A DNA stretch of 64,000 nucleotides, from contig JBMNHQ010000002.1 of NCBI GenBank assembly GCA_050950465.1, forward strand, positions 33,670 to 97,669. The letters are read 5' to 3'. The position numbers and the translations under genes were made by a program. This document shows, in pieces, positions 1 to 64,000 of the stretch. Within the stretch, counting starts at the first letter, position 1; each line of letters begins with the position of its first letter. Below the pieces are notes generated by a model. It was given only the letters and a program-made list of their open reading frames with translations. It had not been told where the DNA came from and searched no databases. This DNA comes from Candidatus Nanosyncoccaceae bacterium (lineage in GTDB: Bacteria; Patescibacteriota; Saccharimonadia; Saccharimonadales; Saccharimonadaceae).

Positions 1-126
1 GCAATTGGTGGCCGGAACGGCAATACTGGTGGTTTTGCTGCAAATCCTGAGCTGGCAAAGATTGCTGGTGCTAAGGGTGGTCGAATTTCTCGACGTGGCA
101 AAGCTAAAGCTAAAACTAATGCTTAA
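1..126 (+). CDS. 3' fragment of a KGG-repeat general stress protein (YciG/GsiB-like); start lies outside the window
   Basis: Frame 1 is open from base 1: AIGGRNGNTGGFAANPELAKIAGAKGGRISRRGKAKAKTNA, with TAA at 124-126. The GGF..NPE.A...G.KGG pattern resembles the stress-induced KGG repeat. A strong hairpin follows. Confidence 0.5.
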   Translation, partial: AIGGRNGNTGGFAANPELAKIAGAKGGRISRRGKAKAKTNA

Positions 127-140
127 GCCAGTTAAAGCAC

Positions 141-176
141 AAAATAGGCCCCTGAATTGGGGCCTATTTTAGTTTT
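141..176. terminator. Bidirectional rho-independent terminator between convergent genes
   Basis: AAAATAGGCCCC (141-152), loop TGAATT, GGGGCCTATTTT (159-170): a perfect 12-bp stem followed by a T-rich run. The A-tract on the other side serves the minus-strand gene. Confidence 0.75.
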
Positions 177-649
177 TGTTTCTTAATTCTAGTAAATTTG
201 GCTTCATTGGATTGCCATTTTTGGCCACAAATTGGACAGTTATAGATCAAATCATCGGCTTGTTGGCCAGTTGATTGACAATTTGGGCATAAGCTACGCT
301 TATAGAGCCAGTTGCGATAATATTCAAGATAGTAGTCCGCAAGAGCTTGATTAAATTTTTTGACGTACCTAGGGTAAAAGTTGTGGCGACTATATTCCCA
401 AGCGGCTAGTTCTAATTTAACTAATTCGTTATCATAAAAATAACCCTCATGTTTTAATTTTGCATGAGCCAATTCATGCAGTAGAAGATGAAGTGATTTT
501 GGCGATTGATCATTGTCTTTATAAAAAAGAGTTTGACTAGCTGGCGACCAACAGAAATTGTCACCCACTATGAATTTTATTTCGGGGTGATCAGATTTTA
601 ATTGTTTAACTAATTGCTCAAGACTGTTTTCTGAGGATAGTTCTTTCAT
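164..649 (-). CDS. Small HExxH protein with C-terminal zinc ribbon (putative metallopeptidase-like; family not recognised)
   Basis: The ORF track gives 164..697, but the first 16 codons overlap the ROK gene, so I prefer the internal ATG at 649 (MKELSSEN...). Contains an HELAH motif and CPNC...CPIC cysteine pairs. Confidence 0.6.
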   Translation of the reverse strand: MKELSSENSLEQLVKQLKSDHPEIKFIVGDNFCWSPASQTLFYKDNDQSPKSLHLLLHELAHAKLKHEGYFYDNELVKLELAAWEYSRHNFYPRYVKKFNQALADYYLEYYRNWLYKRSLCPNCQSTGQQADDLIYNCPICGQKWQSNEAKFTRIKKQKLK

Positions 650-1439
650 AAATACCAATACCGTAAATGACGGCCAAATCAGGCTGCGATGCAGCAATGA
701 TACGTGGGCGATCTAGTTTGATGGGCAGTTTCTCATCCAGCAAGTCATTTAAAAGCGGTCCGTATTTAGAAAAGCTCATTCCCATACTGCCACCGATTAT
801 TATTAGTTCTGGTTGAATAATTGGTACTAACACTAAGAGGCCACGAGCAATTCGGTCTGTAATGGCTTGCCAAATACGTCTGCTGGTTATCTCTTCAGCT
901 AATTTATCATAAGCTTCGTAAATAGCCTTGCCAGAAGCAAATGATTCCCAGGTTCTAATTTTACCGTCGTATTCCAACTCGGTCATTCCGGCTTCAGAGT
1001 TAAGAAGCCCTTTTACCAACTTACCGTCTATAATAATACTTGACCCGATACCAGCTCCAATTGATAAATAGACGGCTGAACGAGGCGTTTGTGCTAGAGC
1101 GTCTACTTCGGCTAATCCAGCTAAATTAGCGTCGTTCTCAAGTGTGACTGGTACTTCAAAGGTTGATTGAAGTGCTCCAGCTAAATCAAAGTTATCCCAG
1201 TTGTCATCTAGGTTACTACACCAAGCCACACGGTTATCTTTAACCGGCCCGGGCACTCCTACAATTATCTGGTCAAAATTTAGTTTAGAGAATTGACTGG
1301 CAATTGCGGCCGTAATAACATCTGTTGCATCCGTGGCGCTATTTGGTGTCGCCATTTTAATATGATTGATAATTTCGCCGTTTTTATTAAGGCTAGCCAC
1401 AATCGTGTTAGCACTGCCGACGTCCACCGCTATAATCAT
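618..1439 (-). CDS. ROK-family sugar kinase (glucokinase-like)
   Basis: N-terminal phosphate-binding MIIAVDVGSANT, the ENDANLAGLAE region typical of ROK kinases, and a GAGIGS glycine-rich loop. Confidence 0.85.
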   Translation of the reverse strand: MIIAVDVGSANTIVASLNKNGEIINHIKMATPNSATDATDVITAAIASQFSKLNFDQIIVGVPGPVKDNRVAWCSNLDDNWDNFDLAGALQSTFEVPVTLENDANLAGLAEVDALAQTPRSAVYLSIGAGIGSSIIIDGKLVKGLLNSEAGMTELEYDGKIRTWESFASGKAIYEAYDKLAEEITSRRIWQAITDRIARGLLVLVPIIQPELIIIGGSMGMSFSKYGPLLNDLLDEKLPIKLDRPRIIAASQPDLAVIYGIGIYERTILRKQS

Positions 1440-1585
1440 TTAATTTTCTCTCCTCATTCTCTTGCTTTAGTACTACGTGTAATTAAGCGTCGTTCGGAAA
1501 AGAAAAATTGTTTTCTTTTCGCTCACTGGCTTTAATTATACACTAATTTACGCTATAATAGACTCAGTATTACGCTAAAGGGAGT

Positions 1586-2008
1586 TTGAATATGAGTATC
1601 AAAAGCGCAGTGCGCGATAGGTCATTTGTAAAATTCTTGGTGGGCGGAATTATTCTATTGACTCTAACAGGTGGTGGAATTTATCTTGTCAAGAAGTCTC
1701 AACCGGTAGCCGATAGTCAAGATGATAACAATATGTCAACGCAGCTTATTGATAGTGGGGGTGAAAATAAAGATAAGCCGATGGTGACAGTTGACTCTGA
1801 TGATGAGGCTAAGGTTTCAAATAACTCTAGTCGGCCTAGTAATTCTGACACCTTGCCGTCTGACAATATTGACGAGGGCTCCTCGGAGGTTGCTTCTGCA
1901 TCAGGGTCGTTGCCACGAACTGGTCCATTAAACACTGTATCACAGACTTTCCTACTCGGAGTCATGGTTTATAGTGTAACTTATATTATCTCTAATAGGC
2001 GTCGTTAA
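1586..2008 (+). CDS. Small LPXTG-anchored cell-surface protein
   Basis: AAGGGAG SD, then TTG 1586 or ATG 1592. N-terminal hydrophobic signal (FLVGGIILLTLTGGGIYLV), a Ser/Asp/Asn-rich disordered middle, then LPRTG (1910-1924) plus a hydrophobic helix and RRR tail. Confidence 0.8.
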   Translation: MNMSIKSAVRDRSFVKFLVGGIILLTLTGGGIYLVKKSQPVADSQDDNNMSTQLIDSGGENKDKPMVTVDSDDEAKVSNNSSRPSNSDTLPSDNIDEGSSEVASASGSLPRTGPLNTVSQTFLLGVMVYSVTYIISNRRR

Positions 2009-2010
2009 CC

Positions 2011-2039
2011 TTGAAAAAACTCTTTTAATCAGGTAAAAT
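2011..2039 (+). promoter_or_regulatory. Candidate sigma70-type promoter for rpsA
   Basis: TTGAAA (2011-2016), 17-nt spacer, TAAAAT (2034-2039). Confidence 0.5.
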
Positions 2040-2122
2040 GATTATTAATCATCGGGTGTTCTTAGGTTTTGCCTGAATTACACTTGAGGAAATACAATTA
2101 AGGAAGGAGTCTTTTTAGACTT

Positions 2123-3190
2123 ATGGCACAAGCCAAAAATGATTTAACAATGGATGAGCTGTTGGCTCAGTATGACGGAGGTAATCCTTTAGTAATCGGT
2201 GAGGTTATTGAGGGTAAGGTCCTGTCAGTAAAAAAACACGAAATCTTGATTGATTTGGGGGCACGAGGAATTGGTATGGTTCCACGACGTGAAGTCGAGT
2301 TCTCAAGAAATTTACAAGTTGGCGACAGTGTTGACGCTAGTGTGATTGATTCGGAGATGGAAGACGGTCGTGTTTTATTATCTCTTCGTAAGGCCGCAAA
2401 AGATAAGGGTTGGGAAGAGGCGATTAAAGCGATGGAGGAAGAGGAGGTTGTTGAGGTTGAGGCTTTTGATGCCAACCGAGGCGGTCTGCTGATTGAATAC
2501 GAGGGTGTACGAGGCTTCTTGCCCGTTTCTCAGTTGTCAGCTGAACATTACCCACGACTATCGTCAAATGACAAAGACGAAATTTTGCAGCGGCTAAACG
2601 CTCTTTTGGGTAAGAAGCTCAAAGTTCGGGTGATCGATGTTGATCGCAAAACTAATAAACTAATCTTCAGTGAAAAGGCTGCTGTTAAGGATAACCTAGC
2701 TGAAGTCTTTGATAAGCTAGTGGTTGGTGATGTTGTTAAGGGCGTCGTAACTGGTGTAGTTGATTTTGGTGTTTTTGTTAATGTTGAGGGTATTGAAGGG
2801 TTGATTCATATTTCGGAGATTAGCTGGGAGCGGGTTTTGAATCCAGCCGATTATGTAAAGGTTGGCGATAAGGTTGATGCTAAAATAATCGATATTGACA
2901 AGGATCGTTTAAGTCTTAGTATGAAGCAGCTAACTGAAGATCCGTGGCTAGGCGAAGTCGAGAAGTTTTCTAAGGGTTCCGAAATCGAGGGTACTATTAC
3001 ACGCATTACACCATTTGGGGCCTTTGTACAGCTAAGCCCAGCTGTAGAAGCTCTGGTACATGTATCAGAGCTCGGTAAAGGTAATGATGTTGATCCAGAG
3101 AGCGTCTTTACCCTAAATGAAAAGAAGAAGTTTCGTGTTCTGGAAATTGATAAATCAAATCGTAAGATCTCGCTATGCTTAGCTAACTAA
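2123..3190 (+). CDS. rpsA: 30S ribosomal protein S1 (short, four S1 domains)
   Basis: Four tandem S1/OB repeats, e.g. GEVIEGKVLSVKKHEILIDLG, GDVVKGVVTGVVDFGVFVNV, GSEIEGTITRITPFGAFVQL. AGGAAGGAG SD upstream. Confidence 0.9.
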   Translation: MAQAKNDLTMDELLAQYDGGNPLVIGEVIEGKVLSVKKHEILIDLGARGIGMVPRREVEFSRNLQVGDSVDASVIDSEMEDGRVLLSLRKAAKDKGWEEAIKAMEEEEVVEVEAFDANRGGLLIEYEGVRGFLPVSQLSAEHYPRLSSNDKDEILQRLNALLGKKLKVRVIDVDRKTNKLIFSEKAAVKDNLAEVFDKLVVGDVVKGVVTGVVDFGVFVNVEGIEGLIHISEISWERVLNPADYVKVGDKVDAKIIDIDKDRLSLSMKQLTEDPWLGEVEKFSKGSEIEGTITRITPFGAFVQLSPAVEALVHVSELGKGNDVDPESVFTLNEKKKFRVLEIDKSNRKISLCLAN

Positions 3191-3228
3191 TCGAAGTACA
3201 GCAAGTTGCCTACTGGGAAAGGAGAGAA

Positions 3229-5001
3229 ATGGCACAAGAAAAAATCATAAAAATGACGGAAGCTATCACCGTGAATGAACTGGCCAACAACCTCAATATC
3301 CCAGTAGGCTCTTTGATTGGTGAATTATTTAAAAACGGTATCGTGGCAACAATCAATCAAAAGATTGATTTTGAGACTGTCGAAATTATCCTTAGCGAGC
3401 TAGGTATAACCAACGTTACATTGGAGAAGGTTGCTCTCTCAGACGATATTATTAAGCGTCACAAGCTGTCAGAAAATGCTGAAGATCGACCACCGATTGT
3501 GGCTGTTATGGGACATGTTGATCATGGCAAGACAACACTGCTTGATTATCTATTAAAAACCAAGGCAGTCGAAAAGGAAGCTGGTGGTATTACACAGTAT
3601 ATCTCAGCTTATCAAACTAAATGGAAAGGTAAGTCAGTAACTTTTTTAGATACACCAGGCCATGAAGCTTTTGCGGCTGTGCGGCAACATGGTGCTTGCC
3701 TGACAGATTTAGTTATTATTGTGGTGGCAGCTGACGACGGAGTAAAGCCTCAAACAGTTGAGGCAATTAAGTTTGCTCAGAGTGCCAACGCCAAAATTAT
3801 TGTGGCCATAAACAAGATTGATAAGACGACAGCTGATATCAATCGAGTTATGAGTCAGTTATCAACTGATCATCACTTGTCACCAGAGGAGTGGGGTGGC
3901 GATACCATCATGGTGCCGATTAGTGCTAAAACTGGTCAGGGTATTGATGACCTAATGGAAGCAGTTTTCTTAGTAGCAGAGATGGAAGAGCTCAAGGCTG
4001 ATTATGATGTTGATGCCGAAGGATTGGTGATTGAATCGAAGATTGAGCATGGGCGTGGTCCAGTGGTTAGATTATTGGTTCAGCAGGGCGGTCTAAAGGT
4101 GGGTGACTTTATCGTAGCAGGTGAAGCCTATGGTAAAGTTCGAACCATGGTTAATCATCTTGGTAAGCCAATGCGTATTGCTAGACCGTCAACTCCAGTT
4201 ACGGTGACTGGGTTCAAATCTTTACCACAGTTTGGCCAGTTATTTGTTGAAACTAAGACTGAGAAAGAAGCTAAGCAATTAGCTAACAACTTGCGTATTC
4301 GTAATCAAGAAAGTGCCGCCAGTAGTAATATCACAAGTGGCGATCTTTTGAAAATGATGAAGCAATTTGATGAAGCCAAGAACTTTAATGTTGTAATAAA
4401 AACAGATGTAGAGGGCAGTTTAACTTCAGTGATTGACAGTCTTAAATTAATTGATGCTGGTAGTGAGATTAAATTAAATATCGTTGAAAGTCGAGTCGGT
4501 GACATAACCGAAAATGATATTCGTCGAGCAGTTGGTGATAATACCATTATTTATGGATTTAATGTTTCGGTGTCATCGGCTATGAAGCAACTAGCTGCAC
4601 GTTTAGGTGTGTCAATTCGAATTTATAAGGTTATCTATGAGTTGATTGACGATGTTAAGTCAGAGATGGAAAAATTACTTTCTCCAGAAATTAGAGAAAC
4701 GGAAGTCGGTCGCTTAAAAGTTAAGGGCGTGTTTAAGATAGCTCGTAATGAGCTTGTTTTAGGCGGATTGGTAACAAGCGGTCAAATAACTAGTGGCTTG
4801 GTGGCTAAAATTATGCGTAAAAGAGGATTGATAGCAGAGGCAGAGGTTATGAACGTACAAAAGAATCAACAAGACGCGAAGGATGTGATTGAGGGTGATA
4901 TGTGTGGCATGTTGTTAAAAACACACGGCAAGGTAGCGGCTGAAATTGGTGATCAAATCATTTTTGTTAAACGCGAAGTTTTAGCACGAAAAATTAAATA
5001 A
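3229..5001 (+). CDS. infB: Translation initiation factor IF-2
   Basis: G-domain motifs [24 protein letters not shown]. The C-terminal IF2 domains are collinear. GGAGAG SD. Confidence 0.95.
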
Positions 5002-5025
5002 ACTGTGTTAGAATAGTGCTTAGTT

Positions 5026-5442
5026 ATGTTAAAGTTAGACAATAATTTTTTAGCCGAACTGGGTCTTGCAGGTATGCCAGAGGATCAAAAGGGTGAGTTC
5101 CTCAAATACGTTTTAAATACATTAGAGGATAGAGTGGGACGTGAGTTAGCTATTGGTATGACGCAGCGTCAAATTGATGAATTTAAGATGCTCAATAAGG
5201 GCGATAGTAGCTTCGTAGCTCGGTGGCTAACTGAATATGATCCAACTTATAGTTCGAGTGATATGTTTTTGAATATGCAGGAGTCTCTAGGTTTAGACCC
5301 AGCTGACCCGAAGTTGCTACTACAGTATGCCTCAGCACGATGGCTAACCTTAAACCGACCAGACTATGCCCAAGTAGTGGCTGATAATATGCAGGCTATT
5401 CGACAAGAAATTATTGCTAACCGTGATCAGCTATTAGGATAA
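5026..5442 (+). CDS. Hypothetical protein (helical, no recognised motif)
   Basis: 138-aa ORF with normal composition, occupying the only open frame between infB and fmt. Its 3' end overlaps the convergent fmt by 9 nt. Confidence 0.55.
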   Translation: MLKLDNNFLAELGLAGMPEDQKGEFLKYVLNTLEDRVGRELAIGMTQRQIDEFKMLNKGDSSFVARWLTEYDPTYSSSDMFLNMQESLGLDPADPKLLLQYASARWLTLNRPDYAQVVADNMQAIRQEIIANRDQLLG

Positions 5443-6315
5443 AAAGTTGTTGATATATTGTTGGGCGGTAGTTGGTTTACCGCTTGGGCTTAGAACAGTT
5501 TTAATATTCAAGTAGTTGTTATCTTTACAGCGGATGGATAATCTCGTATCTGGCTTTTCTCCAACCGTTGCTTTTAATACAACAATCTCTCTGTCTCGGT
5601 ATCTTAGACGGGATTTTGGCCAAATATTATAAGCCCTAATTTGACGTTCCAGTTCTTGTGCGGTGTATAAGGTAGGATTGAGAATTCCGTCAGATTTTTT
5701 AATCATGTGACAAAAGGTGGCCTTATTGTGGTCTTGCGGTCTAGCCTCGAGTCCATTTTCAATATCCGCAAGAGTTCTAATTAACAGGTCATTGCTTAGA
5801 CTAATTAGTTTGTTATTTAATTCAACAATTGTTTCTTTGCCAGTTAGTTTAAGTTTGGCTTGGCTATAAACTGGACCAGCATCGACTTCGTTGACAAGTA
5901 ACATGATACTAACCCCTGTTGCTTTATCGCCAGCCAATATGGAGCTGATGATTGGTGATGGGCCACGATGCTTGGGCAGGAGTGATGGATGAACGTTGAT
6001 TATCCCGTTCTTGAAAGCAGTAATAACATCTTCGGGGATGATTTTACCAAACATAGCAAGTATGCCAGTTTGACCGGTTGTATTAGCCACAGCCTGACGG
6101 ATGTCATCTTTATTAGCAACCTCAAAAACTTTTATATTTGATTTCAGAGCCAGTTGCTTAACCTTAGTGGGTCGTTTTTTTCGTCCTCGACCGCTAATCA
6201 AATCAGGCTTAGTAATAACGGCTTCAATTTCAAAATCTGAATTTATCAAACCATGCAGAATTTCTGCACTAAGATCTTCAGTCCCGAAAAATACCAGCGG
6301 CGACAACCTTGTCAT
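5434..6315 (-). CDS. fmt: Methionyl-tRNA formyltransferase
   Basis: Formyltransferase core with INVHPSLLPKHRGPSPI (SLLP motif) and a C-terminal tRNA-binding domain. Classic def-fmt order. Confidence 0.9.
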   Translation of the reverse strand: MTRLSPLVFFGTEDLSAEILHGLINSDFEIEAVITKPDLISGRGRKKRPTKVKQLALKSNIKVFEVANKDDIRQAVANTTGQTGILAMFGKIIPEDVITAFKNGIINVHPSLLPKHRGPSPIISSILAGDKATGVSIMLLVNEVDAGPVYSQAKLKLTGKETIVELNNKLISLSNDLLIRTLADIENGLEARPQDHNKATFCHMIKKSDGILNPTLYTAQELERQIRAYNIWPKSRLRYRDREIVVLKATVGEKPDTRLSIRCKDNNYLNIKTVLSPSGKPTTAQQYINNFLS

Positions 6316-6838
6316 AATTTACCTTTCTTAATCTACCTTCCTTGTTTAATTTATAAAAAGCATCAGGTTGATCCTTGATGTGATCGACAAATGGGATGCC
6401 ATTTAAGTGGTCAATTTCGTGCTGCAGTGTGCGCGCCATAAAACCGTCAGCTTTAAAAAAGATTGTTTTGCCATCTTCGGTTTTGGCTTTAACCTTAACT
6501 TTAGGGAAGCGCGCTACTTTACCGTAGAAATCAGGTACGCTTAAGCAGCCTTCAAAATCGACTTCTTTTCGTCCGCTAGCTTTAATAATTTCCGGATTAA
6601 TTAAAGCGGTAAAGTCTTGCTTGGTAGAATCTTCTCGAATGATAATAATCCGTCGCATTATGCCGATTTGTACCGCTGCTAGAGCGCTACTAATTTCGTT
6701 TGGTCTACTATTTTCCCAATCAATCGCGGCTTGTTTCATAGCAGCGATGTCTTTACGTACGCCATCGTCAATTCTAATTACTGGATTAGATTTTTGCCTA
6801 AGTCTCTCATCGGGTAAGGTGACGATTAATTTTTTCAT
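6278..6838 (-). CDS. def: Peptide deformylase
   Basis: Metal-ligand motifs EGCLSVP and QHEIDHLNG. I prefer the ATG at 6838 (MKKLIVTLPD...) over the ORF-track start at 6931, which runs into priA. Confidence 0.9.
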   Translation of the reverse strand: MKKLIVTLPDERLRQKSNPVIRIDDGVRKDIAAMKQAAIDWENSRPNEISSALAAVQIGIMRRIIIIREDSTKQDFTALINPEIIKASGRKEVDFEGCLSVPDFYGKVARFPKVKVKAKTEDGKTIFFKADGFMARTLQHEIDHLNGIPFVDHIKDQPDAFYKLNKEGRLRKVNYDKVVAAGIFRD

Positions 6839-6851
6839 AGCTTTAAGTATA

Positions 6852-8783
6852 TCAGAGAAGACTCTCGGGGTCGATATCGTATTGCCAATTAGTATTCGGC
6901 AATAATTTGATAATGTCCTGCAGAGTAGCACGTTTTTTAGATTTTATAATCAATTGCCAATTGTAGCGATTCCGTAACTTCTCGTAAAAAGCTGGTGCAG
7001 GCCCAATGACCTCGACTTGCGGATAGTCTTTTTTGATTTGATTAGCCAGCTTAGCCGTTTGAGAAATGCAACTAGCCTCAGTTTTATAAGCAACTTTTAA
7101 TTTTAGTAAATAGGTAAAAGGGGGATAATTTAACTGTTGCCGCTTTTTAATAGTTTCTTTATAGAATGCTTGATAGTCTTGTTCTAGACCAAGCTGAATA
7201 CTGGTCTGCTGTGGTTGATAAGTTTGGACAATGACTCGAGTGGGTTTGTCATCGCGGCCAACACGACCAACTACTTGGGCGATTTGCTGGAAATTACGTT
7301 CCTGAGTAATGTAGTCTGGTATAGACAAGCCGGCATCGGCCTGCACAATACCAACAGTTGATAGGTTGGGCAAATTTAAGCCCTTAGTAATAACTTGAGT
7401 ACCTATTAAAATATCAACCTCACCATCCACTAATTGTCGGTACATCTTGTCGATTGTCTGAAGTCTACTACTGTCTGCATCAAAGCGGGCGATTTTGGCT
7501 TTAGGAAATTGACGTCTTACTTCACGCTCAATTAGCTTAGTACCAATACCAGTGTTATCTATCTCACTTGATTGACAGACTGGACAATTAAGAGGGGCTC
7601 GCATCTTGTATCCGCAAAGGTGGCAAACTAGCTTAAAGTAATCGTGATGCAGGATCAGTGGCACGTCGCATTTTGGGCAGGTGGCTGCCCAGCCACAATC
7701 ACGACAAATTGTGGCACTGCTTGAACCACGGCGGTTATGAAAAATTAGGGCTTGCTCACCAATAATCAGGGAGTTTTTTATGGAGCTGAGTAGCTGATTA
7801 GAGAGAAAACTATGGTGGCTAAAATTAGATTTTTTTGTCATATCAACTAATTCCATTTGAGGTGGTTGAACAATTTTAGCTGGTTTAGTCAAAGTGATAA
7901 TCTGATTTTCAGTGGCTTTTGCTAGCCAGTAATCAGCTACCGGTGGCGTGGCACTGCCTAGAATCAGTTTTGCTCCTGAGTGCTTTGCTAATACGGCGGC
8001 TACACGGCTGGTTTGATAGCGCGGGTTCTTGTCCTGCTTTAAGCTAGATTCATGAAATTCATCAATCACAACTAATCCTAGATTTGGTACGGGTGCGAAA
8101 ATTGCCGATCTGGCGCCGATTACTACTACGGGATTTGTTGAATTGAGACAAGTCTGCCAGTTGATATGCCGTTCGGCTTCGGTTAGTCCAGAATGAAGTA
8201 GAATAATTTTCTCAAAATACGACTCGAATTGGTTTATTAACTGTGCAGTGAGGGCAATCTCTGGCACTATAATAATTACACTTTTTTGCTGATTAAGAAT
8301 TTGTTTAGCAATTTCAAGATAAACAGTTGTTTTACCCGAACCGGTTATGCCATGCAGCAATGTGGTGGTATTATTTGAGTGGATAATTTTATCTATAGCA
8401 ATTCTCTGTTCTGGAGTTGGTATAAGTTGATGGGTTTTGTGCTTTATCGACTGGTCGTGCTTTTTAAATCGACGTTTCTTAGTCAACCCAGTTGGCAGGG
8501 CAGATTTTAGAACTTGTGGTAGTGGTGAACAATAATATTGACTAATCCAATCTAAGGTCTTTACTAAACTACGGGGCAGAGGGGTGGAATCAACAGTAGT
8601 GACAATCTCTTTAGTGGTAAAGTTTGGTTTAGTAGCGGTTGCGAAAATTACACCTGTAGTTAGTTTTTTACCTAGTGGAACGACGACAACCTGCCCAATT
8701 GGAAGCTTGCTGACATAATGGTATGTCAGAAGATCTTGGTTTTTAACTGCCAGCTGACTGGTTGCCACTAAATAATAGTGCAT
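6852..8783 (-). CDS. priA: Primosomal protein N' (replication restart helicase PriA)
   Basis: Walker A GITGSGKT, a DEFH box, and the Cys-rich zinc insertion CRDCGW..CPKCD..CHLCG..CPVCQ typical of PriA. Confidence 0.9.
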   Translation of the reverse strand: MHYYLVATSQLAVKNQDLLTYHYVSKLPIGQVVVVPLGKKLTTGVIFATATKPNFTTKEIVTTVDSTPLPRSLVKTLDWISQYYCSPLPQVLKSALPTGLTKKRRFKKHDQSIKHKTHQLIPTPEQRIAIDKIIHSNNTTTLLHGITGSGKTTVYLEIAKQILNQQKSVIIIVPEIALTAQLINQFESYFEKIILLHSGLTEAERHINWQTCLNSTNPVVVIGARSAIFAPVPNLGLVVIDEFHESSLKQDKNPRYQTSRVAAVLAKHSGAKLILGSATPPVADYWLAKATENQIITLTKPAKIVQPPQMELVDMTKKSNFSHHSFLSNQLLSSIKNSLIIGEQALIFHNRRGSSSATICRDCGWAATCPKCDVPLILHHDYFKLVCHLCGYKMRAPLNCPVCQSSEIDNTGIGTKLIEREVRRQFPKAKIARFDADSSRLQTIDKMYRQLVDGEVDILIGTQVITKGLNLPNLSTVGIVQADAGLSIPDYITQERNFQQIAQVVGRVGRDDKPTRVIVQTYQPQQTSIQLGLEQDYQAFYKETIKKRQQLNYPPFTYLLKLKVAYKTEASCISQTAKLANQIKKDYPQVEVIGPAPAFYEKLRNRYNWQLIIKSKKRATLQDIIKLLPNTNWQYDIDPESLL

Positions 8784-8870
8784 GGCTAGTATTATACCTC
8801 GTGCGGTAATTTAAATTCTCGAAAAGACTAAACAAGCTTTTGTTTTACTCTCGAATACTAGTAGCATATC

Positions 8871-8879
8871 TGATAAAAT
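8871..8879 (+). promoter_or_regulatory. Extended -10 promoter element placed for a leaderless transcript
   Basis: TGaTAAAAT at 8871-8879. The ATG at 8886 lies exactly 7 nt after the -10 hexamer, and there is no SD in between. Confidence 0.4.
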
Positions 8880-8885
8880 AAGCAT

Positions 8886-9542
8886 ATGTATTTTGAGAGT
8901 CGAGCTGAGGCTGGTGAGATCTTGGGAAAGAAGTTATACGAGCAGTATCGTTATGAAAACTGTGCGGTTCTGGCTATGAATAACGGTGGTGTATTAGTGG
9001 GACAGAAAATAGCTTCTCATCTACGCACTCTCCTGATGCTTTTAGTAACAGAAAGTATCGAGGTGCCAGGCGAAGGTTTAACATTTGGCTCGGTTTCGCA
9101 AAGTGGTAATTTCACTTATGATGGTGGTCTATCTCGCTTTGAAATTGCGGGCTATACTAGTGAGTTTAATAGTTATCTACAAGAGAAGAAACGCGAGGCT
9201 TTTCAAAAAATTAATCGTTTGATTGGTGATGCTGGTACAGTTGATACCGCAATGCTAAGGGGTCGAAACGTTATTTTAGTTAGCGATGGCTTTGATGCTA
9301 AAACTTCATTTGAGGCGGTATTAGATTTTCTTAAACCAATTAGGGTGCAAAGAATTATTGCTGCTTCTCCCGTTTCTTGTACAGCAGCGGTAAACAAATT
9401 ACATGCTCTAGTGGATGAGATTCACATCTTAGACGTCAAGGCTAATTATATTAGCACAAACCATTATTATGACGACAATAACATTCCTGAACAAGAAGAA
9501 ATAATTAGCTTCATTAGCCAAAATATATTAAATTGGCAATAA
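8886..9542 (+). CDS. Phosphoribosyltransferase-family protein (function unassigned)
   Basis: The N-terminal F.sRaEAGe.L...L pattern and a VILVSDG PRPP-loop-like acidic/hydrophobic motif resemble 'putative phosphoribosyltransferase' proteins. Confidence 0.65.
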   Translation: MYFESRAEAGEILGKKLYEQYRYENCAVLAMNNGGVLVGQKIASHLRTLLMLLVTESIEVPGEGLTFGSVSQSGNFTYDGGLSRFEIAGYTSEFNSYLQEKKREAFQKINRLIGDAGTVDTAMLRGRNVILVSDGFDAKTSFEAVLDFLKPIRVQRIIAASPVSCTAAVNKLHALVDEIHILDVKANYISTNHYYDDNNIPEQEEIISFISQNILNWQ

Positions 9543-9599
9543 AGTCTTGGAAAAATGTTGTAAAAAGTGTAAACTAGAATTAATGAAGAAAAGGGACTT

Positions 9600-9899
9600 A
9601 TGCTAGACGTATTTATAACATCGAGGGTGCGCCGCAAAATTGTGGTGGTCTATGCAAAGTACCCCGATTTCCGTACCCACGTTAGGGGACTGGCAAAGCT
9701 TATCAAAGAGGATCCGGGTAATATTCAGCGTGAATTAAAACGACTAGAGAATGTCGGCTTCCTGCGATGTGAACGTAAGGGTAATTCGCGAGTCTACTCT
9801 GCTAATAAGCAATTTTTAATTTTTAAAGAATTACAAAGTATTGTGATAAAAACTCAGCAACACGCTGCTAAGAAAAGAGCCTCAAGAAGAGCTAGCTAG
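9600..9899 (+). CDS. Small winged-helix (ArsR/MarR-like) DNA-binding protein
   Basis: The HTH-wing pattern LAKLIKEDPGNIQRELKRLENVGFLRCERKGNSRVY plus a basic tail. Its stop lies 1 nt before the recJ GTG. Confidence 0.6.
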   Translation: MLDVFITSRVRRKIVVVYAKYPDFRTHVRGLAKLIKEDPGNIQRELKRLENVGFLRCERKGNSRVYSANKQFLIFKELQSIVIKTQQHAAKKRASRRAS

Positions 9900-9900
9900 C

Positions 9901-11541
9901 GTGGATGGGTCAGATTTAATTGATTTATTATTAGATAATCGCCATGTTCTGCCCGACCAGCGGATAGATTTTTTGCAGCCTAAATATAGTGCCATAGAGA
10001 AATCAGACCCATTTGGTTTGCCAGATATGTTAAAAGCAGTTGGGCGACTAGAGGTGGCTTATAAACAACAAGAATCAATTTTAATCTACGGTGATTATGA
10101 CTCCGATGGCGTGACTGCTACAGCCTTACTAGTTGACGGTCTTGCCAGTCTTGGTTTTAAAAAAGTTTCGTATCACCTACCTAATCGATTTACTGAAGGG
10201 TACGGTATGAATTCAGAAGTCATTAAAAATCTTAATCCGATACCGAACGTTATTATAACAGTAGATTGTGGCAGCACTAATGTTTCGGAAGTTGATTTAG
10301 CTAACAAGCGTGGCATTGACGTGATCGTGACCGATCATCATCAAATTGGCGATACGGTGCCTAAGGCGATAGCTGTAGTTAATCCAAATCGTCCCGAAAA
10401 CACATATCCCAATCCGCACCTCTCTGGCGTGGGTGTGGCTTTTAGTCTTATTAGAGCTTTACAGCAGCGGCTTAAAACTCTGCCTCAGGGGCAAGAAAAA
10501 TGGTTGCTTGACTTGGTGACAATTGGCACAGTGGCTGATTTAATGCCTTTATTGGGGGAGAATCGAATTTTAGTAAAGTATGGTTTGATAGTATTGAAGA
10601 AGACTCGTCGTCTAGGAATAAAATATCTACTCAGTTTAAGTGGCTTAACGTCTGATAATCCTAGTGCTGATATGGTTGCGTTTGGTTTAGGGCCACGATT
10701 TAATGCAGCAGGGCGACTGGACAATGCTGAATTAGCACTAAATGTCCTAATGGCTAAAAGCTCTGCCAAGGCTAAGGAGGCAGTAGAGCAGTTGGAATAT
10801 TTGAATCAGAAACGCCGCGCCTTGCAGGATAAAATTTATCAGGAAGCGTTTAAGCAAGCTGAGGAAAATGATGACGCTGTTTTAGTCTTGAGTGGTCAGA
10901 ATTGGCATGAGGGCGTGGTTGGTATTGTGGCTTCTAAAATCATGGAGCAGTTTAGCAAACCAGTGTTCATATTGCAAAACAAAGACAATGTTATCAAAGG
11001 TTCAGCGCGGAGCTTTGGCGATTTTTCAATTGCTGCGGCGCTTCAATCGATGCCCGACATAATTGAAAAGGGTGGTGGTCATGCTGCAGCTGGCGGTTTG
11101 ACTTTGAAAGCTGATAATCTACTAGAGTTCACCAAACGAATTAACGCCTTTTATAAAGAGCAAGGGTTAACTAACCAGTTGCGATTTCTTCAACCAAAAG
11201 TTGATGCAAATTTGCCTGATTTACATCTTCTAACTCTTAGTTTTTATCGGCAAATGGAACAATTAGCGCCATTTGGCGTCGGTAATCCTGAGCCAATATT
11301 TGAAGTTCAAAATTTGCGAGTTAAGCGAGTGCAAAAACTTGGTCGTGATGCTAAGCATCTCAAGCTAAATTTAGTTGATGAGCAGGGTGTGGTGATGGAT
11401 TTTCTAGGTTTTAATTTGGCAGAAACCTATACTAACCTTAAAGAAGGTGACTCAGTTAGTGCTGTCTTTAATCTCACTTTAAACGAATGGCAGGGGCGAC
11501 AATCAGTTGAGGGGCGTTTAATCGATTTGTTGATTGGTTGA
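9901..11541 (+). CDS. recJ: Single-stranded-DNA-specific exonuclease RecJ
   Basis: DHH-family motifs GDYDSDGV, TVDCGS, VTDHH and the DHHA1 motif GGGHAAAGG. GTG start. Confidence 0.9.
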   Translation: MDGSDLIDLLLDNRHVLPDQRIDFLQPKYSAIEKSDPFGLPDMLKAVGRLEVAYKQQESILIYGDYDSDGVTATALLVDGLASLGFKKVSYHLPNRFTEGYGMNSEVIKNLNPIPNVIITVDCGSTNVSEVDLANKRGIDVIVTDHHQIGDTVPKAIAVVNPNRPENTYPNPHLSGVGVAFSLIRALQQRLKTLPQGQEKWLLDLVTIGTVADLMPLLGENRILVKYGLIVLKKTRRLGIKYLLSLSGLTSDNPSADMVAFGLGPRFNAAGRLDNAELALNVLMAKSSAKAKEAVEQLEYLNQKRRALQDKIYQEAFKQAEENDDAVLVLSGQNWHEGVVGIVASKIMEQFSKPVFILQNKDNVIKGSARSFGDFSIAAALQSMPDIIEKGGGHAAAGGLTLKADNLLEFTKRINAFYKEQGLTNQLRFLQPKVDANLPDLHLLTLSFYRQMEQLAPFGVGNPEPIFEVQNLRVKRVQKLGRDAKHLKLNLVDEQGVVMDFLGFNLAETYTNLKEGDSVSAVFNLTLNEWQGRQSVEGRLIDLLIG

Positions 11542-11572
11542 TTGACGTTATGCGTTCTTGTAGCTTTTTCGG

Positions 11573-11601
11573 TTGTCAAAAGTTGTTTTATCTAGTAAAA
11601 T
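11573..11601 (+). promoter_or_regulatory. Candidate promoter for rpsU (near-leaderless)
   Basis: TTGTCA (11573-11578), 17 nt, TAAAAT (11596-11601). The ATG at 11610 is only 9 nt past the -10 and has no SD. Confidence 0.5.
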
Positions 11602-11609
11602 TATAAGAT

Positions 11610-11825
11610 ATGGTACAAGTTACAAGAAAAGATGAGAAAGAAGCTAACGAAAATTTGATTCGTCGCTTTAACCGAAAGGTATTGCAAAGTGGAGTTTTAT
11701 CAACTAAAAAGGAAACGATGCGATTTGAAAAGCCAATTTCCAAGACTGAACGACGCACTAAAGCAATTATTTCAAAACAGCGCAAAACTGATAAATTAAA
11801 TAAAATTAAGCTCGGATTACGCTAA
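11610..11825 (+). CDS. rpsU: 30S ribosomal protein S21
   Basis: MVQVTRKDEKEANENLIRRFNRKV... has typical S21 length, basic composition and N-terminal pattern. Confidence 0.9.
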   Translation: MVQVTRKDEKEANENLIRRFNRKVLQSGVLSTKKETMRFEKPISKTERRTKAIISKQRKTDKLNKIKLGLR

Positions 11826-12274
11826 TGAGCTTAAAAGCGACAATCAATCAGGATTTGAAGGTCGCTCTACGAAGCGGTGACCATTCCACCTGTGACACTT
11901 TGCGGCTTCTTAAAGCTGAAATCTCTAATCAAGAGATAGCTTTGGGTGTGCGCGAAGCAGGTTTGACGGACGAACAAATTGAGCAATTGATAATTAAAGA
12001 GGCTAAAAAGCGTCGCGAAGCAGCAGAGCTTTATGAGCAAGCTGGTCGCAATGAGTTAGCTACCAACGAATTAGCGGAGTTGGCAATTTTAGAAAAGTAC
12101 TTACCAGATCAACTGTCGGATGATGAGGTTGTAGCGACGATTGAAGAAATTTTTAAAGACATCGAACCGGTTATGCCTAATATGGGGAAAATAATTGGTG
12201 CAGTTAAAGCCAAGCTCGGCTTGGCTGCTGATGGAGCAACGATAGCGCGATTAGTTAAGGAGCGATTAAAGTAA
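11825..12274 (+). CDS. GatB/YqeY domain protein
   Basis: Collinear with the YqeY family (INQDLKVALRSGD..., KRREAAELYEQAGR, EKYLP). TAATG overlap with rpsU. Confidence 0.85.
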   Translation: MSLKATINQDLKVALRSGDHSTCDTLRLLKAEISNQEIALGVREAGLTDEQIEQLIIKEAKKRREAAELYEQAGRNELATNELAELAILEKYLPDQLSDDEVVATIEEIFKDIEPVMPNMGKIIGAVKAKLGLAADGATIARLVKERLK

Positions 12275-12831
12275 TGATTTTGTTTTTTGGTTTAGCAGGT
12301 TCGGGTAAAAGCACGCAGGTAGAGCTGTTGGCTGAGGAGATGAATTGGATCCACTTTAGTATGGGAGCCTATTTGCGCTCGATTGAAGATCCAAAGGTTC
12401 AGAAACAAGTTGCTACTGGCGAGATGGTAGACAACAAAATTACCAATCAGGCCATAATCGATGCTTATGAGATGGCAACTCAGTCAGGGCAAAAGTTATT
12501 GATCGATGGTTATCCGCGTCAAAAGAGTCAAGCTGACTGGTTAATCAAGAACGCAGACGCTTATAAAGTAGAAGCTGTAGTAGTAATTGATGTAGAAGAA
12601 GCAGAGATTCGTAAGCGGTTATTAGACCGTGGTCGAGTAGATGATAACGACGAAGAAGCAATTAAGCTTCGTTTTGATATTTTTCGTAATGAAACTGTAA
12701 AAGTAATTGAGCAATTCAAGCAAAAACAAATTCCGGTTTATCATGTTGATGGCAATGGTACGATTGAACAAACTCATAGAAAACTCATGAAAATTATCAA
12801 AGAACATGTTGCAGCCACAAAAAACACCTGA
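12274..12831 (+). CDS. adk: Adenylate kinase (short, no zinc lid)
   Basis: P-loop GLAGSGKSTQ, IDGYPRQKSQ (the DGFPR-type motif), and RGRVDDN..IK.R lid arginines. Ends in TGA. Confidence 0.8.
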   Translation: MILFFGLAGSGKSTQVELLAEEMNWIHFSMGAYLRSIEDPKVQKQVATGEMVDNKITNQAIIDAYEMATQSGQKLLIDGYPRQKSQADWLIKNADAYKVEAVVVIDVEEAEIRKRLLDRGRVDDNDEEAIKLRFDIFRNETVKVIEQFKQKQIPVYHVDGNGTIEQTHRKLMKIIKEHVAATKNT

Positions 12832-13561
12832 ACAAATTGAAGCAATGCGTCAAGGTGGTCGAATTTTAGCGACCATTTTAAATGATTTAAAAGACTACAT
12901 TACCCCTGGTATGACGGGTGTGATGGTTGACCAATGGGTTGGTAAACAAATTGCCAAGCATGGTGCCGAGCCAACTTATAAGGACAAAAGCGTTAATTTT
13001 CCAGGCAATATTTGTATTTCAATCAATGATCATATTGTCCATTCGATACCAAATGATTTGCCTTTCGAAGTTGGTGATCTAATCGGTTTTGATTTAACAA
13101 TCACTTATAAAAATATGAAAGTTGATTCAGCCTTTACGGTGTCATTGAGTGAGGAGCCAAAGGGGGCTAAAAAACTTTTACTCACGCAGACTGAGCGAGC
13201 GTTATACGCTGGCATTAATGCGGTTAAGGCGGGTGCGAGAGTCGGTGATATTTCATCAGCGATTGAGAAGGTCTTAAGGAAAGCAAAATTGGGTGTGATA
13301 CGTGAGTTAATTGGTCATGGTGTTGGGCAAGACATGCACATGCCGCCAGATATTCCTAATTATGGTAAGGCAGGAACTGGACCGGTTATATCCGTGGGTG
13401 ACACCCTAGCGATCGAGCCGATGGCAACCTTGGGTGGTAATCGAATCATAGTTCAACCAAATGGTTGGGATGTAGTAACGGCCGACGGATCGTTGGCGGC
13501 TCATTTTGAGCACACTGTGTTAGTTTTAGCTGACGGTTGTGAAATTTTGACGCAATTATAG
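12806..13561 (+). CDS. map: Methionine aminopeptidase type I
   Basis: Pita-bread fold motifs: HGAEPTYK, metal-ligand regions FDLT..DSAF, GHGVG, LAIEP, HFEHTVLV. Confidence 0.9.
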   Translation: MLQPQKTPEQIEAMRQGGRILATILNDLKDYITPGMTGVMVDQWVGKQIAKHGAEPTYKDKSVNFPGNICISINDHIVHSIPNDLPFEVGDLIGFDLTITYKNMKVDSAFTVSLSEEPKGAKKLLLTQTERALYAGINAVKAGARVGDISSAIEKVLRKAKLGVIRELIGHGVGQDMHMPPDIPNYGKAGTGPVISVGDTLAIEPMATLGGNRIIVQPNGWDVVTADGSLAAHFEHTVLVLADGCEILTQL

Positions 13562-13663
13562 TTTGTTAAAGATAGCCTTTAGCGATATAATAAGACGTAT
13601 AAATGAAAAGAAAAGTCATTTTCTTTTTCGGATACGAAATATTACACGGAGTATAATATAGGC

Positions 13664-14872
13664 ATGCAAAACAACAATCCTAGACTGTCGGTCGGCATCG
13701 ATATCGGTACTAGTCGGGTACGCGTTGTCGTCGGACAAAAAGATAATGAAGGTGATTATTCAATTGTTGGTGTTGGCGAAGCGCCGACTACTGGTATGCG
13801 CAAGGGTGCTGTGGTTGATTTGAACGGTCCCGCTAAAGCTGTTGACGAAGCATTGATGCAGGCTGAGAGGATGTGTGGTGTAGAAGTTAACCAAGCCGCC
13901 TTTAACATCAATGGCTCAACTATACTATCAACTAAAGCATCTGGTATGGTAGCAGTTGCTGGTAATGAAGTTTCCGAAGAGGATGTGTTTAGATTAGAAG
14001 ATGTAGCTAAGGTTGGTAAGGTACCGGCTAACCGGACAATTTTGTCAATCGTACCGCATGATTACGCGCTTGACGGTCAGTCTGATATTAAAGATCCAAT
14101 CGGCATGGTTGGCTCAAGACTAGAGATTATGGCAAGTGTTGTTTCGGTTATGACTCCACAGTTTCAAAATGTCACACGGGTAGCAGAAATTATTAATTTG
14201 GCAATCAGCACAGTTGTACCATCGCCTGTAGCAGCGGCGCAGGCAGTGTTGAGCGAGGCTGAACGTGAAAATGGCGTTTTGCTATTAGATTTTGGGGCAG
14301 CTACAACTGGAATGGCAATTTATGAGGAGGGCGACTTAAAATTTGTTTCAGTTTTGCCAGTTGGCTCTAATAATCTGACGAACGATTTAGCAATTGGTTT
14401 ACAAACTACGCCAGAAGTGGCAGAGATTATAAAACTTGGTCACGCTGATGCGATAGAAACAGCGCGTGACAAACAAGTTTCAGTTAGGCACAACAAAATT
14501 AATCACGAATTTAATTTAGGTGTAGTTGATGAAGTCGCCGAGGCTCGGCTAGACGAGATTTATGAGATGATTATATCGCAGCTCAAGAAAGCTGGTTATC
14601 TTGGCAAACTGCCAAGTGGTGTGGTACTAGTGGGGGGTGGCGCTAAGTTGAAAAACATTACCGATTTGACTAAGGAAAAACTTGGTTTAGCGACTCGCCT
14701 AGCGCAGCCAGTTGGACTGAAGGGTGTGGCGGATAAGGTTGAGTCACCTGATTTTGCTACGGCGGTTGGCTTGATGATAATGGATAGTGTTGAATCGGTG
14801 TCAGCTAGTATTAGTGAGCATAAACCTAGCTTATTTGCCAAGTTGTTTGGAATATTTAAATCGAATCATTAA
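13664..14872 (+). CDS. ftsA: Cell division protein FtsA
   Basis: Actin-like ATPase with GIDIGTSRVRVVVG and VLVGGGAKL motifs. Immediately upstream of ftsZ. Confidence 0.9.
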   Translation: MQNNNPRLSVGIDIGTSRVRVVVGQKDNEGDYSIVGVGEAPTTGMRKGAVVDLNGPAKAVDEALMQAERMCGVEVNQAAFNINGSTILSTKASGMVAVAGNEVSEEDVFRLEDVAKVGKVPANRTILSIVPHDYALDGQSDIKDPIGMVGSRLEIMASVVSVMTPQFQNVTRVAEIINLAISTVVPSPVAAAQAVLSEAERENGVLLLDFGAATTGMAIYEEGDLKFVSVLPVGSNNLTNDLAIGLQTTPEVAEIIKLGHADAIETARDKQVSVRHNKINHEFNLGVVDEVAEARLDEIYEMIISQLKKAGYLGKLPSGVVLVGGGAKLKNITDLTKEKLGLATRLAQPVGLKGVADKVESPDFATAVGLMIMDSVESVSASISEHKPSLFAKLFGIFKSNH

Positions 14873-14904
14873 AAATGATATACTAGGATAAATGGGAGAA
14901 GAAA

Positions 14905-16089
14905 ATGCCTGAAGTAAAACCAACAGAAATTGAAACCTACGCCAGCATAAAAGTTGTTGGTGTTGGCGGTGCCGGTGGATCGGCTGTTAACCGCATGAAA
15001 GAAGCTGGGCTCAAGGGAGTGCAGTTTATTGCGATGAATACTGATGCTCAGGCACTGCATAATTCTCTAGCAGATGAGAAAATTCATTTAGGCAAAGGCA
15101 CAACCAATGGTTTGGGTGCCGGTGCTGACCCAGTGAAAGGTGAGTCGGCTGCCAATGAATCACGTGACGCCATTAAGGATGCTCTAGAGGGTGCCGACAT
15201 GGTTTTTGTAACAATCGGTGCTGGTGGTGGTACTGGTTCAGGCGCTGGACCAATTGTAGCCGAGATTGCTCGTGAATTGGGCGTATTAGTGGTTGGTGTA
15301 GCGACTCGACCATTTTCGTTCGAGGGTGCTAAGCGCAAACAAAATGCTGATTTATCTATCGATCGTCTGCGTCGGCAAGTAGACACATTGATTACTATTC
15401 CAAACGATCGACTATTGCAAACAATTGATCGCCGTACGCCACTATTGGAAACCTTCAAGATTGCCGATGATGTTTTACGTCAGGGTGTGCAGGGTATCTC
15501 CGAACTTATTACTGAGCATGGTTTAATCAATCTCGACTTTGCTGACGTTAAAGCTGTTATGAGCAATGCTGGATCAGCTCTCATGGGTATTGGTCGAGCT
15601 AGCGGCGATAATCGCGCGACCGAAGCTGCCAAGCAAGCGATTGAATCACCGCTGATTGAGGTTTCAATTGATGGTGCTAAGGGTGTTCTATTCAATATCA
15701 CAGGTGGTTATGATATGAGTATGAGCGAAGTCCAGGAAGCGGCCGACCTGATTACTGCTTCGGTGGCACCAGATGCCAACATCATCTTTGGTGCAACGCT
15801 TAAGCCTGAGATGGAAGATGAGCTGGTTATCACAGTGATTGCAACTGGCTTTGATTCGGCCTACTATAACGACGACATTGAAACTCCAGTTCTGGATACT
15901 ACTGAGGAGGTAGAAAAGCCAGCGGTTGAACCCGATGTAACAGAAATTGATTTAGATCTTGATAAAGACGAGCGTGAGCAGATAAAAGCTGACTTTGCTA
16001 ATGATGACGAATCTAATATTTGGGTAACGCCCGATGACGATGAGTCAGACACTCCAGCCTTTTTGCGTCGTCGTAATAAAAAGAAGTGA
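14905..16089 (+). CDS. ftsZ: Cell division GTPase FtsZ
   Basis: GVGGAGGSAVNRM, NTDAQAL, the tubulin signature GGGTGSGAGP, an acidic linker, and the C-terminal DTPAFLRRR peptide. Ends in TGA. Confidence 0.97.
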   Translation: MPEVKPTEIETYASIKVVGVGGAGGSAVNRMKEAGLKGVQFIAMNTDAQALHNSLADEKIHLGKGTTNGLGAGADPVKGESAANESRDAIKDALEGADMVFVTIGAGGGTGSGAGPIVAEIARELGVLVVGVATRPFSFEGAKRKQNADLSIDRLRRQVDTLITIPNDRLLQTIDRRTPLLETFKIADDVLRQGVQGISELITEHGLINLDFADVKAVMSNAGSALMGIGRASGDNRATEAAKQAIESPLIEVSIDGAKGVLFNITGGYDMSMSEVQEAADLITASVAPDANIIFGATLKPEMEDELVITVIATGFDSAYYNDDIETPVLDTTEEVEKPAVEPDVTEIDLDLDKDEREQIKADFANDDESNIWVTPDDDESDTPAFLRRRNKKK

Positions 16090-16355
16090 TTATGAGAATA
16101 ATAGTTGTTTATCGTGAACGTAGTGACTACGCTAGAACGGTGGAAGAGTTTTTGCATGATTTTAAGTACCAAACTGGTGGCGAAATCGAAACTCTTGATC
16201 CTGATACGCGTGAGGGAATTGGTTTTTGTCAAGCTTATGGAATCGTCGAGTATCCGACTCTCATCGCGATTGACTATTCTGGTGTAATGCAGCAGATGTG
16301 GCGGGGCCTACCTTTACCTCGTATTAGTGAGTTAAGCTATTATAATCAGCCTTAA
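16086..16355 (+). CDS. Small thioredoxin-fold-like protein without CxxC, translationally coupled to ftsZ
   Basis: GTG/ATG start overlapping the ftsZ TGA. YGIVEYPTLIAID resembles the cis-Pro beta-strand region of Trx-fold proteins, but there is no redox cysteine pair. Confidence 0.5.
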   Translation: MIMRIIVVYRERSDYARTVEEFLHDFKYQTGGEIETLDPDTREGIGFCQAYGIVEYPTLIAIDYSGVMQQMWRGLPLPRISELSYYNQP

Positions 16356-16409
16356 TCTCCATATTACATATTACACAATAAACTTACTTAAAAATCTGTA
16401 CCAAAACCC

Positions 16410-16438
16410 TTGTGCTTATTTACTTTTCGTGTTAGATT
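16410..16438 (+). promoter_or_regulatory. Candidate promoter of giant surface-protein gene copy 1 (identical copy at 47342-47370)
   Basis: TTGTCA-like TTGTGC (16410-16415), 17 nt, extended -10 TGtTAGATT (16430-16438). It lies inside a ~145-bp block repeated base for base upstream of copy 2. Confidence 0.5.
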
Positions 16439-16498
16439 AAATGTAGCTACTAAGTGTAGTGTGTAAACAATAAATATTCAGGGGAAGGGTTATCTCTG

Positions 16499-19400
16499 TT
16501 GAAATTAGTTACTCGCAAACTAACTAAGTTTCAACCTAAACTTAAATCAAGTTTTAGGTTAGGGTTTAAGTTTGGCTTCAAGATTCACACTAAACACAAA
16601 ACCTCACAAATATTACGTAGTGGTATTATATTAACTTCTCTTATACTTATTACTTTCTTAACACCCATGTTAAAGAAAACGTTTCAACCTCAAACAGTCA
16701 GTGCTGAAACTGTCACTAAGACTTGGCAGTTAAATCAAAACTCTGGCTATAACTACGACTACAACAACTACGAAATCGAACAAACTGCTACTGGGGCTCA
16801 GCTTAAACAACTACCAAGTTCGATTACTTTAACTGCGGATGAGGATAATTTGCTTGAGAGTTGGGGTCTAAGCGCTGGAACTGGGGTTGTCTCAATTATC
16901 GACGACCCATCTAGTGGCGGCACAGGTAAGGTTTATAGCGCCACTGGTCGTAATACTTTATACTCCAAATTTTATATACCGATTAACCCTGACCTCACTT
17001 ATACCCTAAATGGTAGATTCAAATCAGTTGGGGTGGGTGGGGAATCTAGGATATATTTTGGGCTTTATCCTAGCACTAAGCTCTATAATCAGTATAGTGC
17101 ACATAGTCGTCGCGAATATTTGGCTTTTGGTGATACTGCTACCATTTCTAATTACGACGATTTAACTATTACAGTTCAGCCTAGCGCTGACTTGTCGACT
17201 TGGAACCAGGGTGGGGTTGATGTCAGTCATAGACGCCTCGTAGGCTTTTATTTTGACGGTCAGACCAATAAGCTACCAGATTTTATCATACGCCCTCAGG
17301 GAATGGTTCTGAGTGATGTTGACCCAGCTCAAGGAGCTTATTCGACTGCTAGTGGCACGACTATCAATCTTAACGTACCGATTCCACCAGAAGTGCAGAC
17401 TAAAATAATTGCAGGAACAACTAAAATTAAGAACCATGCGGATGGTGCAGCTTATCTTTATGCGGCAGCCTATAACTCATTAGTTCCCACGTCGTCGTAT
17501 GCCAACTTTTCTGGTGCTGTAACTGGCACAAATACTAATTTAATTATTGCACACAATCTGTTTCCTTACGAGACCAATTGGGCGAAAATAGGCCTTATAT
17601 TAAATTATAATCAGGACGAAAACTTCACTACTAACTTCGACGACATCTCTCTCACCATCACTGGCTCTCAACCAATGTATTCATGGCAGTCACCAGCTAT
17701 TGGGCCACCATATAGTCAGTATGTCAGTGGCCAACTAATATCCATGAGTCATACCCTTGGTTCTGGCTCATCAGACAGTGTTAAATACCAAATCTCATTA
17801 GATGATGGCAAAAGTTGGTTGTATTACAACACAACCACTAACGCCTGGGAAAGTGACCTGTCTCAGCACATAGCTAACACAGAGAACCTTTATAGTACTC
17901 CTCTTATTCGTGACCATGGTGCTAACAAAGCCAATACTATCGACGAAATCAACGCTAACCTAAACAAATTACCAGCTACCGATGGTATCAAATTCAAATG
18001 GCGAGCCTTCCTAGAATCCAACGGCACACAGCAAGTTGAACTCCAATCAGTTACCCTTACGGCTAATAACCTTGATCCAACTATCACATCCGTCACACCT
18101 AGCATTGGTCAAACCACTGGTGGTGATACTATCACTATACGTGGCAGTGGCTTCTCTAACGATGAGTTTGAGTACTTTGTTGGTACTTGTGGTATGACTA
18201 AAAGCGGCAAGCTTTACTGCTGGGGTGATAATAGCCGTGGTAAGTTAGGTGATGGTACTTTCGTTTCTCGATCTGACAAACGTCCAATCGCTCAAGGTGA
18301 AGTTCCTATTACCACAATTTTTACACAAATCGTTAATAGCTGGTATCACATGTGTGCCCTTGGCGACGATAACGAAATCTACTGCTGGGGTGACAATCAA
18401 TATGGCCAACTAGGGGATAACACTTATGACAATCGTAATATTCCAACCAAAGTCAACAAAGGTGCTATCCCAGCTGGTGCTAAAATTGCCAGTATCTCGA
18501 CCGGCTTTCATCACACTTGTGTCTTAACTCAAGATGACAAAATGTATTGCTGGGGTCTAAATGATACTGGCCAACTGGGTGATGGCACTACCGACAATAG
18601 TCCTCTGCCAGTTGAGGTTAATCGCGGAGCCATTCCTACATCGGTGAGAATTAGAAGTCTACAAACAGGCTGGATGTCTAGTTGTGTCCTAGCGGGCGAT
18701 AATAATGTCTACTGCTGGGGAGACAATCGATACGGCCAGCTTGGTGATGGTACTACTGGCAGTAAGGCATCTCCAGTGCTTTTGTCTCAGGGCCAGCGCG
18801 ATCCGAGCTTTAATATTTCTCAATTATCTACAGGGGCCCACCATGCCTGTATAAAAGACAGTGATAATAAGAGCTACTGCTGGGGATTAAATACCTATGG
18901 TCAACTTGGCGATGGTACTTTGTTCAACAAAACTAGCCCAACAGCTGTTACTCAGGGGGATATGCCCAATCAAGACATTAAGCAAGTTGTGGCTGGTTAT
19001 CGGAATACTTATGTTATTGGCTCCGACGATAAGCTCTATGTCTGGGGACACAATGAACGTGGTTCGGTAGGTGACGGGACTTTTACAAACAGAAGCGCCC
19101 CAACTCTGACTCTATTGCCATATAGCTTGGGCACGGTTGTCAGTATGGATCAGTTTGCCTTTCGTAGTGTCGCTGTTTTGTCTAACAATCAAGTATACGC
19201 TTGGGGAGTAGCCAGTGGCTTTCTTGGCGACATTGTGTCGGGAGATCAACCTCTTCCTGTCCGCGCCAGTCGTTCATCTAACCAAGTCAAATTCGACAAC
19301 ACCTACGCACCCTACGTTGAGCGCATCTCACCATATAAACTACGAGTCAGAAACCCAGCACACGATGAGGGTATAGTAAGTGTCACCGCTACCAACTCCA

Positions 19401-22400
19401 CTGGCGAGACTACCACCAAAGCCGATTCTTACACCTACGAAAACCCCACCACACCAGAGATAACTAGCATCTCACCCAGCGAAGGTCTGATTTACGGTGG
19501 CGAAGAAGTCACTATCACTGGCATTAATTTAGATAATATGAAGTGGAAACAGGTGGCAGCTGGAGGCTCTCATGCTTGTGCTATTGGACTAGATAATAAT
19601 GTTTATTGCTGGGGACTAAACAGCTTTGGTCAACTTGGCAATGGTAACAACAACAACTCTAATATTCCCGTTGCTATTTCCCAAGGTGATATACCTACTA
19701 GTGTGACGATTCAGCAACTCTCGGCTGACAGCTATCATACCTGCGCTCTTGGTTCAGACAATAAAGCTTATTGCTGGGGGCGGAACAATTATGGCCAACT
19801 CGGTGATGGCAATAGTGGTTCTAGCGCTGATAAATCTACTCCAGTCGCCGTTCTTCAGGGCGCCATCCCAACTGGCGTCACCATTCAGCAAATCTCGGTT
19901 GGTGGCTCTCACACCTGCGTCCTTGGTTCAGACAATAAAGCTTATTGCTGGGGAAATAATTACCATGGCCAGCTTGGTAATAACAAGAGTGGTGGTAGTC
20001 AATTCTCGTACGATAATAATATTGATTCTTCAACTCCAGTTGCTGTTATCCAAGATAATGTCCCTACCGATATAGTTTTCCAACAAATTACAGTCGGTGG
20101 CGGTCATACCTGCGCTCTTGGTTCAGATAATAAAGCTTATTGCTGGGGGAGTAATAGTAATGGTCAGCTTGGTGATGGCACTACTAATAACAAAACCACT
20201 CCAGTCGCCGTTCTTCAGGGCGCCATCCCAACTGGCGTCACTATCCAGCAACTCTCGGCTGGCACCTCTCATACCTGCGCTCTTGGTTCAGACAATAAAG
20301 CTTATTGCTGGGGGCGGAACAATTATGGCCAACTCGGTGATGGCAATAGTGGTTCTAGCGCTGATAAATCTACTCCAGTCGCCGTTCTTCAGGGCGCCAT
20401 CCCAACTGGCGTCACCATTCAGCAAATCTTGGTTGGCACCTCTCACACCTGCGCTCTTGGTTCAGACAATAAAGCTTATTGCTGGGGATTTAATTGGGGT
20501 GGTCAGCTTGGTGATGGCACTACTAATAACAAAACCACTCCAGTCGCCGTTCTTCAGGGCGCCATCCCAACTGGCGTCACCATTCAGCAAATCTTGGTTG
20601 GCACCTCTCACACCTGCGCTCTTGGTTCAGACAATAAAGCTTATTGCTGGGGGAATAATAATAACGGTCAGCTTGGTGATAGCACTATAACCAACCGTAT
20701 TACTCCAGTACCTGTTAAAACCGCCAATTATTCGGTTGCTTTCGGTGATATTTCAACTCAACAAATTGTCTCATTAGTTAATACTCAAGTGAAAGTTGTT
20801 GCGCCAGCTCATCAATTTGGTGTCAAAGATATTAGTTTGACTCATACTATAATGAATCATACGAGTAGCACATTATCCAGTGCGTATAACTATATTAATC
20901 CGTCAGCACCTGTAATTGCGTCAGTTAATCCTAAAACTGGAGTGTCTGCTGGTAACATTAATGCGACAGTTCAAGTTGAAAATTCGTCGAACCTTAAAAT
21001 AGCTGATGATCTTGTGCAAATAACCACTGGCACCTCTCATACCTGCGCTCTTGGTTCAGACAATAAAGCTTATTGCTGGGGGCGGAACAATTATGGCCAA
21101 CTCGGTGATGGCAATAGTGGTTCTAGCGCTGATAAATCTACTCCAGTCGCCGTTCTTCAGGGCGCCATCCCAACTGGCGTCACCATTCAGCAAATCTCGG
21201 TTGGTGGCTCTCACACCTGCGTCCTTGGTTCAGACAATAAAGCTTATTGCTGGGGATTTAATTGGGGTGGTCAGCTTGGTGATGGCACTACTAATAACAA
21301 AACCACTCCAGTCGCCGTTCTTCAGGGCGCCATCCCAACTGGCGTCACCATTCAGCAAATCTCGGTTGGTGGCTCTCACACCTGCGCTCTTGGTTCAGAC
21401 AATAAAGCTTATTGCTGGGGATATAACAATCATGGTCAACTTGGTGATGGCGCTGGTAGTGCTGGTGATTATAAAACCACTCCAGTCGCCGTTCTTCAGG
21501 GCGCCATCCCAACTGGCGTCACTATCCAGCAACTCTCGGCTGGCACCTCTCATACCTGCGCTCTTGGTTCAGACAATAAAGTATATTGCTGGGGATACAA
21601 CTTTCTTGGTCAACTTGGTGATGGCACCAAGACTAATCGCACCACTCCTGTCGCCGTTTCCCAAGGTGATATACCTACTAGTGTAACGATTCAGCAACTC
21701 TCAGTTGGCAGCAACCATGCTTGTGTTCTTGACTCAAATAACCAGGTTTACTGTTGGGGACATGGTGGCTACGGTCAGCTCGGTGATGGCACTACGATCG
21801 ATAGCACTAGTCCAACTGCCGTTCTTTCTGGTGATATACCTACTAGCGTAACGATTCAGCAAGTTTTTGCTCTCGGAGCAGAAATATACAATGCTTATAC
21901 CTGCGCTCTTGGTTCAGACAATCGTGTCTATTGTTGGGGTTGGAATAGCTACGGTCAACTCGGTGATGGTACTGCTACTCAACGTAATGTCCCTACGGTC
22001 ATCCTTCCGGGTGTTATTCCTATGGATGTTATTTTTCAACAAATTGTTGGTGGCGGTTTTCACACCTGTGCCCTCGACTCAACTGGTAAAGCCTATTGTT
22101 GGGGACACAACGAATATGGTCAACTCGGCACCAACCAAGTAGGCGACCCAGACGATCTCACAGACATCTCAGCCAGTCGTTACACCCCCGCCTATGTCAT
22201 GATGAAGTCCGATCCACTGGAAGTAAGCTTTGGTACCACTGCTGAACACACCGCCGGCACAGCCGGACTAGCTACAGCCGTCTCATCATTCACCGTACCC
22301 GATGGCCAATACTACATCCCAGGCACCACTACACTAACTCTTAACACTCCAGCCCACTCTGTTGGTCCCGTAGCCGTAGTAGTTAAGAACGCTGATGGTC

Positions 22401-22540
22401 AATCTAGCTCTAACACCATCGCCGCTGATGACTCTAATAAGTACACCTACACCAGTGTCCCCGATGCCCCAACTAACCTAACCGCCAATGCTACACCAGT
22501 CACTAACCAAGGCATCAACTACAACATCAATCTAAGCTGA
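16499..22540 (+). CDS. Giant surface protein, copy 1: membrane anchor + beta-rich N domain + three IPT/TIG domains each split by a 7-bladed RCC1 propeller; reading frame stopped by TGA inside the FN3 domain
   Basis: TTG start after GGGGAAGGG. Basic N-terminus plus a hydrophobic helix (IILTSLILITFLTPML). There are 21 RCC1 signatures (YCWGxNxxGQLGDG) arranged 7+7+7, and IPT strands (ITSVTPSIGQTTGGDTITIRGSGF ... VKFDNTYAPYVERISPYKLRVRNPAH..YTY). TGA at 22538-22540. Confidence 0.9.
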   Translation: MKLVTRKLTKFQPKLKSSFRLGFKFGFKIHTKHKTSQILRSGIILTSLILITFLTPMLKKTFQPQTVSAETVTKTWQLNQNSGYNYDYNNYEIEQTATGAQLKQLPSSITLTADEDNLLESWGLSAGTGVVSIIDDPSSGGTGKVYSATGRNTLYSKFYIPINPDLTYTLNGRFKSVGVGGESRIYFGLYPSTKLYNQYSAHSRREYLAFGDTATISNYDDLTITVQPSADLSTWNQGGVDVSHRRLVGFYFDGQTNKLPDFIIRPQGMVLSDVDPAQGAYSTASGTTINLNVPIPPEVQTKIIAGTTKIKNHADGAAYLYAAAYNSLVPTSSYANFSGAVTGTNTNLIIAHNLFPYETNWAKIGLILNYNQDENFTTNFDDISLTITGSQPMYSWQSPAIGPPYSQYVSGQLISMSHTLGSGSSDSVKYQISLDDGKSWLYYNTTTNAWESDLSQHIANTENLYSTPLIRDHGANKANTIDEINANLNKLPATDGIKFKWRAFLESNGTQQVELQSVTLTANNLDPTITSVTPSIGQTTGGDTITIRGSGFSNDEFEYFVGTCGMTKSGKLYCWGDNSRGKLGDGTFVSRSDKRPIAQGEVPITTIFTQIVNSWYHMCALGDDNEIYCWGDNQYGQLGDNTYDNRNIPTKVNKGAIPAGAKIASISTGFHHTCVLTQDDKMYCWGLNDTGQLGDGTTDNSPLPVEVNRGAIPTSVRIRSLQTGWMSSCVLAGDNNVYCWGDNRYGQLGDGTTGSKASPVLLSQGQRDPSFNISQLSTGAHHACIKDSDNKSYCWGLNTYGQLGDGTLFNKTSPTAVTQGDMPNQDIKQVVAGYRNTYVIGSDDKLYVWGHNERGSVGDGTFTNRSAPTLTLLPYSLGTVVSMDQFAFRSVAVLSNNQVYAWGVASGFLGDIVSGDQPLPVRASRSSNQVKFDNTYAPYVERISPYKLRVRNPAHDEGIVSVTATNSTGETTTKADSYTYENPTTPEITSISPSEGLIYGGEEVTITGINLDNMKWKQVAAGGSHACAIGLDNNVYCWGLNSFGQLGNGNNNNSNIPVAISQGDIPTSVTIQQLSADSYHTCALGSDNKAYCWGRNNYGQLGDGNSGSSADKSTPVAVLQGAIPTGVTIQQISVGGSHTCVLGSDNKAYCWGNNYHGQLGNNKSGGSQFSYDNNIDSSTPVAVIQDNVPTDIVFQQITVGGGHTCALGSDNKAYCWGSNSNGQLGDGTTNNKTTPVAVLQGAIPTGVTIQQLSAGTSHTCALGSDNKAYCWGRNNYGQLGDGNSGSSADKSTPVAVLQGAIPTGVTIQQILVGTSHTCALGSDNKAYCWGFNWGGQLGDGTTNNKTTPVAVLQGAIPTGVTIQQILVGTSHTCALGSDNKAYCWGNNNNGQLGDSTITNRITPVPVKTANYSVAFGDISTQQIVSLVNTQVKVVAPAHQFGVKDISLTHTIMNHTSSTLSSAYNYINPSAPVIASVNPKTGVSAGNINATVQVENSSNLKIADDLVQITTGTSHTCALGSDNKAYCWGRNNYGQLGDGNSGSSADKSTPVAVLQGAIPTGVTIQQISVGGSHTCVLGSDNKAYCWGFNWGGQLGDGTTNNKTTPVAVLQGAIPTGVTIQQISVGGSHTCALGSDNKAYCWGYNNHGQLGDGAGSAGDYKTTPVAVLQGAIPTGVTIQQLSAGTSHTCALGSDNKVYCWGYNFLGQLGDGTKTNRTTPVAVSQGDIPTSVTIQQLSVGSNHACVLDSNNQVYCWGHGGYGQLGDGTTIDSTSPTAVLSGDIPTSVTIQQVFALGAEIYNAYTCALGSDNRVYCWGWNSYGQLGDGTATQRNVPTVILPGVIPMDVIFQQIVGGGFHTCALDSTGKAYCWGHNEYGQLGTNQVGDPDDLTDISASRYTPAYVMMKSDPLEVSFGTTAEHTAGTAGLATAVSSFTVPDGQYYIPGTTTLTLNTPAHSVGPVAVVVKNADGQSSSNTIAADDSNKYTYTSVPDAPTNLTANATPVTNQGINYNINLS
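18175..19265 (+). repeat. RCC1 propeller 1 of copy 1 (7 blades, approximate bounds)
   Basis: Seven (Y/V/A)(C/V/A)WG..N..G.LGDG motifs: KLYCWGDNSRG, EIYCWGDNQYG, KMYCWGLNDTG, NVYCWGDNRYG, KSYCWGLNTYG, KLYVWGHNERG, QVYAWGVASG. Confidence 0.85.
19541..20720 (+). repeat. RCC1 propeller 2 of copy 1 (7 blades, approximate bounds)
   Basis: Seven CWG blades. Several are nearly identical at the DNA level to each other and to blades of propeller 3. Confidence 0.85.
21011..22140 (+). repeat. RCC1 propeller 3 of copy 1 (7 blades, approximate bounds)
   Basis: Seven CWG blades, from KAYCWGRNNYG through KAYCWGHNEYG. Confidence 0.85.
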
Positions 22541-23263
22541 ACAGCACCAGTCAGTGATGGCTATAGTCCTATCACTGACTATCTCATAGAGTACTGCATT
22601 AGTAATAGCTCTGGTGTCTGTAACCCATCTCCAGAAGGGGACTGGACTATCTACAATGATGGCACCAGCACTAATACCAGTACTACCATAAGCTCTCTCC
22701 CAGCTAGCCCATCAGCCTACTATACCTTCAGAGTCTCAGCTATTAACAACATCGGCACTAGCCAACCTAGTAACACTCCTACAGTCCAAACTAGCTTCAT
22801 CACACTGTCTTCATCAGTTGACACTGTCACTATTAACATCAACCCATCAGCCAGTGGTAGTACTAATACCTTCTCATCCACTACCCATAATCTCATAGCC
22901 AACTCTAACACCAACTACAACATCACACTATCTATGCCTAGTACCACCCAAACTCTATCCAATGGCACTCACACCATTAACCCCACATCAGCTAATGCCT
23001 CCAATCCTCAATTAGACCTCCCAGCCAACACTTGGGGTTACCGACTCAATAACACTACCTTTGGCACCACTACTACCATAGAGACTAATGTCCCTAATAG
23101 CCAATACACTTGGGCTCAAGTTCAACAGAGCACCACACCAGACCTCATCTACACTGGCACAGGCAATCACACCTTCCCAGTCTACTATGGCTTAAAGGCT
23201 AGCCACACCCAAGCCTCTGGTACCTATACTGGCACTGTTACCTATACAGCTACGACGCAGTAG
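22541..23263 (+). pseudogene. In-frame 3' continuation of copy 1 (rest of FN3 domain + Thr-rich C-terminal domain) cut off by the single TGA
   Basis: There are 723 nt (241 codons) in the same frame as 16499, with no further stop until TAG at 23261-23263. The segment is near-identical to 54015-54737 of copy 2 at a constant offset of 31474. Confidence 0.85.
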
Positions 23264-23379
23264 GGGGCTAGGATAAACAATTTGCGAGTCGTGTTAGATA
23301 ATGGTACGGCCATTGACTTTTTATAGTTTTTGTGATACATTAGAAGTATCTAACAAACAAAAACAAAAAGGATCAATAA

Positions 23380-23607
23380 ATGTCAGAAAAATTTACAAAG
23401 GTTGGTTTCAAATCAGGAGAAACCGATTACACCACCCTTGAAGAAGCAGATAAGTCAAAGCGGAACGAGATATCAAAACAGACGCCTGAAGAATTTGCAG
23501 AAGATCAAGAGCGAATTAGAGAGTTCAAAGAATTTTCCGAAATGATTGTGGGAGCAACTGCTTTAGCACTTGAATATAATCATGCAAGGGAAGTAGAAGC
23601 AGCTTAA
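23380..23607 (+). CDS. Small acidic hypothetical protein
   Basis: 75-aa ORF with an AAGGA SD 8 nt upstream. Candidate promoter TTGACT(23313-23318)-17-TACATT(23336-23341). No recognisable motif. Confidence 0.5.
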   Translation: MSEKFTKVGFKSGETDYTTLEEADKSKRNEISKQTPEEFAEDQERIREFKEFSEMIVGATALALEYNHAREVEAA

Positions 23608-23638
23608 GGTTAGCGAAGTAGAAGGGGAAAACAAAAAT

Positions 23639-26155
23639 ATGTCAATAATTAAACAAAAGATTCTCGGTTTCATCGGTCGGCACCGTCTGCTAGTGTTTTC
23701 GCTATTTATTGCAATCTTATTGCCGATAGCGACTAGTGCGGCTGGTGACGTGAAAATCCGCATGATCAGTGATGGTCAAAAATACTTAAGAAATGCTGCT
23801 ACTGGCAAATATATGACGGCCAATCGTATGCTTGGGCCAAATGGTGAGGTTTATTTCTGCGCCAATAAGGGGTTGCGCGGACCGGACTATTTATCGCGCG
23901 GCTCTTATGGCACATACACCTCGCCTCAAAAAATGGGTGATTTACCCAAAAAGGTCCTTTTGTTAGGTTATCCAAATCGTCAGATAGCTGGCTTTAACGA
24001 GAGCGAGCAGTACCATATTACGCAAAATGCCTTCTGGGCAAGCTCAACTAATTATGTAGTAAACGCTAAAAACACAGTCGGGAATTTGCGTGCAACATCA
24101 TATGTTAACGGCAAGGCTCGAAATGAACAGATTTTGCAGGCAGTTAAGGATCTTTATAATCACGCTGTCAGCACCAATATTGCTGAGTTTAATCCAAGCC
24201 TAACCTTGAATTCGGCGCCTCAGGCTACATTAAAGGGCGATATCTTTGTAGCAGGCCCCTTTTCAGTTACTGGCAAAAACGTCAGGTCGGCTAATCTCGC
24301 ACTGAGTGCAACCGGTGTTAACAACGCTAGATTTTACAATGAGCAAAATCAAACTATTACCCATATTGGTCTTGGACAGAAATTTTACATAAGTTTTCCT
24401 AAGCTAGGTAATAGTCTAAAGGGTACGGCAAACATTAATCTAAGCGGTAAGCAATCTTACTTAGAGGGATTGATTTATAAGCCACCGCAAAGCAATATGC
24501 AAGACATGGCGACATTGGAGGTTGTTGAGACGGCCGCCAATTTAAATACAGCTGCTAAATGGGAATTGACTCCATCTGGTCGTGTCGAAATACTTAAAAT
24601 TGATGCTATTTCTTCAAAACCCCTCTCTGGTGCGACGTTTGAGATTTATAACTCTTCTGGACAAAAAGTTTATTCAGCCGTAACTGATAATAGTGGAAAA
24701 ATTACCTCTTCAAATTTAAACGCTGGTAAATACACTTTCAAAGAAACAGTAGCGCCATCGGGCTATTATCTAAATGATAGAGTTGGCACAGTTGAAATTA
24801 AAACTAATGGCGAGTTGGTGCGCGCCAGTTTGAGTAATCAACCAATTCCAGACACACCTATTCAGATTAAAAAAGTGGATGCTAACACTAAGACAGTCTT
24901 GCGTGGTGCAAAGATTGAAGTACTCAATTCTAATAATGTCAAAGTATTTTCAGGTCTAACCGACAATAATGGCATAGCTGAAGTTGGCCAGCTCAAGGCT
25001 GGTAAATATACTTACAAAGAAGTTGAGCCACCTGCTGGCTATTATCATAATACCAACACTTATGACTTTACTATTAACCCAGGCGATAGCCTAAAGGTAC
25101 TAACCATAGAGAATACCGCTGTAAAGAAAATAACCGTCTGTGATTTAACTAGTCGATCTATGGTGACAATTGAAGAGACTAAGTTCGATTCTGCAAAATA
25201 TTCTAAAAATCAAGACGACTGTACAAGCATTGAAGTCTGTGACCTGACAACCCGTAAGTCTACTACCATCATCAAAACAGCCTTTGATAAAACCAAACAC
25301 TCTAACAACTGGGATGATTGTACAAGCATCGAGGTCTGCGATTTAACAACCCGCAAACCAGCTACCATCATCAAAACAGCCTTTGATAAAACCAAACACT
25401 CTAACAACTGGGATGATTGTGAGTCGATTAAGGTCTGTGATCTAAAAACTCGCAAATCGGTTACCATCATCAAAACAGCCTTTGACAAAACTAAGCACTC
25501 TAATAACCTAGACGACTGTACAAGCATTGAAGTCTGTGACCTGACAACCCGTAAGTCTACTACCATCATCAAAACAGCCTTTGATAAAACCAAACACTCT
25601 AACAACTGGGATGATTGTACAAGCATCGAGGTCTGCGATTTAACAACCCGCAAACCAGCTACCATCATCAAAACAGCCTTTGATAAAACCAAACACTCTA
25701 ACAACTGGGATGATTGTACGGAAACTAAGGTATGTGAGTTGGATAGTAAAAAAGTAATTACGATTGTAGAATCAGCTTTCGATCCAGCTAAACATTCACG
25801 CAACTTAGAAGACTGTAATCTTAAGATTGAAGTTTGTGAGTTGGAAACCAAGAATATCATCATCATCGACGAAACAAAGTTTGATTCCGTCAAACATTCA
25901 AAGAATCTAGAAGATTGTATTCCGAAAATCGAAGTTTGTGACCTAAACACTAAACAGATAGTTACTATCAAAGAGGCAGACTTTGATGAAACCAAATATT
26001 CCAAGGATCATGAAGACTGTCTCTCGACTCCAGCTGAACTGCCAAAAACTGGTCCACTGGAAACCGTGGCTGCATTGATTGCCATCACCGCTGTTAGCTT
26101 GTCGATTACCTACTGGTATAAATCAGCTCAAGCAGTTAAACAGATTAAGCGCTAA
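23639..26155 (+). CDS. LPXTG-anchored adhesin: signal peptide, thioester (TED/TQXA) domain, two SpaA/Cna-B prealbumin-like domains, nine 33-aa Cys-bounded repeats
   Basis: Signal LLVFSLFIAILLPIATSAAG. VYFCANKG (Cys74, nt 23858-60) with LLGYPN and HITQNAFW (Gln129, nt 24023-25) match thioester-domain motifs. Two copies of the G.kYt.kEt.aP.GY pattern. LPKTG at 26039-26053, then a helix and a basic tail. Confidence 0.85.
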   Translation: MSIIKQKILGFIGRHRLLVFSLFIAILLPIATSAAGDVKIRMISDGQKYLRNAATGKYMTANRMLGPNGEVYFCANKGLRGPDYLSRGSYGTYTSPQKMGDLPKKVLLLGYPNRQIAGFNESEQYHITQNAFWASSTNYVVNAKNTVGNLRATSYVNGKARNEQILQAVKDLYNHAVSTNIAEFNPSLTLNSAPQATLKGDIFVAGPFSVTGKNVRSANLALSATGVNNARFYNEQNQTITHIGLGQKFYISFPKLGNSLKGTANINLSGKQSYLEGLIYKPPQSNMQDMATLEVVETAANLNTAAKWELTPSGRVEILKIDAISSKPLSGATFEIYNSSGQKVYSAVTDNSGKITSSNLNAGKYTFKETVAPSGYYLNDRVGTVEIKTNGELVRASLSNQPIPDTPIQIKKVDANTKTVLRGAKIEVLNSNNVKVFSGLTDNNGIAEVGQLKAGKYTYKEVEPPAGYYHNTNTYDFTINPGDSLKVLTIENTAVKKITVCDLTSRSMVTIEETKFDSAKYSKNQDDCTSIEVCDLTTRKSTTIIKTAFDKTKHSNNWDDCTSIEVCDLTTRKPATIIKTAFDKTKHSNNWDDCESIKVCDLKTRKSVTIIKTAFDKTKHSNNLDDCTSIEVCDLTTRKSTTIIKTAFDKTKHSNNWDDCTSIEVCDLTTRKPATIIKTAFDKTKHSNNWDDCTETKVCELDSKKVITIVESAFDPAKHSRNLEDCNLKIEVCELETKNIIIIDETKFDSVKHSKNLEDCIPKIEVCDLNTKQIVTIKEADFDETKYSKDHEDCLSTPAELPKTGPLETVAALIAITAVSLSITYWYKSAQAVKQIKR
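25124..26020 (+). repeat. Nine tandem 99-bp (33-aa) coding repeats, consensus IEVCDLtTrK..TIiKtaFDktKHSnN.dDCts
   Basis: Read directly from the translation. Repeats 2-3 and 5-6 are DNA-identical, reflecting a ~297-bp higher-order duplication (about 25210-25410 = 25507-25707). Confidence 0.9.
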
Positions 26156-26172
26156 GAATATTTCATAAAATA

Positions 26173-26203
26173 AAAAGCACTCTGAACTCAGAGTGCTTTT
26201 TTG
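26173..26203 (+). terminator. Rho-independent terminator of the adhesin gene
   Basis: AGCACTCTGA (26176-26185), loop AC, TCAGAGTGCT (26188-26197), then a TTTTTT run. Confidence 0.8.
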
Positions 26204-26220
26204 TGATAGAATGTAATACT

Positions 26221-27051
26221 ATGAAACCAATTACTAAAGCTATCGTCCCAGTTGCGGGATGGGGGACTCGCCGCCTGCCAATCACTAAAGCTATTGAAAA
26301 GTGTATGCTACCTATAGGCAATCGACCAATTGTTGACTTTGTAGTTGAGGATTGTGTCAAAGCTGGCGTTAAAGATATTTATTTTATTATTAGTCCCGGG
26401 GTAACTCAGTTGAAAGACTACTACTCGGTGAATGATAATTTAGAGCATTATCTTGAAAAGAACAATAAGACTGATTATATTAAGCAAGTTCGTCCACCAA
26501 AAGGCGTTAATTTTCATTACATAGAGCAGGATGTTAATCGAGATCCACGTTATGGCACAGCTATTCCGGTTAGTTTGGTATTGCCCAAACTAGATAAAGA
26601 CGAGTCAGTTGTGGTCTTGATGGGAGATGACTTTACCTATAATGCCGATGGTAAAAGTGATGTCCAGAAGATGATTAATCAGGCGGGGGCTGGGCAATCA
26701 GTTATTTTAGGTGCTAGAATTGATCGCTCCGAAGTGGGGCGTTACGGTGTGATTGAATTGGACGACCAACATCATTTTGTGCAAATTGTTGAAAAACCGA
26801 CGCCAGAAGAGGCACCAAGTAATATGATAAACATTAGTAAATATTTATTGTCACCCGAAGCCTTAAGATTAATTGGTGAATATGCCAAACGTGACGATAT
26901 TATTGGGGAGTATTATATTACTGTACCACTAAACCAGTATGTTGAGCAGGGAGGCCAAATGAAAGTGGTGCCAGCTGATGGACAGTATTTGGACGGTGGT
27001 AGTGTTGAGGGTTGGTTGCACGCCAATCGAGTAGTTTTGGGTGATATCTGA
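26221..27051 (+). CDS. galU: UTP--glucose-1-phosphate uridylyltransferase-like nucleotidyltransferase
   Basis: The AIVPVAGWGTRRLPITKAIEKCMLPI motif (GxGTRxLPxTK) and VEKP. I prefer the ATG at 26221 (MKPITK) to the ORF-track start at 26203, which sits inside the terminator. Confidence 0.8.
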   Translation: MKPITKAIVPVAGWGTRRLPITKAIEKCMLPIGNRPIVDFVVEDCVKAGVKDIYFIISPGVTQLKDYYSVNDNLEHYLEKNNKTDYIKQVRPPKGVNFHYIEQDVNRDPRYGTAIPVSLVLPKLDKDESVVVLMGDDFTYNADGKSDVQKMINQAGAGQSVILGARIDRSEVGRYGVIELDDQHHFVQIVEKPTPEEAPSNMINISKYLLSPEALRLIGEYAKRDDIIGEYYITVPLNQYVEQGGQMKVVPADGQYLDGGSVEGWLHANRVVLGDI

Positions 27052-27066
27052 CTTGATTAGTAGGGT

Positions 27067-27095
27067 TTGCCAAAAGGTTATTTTTTTGGTATAAT
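27067..27095 (+). promoter_or_regulatory. Near-consensus promoter for rplU
   Basis: TTGCCA (27067-27072), 17 nt, extended -10 TGgTATAAT (27087-27095). Confidence 0.6.
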
Positions 27096-27123
27096 CCAGC
27101 GTTGTAATATTTTAAGGAATTAA

Positions 27124-27432
27124 ATGAGAAAAGCAGTCATCAAAGTTGGCGGCAAACAATATCTTGTCGCTGAAAAAGAGACCCTCTTGGTGGATCTCCT
27201 CCCTGAAGGTACCGAAGAGCTCGAACTTGATGCGCTACTTGTAATTGATGGTGACGACATCAAGGTCGGCACACCAACGGTCAAGGGTGCTAAGGTTAAG
27301 GCTAAGGTCACCGCACCTTTGGTTAAGGGTGATAAAATTCGGATTATTCGCTACAAAGCCAAAAAACGAGTTCATAAAGAAATGGGACATCGTCAAAAGT
27401 ACAGTGCGATTGAAATCGTTTCGATAAAATAA
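27124..27432 (+). CDS. rplU: 50S ribosomal protein L21
   Basis: MRKAVIKVGGKQYLVAEKETLLVD... and KIRIIRYKAKKRVHKEMGHRQ are typical of L21. Confidence 0.92.
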   Translation: MRKAVIKVGGKQYLVAEKETLLVDLLPEGTEELELDALLVIDGDDIKVGTPTVKGAKVKAKVTAPLVKGDKIRIIRYKAKKRVHKEMGHRQKYSAIEIVSIK

Positions 27433-27439
27433 TCTTATG

Positions 27440-27470
27440 AAAACAGCCAGTTTTAACAAGGCTGTTTTTA
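27440..27470 (+). terminator. Terminator after rplU
   Basis: AAAACAGCC (27440-27448), 11-nt loop, GGCTGTTTT (27460-27468), with trailing T/A. Confidence 0.6.
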
Positions 27471-27523
27471 ATTGGTGGGCAATATTTTTTATTCTGCTTG
27501 TGGTACAATAGGAAGGAGGAATT

Positions 27524-28288
27524 ATGGCGACAGTAATAGCAGTAACTAATCAAAAGGGCGGCGTAGGCAAGACGACAACAGCTGTTAATTTAGCTTATTA
27601 TTTAGCAAGATTAGGAAAGAAGACCTTATTAATTGATTTTGATCCACAAGGAAATACGACTAGTGGTTTTGGTGCAAATAAATCAGAGATGACTCTAACC
27701 GTGTCTGATGTGTTGCTAGGCAAGGCAAGTTTAATGGAGGTGGTTATTGAGACACCTTACAAGAATTTATTTTTAACCCCAGCTGTCTCGACCTTAGCTA
27801 ATACTGAGGCAGAGTTAAATCAGGCAGAGCGACGATTCGGTCGATTGCGTCGTGCAGTTACTGATATGGAGGCCGAATTTGATTTTGTTTTGATTGATTG
27901 TCCTCCAAGTTTGAGTCTATTAACGGTCAATGCATTGATCGCGTCGGATTATGTGATTCTTCCTGTGCAGACTGAATTCTATGCGCTAGAGGGGTTGAGT
28001 CAGCTCCTTGAAACGATGAAAATCATACGCGGTGGCATGAACCCCGATTTACAGCTTTTAGGCGTTTTGCCAACTATGGTTGATAGCCGAACAGCACTAT
28101 CGGGGCAAGTTCTACTAGAGATAAAGCGCTTTTTCAAGAATAGGGTTTTTGAAAGCGTGATCCCTCGCAATGTACGTTTAGCGGAAGCACCCAGTCATGG
28201 TGTGCCAATTGGAGAATATGATCGTTTTTCAAAAGGTGCTCGGGCATATAAAGCTCTGGCCAAGGAGGTGATAAAGCGTGTCGGCTAA
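27524..28288 (+). CDS. parA: Chromosome partitioning ATPase ParA/Soj
   Basis: Deviant Walker A NQKGGVGKTTTAVNLA, DCPPSL, and the ParA-type C-terminus. GGAAGGAGG SD. Confidence 0.92.
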   Translation: MATVIAVTNQKGGVGKTTTAVNLAYYLARLGKKTLLIDFDPQGNTTSGFGANKSEMTLTVSDVLLGKASLMEVVIETPYKNLFLTPAVSTLANTEAELNQAERRFGRLRRAVTDMEAEFDFVLIDCPPSLSLLTVNALIASDYVILPVQTEFYALEGLSQLLETMKIIRGGMNPDLQLLGVLPTMVDSRTALSGQVLLEIKRFFKNRVFESVIPRNVRLAEAPSHGVPIGEYDRFSKGARAYKALAKEVIKRVG

Positions 28289-29156
28289 GAAAAAAGCTCT
28301 TGGTCGTGGTTTTGAGTCGTTAATTCCAACGGAATTATTTGATGAGGAGTTCGACCCAACTAGTCGGCAAGACGAGAGAGTGTCACGGCTAATAAAAGTC
28401 AAGCTCAACCTAATTGAACCAAATACCGATCAGCCTCGTAAAAAATTTGATGAAGTGGCTCTAAATCAACTTAGTGAGTCGATTAAAGTACATGGTGTTC
28501 TGCAACCAATTGTGGTGGTGCAAAAAGGTGATAAATACCAGATTGTTGCTGGTGAGAGACGCTATCGTGCATCAATTTTGGCCGGCAAGAAGACTATTCC
28601 AGCAATTGTACGAAAATTATCCGACCAAAACCGACTAGAATTGTCATTAATTGAAAATGTCCAACGTAGCGACTTAAGTGTGATTGAGGTAGCGACTAGT
28701 TACTTAAAGTTGCGTGATCAATTTAATCTAACTTTAGCGGAAATTGGTCGCCGCGTAGGTGGTAAATCTCTCGGGGCGATTAGTAATACCTTGCGCTTAC
28801 TTCGTTTACCAAAGCCAATTATTGAGGCACTAGACGATGGTCGTCTAACAGAGGGTCAAGCTAGACCATTGATTGGCTTGGATGAAAATGTGGCCTTGGA
28901 AATCGCTAACAGTATTGAGAAGCACGATTATTCAGCACGTCAGGTAGAGGACTTAGTCAAGAAGATGAGGACTCAATCAAAGAAATTGGTTAAAAAACCA
29001 GTAAGAAGTGTTTTTGCTGATTTTGAAAAATCTTTATCAGATCGTCTTCAAGCTAAAGTAACGGTAAAACCAAAACGTGATGGTTCGGGACGAATTGAAA
29101 TCTCCTACAAGAACCAGACCGAACTAAATCGTCTAAAAAAAGCATTGAACAATTAA
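28278..29156 (+). CDS. parB: Chromosome partitioning protein ParB/Spo0J
   Basis: LGRGFESLIP N-terminal motif, the ParB box GERRYRAS, and an HTH (LTLAEIGRRVGGKSLGAISNTLRLLRLP). GTG start overlapping parA. Confidence 0.92.
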   Translation: MSAKKKALGRGFESLIPTELFDEEFDPTSRQDERVSRLIKVKLNLIEPNTDQPRKKFDEVALNQLSESIKVHGVLQPIVVVQKGDKYQIVAGERRYRASILAGKKTIPAIVRKLSDQNRLELSLIENVQRSDLSVIEVATSYLKLRDQFNLTLAEIGRRVGGKSLGAISNTLRLLRLPKPIIEALDDGRLTEGQARPLIGLDENVALEIANSIEKHDYSARQVEDLVKKMRTQSKKLVKKPVRSVFADFEKSLSDRLQAKVTVKPKRDGSGRIEISYKNQTELNRLKKALNN

Positions 29157-29161
29157 ATAAA

Positions 29162-29788
29162 TTAGAAAGATCGTAACTTTGTAATTGGCCACCAGCGTAA
29201 AACGACTGGCCCGACGATGTTATAGATTGGCACAGTGCCAAGGCCGTTACGTGAATCGAATGAGTTGTTGCCGTCGCGGTGATCACCTACCACAAAAATC
29301 GTTTTAGCAGGCACGACAGTATCTAAATCGCCAGCTACAGGCGAACGAGGCTGGTCTTTAATGCCTTGATCAGGACTGAATCCATCAGGGTTGTCGTTGT
29401 TATAAACGGTGATGGTGCCATTCTCAATCACAACCCGCTCGCCGGCAAAGGCGATAACGCGTTTGACTAGATATTTGTTTTTTTCATTTGGCCCAGAGTT
29501 ACTCCCAGAATTCTGAAAAACAATTACTTGACCACGCTTGGGCATATAATCAGTGTTTTTAATTTGTGACCAAGTGTGGGGTAAGCGATTAACAATAATT
29601 CGCTCACCGTTGTCGAGAGTGTCTTCCATACTTATACCAACTACACTGTAACTTCTAAAGACAAAGGCATTAACTAACAGGGTTCCGACTACTACGGCAG
29701 CGACAAAAACCATTAAGTTGCTAATGTCGCGCAGTTTATTCGAGCGATTTATATTGATTGTGCTCATACTTATTCCATTATATACCAA
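29162..29788 (-). CDS. lepB: Signal peptidase I
   Basis: N-terminal TM helix, GISMEDTL (Ser box), KRVIAFAGE (Lys box), GDHRDGNNSFDSR (box E). Confidence 0.88.
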   Translation of the reverse strand: MVYNGISMSTININRSNKLRDISNLMVFVAAVVVGTLLVNAFVFRSYSVVGISMEDTLDNGERIIVNRLPHTWSQIKNTDYMPKRGQVIVFQNSGSNSGPNEKNKYLVKRVIAFAGERVVIENGTITVYNNDNPDGFSPDQGIKDQPRSPVAGDLDTVVPAKTIFVVGDHRDGNNSFDSRNGLGTVPIYNIVGPVVLRWWPITKLRSF

Positions 29789-29811
29789 TTACGTTTTAAT
29801 TTTTATTTTTT

Positions 29812-31503
29812 ATGGTTTTCCGTTATACTTATAGATTGTTAATGAAAGTAAAACGTCCAACATCAGTCGATGGTTTTATTCCAGTAAAACGCCAAAATAA
29901 AGCGCCTAAGATTAAGGGCGGTGTTTCTATTCAAACTAACAAATCTATAGTTAACAAGAAGGTTCCGTCTGAATCGATTCAATTGGAGTCAGTTAAAACT
30001 CGAAAAACAGTGGCTAGCGAAAAGATTAAAGACCTGCCACCGATTGACATCGACGATAGTAATAAGAAGCCTTCTAGGCACTTACGTAAGAAGCGTCAAG
30101 CTGGATTTGGTAAGACTAAGAAGAAGCGTAGCGGGTTAGTGCGATTTATAATTTCATTAACTGTTTTAGTAGTAGGCGCCTGTGCGGTTTATGCTGGCAT
30201 GTACACTTATAAGATTGCCCAAGTTTCTAGCAAAGTGTTTACTGGCAGCTGGGCTGGCTTGTTTGTGCATAAGCCACTGAAGACTGACAGCAATGGTAGA
30301 ACCAATGTGTTGGTTTTTGGTACGGCTGAAGACAGTGAGGATGGCAAGCATGGTGGGGCTAACTTGACCGATTCTGTTATGGTGATTAGTTTCAGTAAAG
30401 ATGACGATGATATGGCAATGCTGAATTTGCCACGCGACCTCTGGATAAAGCATGAAAAAATCTGTACTGTTGGCTATCAGGAGAAGCTCAATTCAGTCTA
30501 TTTTTGTGCTTCTGATGATGGCAAAAATGAATTGGCTGGTGCTGAAGCATTGATGCGCAAAGTTACAGAAATAACTGGAGTTGAATTACAATATTATGTT
30601 CATTTGAATTTCAGTGCAGTTATTGGCTTAGTTGATGCGGTCGGTGGGGTTGATGTCGATGTGATGGGTTACGGGCCGGTACCAAGAGGAGTTAAGCCGG
30701 GGAGTATCTTAGATCGTAATTTTGACTGGAAATGTGGTGGTAAGTGTTATTACGTTAAGTATGAACCTGGTGTGCATCATATGGATGGTGAGCATGCTTT
30801 AGCGTTCATTCGTGCTCGTAATGCCAATGGTGGTTATGGCTTGCCCAATTCCAATTTTGATCGTGAAAAAAATCAACAGAAGGTGGTTAATGCTCTGATG
30901 GCGAAGATGATGACAGCCGGTACCCTGAGTGACTACAACAAATTCTCCAAGATTCTCGATACAGTTGGTGATAATTTACGCACCAATTTCTCTTCAGACG
31001 AGGTTCAGTCAGCTATTAGGCTTGCTAAAAAAGCTAAATTTAGCAGTGGGCGCTCCATAACATTGGTTGGTACTGGTGTAAATTTACTAACGACTGGTAA
31101 TATGTACGGTAAATCTTCGGTTTATCCAAAAGCCGGTTTATTTGATTATGAAGCAATTAAGAAACATGTTACCAAGGAGCTGTTGGATGCTGGTTTGTCA
31201 GAAGAGGCTGCTAGAATAGGTGTTTTTAACGCCAGTGGCGAATCGGGTGTGGCTAAGAATTTGGCTGACAAGCTAAAGGAAAATAATATCAATGTGGTTC
31301 AGGTAGGCAACGCTCCTAAAACCTGCTCACCCGAAACACCTACTGCAATTGTTCAGTTAGGCGAAGACTCTAAACCTAAAACTTTAGCTAGATTACGCAG
31401 AGTGGCAAGTGGTCGTAAGATTGATTGTCAACTCGAGTTTGATTATGACAGAACATTAGATTTTATAGTCATCATTAATAGTCTGGAGCCGACGAATGAT
31501 TAG
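29812..31503 (+). CDS. LytR-CpsA-Psr (LCP) family cell-wall glycopolymer transferase with C-terminal LytR_C domain
   Basis: TM helix, LCP core (NVLVFGT..D.....NLTDSVMVISF, NLPRDLW, FIRARN) and a C-terminal IGVFNASGESGVAKNLADKL domain. An alternative start exists at 29842. Confidence 0.85.
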   Translation: MVFRYTYRLLMKVKRPTSVDGFIPVKRQNKAPKIKGGVSIQTNKSIVNKKVPSESIQLESVKTRKTVASEKIKDLPPIDIDDSNKKPSRHLRKKRQAGFGKTKKKRSGLVRFIISLTVLVVGACAVYAGMYTYKIAQVSSKVFTGSWAGLFVHKPLKTDSNGRTNVLVFGTAEDSEDGKHGGANLTDSVMVISFSKDDDDMAMLNLPRDLWIKHEKICTVGYQEKLNSVYFCASDDGKNELAGAEALMRKVTEITGVELQYYVHLNFSAVIGLVDAVGGVDVDVMGYGPVPRGVKPGSILDRNFDWKCGGKCYYVKYEPGVHHMDGEHALAFIRARNANGGYGLPNSNFDREKNQQKVVNALMAKMMTAGTLSDYNKFSKILDTVGDNLRTNFSSDEVQSAIRLAKKAKFSSGRSITLVGTGVNLLTTGNMYGKSSVYPKAGLFDYEAIKKHVTKELLDAGLSEEAARIGVFNASGESGVAKNLADKLKENNINVVQVGNAPKTCSPETPTAIVQLGEDSKPKTLARLRRVASGRKIDCQLEFDYDRTLDFIVIINSLEPTND

Positions 31504-32326
31504 GGCTTTTTTAACTTATTCATCCTCAAAGAATCGTCGTCGTGATTTGGCTAGTAAGATTGTTTATATTGCATTGAATATTGCTTTGGTGGCGAGTATA
31601 GCTATATCTTTGATTGTTTTCTCATCAATTTGGTTAGCAATATCCTTGCTAGTCTTAAGTAAGTGGCGAGTTTTTGCTGTTAAGCCACGTTTCTGGTGGG
31701 CTAATATGCAATCAAATGCAGTTGACTTTATTGTGGGTCTAGGATACATCGTTTATTTATCGCAAATTCCTCTGGGAAGTTATATTAGTCAAGGGATTGT
31801 TACGGTTTTATATATTTTCTGGTTATTGATTGTAAAGCCACGCTCTAGTCGAGTTTGGGTGGTGGTGCAGGGTCTGGCGGCTATGTATATGGGAGTGAGT
31901 TCACTACTGATAATTGGTTCAGATTGGCCCCAATTCTTAGTATTAGGTCCATCAATATTGGTCTGTTTTATAGCACAGCGTCATATATTGGCGGCTCACG
32001 ACATAGAGAATGTTAATTATTATGCTGCTTTGGGTGCCATGATTAGTGGGGAAGTGATGTGGGTGTTGGGCCACTGGGTCGTGTCCTATAATCTACCGCT
32101 AAAAGGACTTTATTTAGTTCAGCCTGCGATAATCTTAGTTTTATTGATGATTGTCGTCGAATTAGTGATAGAATCTATCTTGAATGAACCAGAAAAAAGT
32201 GGTGCAAAAACTAAGAGTGGCTGGCTGGATGACTTACGTCCAGTTCTTTTGCCGATTGGTTTATGTCTAATTACAGTTTTAATCTTGATGATATTCTTCA
32301 CTAAGCCGCTGGTAGGTAACATTTAA
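31496..32326 (+). CDS. Polytopic integral membrane protein (unassigned)
   Basis: About seven hydrophobic helices in the translation. The start overlaps the LCP stop, which suggests translational coupling. Confidence 0.6.
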   Translation: MIRAFLTYSSSKNRRRDLASKIVYIALNIALVASIAISLIVFSSIWLAISLLVLSKWRVFAVKPRFWWANMQSNAVDFIVGLGYIVYLSQIPLGSYISQGIVTVLYIFWLLIVKPRSSRVWVVVQGLAAMYMGVSSLLIIGSDWPQFLVLGPSILVCFIAQRHILAAHDIENVNYYAALGAMISGEVMWVLGHWVVSYNLPLKGLYLVQPAIILVLLMIVVELVIESILNEPEKSGAKTKSGWLDDLRPVLLPIGLCLITVLILMIFFTKPLVGNI

Positions 32327-32346
32327 CTCTATAAGAAAGGGGTCGT

Positions 32347-33510
32347 ATGGATCCGGAAGTAGGAAAAAAATCAAACAACAAAGCTACTATAGTTGCTTTG
32401 GTAATTTTTGGGTTGGTAGCAATACTTAGTATAGTGGTTTATTTTAGCGGTTGGCTAGATAATAAATCTGATCAATTAGTGACCGATCGGTCAAAAATAA
32501 ACATCTCGGGGTCTGGCGATAAAAACTCCTATCAGTTTGCCGAGCAGAAAATATCTATTAGTGATGTGGTCGATAAGGTGTCACCGAGCGTGGTTTCGAT
32601 TTTGACAACCACAAATTCAATGACATTTTGGGGTGAAAGCTCTGTTCAGCAAGGGGCGGGCAGTGGAATAATTTTGTCAAAAGATGGTTATATACTAACC
32701 AATAAGCATGTAGTGAGTGGAGCAAAAGCGGTAGTGGTGGCTTTAGCTAATGGTGAAACTTATGATGACGTTGAGATACTGTTTCTAGACCCAATGAATG
32801 ATTTGGCCTTCTTAAAAATCAATAATGTCAACAACTTAACTCCGATTGAAATTGGCGATTCAAAAACCATCAAGGTTGGGCAACCAGTCTTGGCGATTGG
32901 TAATGCACTAGGTGAATATCAAAATACCGTAACTGATGGAATTATTTCAGGGGTTGGAAGGAATATTGTCGCTCAGGGCGGTAATGGCTATGGTGCAGTT
33001 AAATCTGAAGGTTTGAGCGACCTAATTCAGACTAATGCGGCGATTAATTCAGGTAACTCTGGTGGTCCACTGGTAAATGCTGGTGGACAATTAATCGGTA
33101 TTAATACGGCAGTTGCGCAAAATGCACATGGTATTGGCTTTGCGATTCCAGTTGGTGCTGCTAAAGGCGTAATCAAGCAATTAGGACGAGACGATTCAAA
33201 TATTAGACGGGGTTATATTGGTGTTAGTTATATGGAGATTACTCCTACAGTAGCAAAACAACGTAATTTAGCGCGATCACGTGGTGCAATTATTAGTCAA
33301 AATGGCGTTATGTCAGGCTCACCAGCCAAAGCAGCTGGCCTGCGCGAAGGTGATATCATTACCAAAGTTAATGATAGTGATATCGGAGTGGTTGGTAGTG
33401 TAGCAACGTTGGTGGCCGAATATAGCCCTGGTGAAATAGTTGAGCTGATAATCTTACGAGATGGCTCTGAGCAGGCTATTAAAGTTGAGGTTGGTCAGTA
33501 TACTGACTAA
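32347..33510 (+). CDS. htrA: HtrA/DegP-family serine protease with one PDZ domain
   Basis: N-terminal TM helix. Catalytic triad contexts TNKHV, NDLAFLK, GNSGGPLVN. C-terminal PDZ (GLREGDIITKVND). Confidence 0.9.
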   Translation: MDPEVGKKSNNKATIVALVIFGLVAILSIVVYFSGWLDNKSDQLVTDRSKINISGSGDKNSYQFAEQKISISDVVDKVSPSVVSILTTTNSMTFWGESSVQQGAGSGIILSKDGYILTNKHVVSGAKAVVVALANGETYDDVEILFLDPMNDLAFLKINNVNNLTPIEIGDSKTIKVGQPVLAIGNALGEYQNTVTDGIISGVGRNIVAQGGNGYGAVKSEGLSDLIQTNAAINSGNSGGPLVNAGGQLIGINTAVAQNAHGIGFAIPVGAAKGVIKQLGRDDSNIRRGYIGVSYMEITPTVAKQRNLARSRGAIISQNGVMSGSPAKAAGLREGDIITKVNDSDIGVVGSVATLVAEYSPGEIVELIILRDGSEQAIKVEVGQYTD

Positions 33511-34382
33511 TGAGCTTGTGCTGCGGTGATGTAGTTGGTGCGTTTGATGTTTTTGAAGTCGTTTCGTTGTAATTTCTCAGTAATTAATTTTTGTTGACGC
33601 GGGTCTGATTCAAGGATTAGCCAACCGTTGGGATGGAGATTTCGCTGATCTTTAATTTGATCAATCAGCTGGCTGATTAGAGTTAGTCCATTATCGTCAG
33701 CAAAGAGGGCCGATTTTGGTTCAAATTCAACTTCTGCACCTATCTCCCACGCGGTCGATACATAGGGCAGGTTTGCAGTGATAATGTCATATTTTTCAGT
33801 AATATTTTCCAACAAATTGTTTCGAATAACTTTTGTGTTCATGGCCCCTAGTTTAATTTGATTTTGTCGACAAATCTCTAGTGCCTTTGGGTCTATATCC
33901 GATAAGGTGGTCCTATAAGGTATTTCAAGTTGATTAAGCTCTAATGATAAACTCAAGCCAATTACGCCCGAGCCGCAACCAACATCAGCGATTTTAATTG
34001 GTCGAGCATCAATTGTTTTGGAAATGTTTATAGCTTGCTCGACTAATTCTTCAGTCTCTGGGCGGGGTATTAATACATCTGGCGAGACGATAAAATCATA
34101 GCCAAAAAATTCCTTTTGTCCAGTAATGTATGCCACTGGATAGCTAACAGCTCTTTTTTGCAATAGTCGATTAGCTATTTTTTGTTCGTCTATAGTTAGA
34201 GTTGCTTCTGGATGAGTGTGTAAGTTAATACGTTCTACGTTTAAGACATGGGCTAAAATTAGCTCAGAGTCTAGCTGTGGCGTAACAATACCATTAGACT
34301 TTAAGTACTGGCTAGCTTGCTCGAGCCATTTGCCACGATTAGTGGCTGTCTTCGTCATCATTAGCGATAAGTTCTTGCTCAT
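33507..34382 (-). CDS. prmC: Release factor glutamine N5-methyltransferase PrmC/HemK
   Basis: SAM motif [11 protein letters not shown] and catalytic NLPY (NPPY type). Downstream of, and overlapping, prfA. Confidence 0.85.
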
Positions 34383-35415
34383 AGAGCTTGAGCTTCTCTA
34401 GTAAATCTGCAATATCACCATTCATGGCAGCAGGAATATTGCTGCGGGTATAGCTGATGCGGTGGTCAGTGATACGGTCTTGAGGAAAGTTATAGGTACG
34501 GATTTTTTCACTGCGATCGCCTGAACCAATCAAACTACGCCGCTTACTGCTCAATTTAGCTTGTTCTTCTTCTAATTTAGCTTGAAGCAGGCGACTGCGT
34601 AGGATACTCATGGCCTTAGTCTTATTCTTTATCTGTGATTTTTCATCTTGATTGGCTACAACAATACCGGTTGGTAAATGAGTAATGCGAACAGCTGAGT
34701 CGGTGGTATTAACACTCTGACCGCCGTGTCCACCCGAGCGAAAGACGTCAATTCTCAGATCACTGGGATTGATTTCTATATCGGTTTCTTCGGCTTCTGG
34801 TAAGACTGCGACCGTAACGGTGCTGGTATGAATGCGGCCTTGACTCTCAGTCTCTGGTACACGTTGCACGCGATGTACGCCTGATTCAAACTTGAATGTA
34901 CCATAAGGTTTAACACCATTAATTTTAAAGATCACTTCCTTATAACCACCGGCATCATTAAAACTTTCGCTTAACAGTTCGGTGTGAAAGTTATTTTGTT
35001 CGCAGTAGCGCAGATAAGCTCGGTAAAGTTCGGCTGCAAACAACCCAGCCTCGTCACCACCAGCGCCGGCGCGAATCTCCACCATAGCGTTTTTATTATC
35101 ATTCGGATCTGCGGGAGTTAAAATCTGTGTTAGTTGCTGATTGGTTTGTTTAAGTTTTTGCTCAATTTCCGTTAATTCTTGTTGGGCCAGCTCGGCTAAT
35201 TCGCCATCATCGCTAATCACTAACTTTTGCGTCTCGTCTCTCTGTGTGGTAAGTGATTCACTTTGTTTTACGAGATCTAAGATCTCTGTTAATTCACTCA
35301 AACGACGCATTTTGTTGGCATAGTCAGGGTGATTAAAGGCATTGGGCCCGCTTGAGAAGGCGGTTAGCTTATTCTTCTCGTCTAATAGTTTAGTTTTATC
35401 AATTTGTAATCTCAT
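34339..35415 (-). CDS. prfA: Peptide chain release factor 1
   Basis: PxT-type motif in [17 protein letters not shown] and GGQ in [24 protein letters not shown]. Confidence 0.93.
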
Positions 35416-35460
35416 AGAAGTCTCTTATTTGGTTTTTAGTATAAATCATTTAATGAAATA

Positions 35461-35490
35461 AAACACATCTCCTTGACTAGAGATGTGTTT
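35461..35490 (-). terminator. Terminator between rpmE and prfA
   Basis: AAACACATCTC (35461-35471), 8-nt loop, GAGATGTGTTT (35480-35490): an 11-bp perfect stem, with a T-rich tract downstream on the minus strand. Confidence 0.6.
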
Positions 35491-35503
35491 CAAGAAAACT
35501 AAG

Positions 35504-35929
35504 CTATTTGCTTTTAGATTCAGTTTTTGTGGCTTTTTTAGCCTTAACAGCTGACTTCTTTAGTTTTTCAGCTTTTGTAGCTGGTTTGCTTTCAGCTTCC
35601 TTAACCTTTTTTACTGGCTTTTTTGCAACTTTTTTAGTCTTTTTTGCGGCGACCTTCTTAGCCATTTCAGCTTGATGCTTTTTGGCAGCCTCAGCCTGCT
35701 TCTTAAAGCGGTCAACTCGACCTTCGGTATCGATGATCTTCTCTTCACCAGTGAAGAAAGGATGCGAAGCGCTGGAAATATGAACTTTAACTAGTGGATA
35801 TTCATTTCCATCTTCCCACTTGATAGTTTCTTCGCTAGGAGCGGTGCTTTTAGTCAAGAAACTAAAACCGGCTGCTTCGTCGCTAAATACGACAAGCCGA
35901 TATTCTTTAGGATGTATACTGCTTTTCAT
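35504..35929 (-). CDS. rpmE: 50S ribosomal protein L31, type B (no CxxC), with ~60-aa Lys/Ala-rich C-terminal extension
   Basis: [10 protein letters not shown]...[16 protein letters not shown] is the L31 core. It is followed by [36 protein letters not shown]...KSK. Confidence 0.88.
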
Positions 35930-35969
35930 AATCCCCGGATTTTAGAGGAAATTATCTGATTTGTCAAAC

Positions 35970-35998
35970 TTGACTAGGGTGGGCTTGTTTGTTAGAAT
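35970..35998 (+). promoter_or_regulatory. Near-consensus promoter for rpsB-tsf, leaving a ~85-nt leader
   Basis: TTGACT (35970-35975), 17 nt, TAGAAT (35993-35998). ATG at 36087 with an AAAGGAG SD. Confidence 0.6.
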
Positions 35999-36086
35999 TG
36001 TGAACGTAATAAATTTAATGACACAGTCTGTCGTTTTCTCCTGCCGAGTAAGGTAGTGGCGATGGGCGAGGTAAAAGGAGTACAAA

Positions 36087-36818
36087 ATGAGTGATGTTAA
36101 GATTGACATCAAAGCTTTGCTTGAAGCGGGCGTGCACTTTGGTCATAAGACCAGTCGTTGGCACCCCAAGATGGCGCCATATATCCATTCTAAACGGGGC
36201 GATACTCACATTATCGACCTAACCAAGACGGTCGAGGCGCTTGACGTAGCACTAGACGCTGTTTCAGCAGCAGTGGCTAAGGGTGGTAAGATTCTTTTTG
36301 TTGGTACTAAGAGTCAAGCTAAAGACGAGGTTAAACGTGTGGCGGAAGCTACTGGGCAACTTTACGTTAATGAACGCTGGGTGGGCGGTACGCTGACGAA
36401 TCACAAGACAATTGGTCTGCAGATTCGTAAATTACATAAACTAGAAAAGCAAATTGCCACGGGCGAGTTAGAGCGGCGCTATTCTAAATTGGAGGTGCAG
36501 CGTGTTCAGGAAGAAATCGACTCCTTAAATGAGCGCTATGGTGGTGTTAAGGCTATGACCAGCAAGCCAGCAATGCTAGTAGTAACCGATGCTATTGTTG
36601 AACGCAATGCAATTAACGAAGCCAAGAAAGTTAACATTCCAGTAGTGGCTTTCTGTGATAGTAATACTGATCCAGTTGATATTGATTACGTTATCCCAGC
36701 CAACGATGATGCAATCAAGGGAATACAACTTATACTAGGCTATTTTGAAGAGGTGATTTTGGCAGCTAATAAGAATGTTAAGGCGGCCACTCCAATAGCT
36801 AAAAAAGAAGGGAAATAA
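36087..36818 (+). CDS. rpsB: 30S ribosomal protein S2
   Basis: LLEAGVHFGHKTSRWHPKM and VVTDAIVERNAINEAKKVNIPVVAFCDSNTDP are S2 signatures. Confidence 0.95.
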   Translation: MSDVKIDIKALLEAGVHFGHKTSRWHPKMAPYIHSKRGDTHIIDLTKTVEALDVALDAVSAAVAKGGKILFVGTKSQAKDEVKRVAEATGQLYVNERWVGGTLTNHKTIGLQIRKLHKLEKQIATGELERRYSKLEVQRVQEEIDSLNERYGGVKAMTSKPAMLVVTDAIVERNAINEAKKVNIPVVAFCDSNTDPVDIDYVIPANDDAIKGIQLILGYFEEVILAANKNVKAATPIAKKEGK

Positions 36819-36821
36819 AAG

Positions 36822-37427
36822 ATGGCAAAATTTACAGCAGAAGACATTAAGAAGTTAAAAGATTTAACTGGCGTTGGTTTAACCGATGCACGTGAAGCTT
36901 TGCGCGAAGCCAATGGCGATTTTGATAAAGCTCTCAAAGCGATGCGCGAAAAGGGCATGACTAAAGCTGAAAAACGAGGTGATCGCGAGACTCGATCAGG
37001 CATAATCGACAGTTATATTCACGATGGTCGTATTGGCGTGCTGGTAGAGATTAACTGCGAAACTGATTTTGTAGCGCGCACTGAAGAATTTAAAGCCTTG
37101 GCACATGAAATCGCTTTGCAAGTGGCCGGTATGAATCCAGCTTATGTTTCACGCGAAGCGGTGCCAGCGGAGGAGGTTGAGCGCGTTAAAGCTGAAATTA
37201 TCGCCGCTAATGGTGACAAGCTAGACAAAAAACCAAAAGAGATTGTCGACAAGATTGTCCAGGGTCAAGTTGATAAACACTTTGATGAATTAATCTTGCT
37301 TAACCAAGTTTATTTTAAAGATACAACTAAGACAATTGAAGATTTAGTTAAGGAAACTATTGCTAAGCTAGGCGAAAACATTACTGTTCGTCGTTTTGCT
37401 AGGATGGAAGTTGGTTTAGACGTTTAG
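36822..37427 (+). CDS. tsf: Elongation factor Ts (short form)
   Basis: UBA-like N-terminus IKKLKDLTGVGLTDAREALREANGDFDKALKAMREKG and the core INCETDFVAR. Confidence 0.92.
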   Translation: MAKFTAEDIKKLKDLTGVGLTDAREALREANGDFDKALKAMREKGMTKAEKRGDRETRSGIIDSYIHDGRIGVLVEINCETDFVARTEEFKALAHEIALQVAGMNPAYVSREAVPAEEVERVKAEIIAANGDKLDKKPKEIVDKIVQGQVDKHFDELILLNQVYFKDTTKTIEDLVKETIAKLGENITVRRFARMEVGLDV

Positions 37428-37444
37428 TTTCAAAACAATCAATA

Positions 37445-37477
37445 AAAAATACCCTAGAATTGTTCTAGGGTATTTTT
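37445..37477. terminator. Bidirectional terminator between tsf and the convergent orphan gene
   Basis: AAAAATACCCTAGAA, 3-nt loop, TTCTAGGGTATTTTT. The 11-bp GC-containing stem is flanked by A- and T-runs. Confidence 0.8.
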
Positions 37478-37487
37478 GTGTAACAGT

Positions 37488-37844
37488 TTATGAGATTGAA
37501 AGAATAGCGTCTTTAATAAGTTTATCGTCTTTGGATAAGCGACCAATAGTGTTAATTTCATCAGCACCGAAAACTTCGTCGGCAGCTGGCTCAAATTGAA
37601 CTGATTTTAATTTGCGCCAAACGTCATTGGCATAACCTAATAGGGTGTTATTCTCAGTATATTCTAGGCCACGATAAAAGCCGTTCTCACTAGGTAAAAA
37701 TACCTTATAAAGAGGGGTCTTTTCAGGATATTTCTCTGATTTCAGTTTATTGACCGTCACAGTGGTGACTTTATCCGATTGTGGCATCACTAGCTCACAG
37801 GTGTAAGAGCTATAAATAAGTTTGTCAGTGGTCTTTTTTGACAT
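37488..37844 (-). CDS. Hypothetical protein (orphan, opposite strand inside the rpsB-tsf-frr block)
   Basis: 118-aa ORF with an AAGGA SD 6 nt upstream on the minus strand. No recognisable motif. Confidence 0.55.
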   Translation of the reverse strand: MSKKTTDKLIYSSYTCELVMPQSDKVTTVTVNKLKSEKYPEKTPLYKVFLPSENGFYRGLEYTENNTLLGYANDVWRKLKSVQFEPAADEVFGADEINTIGRLSKDDKLIKDAILSIS

Positions 37845-38003
37845 TTATTTGTTCCTTGTTTGTTTTTGCATGTCTATATTTTCATATTAGCACAAAATAG
37901 CAGAAAAGTCAATAGTAATGTCACTTTTTAGAAAAAATAAAAGGCCAAAAACACAAGGTGATTATGATATACTATGTTCAAGAGAAAGATAGGAGTTCGC
38001 AAG

Positions 38004-38558
38004 ATGTTTGACTTTAAAAAATATCAAGTTGAAATGACCAAGGTGGTTGACTTTTTAGTAGATAAAATGAAGACTGTTCGAACTGGTCGCGCCCATCCCG
38101 ATATGCTAGATAGCGTTCGAGTTGAGGTTTATGGCACTTTACTTCCCTTAAACCAAGTAGCAAATGTGGTGGTGACTGATGCACAATTGTTGACTGTGAC
38201 ACCATTTGATACCAATAATTTACAGACAATTGCTGAAGCGATTCGAGCCGATCGTAGTTTAGGCTTTAATCCTAGTGATGACGGTCGAGTGGTGCGAGTA
38301 CCAATTCCGCCACTAACTGAAGAGCGTCGTCGTGAAATTGTCAAACAAACGCGCGAAAAAGTTGAAGAATCAAAGGTGTCAGTACGCAATCTCCGTCAAG
38401 ATGCTATAAAGGATATTAAAAAACTAAAAGACTCTAAGTCAATTTCCGATGACGAAGCCCATCGATTAGAAAAAAACGTTCAAGAATTGGTTGATGAAAC
38501 CCAGGCCAAAATTGAGGCCGAATTTGCCGCTAAGGAAAAGGACCTAATGACGATTTAG
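38004..38558 (+). CDS. frr: Ribosome recycling factor
   Basis: Collinear with RRF (VRTGRAHPDMLDSVRVEVYG, PIPPLTEERRREIVK). I prefer the ATG at 38004, preceded by AGGAG, to the ORF-track start at 37974. Confidence 0.92.
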   Translation: MFDFKKYQVEMTKVVDFLVDKMKTVRTGRAHPDMLDSVRVEVYGTLLPLNQVANVVVTDAQLLTVTPFDTNNLQTIAEAIRADRSLGFNPSDDGRVVRVPIPPLTEERRREIVKQTREKVEESKVSVRNLRQDAIKDIKKLKDSKSISDDEAHRLEKNVQELVDETQAKIEAEFAAKEKDLMTI

Positions 38559-38575
38559 TCGTTATCGATAGAATA

Positions 38576-39721
38576 ATGTTGATCTTGGGCATCGTTGTTG
38601 GTTTACTGGTATTGTCTTTTTTGGTGGCTCTACACGAGTTGGGACATGCTTTAGCAGCGCATCACAGTGGCGTTAAAGTGGAGGAATACGCAATCGGCTT
38701 TCCGCCTAGTTTGTGGACGAAGAAACTTAAATCGGGTGTTGAAATTAAACTAAATGCTCTGCCGATTGGTGGTTATGTTAAGTTGCAAGGCGAATATGAC
38801 GCTGCTAATAATCTAGGCGATTATGGTCGAGCTGGCTATTTGGGCAAGACTAAGATTTTGTTTGCCGGTGTAGTGGTTAATTTTCTGACAGCATGGCTAA
38901 TTTTATCAATTCTGGGAATTACTGGCATGCCAATAGCTTTACCTAATCAATTTCGGTTTAAGGACGACAAGTTAATTACTTCGGCTGTTCAGGTAGCTGA
39001 TTTAGAAGAAGGGGGGCCGGCTGACTTAGTAGGTTTACGACGTGGTGATGAAATCTTGACTTTCGCCAATGTGTCCATTGATGTGCCAGAAAAATTTGCC
39101 GATTTAACGACTGAGAAAGCTGGTCAAACGGTGCCGATTTTAATTAGGCGCGCTGGTGAGGAGCAAACTTTACAGATAAAAGTTCGCGGGGCCGATAAGC
39201 CAGACGATAAAGGTTTCGTTGGAATCTATCCAGCACAGCAAAGTTGGGTGAGGACTAAGTGGTATAAAGCTCCAGCTTTTGGCTTGGCAACCACGGTGCA
39301 GTTTAGTTGGGAAACACTCAGGGGGGTGGGGCAGCTGTTTGTCAGTTTTTTCGGTGGTATTATTCAAAAAATTAGCCTCAATCCAGCTGTACGTCAACAA
39401 GGTAGCGAAAATCTAGCTAAAGCGGGCGACTCCGTGGCTGGCCCAATTGCGCTTTTGGGTTTAATTTTTCCATCATTGATCGGGTCAGATATGACGACTT
39501 TCTGGTTCTTTGTGGCGTTAATTTCATTAACTCTGTCAGTTATGAACCTATTGCCAATTCCGGGTTTAGATGGTGGCCGTTGGATGACAATGACAATTTT
39601 CCGTTTAGCTAGACAGAAATTAACTAAAGAGCGCGAAGAAAAAATTCAAACTGTTGGTGTAACTATTTTATTAGGTATAATGATTTTGGTGGTAATAAGT
39701 GATGTCTTTAAAATCATCTAA
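38576..39721 (+). CDS. rseP: RIP site-2 metalloprotease RseP (M50)
   Basis: HELGHAL, a central PDZ (GLRRGDEILTFANV), and NLLPIPGLDGG. Confidence 0.88.
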   Translation: MLILGIVVGLLVLSFLVALHELGHALAAHHSGVKVEEYAIGFPPSLWTKKLKSGVEIKLNALPIGGYVKLQGEYDAANNLGDYGRAGYLGKTKILFAGVVVNFLTAWLILSILGITGMPIALPNQFRFKDDKLITSAVQVADLEEGGPADLVGLRRGDEILTFANVSIDVPEKFADLTTEKAGQTVPILIRRAGEEQTLQIKVRGADKPDDKGFVGIYPAQQSWVRTKWYKAPAFGLATTVQFSWETLRGVGQLFVSFFGGIIQKISLNPAVRQQGSENLAKAGDSVAGPIALLGLIFPSLIGSDMTTFWFFVALISLTLSVMNLLPIPGLDGGRWMTMTIFRLARQKLTKEREEKIQTVGVTILLGIMILVVISDVFKII

Positions 39722-40493
39722 AAAAACTGACTCTAAAAAGTCCTCGACTAAACTGTCTCGACGTCAGAAAGTTTGGGCGATTTTCTCAATATCACTTTGG
39801 GTCAGCTTGGTCTATATTATCGCTAGTGGCGCGGCATTTATAATTATATTACTGATGGGAAAATTAGGCTGGTTGTCGGCTCAACAAGAAGCATTAACCA
39901 CAGCCATAAGCGGATTGGTCACTTATCTAGTATCCTTGGGCCTATTGTTTTTTGGTATTCATTTGGCTAAGAAATACCCAGAAAAATTTGCTATTTTAGG
40001 AATTAAAAAAGAGGATTGGGCGTTTGGTGGCTGGTTGACTTGGCAGCAGCTGTTTTTAGGTGTGGCGGCCTTCATAGTGGCAATGGTGGCAATGGTGTTA
40101 GTATTATCATTTGTAAGTCAATTTATTCCTGGTTTCAACCTTGAGCAGGCTCAAGACATTGGTGTGAGTCCGCATTCAATTTATAAACGAGTCGATATGT
40201 TAATGGTCTTTTCTTTGTTAGTTGTAGCGGCGCCAATTTGTGAGGAATTGGTTTTTCGTGGATTCCTGTATGGCAAATTACGTCAAGTCTCCTCAGTTGC
40301 AATCAGTACAATTATCACCAGCTTATTATTCGGCTTAGCTCATTTGCAACCCAATGTAGCGGTAGTGACTTTTGTTATGTCAGTAGTAATGTGTTTATGT
40401 CGCGAAGCCACAGATTCAATTTATCCAGCGATAATTGTTCATATGCTAAAGAATGGGATTGCTTTCGCACTCTTATTTATTGTGAAAGTTTAA
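39699..40493 (+). CDS. CPBP-family intramembrane glutamic endopeptidase (CAAX protease-like)
   Basis: Motifs CEELVFRGFLY (EExxxR), FGLAH (FxxxH) and IVHMLKN in a polytopic membrane protein. Confidence 0.8.
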   Translation: MMSLKSSKKTDSKKSSTKLSRRQKVWAIFSISLWVSLVYIIASGAAFIIILLMGKLGWLSAQQEALTTAISGLVTYLVSLGLLFFGIHLAKKYPEKFAILGIKKEDWAFGGWLTWQQLFLGVAAFIVAMVAMVLVLSFVSQFIPGFNLEQAQDIGVSPHSIYKRVDMLMVFSLLVVAAPICEELVFRGFLYGKLRQVSSVAISTIITSLLFGLAHLQPNVAVVTFVMSVVMCLCREATDSIYPAIIVHMLKNGIAFALLFIVKV

Positions 40494-40508
40494 TCAGAAA
40501 GGAATCAA

Positions 40509-41753
40509 ATGAAAAGAAGTGAGTTGTATATTAAAACTAGTAAGACAGCACCAGTTGATGAAGTGGCAAAAAATGCTCAGCTTCTGATTCGAGCTGGCTT
40601 TATTTATAAAATTATGGCGGGTGTTTATGCTTACACGCCATTGGGGCTGGTGGTTTTAGAAAAAATCAAAAAAGTTGTTCGTGAGGAGATGGATAAAATT
40701 GGTGGTCAAGAGATATTAATGACCAGCTTGCAGCCTGCTGATTTATGGAAATCAACGGCGCGCTGGGATGACGAGGCAGTCGATATTTGGTTTAAAACTA
40801 GGTTGAAAGACGAGACAGAGATTGGGCTGGCTTGGTCGCACGAAGAAGCAATTTTGGGTATGTTGCGTCACCAAATCAAGAGCTATAAAGATTTGCCAAT
40901 ATCAGTTTACCAATTTCAGACCAAGTTGCGTAACGAGCTTAGAGCCAAAGCTGGCATTATGCGTGGTCGCGAGTTCTTGATGAAAGACATGTATTCATTG
41001 CATGCTACTAAAGAGGATTTAGACGATTATTATCATCGGGTAATGGAAGCTTATAAACAGGTTTTTGCTCGACTGGGTCTGGGGGATAGAACTTTTGTAA
41101 CTTTTGCCAGCGGTGGTGCATTTACTAAATTTAGTCATGAATTTCAAACAATTTGTGAAGCAGGTGAGGATATTCTCTATATTAATCGTGAGAAGAATGT
41201 GGCAGTTAATGAGGAGGTGCTAGAAGAAGCTTTAACGGAGCTAGGCTTGACGAAGAATCAGCTAGAAAAAGTTAAATCGGCTGAGGTCGGTAATATATTT
41301 AACTTTGGTACAGAAAAATGTCAGCAAATGGAGGTTTATTTTACCGATCAGACTGGTGAAAGGCGACCGGTTTATTTAGCTTCATATGGTATTGGTATTT
41401 CGCGCCTAATGGGCGTGATAGCAGAAATTTTTGCTGATGAAAAAGGTTTAATTTGGCCAGAAATTATTGCTCCGGCTCAAGTTTATTTAATTAGTATTGG
41501 TGAAGTGGCAAATAAAAGGGCGAATGCTCTGTATCAGGAGCTGCAAGAGTTGGGTGTTGAGGTAATTTTTGACGATCGTGATGAGAGACCTGGCGTTAAG
41601 TTCGCTGATGCCGAGCTTATGGGTGTGCCATATCGAGTTACTTTGAGCGAGCGCTTGGGTGATCAAGTGGAGTTGCTGGAGCGGGCTAATAATAAACAAA
41701 ATGTATTGACAGCTAGTGCGCTTATTGCTAAACTAAAAGCAAATAACATTTAG
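40509..41753 (+). CDS. proS: Proline--tRNA ligase, bacterial-type core lacking the INS editing domain
   Basis: Collinear with bacterial ProRS: LLIRAGFI..aGVY...PLG, YQFQTKLRNELRAKAGIMRGREFLMKDMYSLH, SHEFQ..CEAGED, VGNIFNFGT. Only ~35 aa sit where the INS domain normally lies. Confidence 0.88.
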   Translation: MKRSELYIKTSKTAPVDEVAKNAQLLIRAGFIYKIMAGVYAYTPLGLVVLEKIKKVVREEMDKIGGQEILMTSLQPADLWKSTARWDDEAVDIWFKTRLKDETEIGLAWSHEEAILGMLRHQIKSYKDLPISVYQFQTKLRNELRAKAGIMRGREFLMKDMYSLHATKEDLDDYYHRVMEAYKQVFARLGLGDRTFVTFASGGAFTKFSHEFQTICEAGEDILYINREKNVAVNEEVLEEALTELGLTKNQLEKVKSAEVGNIFNFGTEKCQQMEVYFTDQTGERRPVYLASYGIGISRLMGVIAEIFADEKGLIWPEIIAPAQVYLISIGEVANKRANALYQELQELGVEVIFDDRDERPGVKFADAELMGVPYRVTLSERLGDQVELLERANNKQNVLTASALIAKLKANNI

Positions 41754-41756
41754 AGG

Positions 41757-41786
41757 CAATTTCGAGTCCAACTCGAAATTTAATTT
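41757..41786 (+). terminator. Terminator after proS
   Basis: CAATTTCGAGT (41757-41767), loop CCA, ACTCGAAATT (41771-41780), followed by TAATTT. Confidence 0.55.
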
Positions 41787-41818
41787 GCTGAAAAAGCAAA
41801 AGAAAGAGAATAGTTGAA

Positions 41819-42280
41819 ATGGCTAAGAGGGTTTATAAACTGACCCAAAAAGGGTTAGATAAGTTAAGTGCCGAGTTGAAAGAGTTGAAGTCGCAACGGG
41901 GTGAAATTGCTGAGAAAATCGCTTCAGCTCGAGATTTCGGTGATTTGAGTGAAAACGCCGAGTATGATGCAGCTCGGAGTGAACAGGGCGTATTAGAAAC
42001 TCGTATTGCTGAGATTGAAAATATCGTGGCGAATGTTGAGATTATTAAGAATGGCGCTAGTAGTCAGGTTAGTCTTGGTAGTGAGGTTGAAGTTAAAGAC
42101 TCAAAAGGTAAAAGTCGAGTTTTCCACGTTGTTGGTGCGGTTGAAGCCAATCCATTAGAAGGTAAAATCAGTAACGAATCGCCAATTGGTCAGGCTCTTT
42201 TGGACAAGATGGTGGGCGATGATTTTGTAGTTGAAACACCAAAAGGCGCAACTAAATATCAAATCGTTGCGGTTCGCTAG
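41819..42280 (+). CDS. greA: Transcription elongation factor GreA
   Basis: N-terminal coiled coil with DLSENAEYDAARSEQ, and a C-terminal FKBP-like domain (SNESPIGQALLDKMVGD). Confidence 0.92.
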   Translation: MAKRVYKLTQKGLDKLSAELKELKSQRGEIAEKIASARDFGDLSENAEYDAARSEQGVLETRIAEIENIVANVEIIKNGASSQVSLGSEVEVKDSKGKSRVFHVVGAVEANPLEGKISNESPIGQALLDKMVGDDFVVETPKGATKYQIVAVR

Positions 42281-42322
42281 TTTTTATTCTCATAAAACTG
42301 CTTTTTAAGGTATAATCATGAC

Positions 42323-43831
42323 ATGGCAACATTAAGTGATTATCGAGATGAAAGGCTAAAAAAACGCCAAGCGCTGTTGGATTTAGGCTTCAATCTTTAT
42401 CCTAGCGACAGTCATCGTACAATATTGGCGCAAGAGATTATTAATGGATTTGACAAATTATCAGGTCAAACTGCTACCGTAGCAGGGCGAATTAAATCAC
42501 TACGTAAGTTTGGTAAAATTGCTTTTGTGGTGGTTGAGGATATTAGTGGGCGAATTCAGTTATTTTTAAGCCAACAATCTCTGCAAGACACGGATGCAAA
42601 GAGGGGTTTTATCGGATTGGGTGATATAAACTTACTTGACAGTGGCGATTTTGTTGAGGCTACTGGAGAAATTATTAAAACCAAAACTGGTGAGATTTCA
42701 CTTGGTGTAAAAACTCTGCGCCTACTCGCTAAAACCTTACGCCCAATACCAAATGACCAAGATGGTTTTACTGACAAAGAACAGCGTTTCCGTCGACGGT
42801 ATCTTGATATGAATGTTAACCCAGAAGTGCGTGAGCGTTTTGTGCGTCGCGCTAAGTTTTGGCAAGCGACGCGTGATTTTCTAAATCAGCGTGGTTTTGT
42901 GGAAATTAATACGCCAGTTTTAGAGCATACCACCGGTGGAGCTGATGCGGCTCCATTTGTGACGCATATGAGCGCGCTGGATGAAGAGTTTTATTTGCGT
43001 ATTAGTCACGAATTACCTCTGAAGCGCTTAATTGGCGGTGGCCTAGAAAAAGTTTATGACATCGGTCCGCGTTTTCGTAATGAGGGTCTGACTGACGAGC
43101 ATCTACCAGAGCATGTGGCGATGGAGTGGTATATGGCTTATGCCAACTGGGAAGACGGTATGAAATTGATGGAAGAAATGTACACCTATGTTTTGAAGGA
43201 AACTTTTGGCACATTGAAGTTTTCAATTGGTGAGCACGAGGTTGATATGTCTAAAAAGTGGGAGGTGTGGGATTATGCTGAAACTATCAAAAAGCATTAT
43301 AACATCGATGTTTACGAGGCGAGTTTAGATGAGATTAAAGCCACTCTTAAGAAGGCTAATCTTGAGGTGGAGGAAACGGAAAACCGAGCGCGTGGTATTG
43401 ATAAGCTTTGGAAGGCAGTTCGTAAAACTGTCGTTGGCCCAGTCTGGTTAGTTAATACACCAAAATTTATTTCACCGTTGTCTAAATCTAACCCAGATGA
43501 CGATCGAGCCACTGAGCGTTTTCAAGCGGTAATTGGTGGCAGTGAGTTGGGCAATGGCTACTCTGAATTAAATGATCCAATTGATCAACTGGAGCGTTTC
43601 AAGGAACAGCAGGCTATGCGTGATGCAGGCGATGAAGAGGCGATGATGCTCGATATTGATTTTGTGGAAATGTTGGAATATGGCATGCCACCGACTTGTG
43701 GCTGGGGTTATAGCGAGCGAGTATTTTGGCTGTTTGAAGACGTCTCAGCAAAAGAGGGGGTGCCATTTCCACAGCTCCGACGCGAAATTGATGGTGTAAC
43801 GCGAAAGATTTATCCCGATGTCGAGCTCTAA
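42323..43831 (+). CDS. lysS: Lysine--tRNA ligase (class II)
   Basis: OB anticodon-binding domain (GRIKSLRKFGKIAFVVVED.SGRIQLF), FRNEG, GGSELGNGYSELNDP, YGMPPTCGWG. Confidence 0.93.
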   Translation: MATLSDYRDERLKKRQALLDLGFNLYPSDSHRTILAQEIINGFDKLSGQTATVAGRIKSLRKFGKIAFVVVEDISGRIQLFLSQQSLQDTDAKRGFIGLGDINLLDSGDFVEATGEIIKTKTGEISLGVKTLRLLAKTLRPIPNDQDGFTDKEQRFRRRYLDMNVNPEVRERFVRRAKFWQATRDFLNQRGFVEINTPVLEHTTGGADAAPFVTHMSALDEEFYLRISHELPLKRLIGGGLEKVYDIGPRFRNEGLTDEHLPEHVAMEWYMAYANWEDGMKLMEEMYTYVLKETFGTLKFSIGEHEVDMSKKWEVWDYAETIKKHYNIDVYEASLDEIKATLKKANLEVEETENRARGIDKLWKAVRKTVVGPVWLVNTPKFISPLSKSNPDDDRATERFQAVIGGSELGNGYSELNDPIDQLERFKEQQAMRDAGDEEAMMLDIDFVEMLEYGMPPTCGWGYSERVFWLFEDVSAKEGVPFPQLRREIDGVTRKIYPDVEL

Positions 43832-44084
43832 GAAAATTTCAAAACGTCAATTTAGCAAGAATTTTAAGATAACTGTTTTAGCTTTAGTAGTATTGACAGC
43901 CTTTGTCATGGTCTTGATTTTGACTACCAAGTGGCGTACCGAAGTTGACAAAAAAACTGTGTCTTCTTCGGAGACCGACATCGAACAATCGACCAGTGTA
44001 GATTATGATAAAAATCAGATTCTAATTGACACAACTGCTGAACCATTAGAAATAATTGAATTACCATCTTTAGAAGCTAAATAA
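43818..44084 (+). CDS. Small single-pass membrane protein (hypothetical)
   Basis: 88-aa ORF with a basic N-terminus and one hydrophobic helix (ITVLALVVLTAFVMVLILTT). Overlaps the lysS end by 14 nt. Confidence 0.45.
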   Translation: MSSSKKISKRQFSKNFKITVLALVVLTAFVMVLILTTKWRTEVDKKTVSSSETDIEQSTSVDYDKNQILIDTTAEPLEIIELPSLEAK

Positions 44085-44104
44085 AAATAAGGGGGAATTA
44101 TCTC

Positions 44105-45931
44105 ATGCGAAAAACTCTAAAATATTATCGGCAAGTGATTACTAGATCATTTTTGGTATTGGTCTTATCGATTATCCTAGGTGTTGGTCTGTCGACATCA
44201 GTTTGGGCTGGGGTGGATGATTTTTATTTTGATAGCTTAGATGTTGAGTATCACTTGTCAGTTGATGAAGAGAATCGCTCTGTCCTTAAAGTTAAGGAAA
44301 CTTTTGTGGCAGTTTTTCCTGATTTTGACCAAAATCGCGGTATGGTGCGAGCAATTCCCTTGTCCTATCAAGGTCACTCGCTTAATCTTAAACTTGGCGA
44401 AGTTTATCGTAATGGTGGAGTTGCTCCCATAGCTAAAGACTCAATTGAAAATGGTTTTAGGCGACTGGAAATTCGTGATGATAGCTATATTCATGGCAAA
44501 AATACTTTTGAAATAAACTATACGATGCATGACACAACCCTGTCACCACAGGACAATTTATCAATTCAGGAGCTTTATTGGGATGTTAATGGCACGGGCT
44601 GGGGACAACCTTTTGAGTCAGTTCGAGCAACAGTGTTTTTAGAAGATGGCTTAATTAACAGACTAACTGGTGAGTCGGCTTGCTATACGGGCTATGAGGG
44701 ATCAAACGCAAAGGATTGTTTGATAGAACGTACACCGGAGGGCGGTTTTATAATAGAGACTCTCGAGCCGTTGTCGCCACGACAGAATCTAACTTTTGCA
44801 ATTGGTTTTCAGGCGGAGACTTTTGAACCTTACCAGATGACTAATGTACAGAAAATTCTAGTTGTGGTTGCTAAGATTATGCCAATTGTTTTACTAGCAG
44901 CGTTGATAGCACTCACTATCAAGCGTGTCAAACTTGGTGGTGGTGCTAAAAAAGATGCAGCTATTGCTACTCAATATATACCACCGAAGGGTATCGACGT
45001 GTTGCAATCAGCCACCTTACTTAATGCTACAACCAAAGCAGCTACAGCCACGCTGATTGATTTGGCTGTGCGACATAAAATTAACATCAAAGAAGTCGAA
45101 AAGCCTGGTCTATTTGGCCTAAAAAGTAAAAATTACAAGATAGAAGTAATTGACACCAAAGACCTAACACCTAATGAAATATTGATTTTGCATAGCTATC
45201 TACAAAAAGAGGTTGAGGTTGGTAGTAGTCGCGAACTGAAAAAAGACGAGAGCGATACAAGAATCGCTACTGGTGTGCAAGCGGCACAAACTACAGCTTT
45301 CAATGAGCTGAAAGAGTTGAAATATTATCAAGAAGCCCCAGAAAAAAAGAAATTAATTATGGCATCAATAATAATTATGTTACTATCGATTACCCTAACG
45401 ATTTTTGGCGGCTGGCTAAGTTCCAACTATTTGATTGACAAAGAGGGTCTTTGGCTGCCGTTTGTGGCTATGGCTTTAGTTGTGGCTAGTGTGGTGATTT
45501 TGATATCCTTTGCCACGATGCGGTTAAGAACTAACAAGGGTGCTGATGTTGTGCATTATCTAAAGGGTCTAGAACAATATATCAAATTGGCTGAAACTGA
45601 GCGTTTGGCGTTTAATCAGTCGGTCGATACAGCACAAACCGTATCAGGTAAAACCGATACAGAACGTCGAGTGGTGTTGTACGAGAGAATTTTGCCCTAT
45701 GCTATGTTGTTCAACTTGGAAAAAACTTGGAATAAGGTGCTTGAAGCGGTTTATCAAGAAGCCGGCGTGACGCCAGATTGGTACATCGGAACGGGTAGTT
45801 TTTCGGCTAGTGACTTTTCGAAGAGTATGTCAGACTTCTCGAGTTCGTCTAGTAGCTCATCAAGTAGCGGCTCGTCGGGCGGTGGCTCGTCTGGTGGCGG
45901 CGGTGGTGGCGGCGGCGGTGGTGGTTGCTAG
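44105..45931 (+). CDS. DUF2207-like membrane protein with poly-Ser/poly-Gly C-terminal tail
   Basis: Signal/TM, an extracellular beta-rich N-domain, central TM helices, and a C-terminal SSSSSSSSSGSSGGGSSGGGGGGGGGGGC tail as commonly seen in the DUF2207 family. GGGGGA SD. Confidence 0.7.
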   Translation: MRKTLKYYRQVITRSFLVLVLSIILGVGLSTSVWAGVDDFYFDSLDVEYHLSVDEENRSVLKVKETFVAVFPDFDQNRGMVRAIPLSYQGHSLNLKLGEVYRNGGVAPIAKDSIENGFRRLEIRDDSYIHGKNTFEINYTMHDTTLSPQDNLSIQELYWDVNGTGWGQPFESVRATVFLEDGLINRLTGESACYTGYEGSNAKDCLIERTPEGGFIIETLEPLSPRQNLTFAIGFQAETFEPYQMTNVQKILVVVAKIMPIVLLAALIALTIKRVKLGGGAKKDAAIATQYIPPKGIDVLQSATLLNATTKAATATLIDLAVRHKINIKEVEKPGLFGLKSKNYKIEVIDTKDLTPNEILILHSYLQKEVEVGSSRELKKDESDTRIATGVQAAQTTAFNELKELKYYQEAPEKKKLIMASIIIMLLSITLTIFGGWLSSNYLIDKEGLWLPFVAMALVVASVVILISFATMRLRTNKGADVVHYLKGLEQYIKLAETERLAFNQSVDTAQTVSGKTDTERRVVLYERILPYAMLFNLEKTWNKVLEAVYQEAGVTPDWYIGTGSFSASDFSKSMSDFSSSSSSSSSSGSSGGGSSGGGGGGGGGGGC

Positions 45932-45982
45932 CCAAACCTCGGTAAATCGGGTACAATTAATTTATTCAAGAAAGAGGTCGCT

Positions 45983-47281
45983 ATGTTAGATATAGATTTT
46001 ATTCGTAATAATCCTAAGCTTGTTCAAGAGAATGCTGTCAACAAAGCTGTTGAGGTTGATGTTGATGCTTTATTAAAATTGGATAGCAAAGTCCGTCAAA
46101 TCAAGACTTCAATTGATGAGCTGCGTCAAGAGCGCAATAAGCTTTCAGGCAAAAATAAAAATACCCGCCCGAGCGAGGCGGATTTAGCCAAAGGACGAGA
46201 ACTAAAAGATCAATTGGCTAAGCTAGAGGCTAAGTTAGCTGAGTTAGAACCAGAGTATATTAGTTTGTGGAAAAAAGTCCCAAATATGGCCGAACCAGAT
46301 GTGCCAGTTGGTTTGAGTGAAGAGGAGAGTATTGTCACTAAAACTGTTGGCGAGCCGACTAAGTTTGATTTTAAGCCCAAGAATCATGCTGAAATTGCCC
46401 AAGCAAAAGGTTGGCTCGATAAAGAGCGGGCTACTAAGGTAACTGGTAGTCGTTTCGCTTACGTCAAGGGTGATATGGCACGGTTGTCGTGGGCGATGAT
46501 GCAATGGGCGGCCGATCAGCTAACTGACGAATCGGTTATTACTAAAGTGGCTAAAGATGCTGAGCTTGATGTCTCAACTAAGCCATTTACGCTGGTTTTT
46601 CCACCATATATGATTAAAACCGATGTCTACGATGCTATGGATCGTCTTGAGCCACACGAAGACCGCTATAAGATTGATGGTCAAGAGTTGTGGTTGCAAG
46701 GTAGTGCTGAGCATGTCTTAGGCAGTATACATATGGATGAGATTATTCCAGAAGCCGATTTGCCACTGCGTTATCTTGGTTATGCTACTAGCTTCCGCCG
46801 TGAAGCGGGGACTTACGGTAAGGATATGGAGGGGATTATTCGGATGCATCAGTTTGATAAGCTCGAAATGGAAAGCTTGACGACCAAAGAAGTTAGTCGC
46901 GACGAGCATTCACTGATGATTGCCTTGCAAGAACACTTAATGTCACAATTAGAACTGCCGTATCGGGTATTAAACAAATGCACTTTCGATATTGGCAAGC
47001 CAAACGCTCGTGGTGTAGATATTGAAGTTTGGCTACCTGGGCAGGATAAATACCGTGAAACTCATACAGCTGACTATATGACTGATTACCAGACTCGACG
47101 TCTAAGCACGCGCGTGCGTCGTACAGAGGGTGGGGAGGTGGAGTTACTTCACACCAACGATGCCACTGCGTTGTCGCAACGACCACTGATTGCTATTATT
47201 GAGAACTTCCAAACCAAAGATGGTAATGTAATTGTGCCTAAGGTTTTGCGTCCCTACATGCAAAACCGCGATAAAATTTAG
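45983..47281 (+). CDS. serS: Serine--tRNA ligase
   Basis: N-terminal coiled-coil arm and a class II core (SFRREAGTYGKD, RMHQFDKLE, GSAEH-type motif, TNDATALSQRPLIAI). Confidence 0.93.
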   Translation: MLDIDFIRNNPKLVQENAVNKAVEVDVDALLKLDSKVRQIKTSIDELRQERNKLSGKNKNTRPSEADLAKGRELKDQLAKLEAKLAELEPEYISLWKKVPNMAEPDVPVGLSEEESIVTKTVGEPTKFDFKPKNHAEIAQAKGWLDKERATKVTGSRFAYVKGDMARLSWAMMQWAADQLTDESVITKVAKDAELDVSTKPFTLVFPPYMIKTDVYDAMDRLEPHEDRYKIDGQELWLQGSAEHVLGSIHMDEIIPEADLPLRYLGYATSFRREAGTYGKDMEGIIRMHQFDKLEMESLTTKEVSRDEHSLMIALQEHLMSQLELPYRVLNKCTFDIGKPNARGVDIEVWLPGQDKYRETHTADYMTDYQTRRLSTRVRRTEGGEVELLHTNDATALSQRPLIAIIENFQTKDGNVIVPKVLRPYMQNRDKI

Positions 47282-47341
47282 TAGATAAGTATACTCTTCC
47301 ATTATACCATAAGCACTATAAAAAGTCCATAGCCAAAACCC

Positions 47342-47370
47342 TTGTGCTTATTTACTTTTCGTGTTAGATT
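47342..47370 (+). promoter_or_regulatory. Candidate promoter of giant surface-protein gene copy 2 (identical to 16410-16438)
   Basis: Same TTGTGC-17-TGtTAGATT, in a block identical to 16401-16545. Confidence 0.5.
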
Positions 47371-47430
47371 AAATGTAGCTACTAAGTGTAGTGTGTAAAC
47401 AATAAATATTCAGGGGAAGGGTTATCTCTG

Positions 47431-50400
47431 TTGAAATTAGTTACTCGCAAACTAACTAAGTTTCAACCTAAGCTAAATAAAGCAACACAGTTTAGGTTAG
47501 GGTTTAAGTTTGGGTTTAAGTCTAAGGCTAACTCAGTTCAAAGCTCTAGCCCTAACTCTAATCTAAGCCTAAAGACTAATTATGGTTTTAAGATAAAAAC
47601 CAAACACCAAACCAACCAAACCCTAAGACTAGGACTAACACTAGCTTCACTCATACTCATAACCTTCCTATCACCTATACTAAAGAAGACCTTCACTCCA
47701 CACACAACTAACGCTACTACCATAACTAAAACATGGCAGTTAAACCAGAATATTCCCACTCAATACGATTACAACACACATGAAATTGAACAAACCGCTA
47801 CTGGCGCTAGACTAAAACAACTACCAAGCTCCATCACACTTACGGCTGATGAAGAGAGTTTCTTTGATGTGTGGGAGCCATATTATGGCGGTGGGCAAAC
47901 TTCAATAGTTGACGACCCTTCCAGTGGTGGTAATGGTAAAGTGTATAATGTTGCTAATCATGTTCAGCTTTTCTCTAATTTCTTTGTACCAATTAATCCA
48001 GATTTTACTTATACTATAAGTGGAAGATTTAAGTCAGTTGGTGCAGGTGGTGAATCTATGGTGTATTTTGGTCTTGCACCATATGATAAAAATTATTATC
48101 AACCAAACTTTATACAGCGGAGTGATTACCGTGCTGTTGGCGATACGGCCACTATTGCTAATTATGATGATTCAACTATCACAGTTCAAGCTGGCGTAGA
48201 TTTATCGACTTGGAATCAAGGTGGAGTGGATTTAGCTGTTGATCGTTTAATTGGCTTCTATTTTGATGGTCAGACTGACAAATTACCAGATTTTGTCATA
48301 TCGCCTCAAGAGTCTGGTTATTATTATAGTACAGATCCGACTAGAGGGGCTTATTCCACTGCTAGTGGTACAACCATTAATCTTAATACACCGATTCCGC
48401 CTGAAGTGCAGGCTAAAATAAACTTAGATGTAACGAAGATTAAGAATCATATGGGCGACTCTACATATCTTTATACAGCAGCTAAGTCAAAACTTATTCC
48501 CGCTAATATATACACTACCTATTCGGGTAGTATAACTGGCATAAATACTAGCTTGGGTCAAAATATACATAACTCATTCCCATACGAAACCAATTGGGCA
48601 AAAATAGTTATCTTACTCAACTATGGTCAAGATCATAATTATGCTACCAACTTCGACGACATCTCTCTCACTATCACTGGTTCTCAACCAATGTATTCAT
48701 GGCAGTCACCAGCTATTGAGCCACCATATAGCCAATACGTTAGTGGTCAACTAACATCTATGAGTCACACGCTTGGCTCTGGCTCATCAGACAGTGTTAA
48801 ATACCAAATCTCATTAGATAATGGCAAAAGCTGGCTTTATTACAACACGACCACTAACGCTTGGGAAAGTGACTTATCTCAGCGAGTATCAAATAGTAGT
48901 ATTTATCGCATTACTACCATCCGTGACCACGGCGCCCTCAAAGCCAATACTATCGAAGAAATCAACGCCAACTTAAACAAGTTACCAGCCACCGATGGCA
49001 TCCAATTCAAATGGCGCGCCTTCTTAGAGTCCAACGGCACTCAGCAGGTTGAACTCCAATCAGTCACTCTCACAGCCAATAACCTTGATCCAACTATCAC
49101 ATCCGTCACACCTAGCATTGGTCAAACCACTGGTGGTGATACTATCACTATACGTGGCAGTGGCTTCTCTAACGATGAGTTTGAGTACTTTGTTGGTACT
49201 TGTGGTATGACTAAAAGCGGCAAGCTTTACTGCTGGGGTGATAATACTTGTGGCCAACTAGGTGATGGCACTTTTACTAGCCGTTTAGATAAACGACCAA
49301 TCGCTCAAGGTGAAGTCCCAACCACTACAACCTTCACTCAGATTGTTAAAGGCTGGCTACACATGTGTGCTCTTGGCGACGATAACGAAATCTACTGCTG
49401 GGGTGACAATCAATATGGCCAATTGGGCGATGGTGCTTTCGACAACCGCAACATTCCAACTAAAGTCAACAAAGGCGCCATACCAGCCAGTGCTAAAATA
49501 ACCTCTATTTCTACAGCTTATTACCACACCTGTGCTCTAACCCAAGACGATAAGATGTATTGTTGGGGGCAAAATGACCTCGGTCAACTCGGTGACGGTA
49601 CCACTGACAATCGCTCACTACCAGTTGAAGTTAACCGTGGTAATATCCCAACATCAGTTAGAATCAGAAGTCTGCAGACTGGCTGGAAGCATAGCTGTGT
49701 CCTCGCTGGCGATAATAACGTCTATTGTTGGGGTCGAAACACTCTTGGTCAGCTCGGTGATGGTACTACTACTCATAGATCATCTCCAGTCCTTGTAATT
49801 CAAGGTCAGCGTGACCCTAGCTATAATATTACTCAATTATCCGTCGGTGCTCACTATGCCTGTATCAAGGATACTGATAGTAAAGCCTATTGTTGGGGTC
49901 GAAATGTTGATGGTGAATTAGGTAGCGGAATTACATCAAACTACGAAACTAGCCCAGTCGCTATTGCCCAAGGAGTTATGCCTGATCAAAATATTAAAAC
50001 CATCATGGCAGGCTATTGGAGCACTTATGCGATTAGCTCTGATGACAAACTTTATGCTTGGGGGCATAACGGAGACGGTTCCTTAGGTGATGGCACCACT
50101 ATAAATCGCAATACACCAATATTAGTCTCGTTACCGTACAGTTCTGGTGTAAATATCTCTCATACTAATTTCTGGTGGCGCTCTGCTCGAGTTACTGTGT
50201 CTAATGGACATCATTATATTTGGGGATTAAACAATCATGGCCAATTAGGTGATGGCACACAAACTAGCTACCACACACCAACCCACATCCGCTACTCCAC
50301 TAACCAAGTCAAGTTTGGTGACAACTACGCACCACAAGTTGAGCGTATTTCACCATATGAACTGCGTGTCCGAAACCCAGCGCATGAAGCTGGAGTAGTA

Positions 50401-50553
50401 GGAGTAACAGCCACCAACTCAACTGGCGAGACTACCACCAAAGCCGATTCTTACACCTACGAAAACCCCACCACACCAGAAATAACTAGCATCTCACCTA
50501 ACGAAGGTCTGATCTACGGTGGCGAGAAGTCACTATATCTGGCACTAATTTAG
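47431..50553 (+). CDS. Giant surface protein, copy 2, 5' part (anchor, N domain, IPT1 with nested 7-blade RCC1 propeller, start of IPT2), ended by frameshift
   Basis: TTG start in a context identical to copy 1 and collinear with copy 1 throughout. After ...ITSISPNEGLIYGGE the frame runs out (KSLYLALI, TAG 50551-53) because of a 1-nt deletion relative to copy 1. Confidence 0.9.
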   Translation: MKLVTRKLTKFQPKLNKATQFRLGFKFGFKSKANSVQSSSPNSNLSLKTNYGFKIKTKHQTNQTLRLGLTLASLILITFLSPILKKTFTPHTTNATTITKTWQLNQNIPTQYDYNTHEIEQTATGARLKQLPSSITLTADEESFFDVWEPYYGGGQTSIVDDPSSGGNGKVYNVANHVQLFSNFFVPINPDFTYTISGRFKSVGAGGESMVYFGLAPYDKNYYQPNFIQRSDYRAVGDTATIANYDDSTITVQAGVDLSTWNQGGVDLAVDRLIGFYFDGQTDKLPDFVISPQESGYYYSTDPTRGAYSTASGTTINLNTPIPPEVQAKINLDVTKIKNHMGDSTYLYTAAKSKLIPANIYTTYSGSITGINTSLGQNIHNSFPYETNWAKIVILLNYGQDHNYATNFDDISLTITGSQPMYSWQSPAIEPPYSQYVSGQLTSMSHTLGSGSSDSVKYQISLDNGKSWLYYNTTTNAWESDLSQRVSNSSIYRITTIRDHGALKANTIEEINANLNKLPATDGIQFKWRAFLESNGTQQVELQSVTLTANNLDPTITSVTPSIGQTTGGDTITIRGSGFSNDEFEYFVGTCGMTKSGKLYCWGDNTCGQLGDGTFTSRLDKRPIAQGEVPTTTTFTQIVKGWLHMCALGDDNEIYCWGDNQYGQLGDGAFDNRNIPTKVNKGAIPASAKITSISTAYYHTCALTQDDKMYCWGQNDLGQLGDGTTDNRSLPVEVNRGNIPTSVRIRSLQTGWKHSCVLAGDNNVYCWGRNTLGQLGDGTTTHRSSPVLVIQGQRDPSYNITQLSVGAHYACIKDTDSKAYCWGRNVDGELGSGITSNYETSPVAIAQGVMPDQNIKTIMAGYWSTYAISSDDKLYAWGHNGDGSLGDGTTINRNTPILVSLPYSSGVNISHTNFWWRSARVTVSNGHHYIWGLNNHGQLGDGTQTSYHTPTHIRYSTNQVKFGDNYAPQVERISPYELRVRNPAHEAGVVGVTATNSTGETTTKADSYTYENPTTPEITSISPNEGLIYGGEKSLYLALI
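49189..50300 (+). repeat. RCC1 propeller 1 of copy 2 (7 blades, approximate bounds)
   Basis: Seven CWG/AWG/IWG blade motifs, from KLYCWGDNTCG to HHYIWGLNNHG. Confidence 0.85.
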
Positions 50554-50573
50554 ATAATTTTAAGTTTAAACAA

Positions 50574-53500
50574 ATGGCTAAATCAGGTGGACCAACTAAT
50601 CACAACTGTGTTATTGGTCTAGATGGTTGGGTTTATTGTTGGGGGCGTAATGAATCTGGTCAACTTGGTACTGGCGATACCAATAGCCGCTCTACTCCAG
50701 TTGCTATCCAGCGTGGTGAAATACCAGCCGATGCTACTATTGAGTCTCTCTACATTGGTGGACGCCATGGTTGCGTTATTACTGACGCAGGCGATGCTTA
50801 CTGTTGGGGTGAAAACAACTCTGGTCAACTTGGTAACGGTCTATCAGGTGGGAGGGGTGACTCATTTGACCTTGGTATTGATCAGTCTACTCCAGTAGCT
50901 GTCCAACGAGGTATTATACCAACTAACGTTAAATTTTCCCAAATGGCCTTAGGCGGTGATGCTAGCGTCAATGGTTCTCCACCTGAGCACACCTGCGCCC
51001 TCGACTCAGCAGGTCAAGCCTACTGTTGGGGATATAACTACTATGGCCAACTCGGCACTGGTAATACTACTAGCTCCAATATCCCAGTTGCCGTCCAGTC
51101 TAATGACCTTGGCCACGCTCTCTATGGTAAGACTATTACCCAAATCACGGCTGGCTACTCTCACACCTGCGCCCTCGACTCAGCTGGCCAAGCCTACTGT
51201 TGGGGAAATAATTACCATGGTCAACTTGGTACTGGTGTGAGTGGTGGTGTCTCATATTATTATGATGACGGTATTGACTTCAACGTCCCAGTCCCCATCA
51301 AAGCTAATGACCCAACTGACGCTCTCCATAACAAAACCATCACCCAAGTCATAGCTGGTCGGCAGCACACCTGCGCTCTCGACTCAGACGGTAAGGTCTA
51401 CTGCTGGGGGTATAATAACTATGGCCAACTCGGCACTGGTAACGCCACTGACTTCAACGTCCCAGTCCCCATCAAAGCTAATGACCCAACTGACGCTCTC
51501 CATAACAAAACCATCACCCAAGTCATAGCTGGTCGGCAGCACACCTGCGCTCTCGACTCTACTGGCAAAGCCTACTGTTGGGGATATAATCAATATGGTC
51601 AACTCGGCACTGGTAATAGCACTAGCTCCAATGTACCAGTTTCCGTCAAAGCTGACCAACCAACCGATGTTCTCTACGGTAAAATTATTACGCAAATCAC
51701 AGCTGGTGGCTATGACACCTGCGCTCTCGACTCAGCTGGCCAAGCCTACTGTTGGGGATATAACTACTATGGCCGGCTCGGCATTGGTAATAATACTAGC
51801 TCTAATGTCCCACTACTAGTCAAACCAGGCTATCTCATCTACTTTGGTGGTACACCAACTAGCTTGGGTCTCTATCCAACTGGTAATAACACTAAATTAA
51901 CCAGTATTGAACTTAAAGTCATATCTCCAGCTGTCAGTGGACCGGCTACTGTTAATATTACTCTTCACTCTACTACTACCAACACTACCTATAACACCCT
52001 CAACCAAGTCTACACTTTCATTAGTCCACCAACTCCAATTATCACCCAAGTCATTCCTAACGCTGGCTCAGCTAATGGCAATACTGCCATAAGAGCTACT
52101 AACTTATCTAACCTCAAGTTAGCCGATGATTTTACTCAAATTACAGCTGGTGGTAGTCACACCTGCGCTCTCGACTCAGATAATAAAGCTTATTGTTGGG
52201 GAGGTGGCTACTCTGGTCAACTCGGCACTGGTAATACTAACAACTCTAATGTCCCAGTCCTCGTCAAAGCTGATGACCCAACTGACGCTCTCTATGGTAA
52301 AACCATTGCGCAAATCACCGCTGGCAGCTCTCACACCTGCGCCCTCGATTCCACCGGCCAAGCCTACTGTTGGGGGCATAACCAGTATGGCCAACTCGGC
52401 ACTGGTGATACCACTAACTCCAACGTCCCAGTCGCCGTCCAGTCTAACGACCCAACTGACGCTCTCTATGGTAAAACTATTACTCAAATCACGGCTAGCC
52501 AGCACCACACTTGCGCTACTGACTCCACTGGTCAAGCTTACTGTTGGGGAAGAAACGGCTTTGGCCAACTCGGTAATGGCGATACTAACGACTCCAATGT
52601 CCCAGTTCTAGTTGAAGCTAATAATCCAACTGATGCTCTCTATGGTAAAACCATTGCGCAAATCACCGCTGGCACCTCTCACACCTGCGCTCTCGATTCC
52701 ACCGGCCAAGCCTACTGTTGGGGATATAACGGCTCTGGCCAACTCGGCACTGGTGATACCACTAACTCCAACGTCCCAGTCGCCGTCCAGTCTAACGACC
52801 CAACTGACGCTCTCTATGGTAAAACTATTACTCAAATCACGGCTAGCCAGCACCACACTTGCGCTACTGACTCCACTGGTCAAGCTTACTGTTGGGGAAG
52901 AAACGGCTTTGGCCAACTCGGTAATGGCGATACTAACGACTCCAATGTCCCAGTTCTAGTTGAAGCTAATAATCCAACTGATGCTCTCTATGGTAAAACT
53001 ATTACCCAAATCACGGCTGGCACCTCTCACACCTGCGCTCTCGATTCCACCGGCCAAGCCTACTGTTGGGGATATAACGGCTCTGGCCAACTCGGCACTG
53101 GTGATACCACTAACTCCAACGTCCCAGTCGCCGTCCAGTCTAACGACCCAACTGACGCTCTCTATGGTAAAACTATTACTCAAATCACGGCTAGCCAGCA
53201 CCACACTTGCGCTACTGACTCCACTGGTCAAGCTTACTGTTGGGGAAGAAACGGCTTTGGCCAACTCGGTAATGGCGATACTAACGACTCCAATGTCCCA
53301 GTTCTAGTTGAAGCTAATAATCCAACTGATGCTCTCTATGGTAAAACTATTACCCAAATCACGGCTGGCACCTCTCACACCTGCGCCCTCGATTCCACCG
53401 GCCAAGCCTACTGTTGGGGGCATAACCAGTATGGCCAACTCGGCACTGGTGATACCACTAACTCCAACGTCCCAGTCGCCGTCCAGTCTAACGACCTAAC

Positions 53501-54737
53501 TGACGCTCTCTATGGTAAAACCATTGCGCAAATCACCGCTGGCAGCTCTCACACCTGCGCCCTCGACTCCGCTGGCCAAGCCTACTGTTGGGGATATAAC
53601 TACTATGGCCGGCTCGGCACCAAACAATCGGGCATCGACTTATCTATGCAGCGTTACACCCCCGCCTATGTCATGATGAAGTCCGATCCACTGGAAGTCA
53701 GCTTTGGCACTACAGCTGAACACACCGCCGGCACAGCTGGACTAGCCACAGCCGTCTCGTCCTTTGATGTTCCAACTGGTCAGTATTACATCCCAGGCAC
53801 CACTACACTAACCCTTAACACTCCAGCTCACTCTGCTGGTCCCGTAGCCGTAGTAGTAAAGAACGCTGATGGTCAATCCAGCTCTAACACCATTGCCGCT
53901 GACAACTCTAATAAGTACACCTACACCAGTGTCCCGGATAGCCCAACCAACCTAACCGCCAATGCTACACCAGTCACTAACCAAGGCATCAACTACAACA
54001 TCAATCTAAGCTGGACAGCACCAGTCAGTGATGGCTATAGTCCAATCACTGACTATCTCATAGAGTACTGCATTAGTAATAGCTCTGGTGTCTGTAACCC
54101 ATCTCCAGAAGGGGACTGGACTATCTACAATGATGGCACCAGCACTAATACCAGTACTACCATAAGCTCTCTCCCAGCTAGCCCATCAGCCTACTATACC
54201 TTCAGAGTCTCAGCTATTAACAACATCGGCACTAGCCAACCTAGTAACACTCCTACAGTCCAAACTAGCTTCATCACACTGTCTTCATCAGTTGACACTG
54301 TCACTATTAACATCAACCCATCAGCCAGTGGTAGTACTAATACCTTCTCATCCACTACCCATAATCTCATAGCCAACTCTAACACCAACTACAACATCAC
54401 ACTATCTATGCCTAGTACCACCCAAACTCTATCCAATGGCACTCACACCATTAACCCCACATCAGCTAATGCCTCCAATCCTCAATTAGACCTCCCAGCC
54501 AACACTTGGGGTTACCGACTCAATAACACTACCTTTGGCACCACTACTACCATAGAGACTAATGTCCCTAATAGCCAATACACTTGGGCTCAAGTTCAAC
54601 AGAGCACCACACCAGACCTCATCTACACTGGCACAGGCAATCACACCTTCCCAGTCTACTATGGCTTAAAGGCTAGCCACACCCAAGCCTCTGGTACCTA
54701 TACTGGCACTGTTACCTATACAGCTACGACGCAGTAG
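50574..54737 (+). CDS. Giant surface protein, copy 2, 3' part (rest of IPT2 with 7-blade propeller, IPT3 with 9-blade propeller, FN3, C-terminal domain)
   Basis: The frame is open from 50502. Translated from 50526 it reads EVTISGTNLDNFKFKQMAKSGG..., collinear with copy 1 (EVTITGINLDNMKWKQVAAGG...). The ATG at 50574 is internal and has no SD. Contains 16 CWG blades and an FN3 domain (about 53931-54262) with the LSWTAP tryptophan intact. Confidence 0.9.
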   Translation: MAKSGGPTNHNCVIGLDGWVYCWGRNESGQLGTGDTNSRSTPVAIQRGEIPADATIESLYIGGRHGCVITDAGDAYCWGENNSGQLGNGLSGGRGDSFDLGIDQSTPVAVQRGIIPTNVKFSQMALGGDASVNGSPPEHTCALDSAGQAYCWGYNYYGQLGTGNTTSSNIPVAVQSNDLGHALYGKTITQITAGYSHTCALDSAGQAYCWGNNYHGQLGTGVSGGVSYYYDDGIDFNVPVPIKANDPTDALHNKTITQVIAGRQHTCALDSDGKVYCWGYNNYGQLGTGNATDFNVPVPIKANDPTDALHNKTITQVIAGRQHTCALDSTGKAYCWGYNQYGQLGTGNSTSSNVPVSVKADQPTDVLYGKIITQITAGGYDTCALDSAGQAYCWGYNYYGRLGIGNNTSSNVPLLVKPGYLIYFGGTPTSLGLYPTGNNTKLTSIELKVISPAVSGPATVNITLHSTTTNTTYNTLNQVYTFISPPTPIITQVIPNAGSANGNTAIRATNLSNLKLADDFTQITAGGSHTCALDSDNKAYCWGGGYSGQLGTGNTNNSNVPVLVKADDPTDALYGKTIAQITAGSSHTCALDSTGQAYCWGHNQYGQLGTGDTTNSNVPVAVQSNDPTDALYGKTITQITASQHHTCATDSTGQAYCWGRNGFGQLGNGDTNDSNVPVLVEANNPTDALYGKTIAQITAGTSHTCALDSTGQAYCWGYNGSGQLGTGDTTNSNVPVAVQSNDPTDALYGKTITQITASQHHTCATDSTGQAYCWGRNGFGQLGNGDTNDSNVPVLVEANNPTDALYGKTITQITAGTSHTCALDSTGQAYCWGYNGSGQLGTGDTTNSNVPVAVQSNDPTDALYGKTITQITASQHHTCATDSTGQAYCWGRNGFGQLGNGDTNDSNVPVLVEANNPTDALYGKTITQITAGTSHTCALDSTGQAYCWGHNQYGQLGTGDTTNSNVPVAVQSNDLTDALYGKTIAQITAGSSHTCALDSAGQAYCWGYNYYGRLGTKQSGIDLSMQRYTPAYVMMKSDPLEVSFGTTAEHTAGTAGLATAVSSFDVPTGQYYIPGTTTLTLNTPAHSAGPVAVVVKNADGQSSSNTIAADNSNKYTYTSVPDSPTNLTANATPVTNQGINYNINLSWTAPVSDGYSPITDYLIEYCISNSSGVCNPSPEGDWTIYNDGTSTNTSTTISSLPASPSAYYTFRVSAINNIGTSQPSNTPTVQTSFITLSSSVDTVTININPSASGSTNTFSSTTHNLIANSNTNYNITLSMPSTTQTLSNGTHTINPTSANASNPQLDLPANTWGYRLNNTTFGTTTTIETNVPNSQYTWAQVQQSTTPDLIYTGTGNHTFPVYYGLKASHTQASGTYTGTVTYTATTQ
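50580..51830 (+). repeat. RCC1 propeller 2 of copy 2 (7 blades of ~58 aa, approximate bounds)
   Basis: Seven YCWG.N..G.LG.G motifs. The blades carry an extra DPTDAL(Y/H)(G/N)KTI segment not present in copy 1. Confidence 0.85.
52248..53639 (+). repeat. Tandem array of four 348-bp units (two RCC1 blades each) inside propeller 3 of copy 2
   Basis: The AATGTCCCAGT unit starts recur at 52248, 52596, 52944 and 53292, an exact 348-bp period. The two central units differ at only a few bases, and the flanking units are more diverged. Confidence 0.9.
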
Positions 54738-54805
54738 GGGGCTGGTCAGTCATGACTAAAAGTAGTAAAATAGGAGTGTTTCAGACAAATACCTAAAGGA
54801 GCAAA

Positions 54806-55192
54806 ATGGCGAAAGATTTAGAAATTAACGCAATTAAATACGAGCTTGATGAGCAAATTAAAAAATATGCTGATAAGAAGTTAAAAAAACTTTACGGTTA
54901 TTTGCCACGTCATGCTGGTAAAAGCGCTAAAATCAAAGTTAATCTAGAGAAATTATCTAAGAAGCGTGATGATCATTTTCAGGCGACCGTTGTTGTGACC
55001 GTCCCAGGGAAAACTCTGACTGCCAGTGGCAATGCTACTAATATGGCAGCTGCAATTGATATCGTACAATCTAAGATGCTCTCGCAAATTCGACGTTACA
55101 AAACCGAGACCATTCCTCAGCTTGGCAATCGAACTGAGTTGTTTGTTGGTCTAAAACGTCGATTATTTCGTGACCGCTCCAACGAAGGGTGA
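54806..55192 (+). CDS. hpf: Ribosome hibernation promoting factor / RaiA family (short form)
   Basis: The S30AE-family pattern: I....el.e.ikkY...Kl.kl......a.v.v.l.k........a.v.v.vpg..l.a. AAAGGAG SD. Ends in TGA. Confidence 0.8.
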   Translation: MAKDLEINAIKYELDEQIKKYADKKLKKLYGYLPRHAGKSAKIKVNLEKLSKKRDDHFQATVVVTVPGKTLTASGNATNMAAAIDIVQSKMLSQIRRYKTETIPQLGNRTELFVGLKRRLFRDRSNEG

Positions 55193-55296
55193 TTTTTAGT
55201 GGTTTTGGTCTTTAAAAAAATGGCCAAACACCGTATAATTAGACAGAGTAGAATTATTAAAGTTTAATTCAGAATTGGATGAAGGGTTAGGTACCG

Positions 55297-57921
55297 ATGG
55301 CTAGTGGTAGCAAAGTTCTAAATAAAATTTTTGGTGATCCGCAAAAACGGAAGCTAAAACAACTACAAGCAAAGGTGGATAAGATCAATAGCTTGGCGGA
55401 TAAATATGCCAAAATGTCAGATGCTGAGCTTAAAAAACAGACAGATGTCTTAAAGAAACGCCTAACTAAGAAAACGGTTACTTTAGATACAATCTTACCT
55501 GATGCTTTTGCCGTAGTACGTGAAGCTTCAGAGCGCATGCTCAAAATGCGACCCTTTGACGTTCAATTAATCGGCGGTATGGTGTTGCACGAAGGTAATG
55601 TCGCTGAGATGAAGACTGGTGAGGGTAAAACCTTGGTAGCAACTATGCCAATTTATCTCAATGCTTTGGAAGGTAAGGGTGTTCATTTAGTAACTGTAAA
55701 CGACTATTTAGCGCAGCGTGATGCTGGCTGGATGGGTAAAGTTTATAATTTTCTGGGTTTAAGTGTCGGCGTAATTATAAATGACGCCTCGTACATTTAC
55801 GATCCGTCCTATCATAGTGAGAAACACGACGATCCACGCATGAAGCCACTGAAGCCTTGCACGCGCAAAGAAGCTTATGATGCCGATGTGACTTACGGCA
55901 CTAATAATGAGTTTGGTTTCGATTACCTACGCGATAACATGGTTAATGATGTCAATTTGTTACGTCAGCGTGAGCTTAACTTTGCTATAGTTGACGAAGT
56001 TGATTCGATTTTAATTGACGAAGCTCGTACACCATTAATTATCTCAGCGCCAGCGGCCGACAATCCTGATAGCTATCGCCAGTTTGCTCGCATAGCTGCT
56101 CAGTTAGAGGGGGATGATTACGAATTAGATGAGAAGCATCGCAGTGTGGCTTTGACTGACAAGGGTGTAGAAAGAGTTGAGCAACTACTGGGAATCGACA
56201 ACTTATATAGTCCAGAGCACGTACGCTTGATTTATCATACTAATCAAGCCATCCGAGCCGAAACCTTGTTTAAGCGCGATCGAGATTACGTTGTTACCAC
56301 TGGTGGTGAGGTTATTATTGTTGATGAACACACTGGTCGTTTGATGCAAGGTAGGCGCTATAATGAGGGCTTACATCAGGCAATTGAGGCTAAAGAGGGT
56401 GTCAATGTTTTGCAAGAAAGTATGACTTTGGCGACGATTTCGTTCCAGAACTATTTTCGCTTATACAATAAACTCTCGGGTATGACCGGTACGGCTATGA
56501 CTGAAGCAGAAGAGTTTCAGCAAGTTTATGGCTTGGATGCCTTTGAGATACCACCAAATCGAAAGCTAGTCAGGATTGATCATGATGACCTGATTTACAA
56601 GACAGAAGATGGCAAATACCGCGCGATTGTTGAAGCGGTTAAAGAGCATCACAAAGCTGGTCGTCCAGTTTTAATTGGTACCGGCTCAATTGCTAACAAT
56701 GAATTACTTGCCTCCTATCTCGATAAGGCCAAATTGTCTTATGAACTGCTCAATGCTAAGAATAACGAGCGTGAGGCAGCGATTATAGCTAAGGCTGGTC
56801 AGAAGGGTGCAATTACTCTGGCTACCAATATGGCAGGACGCGGTACGGATATTGTTTTAGGGGAGGGTGTGCGTGAATTAGGTGGTTTGGTGGTGATTGG
56901 TTCAGAGCGTCACGAATCGCGTCGGATTGACAATCAGCTGCGTGGACGTGGTGGACGCCAAGGTGATCCAGGCGAAACTCAGTTTTTTGTTTCCACCCAA
57001 GATGATTTAATGCGGATTTTTCAAGGCGAGCGAATTTCAATGTTGATGGAACGCTTAGGTGTTGATGAGGATACTCCAATTCAAAACAAGGCGGTTTCTA
57101 AGACAATTGAGATGGCGCAAGCACGAGTTGAGGGATTTAACTTTGATACTCGTAAAAACGTAGTTCAGTACGATAACGTAATCAATCGTCATCGTCGTGT
57201 AGTTTATGGTATTCGTCGTAAGATCTTGGAAGGTGATGATATAAAACCAGAAATTACCCGTTTAATTCGTGAGAAAGCTGAAGAGTTGGTGATACTACCA
57301 GCTAAACTGAACCATGATTTTCAAGATAGTTTTGAGGCTCTAAGTGATAATCTAAGTGAGGCAAAAATCGCTAAAATTGGTGATATGGGTAAAGAGGTTG
57401 ATCGTCGTCGAGCAGCCAAAAAATTAATCCAGCAAGCCTATGATGATAAAGAGAAAGAGATTAGTGCTGAGATCATGCGTAAGGTGGAGCGTGAGGTTTA
57501 TCTACAGGTGCTTGATACGCTTTGGATGCAGCATCTGGAGAACATGCAGTATTTGCGTGAAGGTATTCATTGGCGCAGCATCGGTCAGCGCGATCCTCTA
57601 GTTGAATATCGTTCTGAATCACAGAAACTATTTAATGGTTTACAAATCAATTTACGTGATGAAGTTTTGGGTGTTATGTTGAACTTAACCAAGCAACAAA
57701 TTACACCTGGACTAACCGATGAGAAGTATCAGACCGAGCTGACTGATGCGGCCAAGGGGGCGGTTAGTAAGGGTGTTAATGAAATTTCTTCTGGTGAAAG
57801 AAACCGTGATGACGATTTTAAAAAGAAGCCTAGTCGGTCTAGTGCTAAAAGGGGTGGAACGAAGGTGGTGCGCCGAAAGAAAAAGGCGCAGCGGGCAAAA
57901 CGTAAAAAAGGTCGTCGCTAG
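55297..57921 (+). CDS. secA: Preprotein translocase ATPase SecA
   Basis: MKTGEGKTLVATMP (Walker A), DEVDSILIDEARTPLIIS (DEAD-like), TNMAGRGTDI, LRGRGGRQGDPG. The basic C-terminal tail has no Cys-rich zinc motif. Confidence 0.96.
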   Translation: MASGSKVLNKIFGDPQKRKLKQLQAKVDKINSLADKYAKMSDAELKKQTDVLKKRLTKKTVTLDTILPDAFAVVREASERMLKMRPFDVQLIGGMVLHEGNVAEMKTGEGKTLVATMPIYLNALEGKGVHLVTVNDYLAQRDAGWMGKVYNFLGLSVGVIINDASYIYDPSYHSEKHDDPRMKPLKPCTRKEAYDADVTYGTNNEFGFDYLRDNMVNDVNLLRQRELNFAIVDEVDSILIDEARTPLIISAPAADNPDSYRQFARIAAQLEGDDYELDEKHRSVALTDKGVERVEQLLGIDNLYSPEHVRLIYHTNQAIRAETLFKRDRDYVVTTGGEVIIVDEHTGRLMQGRRYNEGLHQAIEAKEGVNVLQESMTLATISFQNYFRLYNKLSGMTGTAMTEAEEFQQVYGLDAFEIPPNRKLVRIDHDDLIYKTEDGKYRAIVEAVKEHHKAGRPVLIGTGSIANNELLASYLDKAKLSYELLNAKNNEREAAIIAKAGQKGAITLATNMAGRGTDIVLGEGVRELGGLVVIGSERHESRRIDNQLRGRGGRQGDPGETQFFVSTQDDLMRIFQGERISMLMERLGVDEDTPIQNKAVSKTIEMAQARVEGFNFDTRKNVVQYDNVINRHRRVVYGIRRKILEGDDIKPEITRLIREKAEELVILPAKLNHDFQDSFEALSDNLSEAKIAKIGDMGKEVDRRRAAKKLIQQAYDDKEKEISAEIMRKVEREVYLQVLDTLWMQHLENMQYLREGIHWRSIGQRDPLVEYRSESQKLFNGLQINLRDEVLGVMLNLTKQQITPGLTDEKYQTELTDAAKGAVSKGVNEISSGERNRDDDFKKKPSRSSAKRGGTKVVRRKKKAQRAKRKKGRR

Positions 57922-57929
57922 GAGGTAAA

Positions 57930-59216
57930 TTGAAGCATCGAGTTTCCGAGGTTGTTTTAAAAAATGGTGCCCGCGGGCTTCTAATTGACGTGCCGGACGC
58001 TACAGTAATGGAGTTCGAGTTTCAATTTCGAGCTGGACATCGTCTGACGCGTTCCGAAAAGATCTATCAAACTGCCCATGTAATGGAGCATATGGCGTTT
58101 GGTGCTAATCGTGAGTTTGACAGTGAGCGTGAATTCACGACTGAATTCTCAAAAAATGGCGCTCGTCACAATGCCTACACCTCTGATTTCACAATGGGCT
58201 ATGTAGCATCTTGTGCGGATTTTGAGTGGGAGCGCATATTGCGACTACAGCAATTGGCAATCTGTTCACCTCAATTTAGTCAAGAGCAGCTCGAAGCAGA
58301 GAAGGGTAATATTCGTAATGAGTTGTCAGGCTTACTAATGCACGATGTAGTTCTGCTGTGGCCTCGACTCGAGCAGGCCTTGGGTGGTAAGACTATGACA
58401 TTAGAGGATCAGATTAAAACGATCGATAATATTACCTTAGATGACGTCGTTGAGCATCATACACTGACGCACACTATTCAAAATATGCGCTTTATCATCG
58501 CAGGGAAAATCACTGGCAGACGTAATCAAATTAAAAAAATCCTCGAATCATGGGAATTACCAGCAGGTGAGTGTTTGGAGATTCCTTTTGATGAATATCA
58601 GAGCAGCAAGCCAGTTTTTGTTTCACGTAGCGAATCAAAAAGTTTAACTTATGGTCTAACTATTTCACTGCCTCGGGTATTAACACAATCTGAACAGCAC
58701 GCACTGCGCGCTTTGAATCATATCCTGACAGGTACACTGTATTCACGTCTTTTTGGTAAGGCGCGTGAGCGAGGATTGACTTATAATATGCGTTTTAATT
58801 CGACCTTAAGTCATTATGAGACTTGTTGGGAGTTAAATGGTAAAGTAGTACCAGAAATGGCTGATGAATTGATCGATTTAATTGTTGCTGAGCTAAAATT
58901 GGCAGCTGAAAAGGGTGTGACTGACGATGAAATCGCCAACACTGAATCATATCGCTTAGGTGCTTTTCAGATGGGTCTTCAGACGGTTGGGGCGATTGTA
59001 GATTTCTATTCTGGAGCTTATTTCAGGAATGACGAGATCATCAATTACAAACAAATACCGGAGGCTTTCCGTAGCGTTACCAAGCGACAAATTAATAAGT
59101 TGCTGCGTGATTTCTTGACTAATGGTCGCTGGGTTTTCGGTGTAGTGGGTAATACGAACATGCGTTTAGTTCGTCGTAATAACGAGAAGTTTAAGGAGGT
59201 GTTGCTTAATGCCTAA
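57930..59216 (+). CDS. M16-family (pitrilysin/insulinase-like) zinc peptidase
   Basis: Inverted zincin motif HVMEH (HxxEH) near the N-terminus and a two-domain length. TTG start 5 nt after GGAGG. Confidence 0.8.
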   Translation: MKHRVSEVVLKNGARGLLIDVPDATVMEFEFQFRAGHRLTRSEKIYQTAHVMEHMAFGANREFDSEREFTTEFSKNGARHNAYTSDFTMGYVASCADFEWERILRLQQLAICSPQFSQEQLEAEKGNIRNELSGLLMHDVVLLWPRLEQALGGKTMTLEDQIKTIDNITLDDVVEHHTLTHTIQNMRFIIAGKITGRRNQIKKILESWELPAGECLEIPFDEYQSSKPVFVSRSESKSLTYGLTISLPRVLTQSEQHALRALNHILTGTLYSRLFGKARERGLTYNMRFNSTLSHYETCWELNGKVVPEMADELIDLIVAELKLAAEKGVTDDEIANTESYRLGAFQMGLQTVGAIVDFYSGAYFRNDEIINYKQIPEAFRSVTKRQINKLLRDFLTNGRWVFGVVGNTNMRLVRRNNEKFKEVLLNA

Positions 59217-60516
59217 AGCTATTGTGATTGCTGGTTATGGGCTAGAAGGGCAGAGTGCTTATAAGTATTTAAGTCGATTATATCCGTCGGCTAAGTTTAC
59301 GATTTATGATCAAAAAGCTACACCCAAGATGCCAATTCCAAAAGGGGTAGAGTTAGTTTGTGGCGATGAGGTTGACTTTGGAGCAATAAAAGCCGATATG
59401 ACTATTAGAACACCGTCGATTTCGCCTAAACGATTTTCTTCCGAGGCTCACGTAACTTCTGTGACGAATCTGTTTTTTGAGCGCTGTCCAGCGCCAATTA
59501 TTGGTGTGACCGGTACAAAGGGTAAGGGTACGACTTGCGGTTTGATTACCGCAATTTTACAGGCGGCAGGTAACACGGTGCATCTAGTGGGTAATATTGG
59601 TAAGCCAGCTCTAGATACCCTAAACCAAATAAAATCGACTGATATTGTAGTCTATGAGCTAAGTAGCTTTCAGTTGTGGGATATGCAATATAGCCCAAAA
59701 GTAGCAGTAGTTCTAATGGTTGAACCTGATCACTTAGACATACATATCGATCAAAAAGAGTATGTTGAGTCCAAGGCTAATTTGCCTCGCCTTCAAGGTC
59801 CGGGTGATATAACAGTTTGCCACCCAACCAATAAATTGTCGAATCAAATTGCTAAAACTAGTCAGGGTAAAATAGTCCATTATGGTGTCGTTGATGACGG
59901 TGGGGCCTATGTTAAATCGAACAATTTTTTTGTTCATAACCAGATGATATGTCCAGTAAGTGATTTGACGATTGTAGGACAACACAATGTTGAGAATGCT
60001 TGTGCAGCAATCACGGCTGTACTTAGTTTTACGTCCAGTTGGCCGGCTATAGCACGGGGTCTAAAAGATTTTACAGGCTTGCCGCACCGTCTAAAATATC
60101 TGCGCACTTTACGAGGCGTAGATTACTATGACGATAATTATTCCACTCAGCCCGAGGCAGCAATCGTGGCCGTACGTGCCATAACACAACCAAAGATTCT
60201 TATCGCTGGTGGTCACGATAAGGGGGCGGACTTTACCCACTTGGCGGATGAAATACAAAAATCCGGTTCGGTTAAAAAAATCTTATTAATTGGCGACACT
60301 GCTAACAAAATTAAAACGGCATTAGAGCGAGTTGGTTTCACAAAAACGGAAATAATTCAGGGGAAAAATCTGAAAGAAATTGTTGTTTTGGCGCAATCGT
60401 ATGCAACTTCTGGGGATGTGGTACTAATGAGCCCAGCTTGTGCTAGTTTTGGACTGTTTCGTGATGCAACTGATCGGGGTGAGCAATTTATTCAAGCTGT
60501 GGCGGAGCTAAAATGA
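59209..60516 (+). CDS. murD: UDP-N-acetylmuramoyl-L-alanine--D-glutamate ligase
   Basis: Mur ligase P-loop GVTGTKGKGTT, central domain DHLD, and C-terminal PHRLKYL...AGGHDKG. Confidence 0.9.
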   Translation: MPKAIVIAGYGLEGQSAYKYLSRLYPSAKFTIYDQKATPKMPIPKGVELVCGDEVDFGAIKADMTIRTPSISPKRFSSEAHVTSVTNLFFERCPAPIIGVTGTKGKGTTCGLITAILQAAGNTVHLVGNIGKPALDTLNQIKSTDIVVYELSSFQLWDMQYSPKVAVVLMVEPDHLDIHIDQKEYVESKANLPRLQGPGDITVCHPTNKLSNQIAKTSQGKIVHYGVVDDGGAYVKSNNFFVHNQMICPVSDLTIVGQHNVENACAAITAVLSFTSSWPAIARGLKDFTGLPHRLKYLRTLRGVDYYDDNYSTQPEAAIVAVRAITQPKILIAGGHDKGADFTHLADEIQKSGSVKKILLIGDTANKIKTALERVGFTKTEIIQGKNLKEIVVLAQSYATSGDVVLMSPACASFGLFRDATDRGEQFIQAVAELK

Positions 60517-61613
60517 GTTTAAAGCAGGTAGCTGAGGCAATCTCTGAGTTAAAAGCTGAGATTTTACAGGCGGTTGGCCAGTTAGAAATTGACGCCAAAA
60601 GTAAAGAATTGGAGTCTTTGGACGCTAGGGTGGCGGACAGTTCAATCTGGAATGATGTCGAAAAGGCTCAGGCTTTGATTCGAAAGACTAACAATTTACG
60701 AGCTCAGATTGAGCCTTGGCAGGTATTAAGAACTCAAATAGTTGATCTGGATGAATTATTAAAAGAGATGGCCGATGAGTCTTTAGAACAGGAATTTACT
60801 AGTCAATTAAAAGGCCTGCAAGAGGATTTTAAAAAACTTAAAACTGACCTGTTGTTTAGTGGCGAATACGATGATCATAATGTTATTTTAAAAATCAGTT
60901 CTGGCGCCGGTGGTACCGAAGCACAAGATTGGGCATCGATGCTAGAGCGAATGTATTTACGTTGGTGTGAACGTTCAAACGTTAAAGCAGAGCTGATTGA
61001 TCGAAGTGTTGGTGAAGAGGCGGGTATAAAAAGCGCCACTTATGGTTTGAGTGGTGTTAATGTTTATGGTCGAATGAGAGGTGAGCACGGTGTTCATCGC
61101 TTGGTTCGTTTAAGCCCTTTCAATGCTGATAATTTGCGACAGACTAGTTTTGCCTTAGTAGAGATATTGCCGGATATTGATACGCCAGATGAAGTTGTGG
61201 TTGCTCCAGAGGATTTAAAGATTGATGTTTTTCGAGCTGGCGGTCATGGTGGACAAAGTGTCAACACGACCGACTCAGCAGTGCGAATTACTCATTTACC
61301 AACAGGATTAGTAGTGGCGATTCAAAATGAAAGGTCGCAATTACAAAATCGTGAAAAGGCTATGCAGATTTTACGTTCAAAATTGATTCAGATGCAGCTG
61401 GAGCAGAGTGCAGCCAGTATTAGTGAATTAAAAGCAACTGAGTCGGCTAGTTGGGGAGCACAAATTCGTAACTATGTCATGCATCCATACACTATGGTTA
61501 AAGATACTCGTACGAAATATGAAGAAAAAGACGTGACGGCGGTGTTGGATGGAAAAATCAATGAGTTTATGATGCGTTATCTGGAGTGGTCGGTGGCAAA
61601 TAGCTTGAAATAA
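60513..61613 (+). CDS. prfB: Peptide chain release factor 2, encoded in one continuous frame (no programmed +1 frameshift)
   Basis: SPF motif in HRLVRLSPFNA and GGQ in [24 protein letters not shown]. The N-terminal domain is contiguous with the rest. ATGA overlap with murD. Confidence 0.93.
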   Translation: MSLKQVAEAISELKAEILQAVGQLEIDAKSKELESLDARVADSSIWNDVEKAQALIRKTNNLRAQIEPWQVLRTQIVDLDELLKEMADESLEQEFTSQLKGLQEDFKKLKTDLLFSGEYDDHNVILKISSGAGGTEAQDWASMLERMYLRWCERSNVKAELIDRSVGEEAGIKSATYGLSGVNVYGRMRGEHGVHRLVRLSPFNADNLRQTSFALVEILPDIDTPDEVVVAPEDLKIDVFRAGGHGGQSVNTTDSAVRITHLPTGLVVAIQNERSQLQNREKAMQILRSKLIQMQLEQSAASISELKATESASWGAQIRNYVMHPYTMVKDTRTKYEEKDVTAVLDGKINEFMMRYLEWSVANSLK

Positions 61614-61639
61614 GGCGCTTAAGCTTGGTACAATGAAAT

Positions 61640-62326
61640 ATGAGTATGATTTTATTCGATCGAGTTTCAAAAATCTACACTGGCGCCAGTGATGCTTCGC
61701 TTGACCGAATTAGTTTGCATGTCAAGGCTAAAGAGTTTGTGATTGTTATTGGAGCGAGTGGTTCGGGTAAGTCAACCTTGCTGAAATTAATTACACGTGA
61801 ACTTAAACCTAGTTCAGGAAAGATTGTAGTGGGGGGAATTGACTACGATAATTTAGCTGATCGTTACATCCCTTTGTTGCGTCGTCGGATTGGTGTGGTT
61901 TTTCAAGACTTTAAGCTTTTACCACATCGGACGGTTTTTGAGAATATTGCTTTTGGGCTAGAAATCGCTGGCCTAAGCAATCGCGAAATCAAGAGTGCTG
62001 TACCTAAAGTGATTGATTTAGTTGGTTTAACTGGGCAAGAAAAGGCCTTTCCGCATCAGCTATCGGGTGGCGAAAGACAGCGTGTAGCAATTGCGCGAGC
62101 AGTAGTGCGTCAACCAAAAATCCTTTTGGCTGATGAACCGACTGGCAACCTTGACCCAAAACATTCTTGGGATATTGTGAATTTATTAGAGAAAATTAAT
62201 GAATACGGCACAACGGTGCTTCTAACCACTCACAATGTTGAGATTGTTAACAAACTTAAGCGTCGAGTTATAACGATTGATGACGGTAAAATTGCTTCTG
62301 ACGAATCGGAGGGGACTTATCGATGA
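61640..62326 (+). CDS. ftsE: Cell division ABC transporter ATP-binding protein FtsE
   Basis: Walker A GASGSGKST, signature LSGGERQR, Walker B ILLADEP. Upstream extended -10 TGgTACAAT at 61626-61634. Confidence 0.92.
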   Translation: MSMILFDRVSKIYTGASDASLDRISLHVKAKEFVIVIGASGSGKSTLLKLITRELKPSSGKIVVGGIDYDNLADRYIPLLRRRIGVVFQDFKLLPHRTVFENIAFGLEIAGLSNREIKSAVPKVIDLVGLTGQEKAFPHQLSGGERQRVAIARAVVRQPKILLADEPTGNLDPKHSWDIVNLLEKINEYGTTVLLTTHNVEIVNKLKRRVITIDDGKIASDESEGTYR

Positions 62327-63309
62327 AAAAGCGCTCAGGAAAGGCTGGCCTAAAGACCAAACAAAGCTCAAGACGTCGCTGGATAACTTTTCGACGGATT
62401 GTGCGCTATGGTGTTAGTAATTTCTTCCGTAACGCTTGGTTGTCAGCTGCTTCAACTCTAATCATGACGGTTGCTTTGATGATAGTGTTAGTGGCGTTAG
62501 TGGCGTCAAAAACCTTAACTAGTACAGTTGAGGTCTTACGTGACACGGTAGAAATGTCGATTTACGTTAAGGGTGATATAGATGAGGGTTCGATTAAGAC
62601 TATAAAGAACGATTTGGAAAATCTGGGGAGTGTTAGGGGGGTGCAGTATATTTCTCCTGGGGAGGCTAAACAAGAGACAGCTCAACAGATTGGCTATGAC
62701 GCAGATACGATTAAGGCTTTTAATTATTCTAAAAATGTTCTGCCTGGTACGTTTCGTATTCAAGTGGAGGACATCAACGATCCGTCTGAACTAGAGTCAT
62801 TTGTGGCTGAGAATAAGACTTATCAGAAATTTGATTCAGGTGATCCGCCATCATTCTCATCAGAGCGACGAATTGCAATTGATCGCATCGCTCAAGTCTC
62901 AAAGTTTATTGAAAAGTTTGGCTTGTTGGCAATCGGAGTTTTCTTAATTATTGCGATACTATTTGTCTTTAATACAATTCGTATGGCTATATTTAATCGC
63001 AAGAGTGAAATTTATATGATGCGCCTAATCGGTGCTGAGCATAGCTTTATCCGAGGACCATTTATTATTGAGGCAGTTATGACTGGATTGTTTGCTGGGG
63101 TAATTTCAACAATTGCTCTTTATGTAATTCTGTCATTAATCGATCGTGAGCAGGTATTGAACTACGGTATTATGATAGATAAGGCGCTAGATATGATGCA
63201 CGCCAACTGGCCAATAATCCTAATGGGTGTTTGTTTACTGGGCTCTGTGGTGGCAATTATCTCCTCGATGTTAGCCACTAGGCGCTATCTCAAGGACCAA
63301 GTTGAATAG
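62323..63309 (+). CDS. ftsX: Cell division permease FtsX
   Basis: ATGA overlap with ftsE. TM1, a large extracellular loop, then three C-terminal TM helices (FtsX topology). Confidence 0.88.
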   Translation: MKKRSGKAGLKTKQSSRRRWITFRRIVRYGVSNFFRNAWLSAASTLIMTVALMIVLVALVASKTLTSTVEVLRDTVEMSIYVKGDIDEGSIKTIKNDLENLGSVRGVQYISPGEAKQETAQQIGYDADTIKAFNYSKNVLPGTFRIQVEDINDPSELESFVAENKTYQKFDSGDPPSFSSERRIAIDRIAQVSKFIEKFGLLAIGVFLIIAILFVFNTIRMAIFNRKSEIYMMRLIGAEHSFIRGPFIIEAVMTGLFAGVISTIALYVILSLIDREQVLNYGIMIDKALDMMHANWPIILMGVCLLGSVVAIISSMLATRRYLKDQVE

Positions 63310-63327
63310 TTTTGTTTTTATTTTGTA

Positions 63328-63357
63328 TTGACAAACATAAGTGGTTTGTAGTATAAT
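63328..63357 (+). promoter_or_regulatory. Consensus sigma70 promoter for the PcsB/EnvC-like gene
   Basis: TTGACA (63328-63333), 18 nt, TATAAT (63352-63357). Confidence 0.65.
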
Positions 63358-63413
63358 GGAAGCATAGTATTAGCCTGATTATTGCTAGCTAGTAGTATAA
63401 AGGTTTGGAATAA

Positions 63414-64000
63414 ATGAAACAAAAACAGTCAAGCAACACAAAATCACCATCCTTATCTAAATCGACTCTATCAGTCGTAGCTTTGGTGTTGTTGATTGGC
63501 AGTAGTATAGTCTATTCGAATACCGTCAAAGCCAATAGCTACGAGGCGCAAATAAAGGCTTTACGTGACCAAAATAAGCAATATGAGGCACGAGCAGCAG
63601 AGCTTAGGGTTTATGCCGGCAGTCTATCTGAGGAGATTGCTCGGCTGGATGCTGAAAAACGCGTTATCTTAGAGCAGATTGCTGCAACCACAAAGCGTCT
63701 AGAAGAGTTAGCGGCTGATATCACACAGGCTGAAAAGGATATTGAGTCTAATCAAGAGGCTCTTGGTATAGTCATTAAAGATATGTATATGGCGAGTCAG
63801 ATTACGCCATTAGAGCGCCTAGCTAGCAGTAAGACTATTTCTGATTACATTGATGAAGAGACTCAGCGTAGCAATATGCAGCGTGCGCTGGTTGATAAAG
63901 TTGATGAAATTGATGCTCGAAAAAAAGAATTAGAAGAAAAGAAAAAAGAATCCGAGCAGGTTTTAATTAGTCAGCAGTCGCAGCGTGATGATTTAGCTGC
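63414..64000 (+). CDS. 5' part of a secreted coiled-coil protein (PcsB/EnvC-like FtsEX-associated murein hydrolase or activator); continues past the window
   Basis: Not in the ORF track because it is open-ended. ATG at 63414, signal peptide (STLSVVALVLLIGSSIVYSNTVKA), then a long heptad-rich coiled coil (YEAQIKALRDQNKQYEARAAELR...), with no stop through 64000. It sits directly after ftsEX. Confidence 0.6.
   Translation, partial: MKQKQSSNTKSPSLSKSTLSVVALVLLIGSSIVYSNTVKANSYEAQIKALRDQNKQYEARAAELRVYAGSLSEEIARLDAEKRVILEQIAATTKRLEELAADITQAEKDIESNQEALGIVIKDMYMASQITPLERLASSKTISDYIDEETQRSNMQRALVDKVDEIDARKKELEEKKKESEQVLISQQSQRDDLA

Follow-up and report, generated by a model that had tools for sequence, protein, structure and literature searches.

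A probable wall-anchored adhesin with a Class II thioester domain in a Saccharibacterium

The adhesin gene and its chromosomal setting

The window analyzed here, a stretch of DNA of 64,000 nucleotides, carries a gene for a protein of 838 amino acids organized as a secreted surface protein (Table 1). From the N-terminal to the C-terminal end, the protein is made up of a Sec-type signal peptide, a Class II thioester domain (TED, or head), two CnaB/SpaA domains forming a shaft, a stalk of nine tandem modules and a cell-wall sorting signal. A probable ribosome-binding site precedes the ATG codon, and a palindromic GC-rich hairpin, flanked by runs of A and T, lies beyond the stop codon, where it probably acts as a bidirectional terminator between the adhesin gene and the next gene. 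The same DNA, with zero mismatches and an identical protein, is found in two independent contigs from JGI metagenomes (3300049641 and 3300060680), and an ortholog having 76-80% identity is present in a Candidatus Saccharibacteria MAG.

A preliminary description of the locus, made from the letters alone, had proposed an LPXTG adhesin with an N-terminal TED, two SpaA/Cna-B domains and a repeat stalk, encoded next to a giant gene (copy 1) in an obligate epibiont. This general layout holds. Indeed, the signal peptide and a complete C-terminal sorting signal are present, the TED passes the gathering cut-off of the Pfam profile PF08341, the profile PF17802 finds the two SpaA domains, and the nine-unit stalk is real; chance could not account for such features. 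Via the ortholog in the Candidatus Saccharibacteria MAG, sequence relationships identify the source organism as a Saccharibacterium, a tiny parasitic bacterium. Finally, a giant ORF containing RCC1 repeats (16499..22540) does adjoin the adhesin gene on its upstream side.

Table 1. Features of the adhesin gene, of its product and of its flanks. Positions are those of the window; aa, residue numbers of the protein.
Feature	Position	Strand	Basis and remarks
Probable ribosome-binding site GAAGGGG	23621..23627	+	sequence read, putative function; ATG 11 nt further 3'
Adhesin gene, 838 aa + stop	23639..26155	+	ORF list; identical copies in metagenomes; ortholog
Sec-type signal peptide, ~aa 1-35	23639..23743	+	sequence inspection; putative cleavage site
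Class II thioester domain, about aa 36-312	23744..24574	+	PF08341, family profile, AF2 model, Foldseek
Cys74, predicted thioester cysteine	23858..23860	+	24/24 aligned sequences; aligns with BaTIE Cys71
G110-Y111-P112, TED head lobe	23966..23974	+	G in 23/23, Y and P in 22/23 sequences
TQNAFW, aa 128-133, TQxxΦW motif	24020..24037	+	aligns with BaTIE TQLAVW; helical in model; Gln129 at 24023-24025
M287-Q288-D289-M290-A291, ΦQζΦΦ motif	24497..24511	+	alignment to BaTIE; Gln288 at 24500-24502
CnaB/SpaA domain 1, aa 313-404	24575..24850	+	PF17802; triad residues aligned to BaTIE; predicted triad Lys320 (24596-24598), Glu369 (24743-24745), Asn400 (24836-24838)
CnaB/SpaA domain 2, aa 405-497	24851..25129	+	second PF17802 stretch; IKKVD, YKEVEPPAGY and TIENT present; predicted triad Lys412 (24872-24874), Glu461 (25019-25021), Asn492 (25112-25114)
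Stalk, nine tandem 33-34 aa modules, aa 498-797	25130..26029	+	TRF and repeat dissection
Cell-wall sorting signal	26030..26152	+	sequence; kept in the ortholog and in relatives P0002-P0005; LPKTG, aa 801-805, at 26039-26053
Palindromic GC-rich hairpin	26172..26201	.	terminator scan; putative function

The adjacency of the adhesin gene and the giant gene is lineage-specific and does not reflect a conserved linkage. In relatives, ftsZ and small ORFs immediately precede the adhesin gene and the giant gene is missing; a functional tie between the two was rejected on this ground. What is retained across a clade is the chromosomal slot of the adhesin gene, after ftsA-ftsZ. At this slot, the head is the fastest-diverging segment, with 30-39% identity among syntenic relatives vs. 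38-90% for the neighboring genes. For a 75-aa ORF located upstream of the adhesin gene, no homolog was detectable at the same position in more distant loci. Within the 64-kb window, Rfam gave no RNA family and no second TED paralog was found.

The Class II thioester domain and its predicted bond

Profiles, a structural model and a conserved core concur in showing that the N-terminal ~280 amino acids are a genuine Class II TED of the BaTIE/SaTIE/EfmTIE86 type. In HMMER, PF08341 (TED) scores 26.4 bits vs. a gathering cut-off of 22 (E = 9.7e-6), residues 73-176 being aligned to positions 3-100 of the 102-position profile. The NCBIfam model TQXA_dom (TIGR03934), a short model of 42 positions that spans the GYP-TQ region only, stays below its cut-off (13.0 bits vs. 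30.4, E = 0.074, residues 105-136). A phmmer search of the PDB returns 6fwv (BaTIE) as the top match (E = 6.5e-40), with an alignment running through the head, and a profile made from the N-terminal region and its relatives reaches 6fwv at 2.8e-55, 6fwy at 3.1e-34 and 6fx6 at 1.4e-3. This profile, of which 6fx6 is the SaTIE match, also recognizes the TEDs of Cpa, SfbI and CpTIE, and all solved TEDs are among its matches. An exhaustive HMMER search found 27 relatives of the head among 1.84 billion representatives. When only the head was used as the query of a word-indexed search, no match was obtained, and a profile search of a collection of 5.8 billion sequences returned 7 proteins only, owing to its word index. 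For the identical protein, the TED is listed in a precomputed annotation only as "faint."

Class II TEDs are characterized by an additional β-sandwich of ~75 residues, located between helix α3 and strand P, and by a slipknot, in which a long P/Q hairpin runs back to the head lobe. In the AlphaFold (AF2) model of the head (pLDDT 89.9, pTM 0.84), a head lobe (~aa 36-185) is followed by the inserted β-sandwich and the long P/Q hairpin (~aa 186-312); the C-terminal half of the model is all-β and the hairpin corresponds to model residues E232-252 and E261-280. Foldseek relates the model to 6fwv (E = 2e-17, TMq 0.72) and, over the whole domain, to 6fwy (E = 1.6e-16, TM 0.76/0.77). The TEDs of EfmTIE86 (Enterococcus faecium, 6FWY) and SaTIE (Staphylococcus aureus, 6FX6) likewise have the Class II fold, with ~16% sequence identity to the present head; SaTIE has ester domains in its stalk, whereas none was detected here. 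The Class I TEDs of SfbI and Cpa (Streptococcus pyogenes; 5A0L, 2XI9, 4C0Z) share the Cys-Gln chemistry and the head-lobe fold but are devoid of the β-sandwich and of the slipknot. Their head lobe alone superposes on the model (TMq ~0.35), as expected from the inserted Class II β-sandwich. Covalent capture of a target amine was demonstrated with these proteins; it is predicted for the protein of the window.

In solved TEDs, the thioester glutamine belongs to a weak ΦQζΦΦ motif carried by strand Q, close to the C-terminus of the TED, and the bonds are Cys71-Gln266 in BaTIE, Cys88-Gln292 in EfmTIE86 and Cys296-Gln467 in SaTIE (PMC6194298). The glutamine and the tryptophan of the TQxxΦW motif are located beside the bond and hydrogen-bond the cysteine backbone, but are dispensable for bond formation (PMC6194298). 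In the present protein, F73-C74-A75-N76 fits the [YFL]CΦζ motif (as defined in PMC6194298), and Cys74 is the sole cysteine outside the stalk, i.e., in the 497 amino acids of the head and shaft. Among 23 relatives with identities down to ~20%, invariance is restricted to C74, G110, T128 and Q129, closely followed by Q288, Y111, P112 and W133; the latter is found in 22/23 sequences. In a gap-tolerant MAFFT G-INS-i alignment, Gln129 aligns with the TQ-motif glutamine of BaTIE and Gln288 with Q235 of the BaTIE chain, which is Gln266, the crystallographic thioester glutamine. The Gln288 column contains Q in 23 of the 24 sequences, BaTIE being counted among them, and the AF2 model places Gln288 at the tip of the P/Q hairpin. 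The equivalence with Gln266 hinges on a single-residue indel. The loop leading to the bond-forming glutamine has one residue more than that of BaTIE, and the ungapped local alignments of HMMER place Gln288 one column off the BaTIE and EfmTIE86 glutamines, while MAFFT G-INS-i resolves the shift. The Cys-to-Gln spacing is 214 residues, vs. 195 in BaTIE, 204 in EfmTIE86 and 171 in SaTIE. Homology and conservation thus predict a reactive bond between Cys74 and Gln288, with Gln129 and Trp133 predicted to flank this bond, neither being the bond partner.

The assignment of the bond departs from that of the preliminary description. All the motif positions given there are correct (EVYFCANKG, aa 70-78; LLLGYPN, aa 107-113; HITQNAFW, aa 126-133), as are the codons of Cys74 and Gln129, and Cys74 is still the predicted thioester cysteine. 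The three hallmarks that were put forward are all present, but they omit the motif that contains the bond-forming glutamine, and the Cys74-Gln129 thioester that was drawn from them is wrong. The invariance of Gln129 and its position beside Cys74, as expected from homology, would fit such a bond. However, the TQ-motif glutamine is never the partner in solved TEDs, where this role belongs to the downstream ΦQζΦΦ glutamine (PMC6194298), and with Gln129 aligned to the former and Gln288 to the latter, a Cys74-Gln129 bond has almost no chance of being correct. A check of the proximity of Cys74 and Gln129, which had been suggested, would probably succeed for the wrong reason, since the TQ-motif glutamine adjoins the cysteine in every solved TED. 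One may also consider that the TED fold has been kept with a thioester that is unformed or unused. The head would then bind non-covalently, and the protein would be a common fibrillar adhesin or a spacer at the cell surface. The modest PF08341 score and the TQXA_dom score below the cut-off go in this direction, and the thioester is here a prediction from homology and conservation. Yet, Cys74 and Gln288 are kept down to ~20% identity while most other positions vary, and a domain in decay should have lost both, which makes loss of the chemistry improbable.

Shaft, stalk and anchoring to the cell wall

The shaft is formed by two domains recognized by PF17802 (SpaA; E = 3.6e-40). In the first one, the putative isopeptide triad Lys320/Glu369/Asn400 aligns with Lys384/Glu443/Asp464 of BaTIE (bond assignments from PMC6194298), and equivalent motifs contain the predicted triad of the second domain, Lys412/Glu461/Asn492. 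Both triads are invariant in the ortholog of the Saccharibacteria MAG.

In the DNA of the stalk, TRF detects repeats with periods of 99 and 297 nt. Every module contains two invariant cysteines, spaced 27 residues from each other, and these probably pair into an intra-repeat disulfide. The module occurs in at least 65 other LPxTG proteins, with both cysteines in 100% of the 169 repeats counted, and has no match in Pfam or NCBIfam. This two-cysteine module of 33 amino acids is a recurrent component, devoid of annotation, of many LPxTG proteins from the lineage of the window. Its AF2 model has a pLDDT of 94.4; a Foldseek search of the PDB with this fold gave no significant match, the best one being a tandem Kunitz inhibitor (E = 0.097), with BPTI-like folds at E > 5. 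A Pfam match to BPTI_nem (E = 1.9) is noise. The length of the stalk differs among orthologs, which have 9, 5 or 4 modules.

The signal peptide has a basic n-region, then the hydrophobic segment LLVFSLFIAILLPIA, then TSAAG. At the other end of the protein, LPKTG is followed by PLETVAALIAITAVSLSITYWY and by the basic tail KSAQAVKQIKR. No plausible ORF with a TLxTC-type sortase motif was found in the 64-kb window, which represents part of the genome only. Over half of the CPR genomes are reported to encode a sortase, and CPR bacteria are enriched in an MdbA-like oxidoreductase accompanied by VKOR (PMC6744442).

As a whole, the protein resembles BaTIE of Bacillus anthracis (BasC/BA5258, PDB 6FWV), which has a Class II TED, three CnaB domains and an LPXTG motif. 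The order of the signal peptide, the Class II TED with its β-sandwich, the CnaB/SpaA domains and the sorting signal is the same in both, and the thioester cysteine and glutamine, the TQxxΦW motif and the isopeptide triads are shared by alignment. The head identity is only ~18-23%, and CnaB domains are two instead of three. Moreover, the 300-aa stalk of nine two-cysteine mini-domains has no counterpart in BaTIE, and the two proteins belong to different phyla, that of the window coming from the Saccharibacteria/Patescibacteria, with their obligately epibiotic lifestyle.

A possible mechanism of attachment and its target

Taken together, these features make it likely that the gene encodes a cell-wall-anchored fibrillar adhesin of the "TIE" type (thioester, isopeptide, ester domain) in a Saccharibacterium. 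In earlier descriptions, thioester adhesins are confined to classical Gram-positive bacteria (PMC4450167), and the host-attachment factors published for Saccharibacteria consist of type IV pili plus a small number of surface proteins that bind glycans, with no TEDs. A literature search gave no paper tying thioester adhesins to Saccharibacteria, Patescibacteria or CPR. The adhesin is of a known type, here from an undescribed lineage. The gene is a concrete candidate for irreversible epibiont-host attachment and bears on how Saccharibacteria and other Patescibacteria recognize and hold their host bacteria.

By homology to BaTIE, EfmTIE86, SaTIE, SfbI and Cpa, the following mechanism may be proposed. 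The adhesin would be exported via Sec, its stalk modules being oxidized with one disulfide per module and its CnaB domains forming autocatalytic Lys-Asn isopeptide bonds. In the head, the thiol of Cys74 would attack the side-chain amide of Gln288, releasing ammonia and leaving a buried thioester against which Gln129 and Trp133 of TQNAFW would pack. A sortase would cleave LPKT|G and thereby join the adhesin to peptidoglycan, the stalk of variable length keeping the head at a distance from the cell. A primary amine of the target would then attack the thioester, giving a permanent amide to Gln288 and freeing Cys74. The diverging surface of the head would set specificity, if the target is the surface of a bacterial host. 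The relevant point mutations are C74A and Q288A. Covalent capture, if true, would also open a direct route to the host receptor, through an SDS-stable adduct that could be mapped by mass spectrometry.

The protein might be, instead of a monomeric wall-anchored adhesin, the tip of a sortase-polymerized pilus. Cpa, a pilus tip protein, bears TEDs, and SpaA-type domains are typical of pilins. Nevertheless, the protein lacks a YPKN-type pilin motif, the sole match being FPK at residue 253, inside the TED sandwich, no pilin or sortase gene was found close to it, whether in the window or at the syntenic loci, and BaTIE, the closest structural relative, is monomeric and sortase-anchored (PMC6194298). 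The pilus tip was rejected on the missing motif and neighbors, and we hold it for very improbable. For a monomeric adhesin acting covalently, the nature of the target is a separate matter. The most likely one may be the bacterial host surface that this obligate epibiont inhabits, a proposal to which we give slightly less than an even chance. Animal or plant host proteins, polymers of the environment or of a biofilm matrix, or kin cells in auto-aggregation are a less likely set of targets, though one of some weight. Indeed, the characterized target of a TED is a lysine of a host protein, as with SfbI and fibrinogen (PMC4450167), and Saccharibacteria are reported to interact with epithelial cells too. 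On the other hand, every cultivated Saccharibacterium is reported to be an obligate epibiont of bacteria, the gene is kept at a core chromosomal position across the clade, and a Class II TED adhesin mediates contact between bacteria in Bacillus subtilis (PMC8092201).

A bacterial surface is a reasonable target, for which the latter case is a precedent. A further step, which we put forward tentatively, is that the epibiont locks itself covalently to the cell wall or to a surface protein of its host through an inter-bacterial amide. The gene would be inherited vertically at its fixed slot beside ftsA-ftsZ in a Saccharibacteria clade, and its fast-diverging head and stalk of variable length would set the host range. 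The precedent itself, TIEpLS20 (p34, from the B. subtilis plasmid pLS20), is required for mating contact (PMC8092201) and likewise has an N-terminal Class II TED followed by Cna-type domains; attaching bacterium to bacterium (PMC8092201) is also the role proposed for the adhesin of the window. TIEpLS20 is plasmid-borne, belongs to a conjugation operon and is reportedly attached without sortase, whereas the gene of the window is chromosomal, lies in a core-gene neighborhood and encodes an LPKTG motif.

Family and fold of the adhesin head

The preliminary description had assigned to the LPXTG adhesin an N-terminal thioester domain (TED) marked by three motifs, two SpaA/Cna-B domains, a repeat stalk and an LPKTG motif. 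All of these were recovered, each motif at the place claimed for it. The head covers nearly the whole PF08341 thioester-domain profile of Pfam, with 26.4 bits for a gathering cut-off of 22; the narrower NCBIfam model TQXA_dom stays below threshold (13 bits, cut-off 30.4). In a phmmer search of PDB sequences, the best match is the Bacillus anthracis TIE protein (BaTIE, 6fwv; E=6.5e-40), with an alignment extending from the Cys motif to the first CnaB domain. A word-indexed search with the divergent head returned zero relatives, and HMMER run exhaustively over 1.84 billion representatives returned only 27, five of which (P0001-P0005) are close and have an LPKTGP tail in common.

Across 23 head regions aligned with MAFFT, only C74, G110, T128 and Q129 are invariant, and Y111, P112, A131, W133, P254 and Q288 are nearly so. 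A family profile built from 15 of these regions matches all solved thioester domains, with E=2.8e-55 for 6fwv, 3.1e-34 for 6fwy (EfmTIE86), 6.9e-8 and 2.4e-6 for the Cpa structures 4c0z and 2xi9, and 1.1e-4 to 1.3e-2 for the CpTIE, SfbI and SaTIE TEDs. From the same head alignment, AlphaFold2 gave a confident model of residues 30-312 (mean pLDDT 89.9, pTM 0.84). Foldseek superposes this model on the Class II TED crystal structures 6fwv (E=2e-17, TMq 0.72) and 6fwy (E=1.6e-16, TM 0.76/0.77) over their full length, and on Class I TEDs through the head lobe only (TMq ~0.35). A Class II TED is made up of a Class I-like head and an inserted beta-sandwich. Hence, this pattern is the expected one and the head reads as a Class II TED. 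By all the sequence and fold criteria tested, the adhesin belongs to the Class II TED/TIE-protein family, carrying a predicted thioester bond.

Features of the adhesin and of its surroundings
Feature	Nucleotides	Strand	Residues	Remark
Second small putative sortase substrate	1586-2008			140 aa
Giant RCC1/TIG-repeat gene	16499-23263			in-frame TGA at 22538-22540
Small acidic ORF	23380-23607			75 aa
Adhesin ORF	23639..26155	+		838 aa
EVYFCANKG	23858-23860 (Cys74)	+	70-78	
LLLGYPN		+	107-113	
HITQNAFW	24023-24025 (Gln129)	+	126-133	
CnaB domain 1 triad			K320/E369/N400	
CnaB domain 2 triad			K412/E461/N492	
Stalk	25130-26029		498-797	nine tandem units of 33-34 aa
LPKTG		+	801-805	complete sorting signal
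Envelope-related cluster	29162-33510			
Two large RCC1-repeat ORFs	47431-54737			1040 and 1387 aa

The glutamine of the predicted thioester

In TEDs, the two partners in the thioester are the Cys of a [YFL]CΦζ motif and the Gln of a weak ΦQζΦΦ motif, the latter located on strand Q close to the domain end; the solved pairs are Cys71+Gln266 in BaTIE, Cys88+Gln292 in EfmTIE86 and Cys296+Gln467 in SaTIE (PMC6194298; Miller, Banfield, Schwarz-Linek). The Gln and Trp of the TQxxΦW motif are carried by helix α2 beside the bond, make hydrogen bonds to the Cys backbone and are dispensable for thioester formation (PMC6194298). The BaTIE sequence was rebuilt from the printed alignment (chain index = ORF number minus 31) and its numbering anchored on Cys71 as chain C40, whereby chain Q235 is Gln266. 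In a G-INS-i alignment, C74 of the window protein corresponds to Cys71, Q129 and W133 to the Gln and Trp of the BaTIE TQ motif, and Q288 to Gln266.

Cys74, already put forward as the thioester cysteine, keeps this predicted role, being aligned with Cys71 and invariant in the 23 head regions; it is also the sole cysteine outside the stalk. Its supposed partner was Gln129. This assignment is rejected, since Gln129 is the flanking TQxxΦW glutamine (PMC6194298) whereas solved TEDs use the downstream ΦQζΦΦ glutamine, and Gln266 aligns with Q288. The predicted pair is Cys74-Gln288. The Q288 column holds Q in 23 of 24 aligned sequences, and the local M-Q-D-M-A fits ΦQζΦΦ. Ungapped local HMMER alignments offset the window and TED glutamines by one column because the loop of the window protein is one residue longer (8 residues from Y280 to Q288, vs. 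7 in BaTIE and EfmTIE86). In the head model, a beta-strand ends at Cys74, a helix contains Gln129 and Gln288 is placed at the tip of the long hairpin; these modeled positions match the published TED topology.

Shaft, stalk and anchoring

The two SpaA/CnaB domains are detected by Pfam PF17802 (E=3.6e-40). In the alignment, each triad residue of domain 1 is matched by its BaTIE counterpart (Lys384/Glu443/Asp464, bonded in the crystal; PMC6194298), and all six triad residues are unchanged in the ortholog.

Each stalk unit contains two Cys spaced 27 residues apart, and no model in Pfam or NCBIfam covers the stalk. Homologs occur in at least 65 other proteins (P0048-P0112, 222-526 aa) with mutually unrelated heads (DUF11, PKD, PF21377 or none); in 59 of the 65, an LPxTG-type signal follows the module directly. 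Conservation of both Cys is 100% over 169 repeats, and the consensus reads I-x-V-C-[DE]-L-x-T-K-x-I-I-T-I-x-E-x-x-F-D-x-x-K-H-S-K-N-L-x-D-C. The 33-aa unit is a hitherto unannotated module of LPxTG-type surface proteins. Pairing of the two Cys inside each repeat is the parsimonious reading of the sequences, because every Cys is then paired and the lone module copy of P0004 keeps both. Three repeats modeled with AF2 (pLDDT 94.4) show a beta-hairpin, a turn, a short strand and a short helix per unit; against the PDB, this model has no significant match (best E=0.097, a tandem Kunitz inhibitor). Copy number is 9 in the window, 5 in P0001 (contig L001) and 4 in P0002, a kind of stalk-length variation discussed for "periscope" proteins (PMC9704523).

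No sortase gene was found within the 64-kb window, and no pilin motif in the adhesin sequence. More than half of CPR genomes reportedly encode a sortase, and the group is enriched in MdbA-like oxidoreductases with VKOR (PMC6744442), which makes wall anchoring and extracytoplasmic disulfide formation plausible in this lineage. The gene is probably flanked by a ribosome binding site and a terminator hairpin. On contigs of two JGI metagenomes, the gene recurs unchanged in both DNA (2517 nt, 0 mismatches) and protein; it is therefore not an assembly artefact.

Candidate target, locus and neighbors

Domain architecture, conserved residues, predicted fold and synteny are read directly here; the mechanism is borrowed from the characterized family. 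The adhesin would be exported by Sec, its CnaB domains would form isopeptide bonds autocatalytically, the Cys74-Gln288 thioester would form with loss of ammonia, and sortase would anchor the protein. A target amine would then attack the thioester, yielding a permanent amide to Gln288. For an obligate epibiont, the most natural candidate target is the bacterial host surface, by analogy with the Class II TED adhesin of pLS20, required for mating contact (PMC8092201); the target may instead be eukaryotic or matrix.

TEDs have been reported exclusively from Gram-positive bacteria (PMC4450167). Compared with known TED/TIE proteins, the adhesin differs by its saccharibacterial lineage, its ecological setting and its previously unannotated stalk of mini-domains with predicted disulfides. 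A literature search found no paper joining "thioester domain" to Saccharibacteria, Patescibacteria or candidate phyla radiation, and neither thioester, sortase nor LPXTG is mentioned in the principal genetic study on how Saccharibacteria interact with their hosts. To TED specialists, the family membership is unsurprising; for epibiont biology, the adhesin is an attachment candidate open to sharp tests, the right residues for mutation being now pinpointed.

In the species-level genome set, the only close relative is an uncultured Candidatus Saccharibacteria MAG, whose ortholog shows 80% identity along the full protein (76% in the best segment) and is followed by the same genes as in the window. 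In the P0003 and P0005 loci (contigs L010 and L008), the adhesin occupies the same slot as in the window; the gene order of these loci is priA, recJ, ftsA, ftsZ, two small ORFs, adhesin, NTP-transferase (some), L21, parA, parB, signal peptidase, LCP. Identity to the window is 39% (L010) and 30% (L008) for the TED head, 59% and 38% for the CnaB region, and 49-90% and 38-85% for neighboring genes. On these figures, no other segment of this vertically inherited locus diverges as fast as the head, which nevertheless retains its Cys/Gln core.

Only the window lineage has the giant gene between ftsZ and the adhesin; the more distant L008 and L010 lack it and have the two small ORFs instead. Functional linkage with the adhesin is therefore rejected, and the adjacency is a lineage-specific insertion. 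The adhesin-bearing metagenome contigs L001, L006 and L007 end within or beside this gene. Its in-frame TGA, past which the frame runs on to 23263, is TGG (Trp) in the otherwise matching L006, and may reflect a nonsense mutation at strain level, read-through or a sequencing error. Directly upstream of the adhesin, the acidic ORF has promoter-like sites before it, no signal peptide and zero Pfam matches; it is among the called genes of L006 and L007, matches only a 25-aa fragment in L001 and is undetectable at the same position in L008 and L010.

After parA/parB, the envelope-related cluster encodes signal peptidase S26, LCP (LytR-CpsA-Psr) and an HtrA-like protease with PDZ, and its synteny is kept in all related loci; LCP (38-49% identity) diverges nearly as fast as the adhesin head. 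The second putative sortase substrate combines an N-terminal membrane/signal segment, a Ser/Asp-rich low-complexity part, LPRTG, a hydrophobic segment and an RRR tail. Finally, the two further RCC1-repeat ORFs, with TIG and fn3 domains, lie just upstream of secA, where the GC content is raised (up to 0.51) and the GC skew negative.

Follow-up and report, generated by a model that had tools for sequence, protein, structure and literature searches.

Based on the evidence assembled here, the two giant adhesin-like protein genes found in a 64,000-nt stretch of DNA (the window) from a Nanosyncoccaceae (Saccharibacteria) epibiont are best understood as recently inactivated alleles of two paralogs that recombine with each other, a reading to which we assign a probability of roughly 0.55. 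The two paralogs have evolved in concert by repeated gene conversion, which has left them with the same 5′ leader, with 3′ ends identical over 700 nt and with several internal patches. One real inactivating mutation is present in each copy of the sampled lineage: in copy 1, a TGG to TGA change immediately ahead of the FN3/pilin-like module, and in copy 2, a 1-nt deletion that cuts off signal peptide and tip from the remaining protein. Most likely both alleles are pseudogenes in the making, or retain weak expression at best, and are fixed in one clonal lineage. We infer both the loss of function and its recency, the latter from long-term purifying selection, from the presence of one lesion per gene of 6.8–7.3 kb, and from the 1387 codons that have stayed free of stops after the frameshift.

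Copy 1 (16499–23263, + strand) and copy 2 (47431–54737, +) lie in direct orientation with 31 kb between them. As the initial annotation had it, each is broken by one lesion, a TGA at 22538 and a deletion near 50525, and restoring a single base per copy gives frames of 2254 and 2435 codons, respectively, with no stop. The copy 1 frame up to the premature TGA (16499–22540, +; 2013 codons; GenBank MGI6612334.1) encodes a signal peptide, a lectin/CBM-like N-terminal domain, TIG domains and RCC1 propellers; its tail (22541–23263, +) continues in frame past the TGA through the remaining FN3 and a Pam-pilin-C-like domain of ∼150 residues to a TAG. Copy 2 is divided into a 5′ frame (47431–50553, +; 1040 codons; MGI6612361.1), which closes with the out-of-frame residues EKSLYLALI and a TAG, and a 3′ frame (50502–54737, +; MGI6612362.1), open from 50502 with its first ATG at 50574 (1387 codons) and encoding RCC1 propellers, TIG, FN3 and the Pam-pilin-C-like domain. 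The 3′ ORF was searched for a ribosome-binding site and a signal peptide, and neither was found. Within copy 2, 52132–53617 (+) is a tandem array in which a 348-nt unit, equal to two RCC1 blades, is repeated around 4.3 times at 88–92% identity. The order in the full protein is signal peptide, lectin-like domain, TIG/RCC1 propellers, FN3 and a C-terminal domain distantly resembling that of Pam pilins. The proteins belong to the RCC1-repeat β-propellers (PF00415/PF13540/PF25390; WD40_RLD 346 bits, RCC1 and RCC1_2 220–235 bits), with multiple RCC1 repeats exceeding the gathering score, and their TIG and fn3 matches likewise exceed the respective Pfam cut-offs. Intact homologues in a single ORF are present in oral TM7 genomes. 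Outside the ten genes that follow copy 1, the flanking genes are housekeeping genes by their Pfam domains, except for an 838-aa TED/SpaA adhesin beside copy 1.

Lesion 1 (22538–22540, +) places TGA at codon 2014 instead of a conserved Trp codon in the FN3 motif LSWTAP and is the sole internal stop when 16499–23263 is translated. TGA is an ordinary stop in this genome, where it ends 10 of 42 ORFs, that of ftsZ included, and where genes for RF1 and a second release factor are present. The intact TGG, found in copy 2 at 54012–54014 (+) and likewise in the metagenome contig L019, is a potential donor for repair. The TGA had been described as lying in a tract that matches copy 2 closely on both sides and almost exactly on the 3′ side, and the alignment agrees: 65 exact nt upstream, 29 and then 699–700 exact nt downstream, with T/A at 22570 as the only difference besides TGA/TGG. 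Lesion 2 (50518–50529, +; GGTGGCG^AGAAG) is one A short relative to copy 1 and falls in a conserved TIG strand, GGEEVTI(T/S)G; copy 1 reads GGTGGCGAAGAAGTC at 19496 and its copy 2 counterpart GGTGGCG-AGAAGTC. Here the intact GAAGAAG of copy 1 (19502–19508) is a possible template. The 100 nt upstream of lesion 2 are 96% identical to copy 1 and include a 59-nt exact run (19400–19458), in keeping with the ∼95% identity noted earlier for this stretch. Downstream, identity drops to 82% across 50 nt and 59% across 100 nt, and exact matches extend for just 10 and 12 nt from the lesion itself, which places it where the 3′ end of the tract has eroded. The idea that a conversion patch would repair either lesion is supported, as a possible mechanism, for the TGA, which copy 2, as a near-perfect template, could correct easily; the frameshift, poorly matched on its 3′ side, could be repaired less easily.

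Hallmarks of programmed recoding (frameshift, readthrough or selenocysteine) are missing at both lesions. At the TGA no readthrough signal was found, and the 12-bp hairpin located 8 nt past it (z = −1.45) is present also in a TGG-bearing homologue (L020) and missing in others. At the frameshift, 50502–50550 read by eye contains no slippery X XXY YYZ motif, and folding of the downstream RNA gave nothing significant (z = 0.0).

The relationship between the copies is that expected of paralogs under intragenomic conversion, a mosaic of near-zero-pS tracts in a diverged background. Background identity is ∼65%, with saturated synonymous sites (pS 0.6–0.8) and dN/dS of 0.1–0.3; into it are set at least six conversion tracts of low or zero synonymous divergence (tract pS 0–0.17), containing exact runs of 139, 169, 59, 65 and 700 nt. 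Exact runs of at least 60 nt are expected at <1e-8 under 65% identity, and the shared tracts are therefore real. The exact 139-nt tract (16401–16539, +; paired with 47332–47471) takes in the 5′ leader with a GGGGAAGG ribosome-binding site and reaches 41 nt into the coding sequence of copy 1, whose start is TTG. Two adjoining tracts of 89% and 92% identity follow at 17619–18262 (+; paired with 48635–49275), with the 169-nt exact run at 18065–18233, and the tract at lesion 2 spans 19369–19539 (+; paired with 50391–50560) at ∼90% identity. The 3′ conversion tract of copy 2 (53647–54744, +; paired with 22173–23270) rises from 88% through 98% to 100% identity. Its last part is the youngest tract, the 700 nt at 22571–23270 (+) identical to 54045–54744, which ends 7 nt past the stop codon. 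Sequence comparison supports the view that these surface-protein paralogs evolved in concert through repeated gene conversion. On smaller scale, the window and the metagenome contig L007 differ by a six-base patch in one RCC1 blade (20430–20455, +); each version is also found in further blades of copy 1, and the patch reflects either within-gene conversion or an ambiguous assembly path. The location of both lesions inside tracts is by itself weak evidence and not significant (p ∼0.08), high-identity tracts making up ∼28% of the genes, and the complementarity of the lesions is automatic for any two different lesions.

Each lesion was found again elsewhere, the TGA in L007 and L012 (JGI 3300060823 and 3300060803) and the 1-nt deletion in L001 and L108 (JGI 3300060680 and 3300049643). 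Neither the metagenome-assembled genome (MAG) nor any of five assemblies belonging to two JGI projects has a repaired state at either site, all of them consensus contigs from one near-clonal lineage with 100% identical flanks, in which minority repaired alleles would be invisible. At the same consensus level, no mutation was transferred or repaired between copies: TGA, TGG and deletion are kept wherever the sites are covered. The TGA is retained with its linked T22570 on two different upstream alleles, and TGG with A22570 in both copy-2-type sequences, despite the homogenised 700 nt adjacent. The bodies of the genes, by comparison, differ between samples on identical flanks, either as alleles or as extra paralogs. 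L019 has an open 930-codon frame whose body is 76–81% identical to copy 2 and joined to copy 2's tail and flank, and L012 carries a different body on the tail of copy 1; both diverge from the window copies by dS 0.4–0.7 at dN/dS ∼0.2. Their link to the flanking genes is ambiguous because it runs through the 700-nt exact repeat. A four-gamete incompatibility among copy 1, copy 2, L012 and L019 is located directly upstream of the TGA. Single lesions recur in related species: L021 has an in-frame TAA, and L022 a fixed duplication of AGCT, to which L103 adds a frameshift. The sister paralog of a singly broken copy is open over its readable part. The AGCT duplication lies ∼10 codons from the site of lesion 1, at the same body/FN3 junction, and is fixed in 11 loci across many runs. 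In species 3, the broken paralog has additional polymorphic lesions.

The initial annotation had seen in the two lesions the logic of recombinational on/off switching. In that case, short conversion patches from the sister paralog or from imported DNA would repair or spread the lesions, and the population would mix ON and OFF states of each adhesin. What stands of this proposal is that surface paralogs exchange sequence, frequently and in short patches; the four-gamete incompatibility directly upstream of the TGA also speaks for it. The identical leader and start kept in each copy imply that both can be expressed, the TGA has near-perfect homology of 65 and 700 nt at its sides, and Saccharibacteria are naturally competent (PMC10187176). 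One lesion per copy in otherwise intact frames, with both lesions in conversion tracts, is also expected of a reversible system, and the single lesions beside an open sister paralog in related species fit it as well. We nevertheless consider reversible switching unlikely. The assemblies lack the alternative state, cassette asymmetry and a repeat tract; the linkages at 22538 and 22570 persist beside the homogenised 700 nt; the frameshift has little downstream homology for repair; both copies are OFF simultaneously; the lesions' co-location with tracts is not significant; and the extra polymorphic lesions of species 3 indicate decay, not toggling. The plain pseudogenes that the initial annotation would have concluded from fixed lesions are where the evidence leans, with no alternative state in any assembly, and the pseudogenes would be young. 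A wider version of the switching idea appears more doubtful still: a population-level contingency system in which point lesions turn paralogs off and conversion from the sister paralog or imported DNA restores them, and swaps bodies between the conserved ends, would alter host range or evade phages, with the body/FN3–pilin-like junction (TGA here, AGCT duplication in the other species) as preferred control point.

Because tRNA-Trp can misread UGA where a Trp codon stood, copy 1 may not be fully null. Its allele could, with the native residue restored, yield a little full-length, pilus-mountable adhesin, or the truncated 2013-aa product could act in free or membrane-held form. Consistent with this are the exact TGG to TGA change with A as the next base, the retention of TGA on two allelic backgrounds, and the fixed duplication of the other species at the same junction; and in the published Pam pilus model a tip adhesin is required in only one copy per filament (bioRxiv 10.64898/2026.03.03.709456). 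We regard weak expression as improbable, however, given that TGA is a regular stop with its release-factor genes present, that no readthrough signal was found and the hairpin is not particular to TGA-bearing genes, that the frameshift has neither slippery heptamer nor significant structure, and that copy 2 is not rescued on this reading. An improbable role, too, is that of dispensable copies serving mainly as reservoirs for an intact, expressed one. If L012 and L019 represent further paralogs, as is possible, the genome may still hold an intact copy; their divergent bodies on the tails of copies 1 and 2, their dS and dN/dS, and the 700-nt repeat that short reads cannot phase would all agree. 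Yet the 495-kb MAG contig has just two copies here, L012 and L019 derive from samples other than those of the long contigs and are explained equally well as imported recombinant alleles, and full promoters and starts in both window copies are unlike silent cassettes. Sequencing or assembly artefact, the mundane alternative raised at the outset, has in its favor the repetitive region and the one six-base patch that differs between assemblies; it is refuted, to the point of being scarcely credible, by the base-for-base recurrence of each lesion in at least two independent metagenome assemblies, in unique or paralog-marked context.

Regarding known systems, there exist analogies with tufA/tufB of Salmonella and with babA/babB and sabA/sabB of Helicobacter pylori, whose paralogs evolve in concert and repair one another by gene conversion. 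As in tuf and bab, two full-length paralogs at separate loci have mosaic tracts homogenised non-reciprocally, and one copy could overwrite the other; as with bab and sab, adhesins that lose and regain expression, the products are putative adhesins. The present pair differs in that both copies are inactivated together and that no repaired variant is seen in the consensus contigs. The dinucleotide repeats used for switching in H. pylori are also absent here (neither gene has a homopolymer of at least 7 or a dinucleotide repeat of at least 5 units, and the lesion 2 site offers only GAAGAAG), and the proteins are unrelated. Cassette-based antigenic variation, as in Neisseria pilE/pilS, Borrelia vlsE and Mycoplasma genitalium MgPa/MgPar, shares with the giant genes the surface- or pilus-associated proteins, the short conversion patches, the conserved ends around variable bodies and the strongly different alleles between otherwise identical genomes. 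Those systems divide into one expression site and promoterless silent donors, whereas here both copies have the same 139-nt leader, the same start and full length.

Saccharibacteria live attached to host bacteria. The giant genes, hypervariable between otherwise identical genomes and repeatedly disabled, plausibly encode host-binding adhesins. Should the lesions be reversible, no adhesin switch based on recombination would have been described earlier from the candidate phyla radiation, and changes of host range would become accessible to study; as plain pseudogenes, the genes still document fast turnover of giant adhesins and active gene conversion in a reduced genome. A practical warning applies in either case: where such genes contain exact repeats, short-read assemblies break, and the bodies cannot be phased to flanks. 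The JGI contigs stop exactly 127 nt into exact repeats, a pattern that suggests de Bruijn-graph assembly of short reads at k = 127.

Even as pseudogenes, the genes would show a Pam-pilin-like C-terminal module carrying a new kind of passenger. Candidate pilus-tip adhesins are suggested by sub-threshold matches, with the C-terminal domain probably mounting the protein on a pilus or the cell surface. The domain found in the window reaches 12.6 bits (E = 0.11) against NCBIfam NF058581 (CPR_Pam_pilin_C), far short of the curated cut-off of 55 bits; seven of nine family members match below threshold, the best at E = 1.4e-6 over profile positions 6–146 of 148. The C-terminal ∼150 residues are predicted as a confident β-sandwich (AF2 pLDDT 90), for which the best Foldseek PDB matches are chaperone-usher pilins (type 1, P and CS20), weakly so (E ≥ 0.027, TM ≤ 0.42). 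In PamT, and in FimH and PapG, the two-domain tip adhesins of chaperone-usher pili, the body that binds the receptor likewise precedes a pilin-type domain at the very end of the protein. Unlike the Pam pilins of CPR bacteria (PamA/PamB/PamT; bioRxiv 10.64898/2026.03.03.709456), the giant proteins have no Pam N-terminal β-sandwich or linker strand, and no Pam pilus has been described with a body like theirs, ∼2000 residues long and built of RCC1 propellers. A pilus-associated Saccharibacteria protein, the type IV minor pilin PilX2 of Nanosynbacter lyticus TM7x, has a single seven-bladed RCC1 propeller (PMC11623550), which supports a role of such propellers in host contact in this phylum; the giant proteins differ from it by several propellers, TIG, FN3, another C-terminal domain and no type IV pilin N-terminus. 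No Pam match was found in the ten genes after copy 1, and the window, its other flanking genes judged by Pfam domains, has no pam operon or chaperones (PamC/PamD, PamR). In the related locus L020, small ORFs downstream of the giant gene match Pam_pilin_C and PamR, weakly in both cases.

The two giant adhesin-like paralogs of the Candidatus Nanosyncoccaceae bacterium MAG (Saccharibacteria; window source, a 494,950-bp contig) are both interrupted, each by a single lesion, as the initial annotation had observed. Translation of copy 1 (16499-23263) reveals one internal stop, the TGA at 22538-22540, and copy 2 (47431-54737) is divided into two ORFs of 1040 and 1387 codons; the three ORFs of the two copies are represented in GenBank by MGI6612334.1, MGI6612361.1 and MGI6612362.1. 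Alignment of the split site places GGTGGCGAAGAAGTC of copy 1 opposite GGTGGCG-AGAAGTC of copy 2, and restoration of the missing A in this 1-nt deletion gives 2435 codons with no interruption. The TGA of copy 1 takes the place of the Trp in the FN3 motif LSWTAP, a residue invariant across all aligned relatives and encoded by TGG in copy 2, and it eliminates most of the FN3 together with the entire pilin-like domain. The frameshift of copy 2 cuts the signal peptide, the lectin-like tip and the first propeller off from the remainder, and neither a ribosome-binding site nor a signal peptide was found for the 3' ORF. Taken together, these effects mean that no full product is obtained from either locus by standard decoding.

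The two copies are collinear at ~65% nucleotide identity, with saturated synonymous sites (pS 0.6-0.8) and dN/dS of 0.1-0.3, a combination that shows long-term purifying selection on both. Embedded in this divergent background are tracts of high identity: an exact run of 139 nt over the leader, the ribosome-binding site, the TTG start and the first 41 coding nt; a tract at 17619-18262 that includes a 169-nt exact run; an exact run of 51 nt at 18359-18409; a tract at 19369-19539 with a 59-nt exact run; and a tract at 22173-23270, in which identity rises from 88% through 98% to 100%, the last comprising 700 identical nt that end 7 nt beyond the stop codon. Background identity would yield <1e-8 exact runs of ≥60 nt, which makes recurrent gene conversion secure. 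As proposed, both lesions lie in tracts common to the other copy. The TGA is flanked by a 65-nt exact run on one side and by 29 + 700 exact nt on the other. The frameshift sits in the 3' margin of its tract: the upstream 100 nt are 96% identical, identity drops to 82% across the 50 nt downstream and to 59% when 100 nt are counted, and the exact match immediately around the site is only 10-12 nt. With the tracts spanning ~28% of the genes, the placement of both lesions inside them has p ~0.08. The complementarity of the lesions, also emphasized in the initial annotation, would follow from any pair of distinct lesions.

Decoding by other than standard rules was considered at both sites. In this genome TGA serves as a regular stop codon, terminating 10 of 42 ORFs including ftsZ, and RF1 is accompanied by a second release-factor gene, which rules out an altered code with TGA as Trp or Gly. 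The second release-factor gene (60513-61613, + strand; PCRF and RF-1 domains, presumably prfB and a candidate RF2) is one uninterrupted ORF, with nothing to indicate the usual programmed +1 frameshift. A hairpin begins 8 nt past the TGA/TGG codon (22549-22580 with 12 bp in copy 1; 54023-54054 with 10 bp in copy 2). Its role as a readthrough or SECIS-like element strengthened by T22570, the copy-1-type base, is ruled out by the same 12-bp hairpin with T in the TGG-bearing homolog L020; its z is -1.45, it is missing from other homologues, and it is probably incidental to the coding sequence for VSDGYSPITDY. Programmed frameshifting at 50525 is likewise dismissed (slippery motif absent, z = 0.0), as are slipped-strand repeats as the source of the lesions, none being present in the genes. 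Rfam and tRNA scans of the 64-kb window were empty.

Neighbouring housekeeping proteins led to contigs of the same strain, with flanks 100% identical to the window, from two series of JGI projects and from several SRA runs. At the copy-1 locus, contig L012 is identical to window 22313-24743, TGA and T22570 included, and has 72 differences to 22014-22312 (L012 1-340). At the copy-2 locus, contig L019 is identical over 53949-61334, TGG and the copy-2-type A22570 included; 87 differences are found against 53291-53948, and the body further upstream is only 76-81% identical. The bodies of these two contigs, which come from other samples (L012 1-340, 22014-22312; L019 1-2010, ~51300-53948), differ by 13-24% next to flanks 100% identical to the window. 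The differences exhibit dS of 0.4-0.7 and dN/dS of 0.16-0.25, and are therefore understood as old functional variants brought by recombination, not as local decay. Three sites at 22234-22285 group copy 2 with L012 and copy 1 with L019, seven in-gene sites at 22339-22570 group copy 1 with L012 and copy 2 with L019, and the two partitions are mutually incompatible. L012 and L019 could be hypervariable alleles or additional unphased paralogs, an ambiguity that arises because the link from body to flank crosses the 700-nt exact repeat. Recent transfer from the species of assembly ERZ2647956 is ruled out as the origin of L012, for protein-identical stretches are only ~80% identical in DNA, which indicates purifying selection and not recent exchange. 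Within one RCC1 blade, the window and the same-strain contig L007 disagree over a 6-base patch (20430-20455); both versions are present in other blades (19891/21193 versus 20425/20590), and the patch reflects either intragenic micro-conversion or ambiguity in the assembly path.

The lesions are real. The TGA is also present in L007 (JGI 3300060823, 236-kb contig) and L012 (JGI 3300060803), and the deletion in L001 (JGI 3300060680; its contig is present in two samples) and L108 (JGI 3300049643; 100% identical to the window over 50194-51149). Recurrence of each lesion in two other assemblies counts against the assembly errors considered in the initial annotation, and an artefact is accordingly given very little credence. 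JGI contigs end exactly 127 nt into exact repeats (22697, ~23143 and 54617; ends of L007, the contig of L001, and L014), the pattern expected of k=127 de Bruijn-graph assembly; hence we take them as independent short-read assemblies. Many other-sample contigs end in 16351-16539 and 47362-47566, at or near the shared 5' leader, and the giant paralog genes systematically break short-read assemblies. All replicating assemblies represent one near-clonal lineage at the level of consensus, and none of them has TGG in copy 1, or either TGA or a 7-base run in copy 2. No intact variant was found in the 90%-identity clusters of a 15-billion-protein collection. The exact DNA pattern of the frameshift site had no match in the metagenome contig collection.

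Based on this evidence, we favor a recombining paralog pair of which both copies were recently inactivated, with the lesions fixed in the sampled clone (probability about 55%). Reversible on/off switching of both copies, as originally suggested, is doubtful: recurrent conversion speaks for it, and conversion could feasibly repair the TGA, whereas repair of the frameshift would be harder, and repair of either lesion was observed in none of the consensus assemblies of this lineage. Less probable still is that further intact paralogs exist, making copies 1 and 2 dispensable donors; extra paralogs are one reading of L012 and L019. Weak or altered function is just as improbable; readthrough of UGA by tRNA-Trp, for example, would give back the native Trp, in a genome that uses TGA as a stop. 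Systems in which adhesin genes or other paralogs undergo gene conversion, and in which function is lost and possibly regained, are already known from tuf, bab/sab and pilE/pilS; the Saccharibacteria case would be an addition to this kind, with an unusual protein.

Single lesions are common in this gene family, with at least one case of continuing decay. In ERZ2647956, whose C-terminal region is 73% identical in protein to the window copies, paralog L020 is open except for an N-gap and paralog L021 has one in-frame TAA (9827-9829) within an RCC1 blade (single contig, 7x coverage, unreplicated). In another Saccharibacteria species (MAG binchicken_co117_408), paralog L023 is open up to the contig end, and in paralog L022 (9905-9925) 4 nt are duplicated in tandem, AGCTAGCT, which introduces a TAG where TIG meets FN3, ~10 codons away from the window TGA position. 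The duplication is shared unchanged by 11 loci drawn from many sequencing runs (same site in L098-L107); one sample (L103) has an additional 1-nt insertion, and allele types diverge from one another in the 5' part of the gene.

In the copies, Pfam identifies TIG, a single FN3 and numerous RCC1 repeats (346 bits for the RCC1-like domain). The N-terminus combines a long, charged leader with a hydrophobic segment and a signal-peptidase-like site. The domain at residues ~120-390 has 185 relatives among 1.8 billion representative proteins, often as part of very large surface proteins that also carry FN3, Ig-like, cadherin-like or laminin-G domains, and its AF2 model (pLDDT 84) shows weak similarity to CBM4, legume lectins and GH12 jelly-rolls. 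A homologue search with an RCC1-containing query was dominated by generic RCC1 proteins; a TIG-only query and a single-protein scan of the genome contig collection found nothing. The last ~150 residues are found, too, as secreted proteins in their own right, ~200 aa long. Of nine family members, seven match NCBIfam CPR_Pam_pilin_C over its full length at sub-threshold scores (best E = 1.4e-6; window copy E = 0.11); the confident AF2 model (pLDDT 90) has chaperone-usher pilins as best PDB neighbours, all weak, and a profile search of PDB sequences gave no match. In the Pam pilus, as described in a preprint, a C-terminal truncated Ig domain takes a donor strand, and PamT is a single-domain tip pilin (bioRxiv 10.64898/2026.03.03.709456). 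We infer a giant tip or surface adhesin, filament-mounted by its C-terminal module, and at most a candidate member of the Pam family. In oral TM7 genomes, FN3 and C-terminal module also end intact RCC1 proteins, 720 and 1294 aa in length. At L109 (9071-10702), they are fused to an unrelated body of GYAW-x-DLGW-type repeats, which shows them to be a portable C-terminal unit.

Conserved small ORFs (~185, 185, 204, 302 and 461 aa) lie 3' of the giant gene in L020 (11397-15460) and L023 (1929-5988); a scan of the L020 set gave two weak Pam_pilin_C matches and one weak PamR-like match, and the set is possibly a divergent pam-like operon. Within copy 2, at 52132-53617, a 348-nt unit comprising two RCC1 blades is repeated in tandem ~4.3 times at 88-92% identity, and length variation in this array is likely. 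Immediately downstream of copy 1, an 838-aa gene (23639-26155, + strand) combines a thioester domain (TED) with SpaA-type prealbumin-fold domains, an architecture typical of Gram-positive pilus-tip or covalent adhesins, which places a second adhesin-like gene beside copy 1.

Follow-up and report, generated by a model that had tools for sequence, protein, structure and literature searches.

A probable gene-breaking one-base deletion in one of two giant surface-protein genes of a Nanosyncoccaceae bacterium

The 64-kb stretch of DNA analysed here (the window), from the genome of an uncultured Saccharibacterium, holds two paralogous giant genes of ~7 kb, each predicted to encode a membrane-anchored surface protein. 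One of them, copy 2, has probably been broken by a genuine, recent and non-programmed 1-bp deletion. We regard this as an ordinary gene-breaking mutation in a fast-evolving surface-protein gene and propose no new mechanism. Its value for annotation is that two gene calls, of 1040 and 1387 aa, can be recognized as fragments of one gene of 2435 codons. Each paralog is interrupted, by one lesion that differs between them, and thus both giant RCC1/TIG genes are truncated in this Nanosyncoccaceae strain; a related strain keeps one intact. The features discussed below are listed in Table 1.

Table 1. Features of the two giant genes, with positions in the window
Feature	Position	Strand	Details
Giant gene copy 1	16499..23263	+	2254 codons if read through; listed ORF 16499..22540, 2013 aa
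Homologous intact site in copy 1, GGCGAAGAAGTCACTATCACTGGC	19499..19522	+	From pattern match and alignment
In-frame TGA of copy 1	22538..22540	+	TGG in copy 2 and in the related strain; conserved fn3 Trp
Giant gene copy 2 as one gene	47431..54737	+	2435 codons with one A restored; full-length alignment to copy 1 and to the gene of the related strain
Upstream frame of copy 2, 1040 aa	47431..50553	+	Basic N-terminus, anchor, ~460-aa domain, complete TIG1 with nested 7-repeat RCC1 propeller, first ~22 residues of TIG2, KSLYLALI
-1 frame continuation, 1411 open codons	50502..54737	+	Rest of TIG2 with RCC1, TIG3 with RCC1, fn3, C-terminal domain
Deletion site	50524..50525	+	One A of ancestral GAAGAAG gone, now G-AGAAG; from DNA alignments
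Premature TAG closing frame 0	50551..50553	+	From the sequence and the ORF list
Internal ATG	50574..50576	+	Called start of 1387-aa ORF (50574..54737); NCBI MGI6612362.1

The deletion and the reading frames of copy 2

The original prediction was that copy 2 lacks one nucleotide relative to copy 1, and pairwise DNA alignment of the two bears this out: a lone gap of 1 nt separates GGCG from AGAAG in copy 2, and the two sequences agree at all of the 10 bases on its 5' side and the 12 on its 3' side. Read directly, copy 2 from 50521 is ggcgagaagtcactatatctggcactaatttagataattttaagttt / ggcgagaagtcactatatctggc, and its GGCG-AGAAG at 50521-50529 stands against GGCGAAGAAG in copy 1 (at 19499) and in the gene of the related strain, one A short of both; DNA alignment with the latter gene gives the same missing A. 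With up to 3 mismatches allowed, the sequence of the intact copy-1 site matches nowhere else in the window, and 0 matches would be expected by chance. A second, compensating indel can be ruled out, as the frames are collinear up to the gap from both sides. The base had been described as lost from a homopurine run. The missing base is confirmed, but the site is not a homopolymer: it is a two-A step, in which GAAGAAG has become GAGAAG, and in the local sequence GCGAGAAGTC the longest run is AA.

Frame 0 ends at a TAG 27 nt past the deletion, and its last 8 residues, KSLYLALI, are out of frame. The -1 frame is closed by a TAA at 50499-501 and then open from 50502 to the TAG at 54735-37. It reads ...EVTISGTNLDNFKFKQMAKSGG, collinear with EEVTITGINLDNMKWKQVAAGG of copy 1, and continues the copy 1 protein residue for residue (EVTISGTNLDNFKFKQ in copy 2, EEVTITGINLDNMKWKQ in copy 1). 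Both copy 1 and the related gene keep in register with frame 0 as far as GLIYGGE, and with frame -1 from EVTI on. When one A is inserted, translation gives a single ORF of 2435 codons with zero internal stops. The locus can therefore be read as one gene, as had been proposed, and translation also agrees with the proposed stop of the upstream frame and the proposed opening of the next.

In the public record, the 1387-aa piece is deposited under the accession in Table 1 as a 'fibronectin type III domain-containing protein', and the same 1040-aa gene was called by JGI on a metagenome contig described below (L001). Exact-product look-ups for the 1040-aa and 1387-aa pieces returned no record.

Relatives and the ancestral state

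The related strain is represented by ENA ERZ2647956 NODE_24 (L038 and L007 in our numbering), with flanks 89-92% identical to the window at the nucleotide level. At its copy-1 locus, L038 carries an uninterrupted gene of 2340 aa (62..7084), whose junction reads GGTGGCGAAGAAGTCACTAT and is collinear with repaired copy 2. Comparison with orthologs had been suggested as a check; this gene is intact, with GAAGAAG. Since copy 1 and L038 both have GAAGAAG, the intact state is ancestral and the deletion derived; this polarity rests on the paralog and on L038 at the copy-1 locus, the copy-2 ortholog on L007 being 6160 N. That run of N, at 2853-9014 of L007 in the data used, fills the copy-2 locus between SerRS and HPF.

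Other searches brought in little from further relatives. Contigs of relatives reached via the LysRS and FtsZ neighbours break in the first ~300 codons, at the 5' end, of the giant genes. The repaired junction (192 aa), used as a protein query, matched only generic RCC1 proteins of up to 336 aa, none of them across the junction, and the N-terminal domain as query had 3 weak matches. The related-locus search of genome and metagenome contigs confirmed no relatives. Scans of the metagenome and genome collections for the exact pattern TACGGTGGCG(N)AGAAGTCACTAT gave 0 matches to either allele, although the sequence does occur in a JGI contig.

Domain architecture

Near the N-terminus, at about aa 65-84, the hydrophobic stretch LRLGLTLASLILITFLSPIL is a candidate membrane anchor. 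The N-terminal domain of ~460 aa has no match in Pfam or NCBIfam; it has 233 homologs in the representative library, many of them within other giant proteins, and we infer that it is lectin-like. In Pfam, RCC1 accounts for 7 stretches of the upstream piece and 16 of the downstream piece, and TIG and fn3 are matched as well. Scores are 204-592 bits for RCC1 (with 7, 16 and 19 stretches) and 41-60 bits for TIG, all above the Pfam gathering score, and the matches to RCC1, RCC1_2 and WD40_RLD have E-values down to 1e-240.

The TIG matches span profile positions 1-29 only. In a splice test, the TIG1 stub of ~30 aa before propeller 1 was joined to the ~55 aa after it (STNQVKF...YTYEN; window 49087-50520), and the match became full-length (1-84 of 84, E = 5.7e-15). 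Thus, each RCC1 propeller is nested in a TIG domain. From N- to C-terminus, the predicted surface protein comprises a membrane anchor, the lectin-like domain, three such TIG/propeller modules and then fn3. The deletion lies in the N-terminal stub of TIG2, at about residue 17 of the domain and directly before propeller 2; the prediction had correctly placed the break inside the second IPT/TIG domain.

Parts of the RCC1 arrays are near-perfect tandem repeats, at 52186-53594 and also at 20104-20687, 21027-21790 and 51275-51790. Copy 2 has a 348-bp unit, equal to two blades, in 4 copies with 94% match; the other periods are 165, 174 and 339 bp.

The in-frame TGA of copy 1

Copy 1 had been taken as the reference for copy 2. 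It is a sound reference at the junction, where it is intact, but that it is itself interrupted downstream, by the TGA at 22538-40, had been overlooked. This codon replaces the TGG of NINLSWTAP, which encodes the conserved Trp of fn3. Past it, the frame of copy 1 is open for 240 more codons (723 nt) to a TAG at 23261-63. The same TGA is present in an independent contig, L021 (JGI 3300060803), and every contig covering the site shows it.

The window also encodes RF2: prfB is found at 60513..61613 (TIGR00020, 447.5 bits with a cut-off of 370). Because of this, and because TGA terminates 11 of the 50 ORFs in the window, that of copy 1 included, we read TGA as a true stop here. Recoding of the TGA, selenocysteine and an alternative code were considered for copy 1 and rejected, with RF2 present, TGA a common terminator and the aligned codon TGG. 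As a separate observation, prfB matches the whole profile as a single uninterrupted ORF. Programmed +1 frameshifting is common in bacterial prfB genes; since a single ORF matches the whole profile, this one is without it.

Within the tail of copy 1 past the TGA is an ORF of 109 aa (22934-23263, NCBI MGI6612336.1), which we take to be untranslated. The downstream neighbour of copy 1 is an ORF at 23639-26155 for a SpaA-like protein (SpaA isopeptide-pilin-related). It contains a 99-bp tandem repeat at 25213-25817 (5.1 copies, 82% match), and the protein has 838 aa here and 706 aa in the related strain.

Similarity between the copies

Identity between the two copies is highly uneven. Their last ~795 nt (22475-23269 and 53949-54743) contain 2 differences, one of which is the TGA/TGG, and the TIG1 tract is 97% identical. 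In the ~100 nt 5' of the deletion identity is about 96%, and on the 3' side it drops to about 76%. The N-terminal domain is 63-72% identical, and the two copies share all of the 25 nt that precede the start codon (47406-47475 compared with 16474-16543). In propeller 1, the proteins are 64-86% identical between the copies and 32-43% identical to the gene of the related strain. By these comparisons, the copies evolve in concert, with the paralogs exchanging sequence. Contig L021 matches the window exactly from its position 309 on, and its positions 1-308 (window 22005-22312) are a mosaic that includes a copy-2-like segment and a second one resembling neither copy. This suggests that recombinant haplotypes of the giant gene exist in the population.

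Alternative explanations

Whether the deletion is in the DNA can be judged from other assemblies. Six metagenome contigs, from JGI and Logan samples, were reached through the SerRS gene just upstream, and each matches the window at 100% identity throughout the overlap; one, L001, covers the deletion site. This contig (JGI sample 3300060680, recorded in 2 samples) has 0 mismatches over 14,688 nt, window 35983-50670, and carries the same short allele as the window. It is a 27.5-kb contig, whereas the window comes from a MAG contig of 494,950 bp, so that the assemblies are different, the samples being possibly of the same study system. L001 stops at window 50670, at the start of the near-identical repeats, as a short-read assembly would; the near-perfect tandem repeats of the RCC1 arrays explain why short-read contigs end at about this point. 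A sequencing or assembly artefact, with a true genome that has GAAGAAG and an intact gene, was already among the alternatives named in the original prediction. It gains some force from the 495-kb MAG contig, which spans the near-perfect 348-bp repeats: so long a contig across repeats suggests a long-read assembly of the MAG, a type prone to indels. However, the identical allele in the separately assembled L001 makes a random sequencing error unlikely, and the five further contigs from other samples, being 100% identical, indicate that this part of the window was sequenced accurately. All six agree with the window base for base. The AA step, not being a homopolymer, also argues against an artefact, as does the rest of the window, where no other gene has a frameshift and the other ORFs look whole, with lengths that match the gene calls of relatives. 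We therefore consider an artefact quite improbable.

If the short allele is real, the two pieces could still be used by the cell, through a -1 shift within 50502-50550 or through re-initiation at ATG 50574 that yields a second product. Recoding would give a protein with GLIYGGEEVTISGTNLDNFK as the peptide spanning the junction. In its favour are the 1411 codons (4.2 kb) of open downstream frame, which continued translation would also predict, the position of the ATG only 20 nt past the TAG, and a moderately stable hairpin predicted at about 50568-50645 (MFE -28 kcal/mol). The fold of 50527-50650, at -28 kcal/mol, is nevertheless not significant (z = -1.94; 7 of 200 shuffles as stable), and direct reading of the 49-nt overlap, 50502-50550, finds neither an X XXY YYZ heptamer nor an A/T run for transcriptional slippage. 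No GGAGG-like upstream stimulator is present near the junction, and no Rfam family reaches the gathering score anywhere in the 64-kb window, which has no tRNA genes either. Moreover, copy 1 and the related strain, at its copy-1 locus, encode the same junction in one frame. For re-initiation, there is no SD motif of the GGAG/AGGA/AAGG type within 25 nt upstream of ATG 50574 (about 60% of the ORFs in the window have one), nor does the + strand have a promoter-like site immediately before it; at the position of this Met, copy 1 has Val and L038 has Ile, and the product would be without the N-terminal anchor on which the rest of the protein relies. Functional recoding or re-initiation is accordingly the least probable explanation and would be very surprising. 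Programmed frameshifting is rejected for want of a heptamer and a significant structure, and transcriptional slippage for want of an A/T run, in line with the prediction, which had found no slippery heptamer or obvious structure and had treated the called start as an internal Met without an SD. Classical phase variation is also rejected, there being no simple-sequence repeat tract at the site. A broader form of switching would be a reversible off-state, repaired by slippage or by gene conversion from the other paralog, with surface proteins switched in the population. Each paralog does have one different null lesion, the paralogs do exchange sequence (in the near-identical 3' ends, the TIG1 tract and the ~100 nt 5' of the deletion), and the copy-1 locus occurs in L021 as a mosaic haplotype that includes a copy-2-like segment. 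Still, the absence of a simple-sequence repeat speaks against slippage, homology of only about 76% on the 3' side of the deletion makes a poor conversion substrate, and in all covering contigs the copy-2 site has only the short allele and the copy-1 site only TGA, with no on-allele observed. We judge such an off-state improbable, if a little less so than an artefact. Its more elaborate form is a recombination-based on/off system, in which the lesions lie in or beside tracts kept near-identical by gene conversion and each copy is the repair template for the other; this is more doubtful still than an artefact, although it would, if true, give an episymbiotic Saccharibacterium a means of varying its surface or attachment apparatus. 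The alternatives originally left open (a mutation, an error or a phase-off allele) are thus narrowed, with the mutation favoured and both an error and a repeat-driven phase-off allele unlikely.

Consequences of the deletion

The preferred explanation is a genuine deletion, and loss of an A from GAAGAAG in copy 2 brings frame 0 to its stop at the TAG. The cell would then make a truncated protein of 1040 aa, with the anchor, the N-terminal lectin-like domain and one complete TIG/RCC1-propeller module. The two distal TIG/propeller modules, fn3 and the C-terminal domain would be absent, and the product would end in eight junk residues; GLIYGGEKSLYLALI at the C-terminus would be its mark. The 4.2-kb downstream part is probably translated poorly or not at all, because ATG 50574 is without an SD motif, and its product would also be without an export signal. 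The lesion is likely to be young, because the downstream frame has acquired no stop yet.

The truncated product, with a complete anchor-plus-propeller module, may work as a shorter surface protein. More generally, the pattern is consistent with host-interaction surface proteins that turn over rapidly in episymbionts.

Comparison with known systems

Nanosyncoccaceae are clade G3 of the Saccharibacteria, and an RCC1 propeller is present on the minor pilin PilX2 of the Saccharibacterium TM7x (PMC11623550). With bacterial RCC1-repeat surface proteins, PilX2 included, the giant protein shares RCC1 propellers, here too in a Saccharibacterium and on a protein predicted to be extracellular. The giant protein, however, is no pilin: it has ~2300-2400 aa, an N-terminal anchor, propellers nested in TIG domains, and fn3 followed by a C-terminal domain without assignment.

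Contingency loci are similar in that a surface-protein gene of a hypervariable family is switched off by a 1-nt change of frame. In copy 2, by contrast, neither a homopolymer nor a short tandem repeat is present at the GAGAAG site, and no alternative allele has been seen; the one other contig that covers it, L001, has the off allele. Programmed -1 frameshifting, as in dnaX and the transposases of IS elements, likewise involves overlapping frames (0 and -1) that jointly encode one collinear protein. Copy 2 differs from these in having no slippery heptamer, no significant structure and no internal SD-like stimulator, and the shift is absent from the paralog and from L038.

Frameshift-disrupted genes, whether pseudogenes or truncated alleles, share with copy 2 a single indel, homology that continues in another frame, a stop soon after and no recoding signal. 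Here too, the pieces have been called as separate genes, one in the public record (1387 aa) and one by JGI (1040 aa). Copy 2 departs from the typical case in that its downstream 4.2 kb is still fully open, decay not having begun, and in that its truncated product retains a whole anchor-plus-propeller module and may be functional.

Follow-up and report, generated by a model that had tools for sequence, protein, structure and literature searches.

Recently amplified beta-propellers have no blade-counting mechanism; their blades amplify locally, off-number propellers arise, and decay through frameshifts is frequent (Pereira and Lupas 2022, PMC9218822). RCC1/BLIP-II propellers make up 10% of these cases, and other examples include DPPY of Bombyx mandarina, which went from 8 to 9 blades when one blade was duplicated, and the chitinase paralogues of Mastigocoleus, with 6 and 9 blades, while amplification of a two-blade fragment is represented by one case only, which is a global amplification (PMC9218822). 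WD40 "WRAP" and engineered propellers (the Cake and Scone designs) show that identical blades can close differently sized rings or leave blades out (Afanasieva et al. 2019, PMC6805158). In Saccharibacteria, the minor pilin PilX2 of strain TM7x contains an RCC1-repeat heptabladed propeller (bioRxiv 10.1101/2024.11.25.624915).

We analysed a stretch of 64,000 nucleotides from Candidatus Nanosyncoccaceae bacterium (GCA_050950465.1, JBMNHQ010000002.1:33670-97669), here called the window, to which all positions refer unless a contig is named. The 871-kb Saccharibacteria genome encodes RecA and has six RCC1-repeat genes, among them at least four closely related three-propeller giant surface-protein paralogues (copies 1 to 4). 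Copy 2 is split into two open frames by a 1-nt deletion at ~50526, ~1.7 kb upstream of the 348-bp tandem array in its third propeller (Table 1). The distal 4.1-kb frame has no further lesions, and its product, P0001, contains Pfam domains RCC1 (PF00415; E=3e-180, 16 stretches), RCC1_2 (PF13540; E=4e-152), and WD40_RLD (PF25390; E=2e-237), so that its repeats are RCC1-like in the sense used here (~50- to 60-aa repeats with a CWG...GQLG signature and scores above the Pfam thresholds). P0001 lacks its own signal peptide, and the start codons of the distal frame have no evident ribosome-binding site.

Table 1. Features of copy 2 and its repeat array (window coordinates)
Feature	Position	Strand	Basis
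Proximal open frame of copy 2 (P0002, 1040 aa): N-terminal membrane/signal segment, N-terminal domain, IPT/TIG, propeller 1; ends at the frameshift	47431..50553	+	Translation, Pfam
Distal open frame of copy 2 (P0001, 1387 aa): propeller 2, inter-propeller spacer, propeller 3, Fn3, C-terminal tail	50574..54737	+	Translation, Pfam
1-nt deletion splitting copy 2, GGCGAGAAGTC; intact copy 3 reads ...GGEEVTITG...	50521..50531	+	Comparison with copy 3
Tract shared with intact paralogue copy 3 (other contig, C1:45633-43862) at 99.1% identity	50455..52225	+	Megablast against the whole genome
Older 174-bp single-blade array (3.0 copies, 84% matches) in propeller 2 of copy 2; propeller still seven-bladed	51275..51790	+	Tandem Repeats Finder, motif count
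Propeller 3 of copy 2, coding segment (530 aa with nine YCWG repeats of 78% median identity)	52101..53690	+	Translation, Pfam (RCC1, RCC1_2, WD40_RLD), AlphaFold2
348-bp tandem array, 4.0 two-blade units, no indels	52186..53594	+	Tandem Repeats Finder, unit comparison
Perfectly periodic core, corresponding to the recent duplication	52668..53386	+	Longest lag-348 identity run, 371 nt
3' tail tract 94% identical to the copy 1 tail (22051-23269)	53540..54743	+	Megablast against the whole genome

The identical 1040-aa proximal product was called in a contig from another sample (L008), which is 100.000% identical to the window across the deletion site. The same deletion in an independent assembly of the strain suggests that the nine-repeat domain is probably not made. 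Programmed frameshifting at 50526 was considered and rejected, as there is no slippery sequence or homopolymer tract at this position. Copy 1 has an in-frame TGA at 22538, and the two lesions together amount to gene disruption of the kind frequently seen with highly repetitive propellers. Copy 3 is an intact ORF of 1879 aa, and the copy 3-like identity of copy 2 breaks off a few codons past the first YCWG motif of propeller 3, still within that propeller's first blade.

In the translated gene, the nine YCWG repeats of propeller 3 form a single uninterrupted run, the 78% median being that among its eight full repeats. The first-pass annotation had counted 9 blades here and 7 in each of the other five propellers of copies 1 and 2, and our motif counts agree; the first propeller of each of these two genes reaches seven with 6 strict YCWG motifs and one degenerate blade. 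Seven blades are also found in the other ~16 of the ~17 propellers that six genes of this genome encode, in every complete propeller of four relatives (G001, G002, G005, and G010), and in all of the solved RCC1-like structures matched by sequence or by Foldseek. Among 242 homologues, the lengths of CWG-repeat runs peak at 7, 14, 21, 28, and 35. Propeller 3 of copy 2 thus departs from the number preferred in its lineage. Near-identical blades are present elsewhere in the family, with DNA identities of at least 95% in propeller 3 of copy 3, propeller 3 of copy 4, and propeller 2 of copy 1, all of them seven-bladed; propeller 2 of copy 4 has an older 348-bp plan with 3.1 copies, which likewise gives 1 + 3x2 = 7 blades.

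Tandem Repeats Finder assigned the array a period of 348 bp (94% matches, 0% indels, score of 2380) and also detected a nested 174-bp period (8.1 copies, 76% matches). The first-pass annotation had called the array exact. In its unit phase (52248, 52596, 52944, and 53292), which we kept for the comparison, this is true of the period and of the central part but not of all four units: there are 16 nucleotide differences between units 1 and 2 and 4 between units 2 and 3, and unit 4, which equals unit 3 through offset 94, differs from it at seven sites in offsets 95 to 139, equals it again to ~offset 204, and is divergent from offset 205. The two central units are indeed nearly identical, as had been noted, since the 4 nt (offsets 56, 60, 62, and 71) bring about one amino acid change, KTIAQIT versus KTITQIT. 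Nucleotides 52668 to 53015 and 53016 to 53363 are the same base for base, and 23 more identical bases follow, which gives 371 consecutive identical bases at lag 348 (52668-53038 and 53016-53386), far beyond chance. Unit 3 reads as a mosaic of unit 4 (offsets 0 to 94) and unit 2 (offsets 72 to 347), and the junction window of the duplication is 23 bp long (unit offsets 72 to 94). When one copy is removed, a 414-aa segment with 7 YCWG motifs remains, and the seven-blade paralogue segment (20981-22216) has 412 aa; this and the perfect 348-bp duplication bear out the earlier proposal that one two-blade unit was gained very recently. Identity among the units of the array is 89% to 100%, whereas no other locus of the genome exceeds 83% identity to them. 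Propeller 3 is therefore highly repetitive as defined by Pereira and Lupas (2022), who ask for a median blade identity above 60% and for blades that are closer to each other within the propeller than to those of other propellers.

The sequence implies an ancestral array of one blade and three two-blade units, which makes seven blades. A single misaligned exchange between ancestral unit 3 and unit 2, either unequal crossover or replication slippage, with its junction in offsets 72 to 94, would then have produced the fourth unit. The present array matches the product of one such exchange, and both copies are still identical, with no mutation since. Exact identity runs are 264 to 371 nt long at lag 348 and at most 29 nt at lag 174. 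Because long exact homology exists only in the 348-bp register, the homology lengths probably set the two-blade step, and the proposal that blade number changes by two through unequal crossing-over fits these runs. As counter-evidence, the deduced junction lies in a 23-bp window, whereas recombination would be likelier in the 264-bp exact tract; the array may thus have arisen by duplication, with a short patch of conversion added later.

Homogenised blades are common in this family, and the four sites at which units 2 and 3 differ fall within 16 bp, resembling a short conversion patch. The array could on these grounds be an older four-unit structure kept uniform by gene conversion, with the identity of units 2 and 3 reflecting ongoing concerted evolution. 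However, we find this very unlikely: a nine-repeat propeller is present in no paralogue or relative, the closest relatives (~73% identical) have no four-unit orthologue, and a 371-nt perfect lag identity that reproduces the product of a single crossover needs no added assumption.

The same perfect duplication would also result from a one-period mis-overlap, in which case the true locus has three units and seven blades and the assembler or polisher inserted one period. Other assemblies of the strain were reached through the flanking genes (SecA downstream and SerRS upstream). The same-strain contigs listed were 100% identical to the flanks, and none of the 26 contigs read spans the array, as all of them end at 47362-50670 or begin at 54013-54989. 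The sole contig that enters the gene (L007) was rejected as a comparator, being a mosaic of copy 4-like sequence and the copy 2 tail. In the JGI metagenome contigs, a collection that possibly does not include the relevant samples, the array-specific blade gave 0 matches, both as a 50-mer and as a degenerate ASQHHTCATDS pattern. Protein searches sized for full-length, medium, and short fragments did not recover the blades of the array (best identities, 66% [a paralogue], 58%, and 62%); the protein cluster of P0001 has one other member only, a 109-aa tail fragment; and no orthologous array was found in same-genus genomes, where DNA identity reaches only ~73%.

The array is thus without an independent record in the collections searched, and public assemblies of this strain mishandle the family: their contigs all break at the edges of the gene, the 1383-aa protein P0008 is a collapsed version of the 1887-aa copy 4, and the L007 mosaic has a five-blade propeller. 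However, these errors in other assemblies are collapses or breaks and not expansions. The window matches short-read contigs of at least 10 other samples with 100.000% identity over 9 to 14.7 kb, which indicates high base accuracy, and ~25 kb of flank is 100.000% identical to independent contigs. In addition, this 2-contig genome runs through near-identical paralogous tracts of 1.2 to 1.8 kb, while the assemblies of other samples all break at this gene. We infer from this that the assembly was built from long reads, which would span the 1.4-kb array. Units 2 and 3 also differ by a specific 4-nt patch, unit 3 being a clean recombinant, whereas a mis-join would more likely have fallen in the 264-bp exact tract and made units 2 and 3 identical. 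We consequently regard an assembly artefact as unlikely, though deserving serious consideration.

The AlphaFold2 model of the nine-repeat segment (m654d2f45732b) had a pLDDT of 86 and a pTM of 0.82, but its confidence fell below 50 at residues 270 to 289 and to 59 to 72 at residues 300 to 330, a region that straddles the duplication junction (residue 306), and the C-terminal closing strand was lost. The seven-blade paralogue, modelled as a control, gave a pLDDT of 93 and a pTM of 0.91 with no internal dip and with the closing strand formed. The top Foldseek matches of the nine-repeat model were UVR8, HERC2, RPGR, and RCC1 (probability, 1.00; TMt, 0.81 to 0.85), and it superimposed on the seven-blade rings with an rmsd of 3.4 to 4.4 A and a gap one blade long; TMt of the paralogue model to UVR8 was 0.88 to 0.92. 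A single closed seven-blade ring is accordingly predicted for the paralogue and not for the nine-repeat segment. Ring size was judged from pLDDT, DSSP, and Foldseek against the seven-blade control, measures by which "seven plus two excluded" and "eight plus one" look alike. These indirect measures (the dip in pLDDT, the loss of the closing strand, and a good fit to seven-blade rings that leaves a gap of one blade) speak against a regular ring of nine blades in the predicted structure, and AlphaFold2 did not yield the clean nine-blade ring envisaged in the first-pass annotation. Its other suggestion, that the extra blades belong to a second, incomplete ring, was provisionally rejected, as nothing in the AlphaFold2 model supports one.

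It had further been suggested that the added blades vary the geometry of a working distal head. Reinitiation, suppression of the frameshift, or a transfer to an intact paralogue could in principle allow the nine-repeat propeller to be made, in which case the gain and loss of two blades would serve as a contingency mechanism by which the adhesin head changes its valency or geometry. The reading frame is kept across the duplication, and no other lesion interrupts the distal frame. Homology arms for cassette exchange exist, namely, the copy 1-like tail and the 1.77-kb tract nearly identical to copy 3, whose end lies barely within the first blade of propeller 3. Runs of apparently nine or ten CWG repeats occur in a few homologues (P0126, P0158, P0146, and P0135), and nine-bladed propellers are known in other families, e.g., in eIF2A (PMC4125824). 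However, a functional size variant appears highly improbable to us, since the upstream frameshift is fixed in independent samples, the distal frame has no start codon with an evident ribosome-binding site, the model is disordered at the junction with ring closure lost, the ~16 other propellers here and those of four relatives never depart from seven, and the solved RCC1-like structures found are all seven-bladed. In particular, the idea of a working head finds no support, given the frameshift upstream of the array and the same lesion in an independent assembly. That the four-unit allele is real, is expressed (gene conversion into or out of the intact copy that shares the adjoining tract being one route), and folds into an RCC1-type ring of more than 7 blades is extremely doubtful; if true, two-blade unequal crossing-over would be a way for Saccharibacteria to vary adhesin-head size, and this would be the first natural nine-bladed propeller of the RCC1 family.

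Our preferred reading, to which we give a probability of roughly 0.6, is that a real and recent in-frame two-blade duplication left copy 2, a decaying or silent copy, in a neutral transient state. The blade arrays of the family are presumably homogenised and amplified continually, with selection on the folded protein restoring seven. Copy 2 may have escaped this filter because its propellers 2 and 3 have already lost their link to the signal sequence through the 1-nt deletion; for the same reason, the nine-repeat state would be a neutral, transient off-number state and not a designed nine-bladed head. Most likely, recombination between the repeats gave rise to the nine-repeat propeller as a short-lived by-product, which is no new kind of protein head; in the event of translation, its surplus blades would most likely distort the ring or be left out of it. 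As counter-evidence, the distal 4.1-kb frame has no further lesions and is perhaps still in use or just very young.

Read in this way, the array is a clean snapshot of a change in beta-propeller blade number, in which the DNA, unaltered by later mutation, still shows the seven-blade ancestor, the unit that was duplicated, and the junction window. It also shows a reason for the two-blade step, namely, homology in the 348-bp register only, and the off-number state sits in a gene copy already released from selection. A practical warning follows as well, in that blade and propeller counts in giant surface genes of the candidate phyla radiation (CPR) differ between public assemblies of the same strain.

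In long in-frame near-identical DNA repeats within a surface-protein gene, the locus resembles those of the alpha C and Rib proteins of group B Streptococcus, which expand and contract by recombination or slippage. However, the repeats of alpha C and Rib are independent bead-like domains, so that any copy number folds, whereas the repeats described here are blades of a closed ring, so that copy number is structurally constrained. By Pfam and by sequence match to solved structures, propeller 3 belongs to the same repeat family, and has the same fold, as UVR8, RCC1, the HERC2 RLDs, RPGR, and PilX2, and it shares with PilX2 of TM7x its place in a surface or host-contact protein of Saccharibacteria; unlike these seven-bladed domains, it has nine repeats, and its model matches seven-blade rings less well. 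A closed nine-blade ring characterises the natural nine-bladed propellers of the eIF2A and eIF3b type; the nine-repeat model, judged by the indirect measures above, would probably not form a regular ring of this kind. WRAP, Cake, and Scone, which bear on the structural question posed by this array, are WD40 blades and engineered constructs, whereas the blades here are of the RCC1 type, for which we know of no comparable blade-number experiment.

The closest likeness is to the recently amplified propellers of PMC9218822, with which the locus shares nearly identical blades in a propeller that is otherwise differentiated, more blades than is normal for the lineage as a result of amplification without a counting mechanism, disruption by a frameshift, and an ambiguous AlphaFold prediction for the surplus blade. 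It differs from those cases in its two-blade unit, in its host, a multi-paralogue adhesin family of Saccharibacteria, and in that the DNA of the array directly shows its three-unit ancestor and the junction window. The array reveals no new mechanism or fold. It fits the published pattern of recently amplified beta-propellers and supports the published model in which amplification of blades is followed either by convergence on the preferred number or by decay, here for RCC1 blades of an episymbiont with a reduced genome.

Propeller 3 of copy 2 contains nine YCWG repeats in translation, as counted in the first-pass annotation, against seven in every other propeller of copies 1 and 2, five in all (copies 3 and 4, two further three-propeller giant paralogues, lie on contig C1). 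A genome-wide motif scan (870,924 bp in two contigs, 41% G+C, 97.6% complete) identified six RCC1-repeat genes, including copies 3 and 4, with ~17 propellers, among which the nine-repeat propeller was the sole exception to seven; those with six strict matches were counted as seven, a degenerate seventh being present. The solved relatives are all seven-bladed, every complete propeller of four related genomes has seven RCC1 matches (9/9 in G005), and a blade profile constructed for this analysis, when applied to 242 homologues, gave run lengths that peak at 7, 14, 21, 28, and 35. Four unrelated bacterial RCC1-repeat proteins with diverged blades, P0126 (484 aa), P0158 (496 aa), P0146 (495 aa), and P0135 (506 aa), show nine or ten evenly spaced CWG repeats in one run and may be natural RCC1 propellers of more than seven blades or pieces of longer genes.

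Within the array, Tandem Repeats Finder detected 4.0 copies of a 348-bp period with 94% matches and zero indels; the median repeat identity in the nine-repeat propeller is 78%. In the unit phase of the first-pass annotation, four clustered bases separate units 2 and 3, changing one amino acid, and 16 bases separate units 1 and 2. Unit 4 agrees with unit 3 over the first ~205 bases, save for seven differences at offsets 95 to 139 from the unit start, and then diverges into the last blade. Positions 52668 to 53038 are identical, base for base, to positions 53016 to 53386, and hence 52668 to 53015 is repeated exactly as 53016 to 53363. With one copy removed, 414 aa and seven YCWG motifs are left, compared with 412 aa for copy 1 propeller 3, which has seven blades. 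The near identity of the central units is borne out, and the recent gain of one two-blade unit, as first proposed, is supported.

Unit 3 equals unit 4 at offsets 0 to 94 and unit 2 at offsets 72 to 347, the product expected of a single unequal exchange. In an ancestral three-unit array, one such exchange of the third unit with the second would have given four units, with no later substitution. At lag 348, exact identity extends over stretches of 264 and 371 nt, whereas the longest stretch at lag 174 inside the array is 29 nt, so that homology-dependent misalignment would move in two-blade steps only, in agreement with the earlier proposal of two-blade changes by unequal crossing-over. A RecA gene is present in the genome. 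The deduced junction sits in a 23-bp window outside the 264-bp exact tract, and an equally simple history would be a duplication first and a short conversion patch thereafter.

Features of copy 2, its paralogues, and other tandem duplications (C1 and C2 are contigs of this genome, G000)
Feature	Location	Strand	Length	Description
Copy 2 proximal frame	window 47431-50553		1040 aa	N-terminal membrane or signal segment, large N-terminal domain, IPT/TIG, propeller 1
Copy 2 distal frame	window 50574-54737		1387 aa	Propeller 2, inter-propeller spacer, propeller 3, Fn3, C-terminal tail
Array	window 52186-53594
Copy 3	C1:47334-41698	minus	1879 aa	Intact, three seven-blade propellers
Copy 4 (P0004)	C1:189670-184010		1887 aa	Intact paralogue
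Near-perfect tandem duplication	C2:246729-246985
Near-perfect tandem duplication	C2:415705-415975
Near-perfect tandem duplication	C2:446620-446837
Near-perfect tandem duplication	C1:8959-9204
Near-perfect tandem duplication	C1:35502-35929

Copy 2 is split into two open frames: one G is missing at ~50526, and a stop is reached at 50551 to 50553; intact copy 3 reads GGEEVTITG at the site of this 1-nt deletion. The lesion is real, since L008, a contig from a separate sample, bears the identical deletion within 14.7 kb of 100.000% identity to the window, with an identical 1040-aa product called. Among the first 200 codons of the distal frame, just two could serve as starts, and neither a ribosome-binding site nor a signal peptide was obvious for it. 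Together with the lesion, this suggests that the nine-repeat domain is probably not made in this strain. For a copy 2 without product, the selection for seven blades that is active elsewhere would be lifted. Copy 1 has an in-frame TGA at window 22538 to 22540, a position that encodes Trp in copies 2, 3, and 4, and its frame runs on to 23263; each giant gene of the window thus carries exactly one lesion.

Could the count of four units be an assembly error? The family appears mishandled in other assemblies, where P0008 resembles a collapsed copy 4 and contig L007 a mosaic with five blades, but such errors are collapses and breaks, not expansions. The window flanks are base-perfect against independent data, and the genome resolves near-identical tracts that exceed the array in length, a sign of long reads; a miscount is judged unlikely. 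Pattern scans of JGI metagenome contigs and protein searches yielded no other records of the array blades. Contigs of at least 10 other metagenome samples match the flanks at 100.000% identity, indicating that one clone recurs between samples, and all end at gene edges (window 47362-50670 and 54013-54989), so that the giant paralogues are a barrier to short-read assembly. None of the strain's other public contigs spans the gene. We estimate a probability of about 0.6 that the array is a real, recent duplication within a non-functional copy.

P0008, from another assembly of the same organism, is a 1383-aa form of copy 4 in which propellers 2 and 3 are fused via an odd junction, HTCALGAELAYCWG, and seven blades remain; the shorter form reflects either a collapse during assembly or a genuine deletion. 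In L007:1-3400 (JGI sample 3300049642), copy-4-like propellers (97% identity to C1:187176-185499), the last with only five blades, lead into the tail of copy 2 and then SecA at 100% identity; the contig is either a short-read chimera or the product of a subpopulation with another cassette at the copy 2 locus.

Copy 2 positions 50455 to 52225, including propeller 2, are 99.1% identical to copy 3 over 1773 bp. This identity stops a few codons past the first YCWG motif of propeller 3, still inside the first blade, and from 53540 onward the tail shares 94% identity with that of copy 1. Judged from these alignments, copy 2 is a mosaic of copy 3-like and copy 1-like tracts, and the 99.1% tract suggests that loci on two separate contigs recently underwent gene conversion, in which copy 2 may have served as the donor or the recipient cassette. 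A 174-bp fragment at C2:465306-465478 (minus strand), adjoining an alanyl-tRNA-synthetase-like gene, is 98.9% identical to window 54571-54744 (the copy 2 end and downstream sequence); it could be a relic or else a terminator module common to both sites.

Blades with at least 95% DNA identity also occur in propeller 3 of copy 3 (three consecutive blades), propeller 3 of copy 4, and propeller 2 of copy 1, yet each has seven, suggesting that blade homogenization and amplification are routine in the family, with the net count normally held at seven. Propeller 2 of copy 4 (period 348 bp, 3.1 copies, 81% matches) shows what its sequence indicates is an older, diverged form of the 1 + 3x2 blade plan. 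The other near-perfect tandem duplications in the table have 98 to 100% identity and periods of 98 to 186 bp. A heptabladed RCC1 propeller is present on a minor pilin of Saccharibacteria TM7x (bioRxiv 10.1101/2024.11.25.624915), with which a host-contact role for the giant RCC1-repeat proteins would fit.

The nine-repeat segment (window 52101-53690; 530 aa) and, as a seven-blade control, propeller 3 of copy 1 were folded with AlphaFold2 on one 60-sequence alignment. The prediction, suggested in the first-pass annotation, had a mean pLDDT of 86 (control, 93) and a pTM of 0.82 (0.91). A low-confidence patch (residues 270 to 289 below 50; 300 to 330 at 59 to 72), absent from the control, extends to both sides of residue 306, where the duplication junction lies, the fifth blade is short of one strand, and the C-terminal closing strand, formed in the control, is disordered. 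Against UVR8, Foldseek gave a TMt of 0.81 to 0.85 (control, 0.88 to 0.92) and an rmsd of 3.4 to 4.4 Å (2.2 to 2.5 Å) over 453 to 461 alignment columns (~399). Since the alignment is longer by about one blade and the well-superposed residue count is almost equal, we infer from the model that about seven, possibly eight, blades make up the ring and that the surplus blade material is excluded. These indirect measures speak against a regular nine-bladed ring. Nine-bladed propellers are known in other families (eIF2A [PMC4125824], eIF3b, and designed proteins); none with RCC1 repeats was found among solved structures.

Pereira and Lupas (2022; PMC9218822) met equal model ambiguity in a Bombyx propeller with one duplicated blade. 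In their account, highly repetitive propellers keep arising, RCC1/BLIP-II forms make up 10% of the set, and local amplifications within differentiated propellers account for 8% of cases. With "no counting system," off-number forms result, whose expected fate is either convergence on the preferred number or decay, and many of these propellers are disrupted by frameshifts or stops. The copy 2 array shares every defining feature examined and therefore belongs to this known class, with the minor distinction that its unit is two blades, amplification from a two-blade fragment being represented there by one case only.
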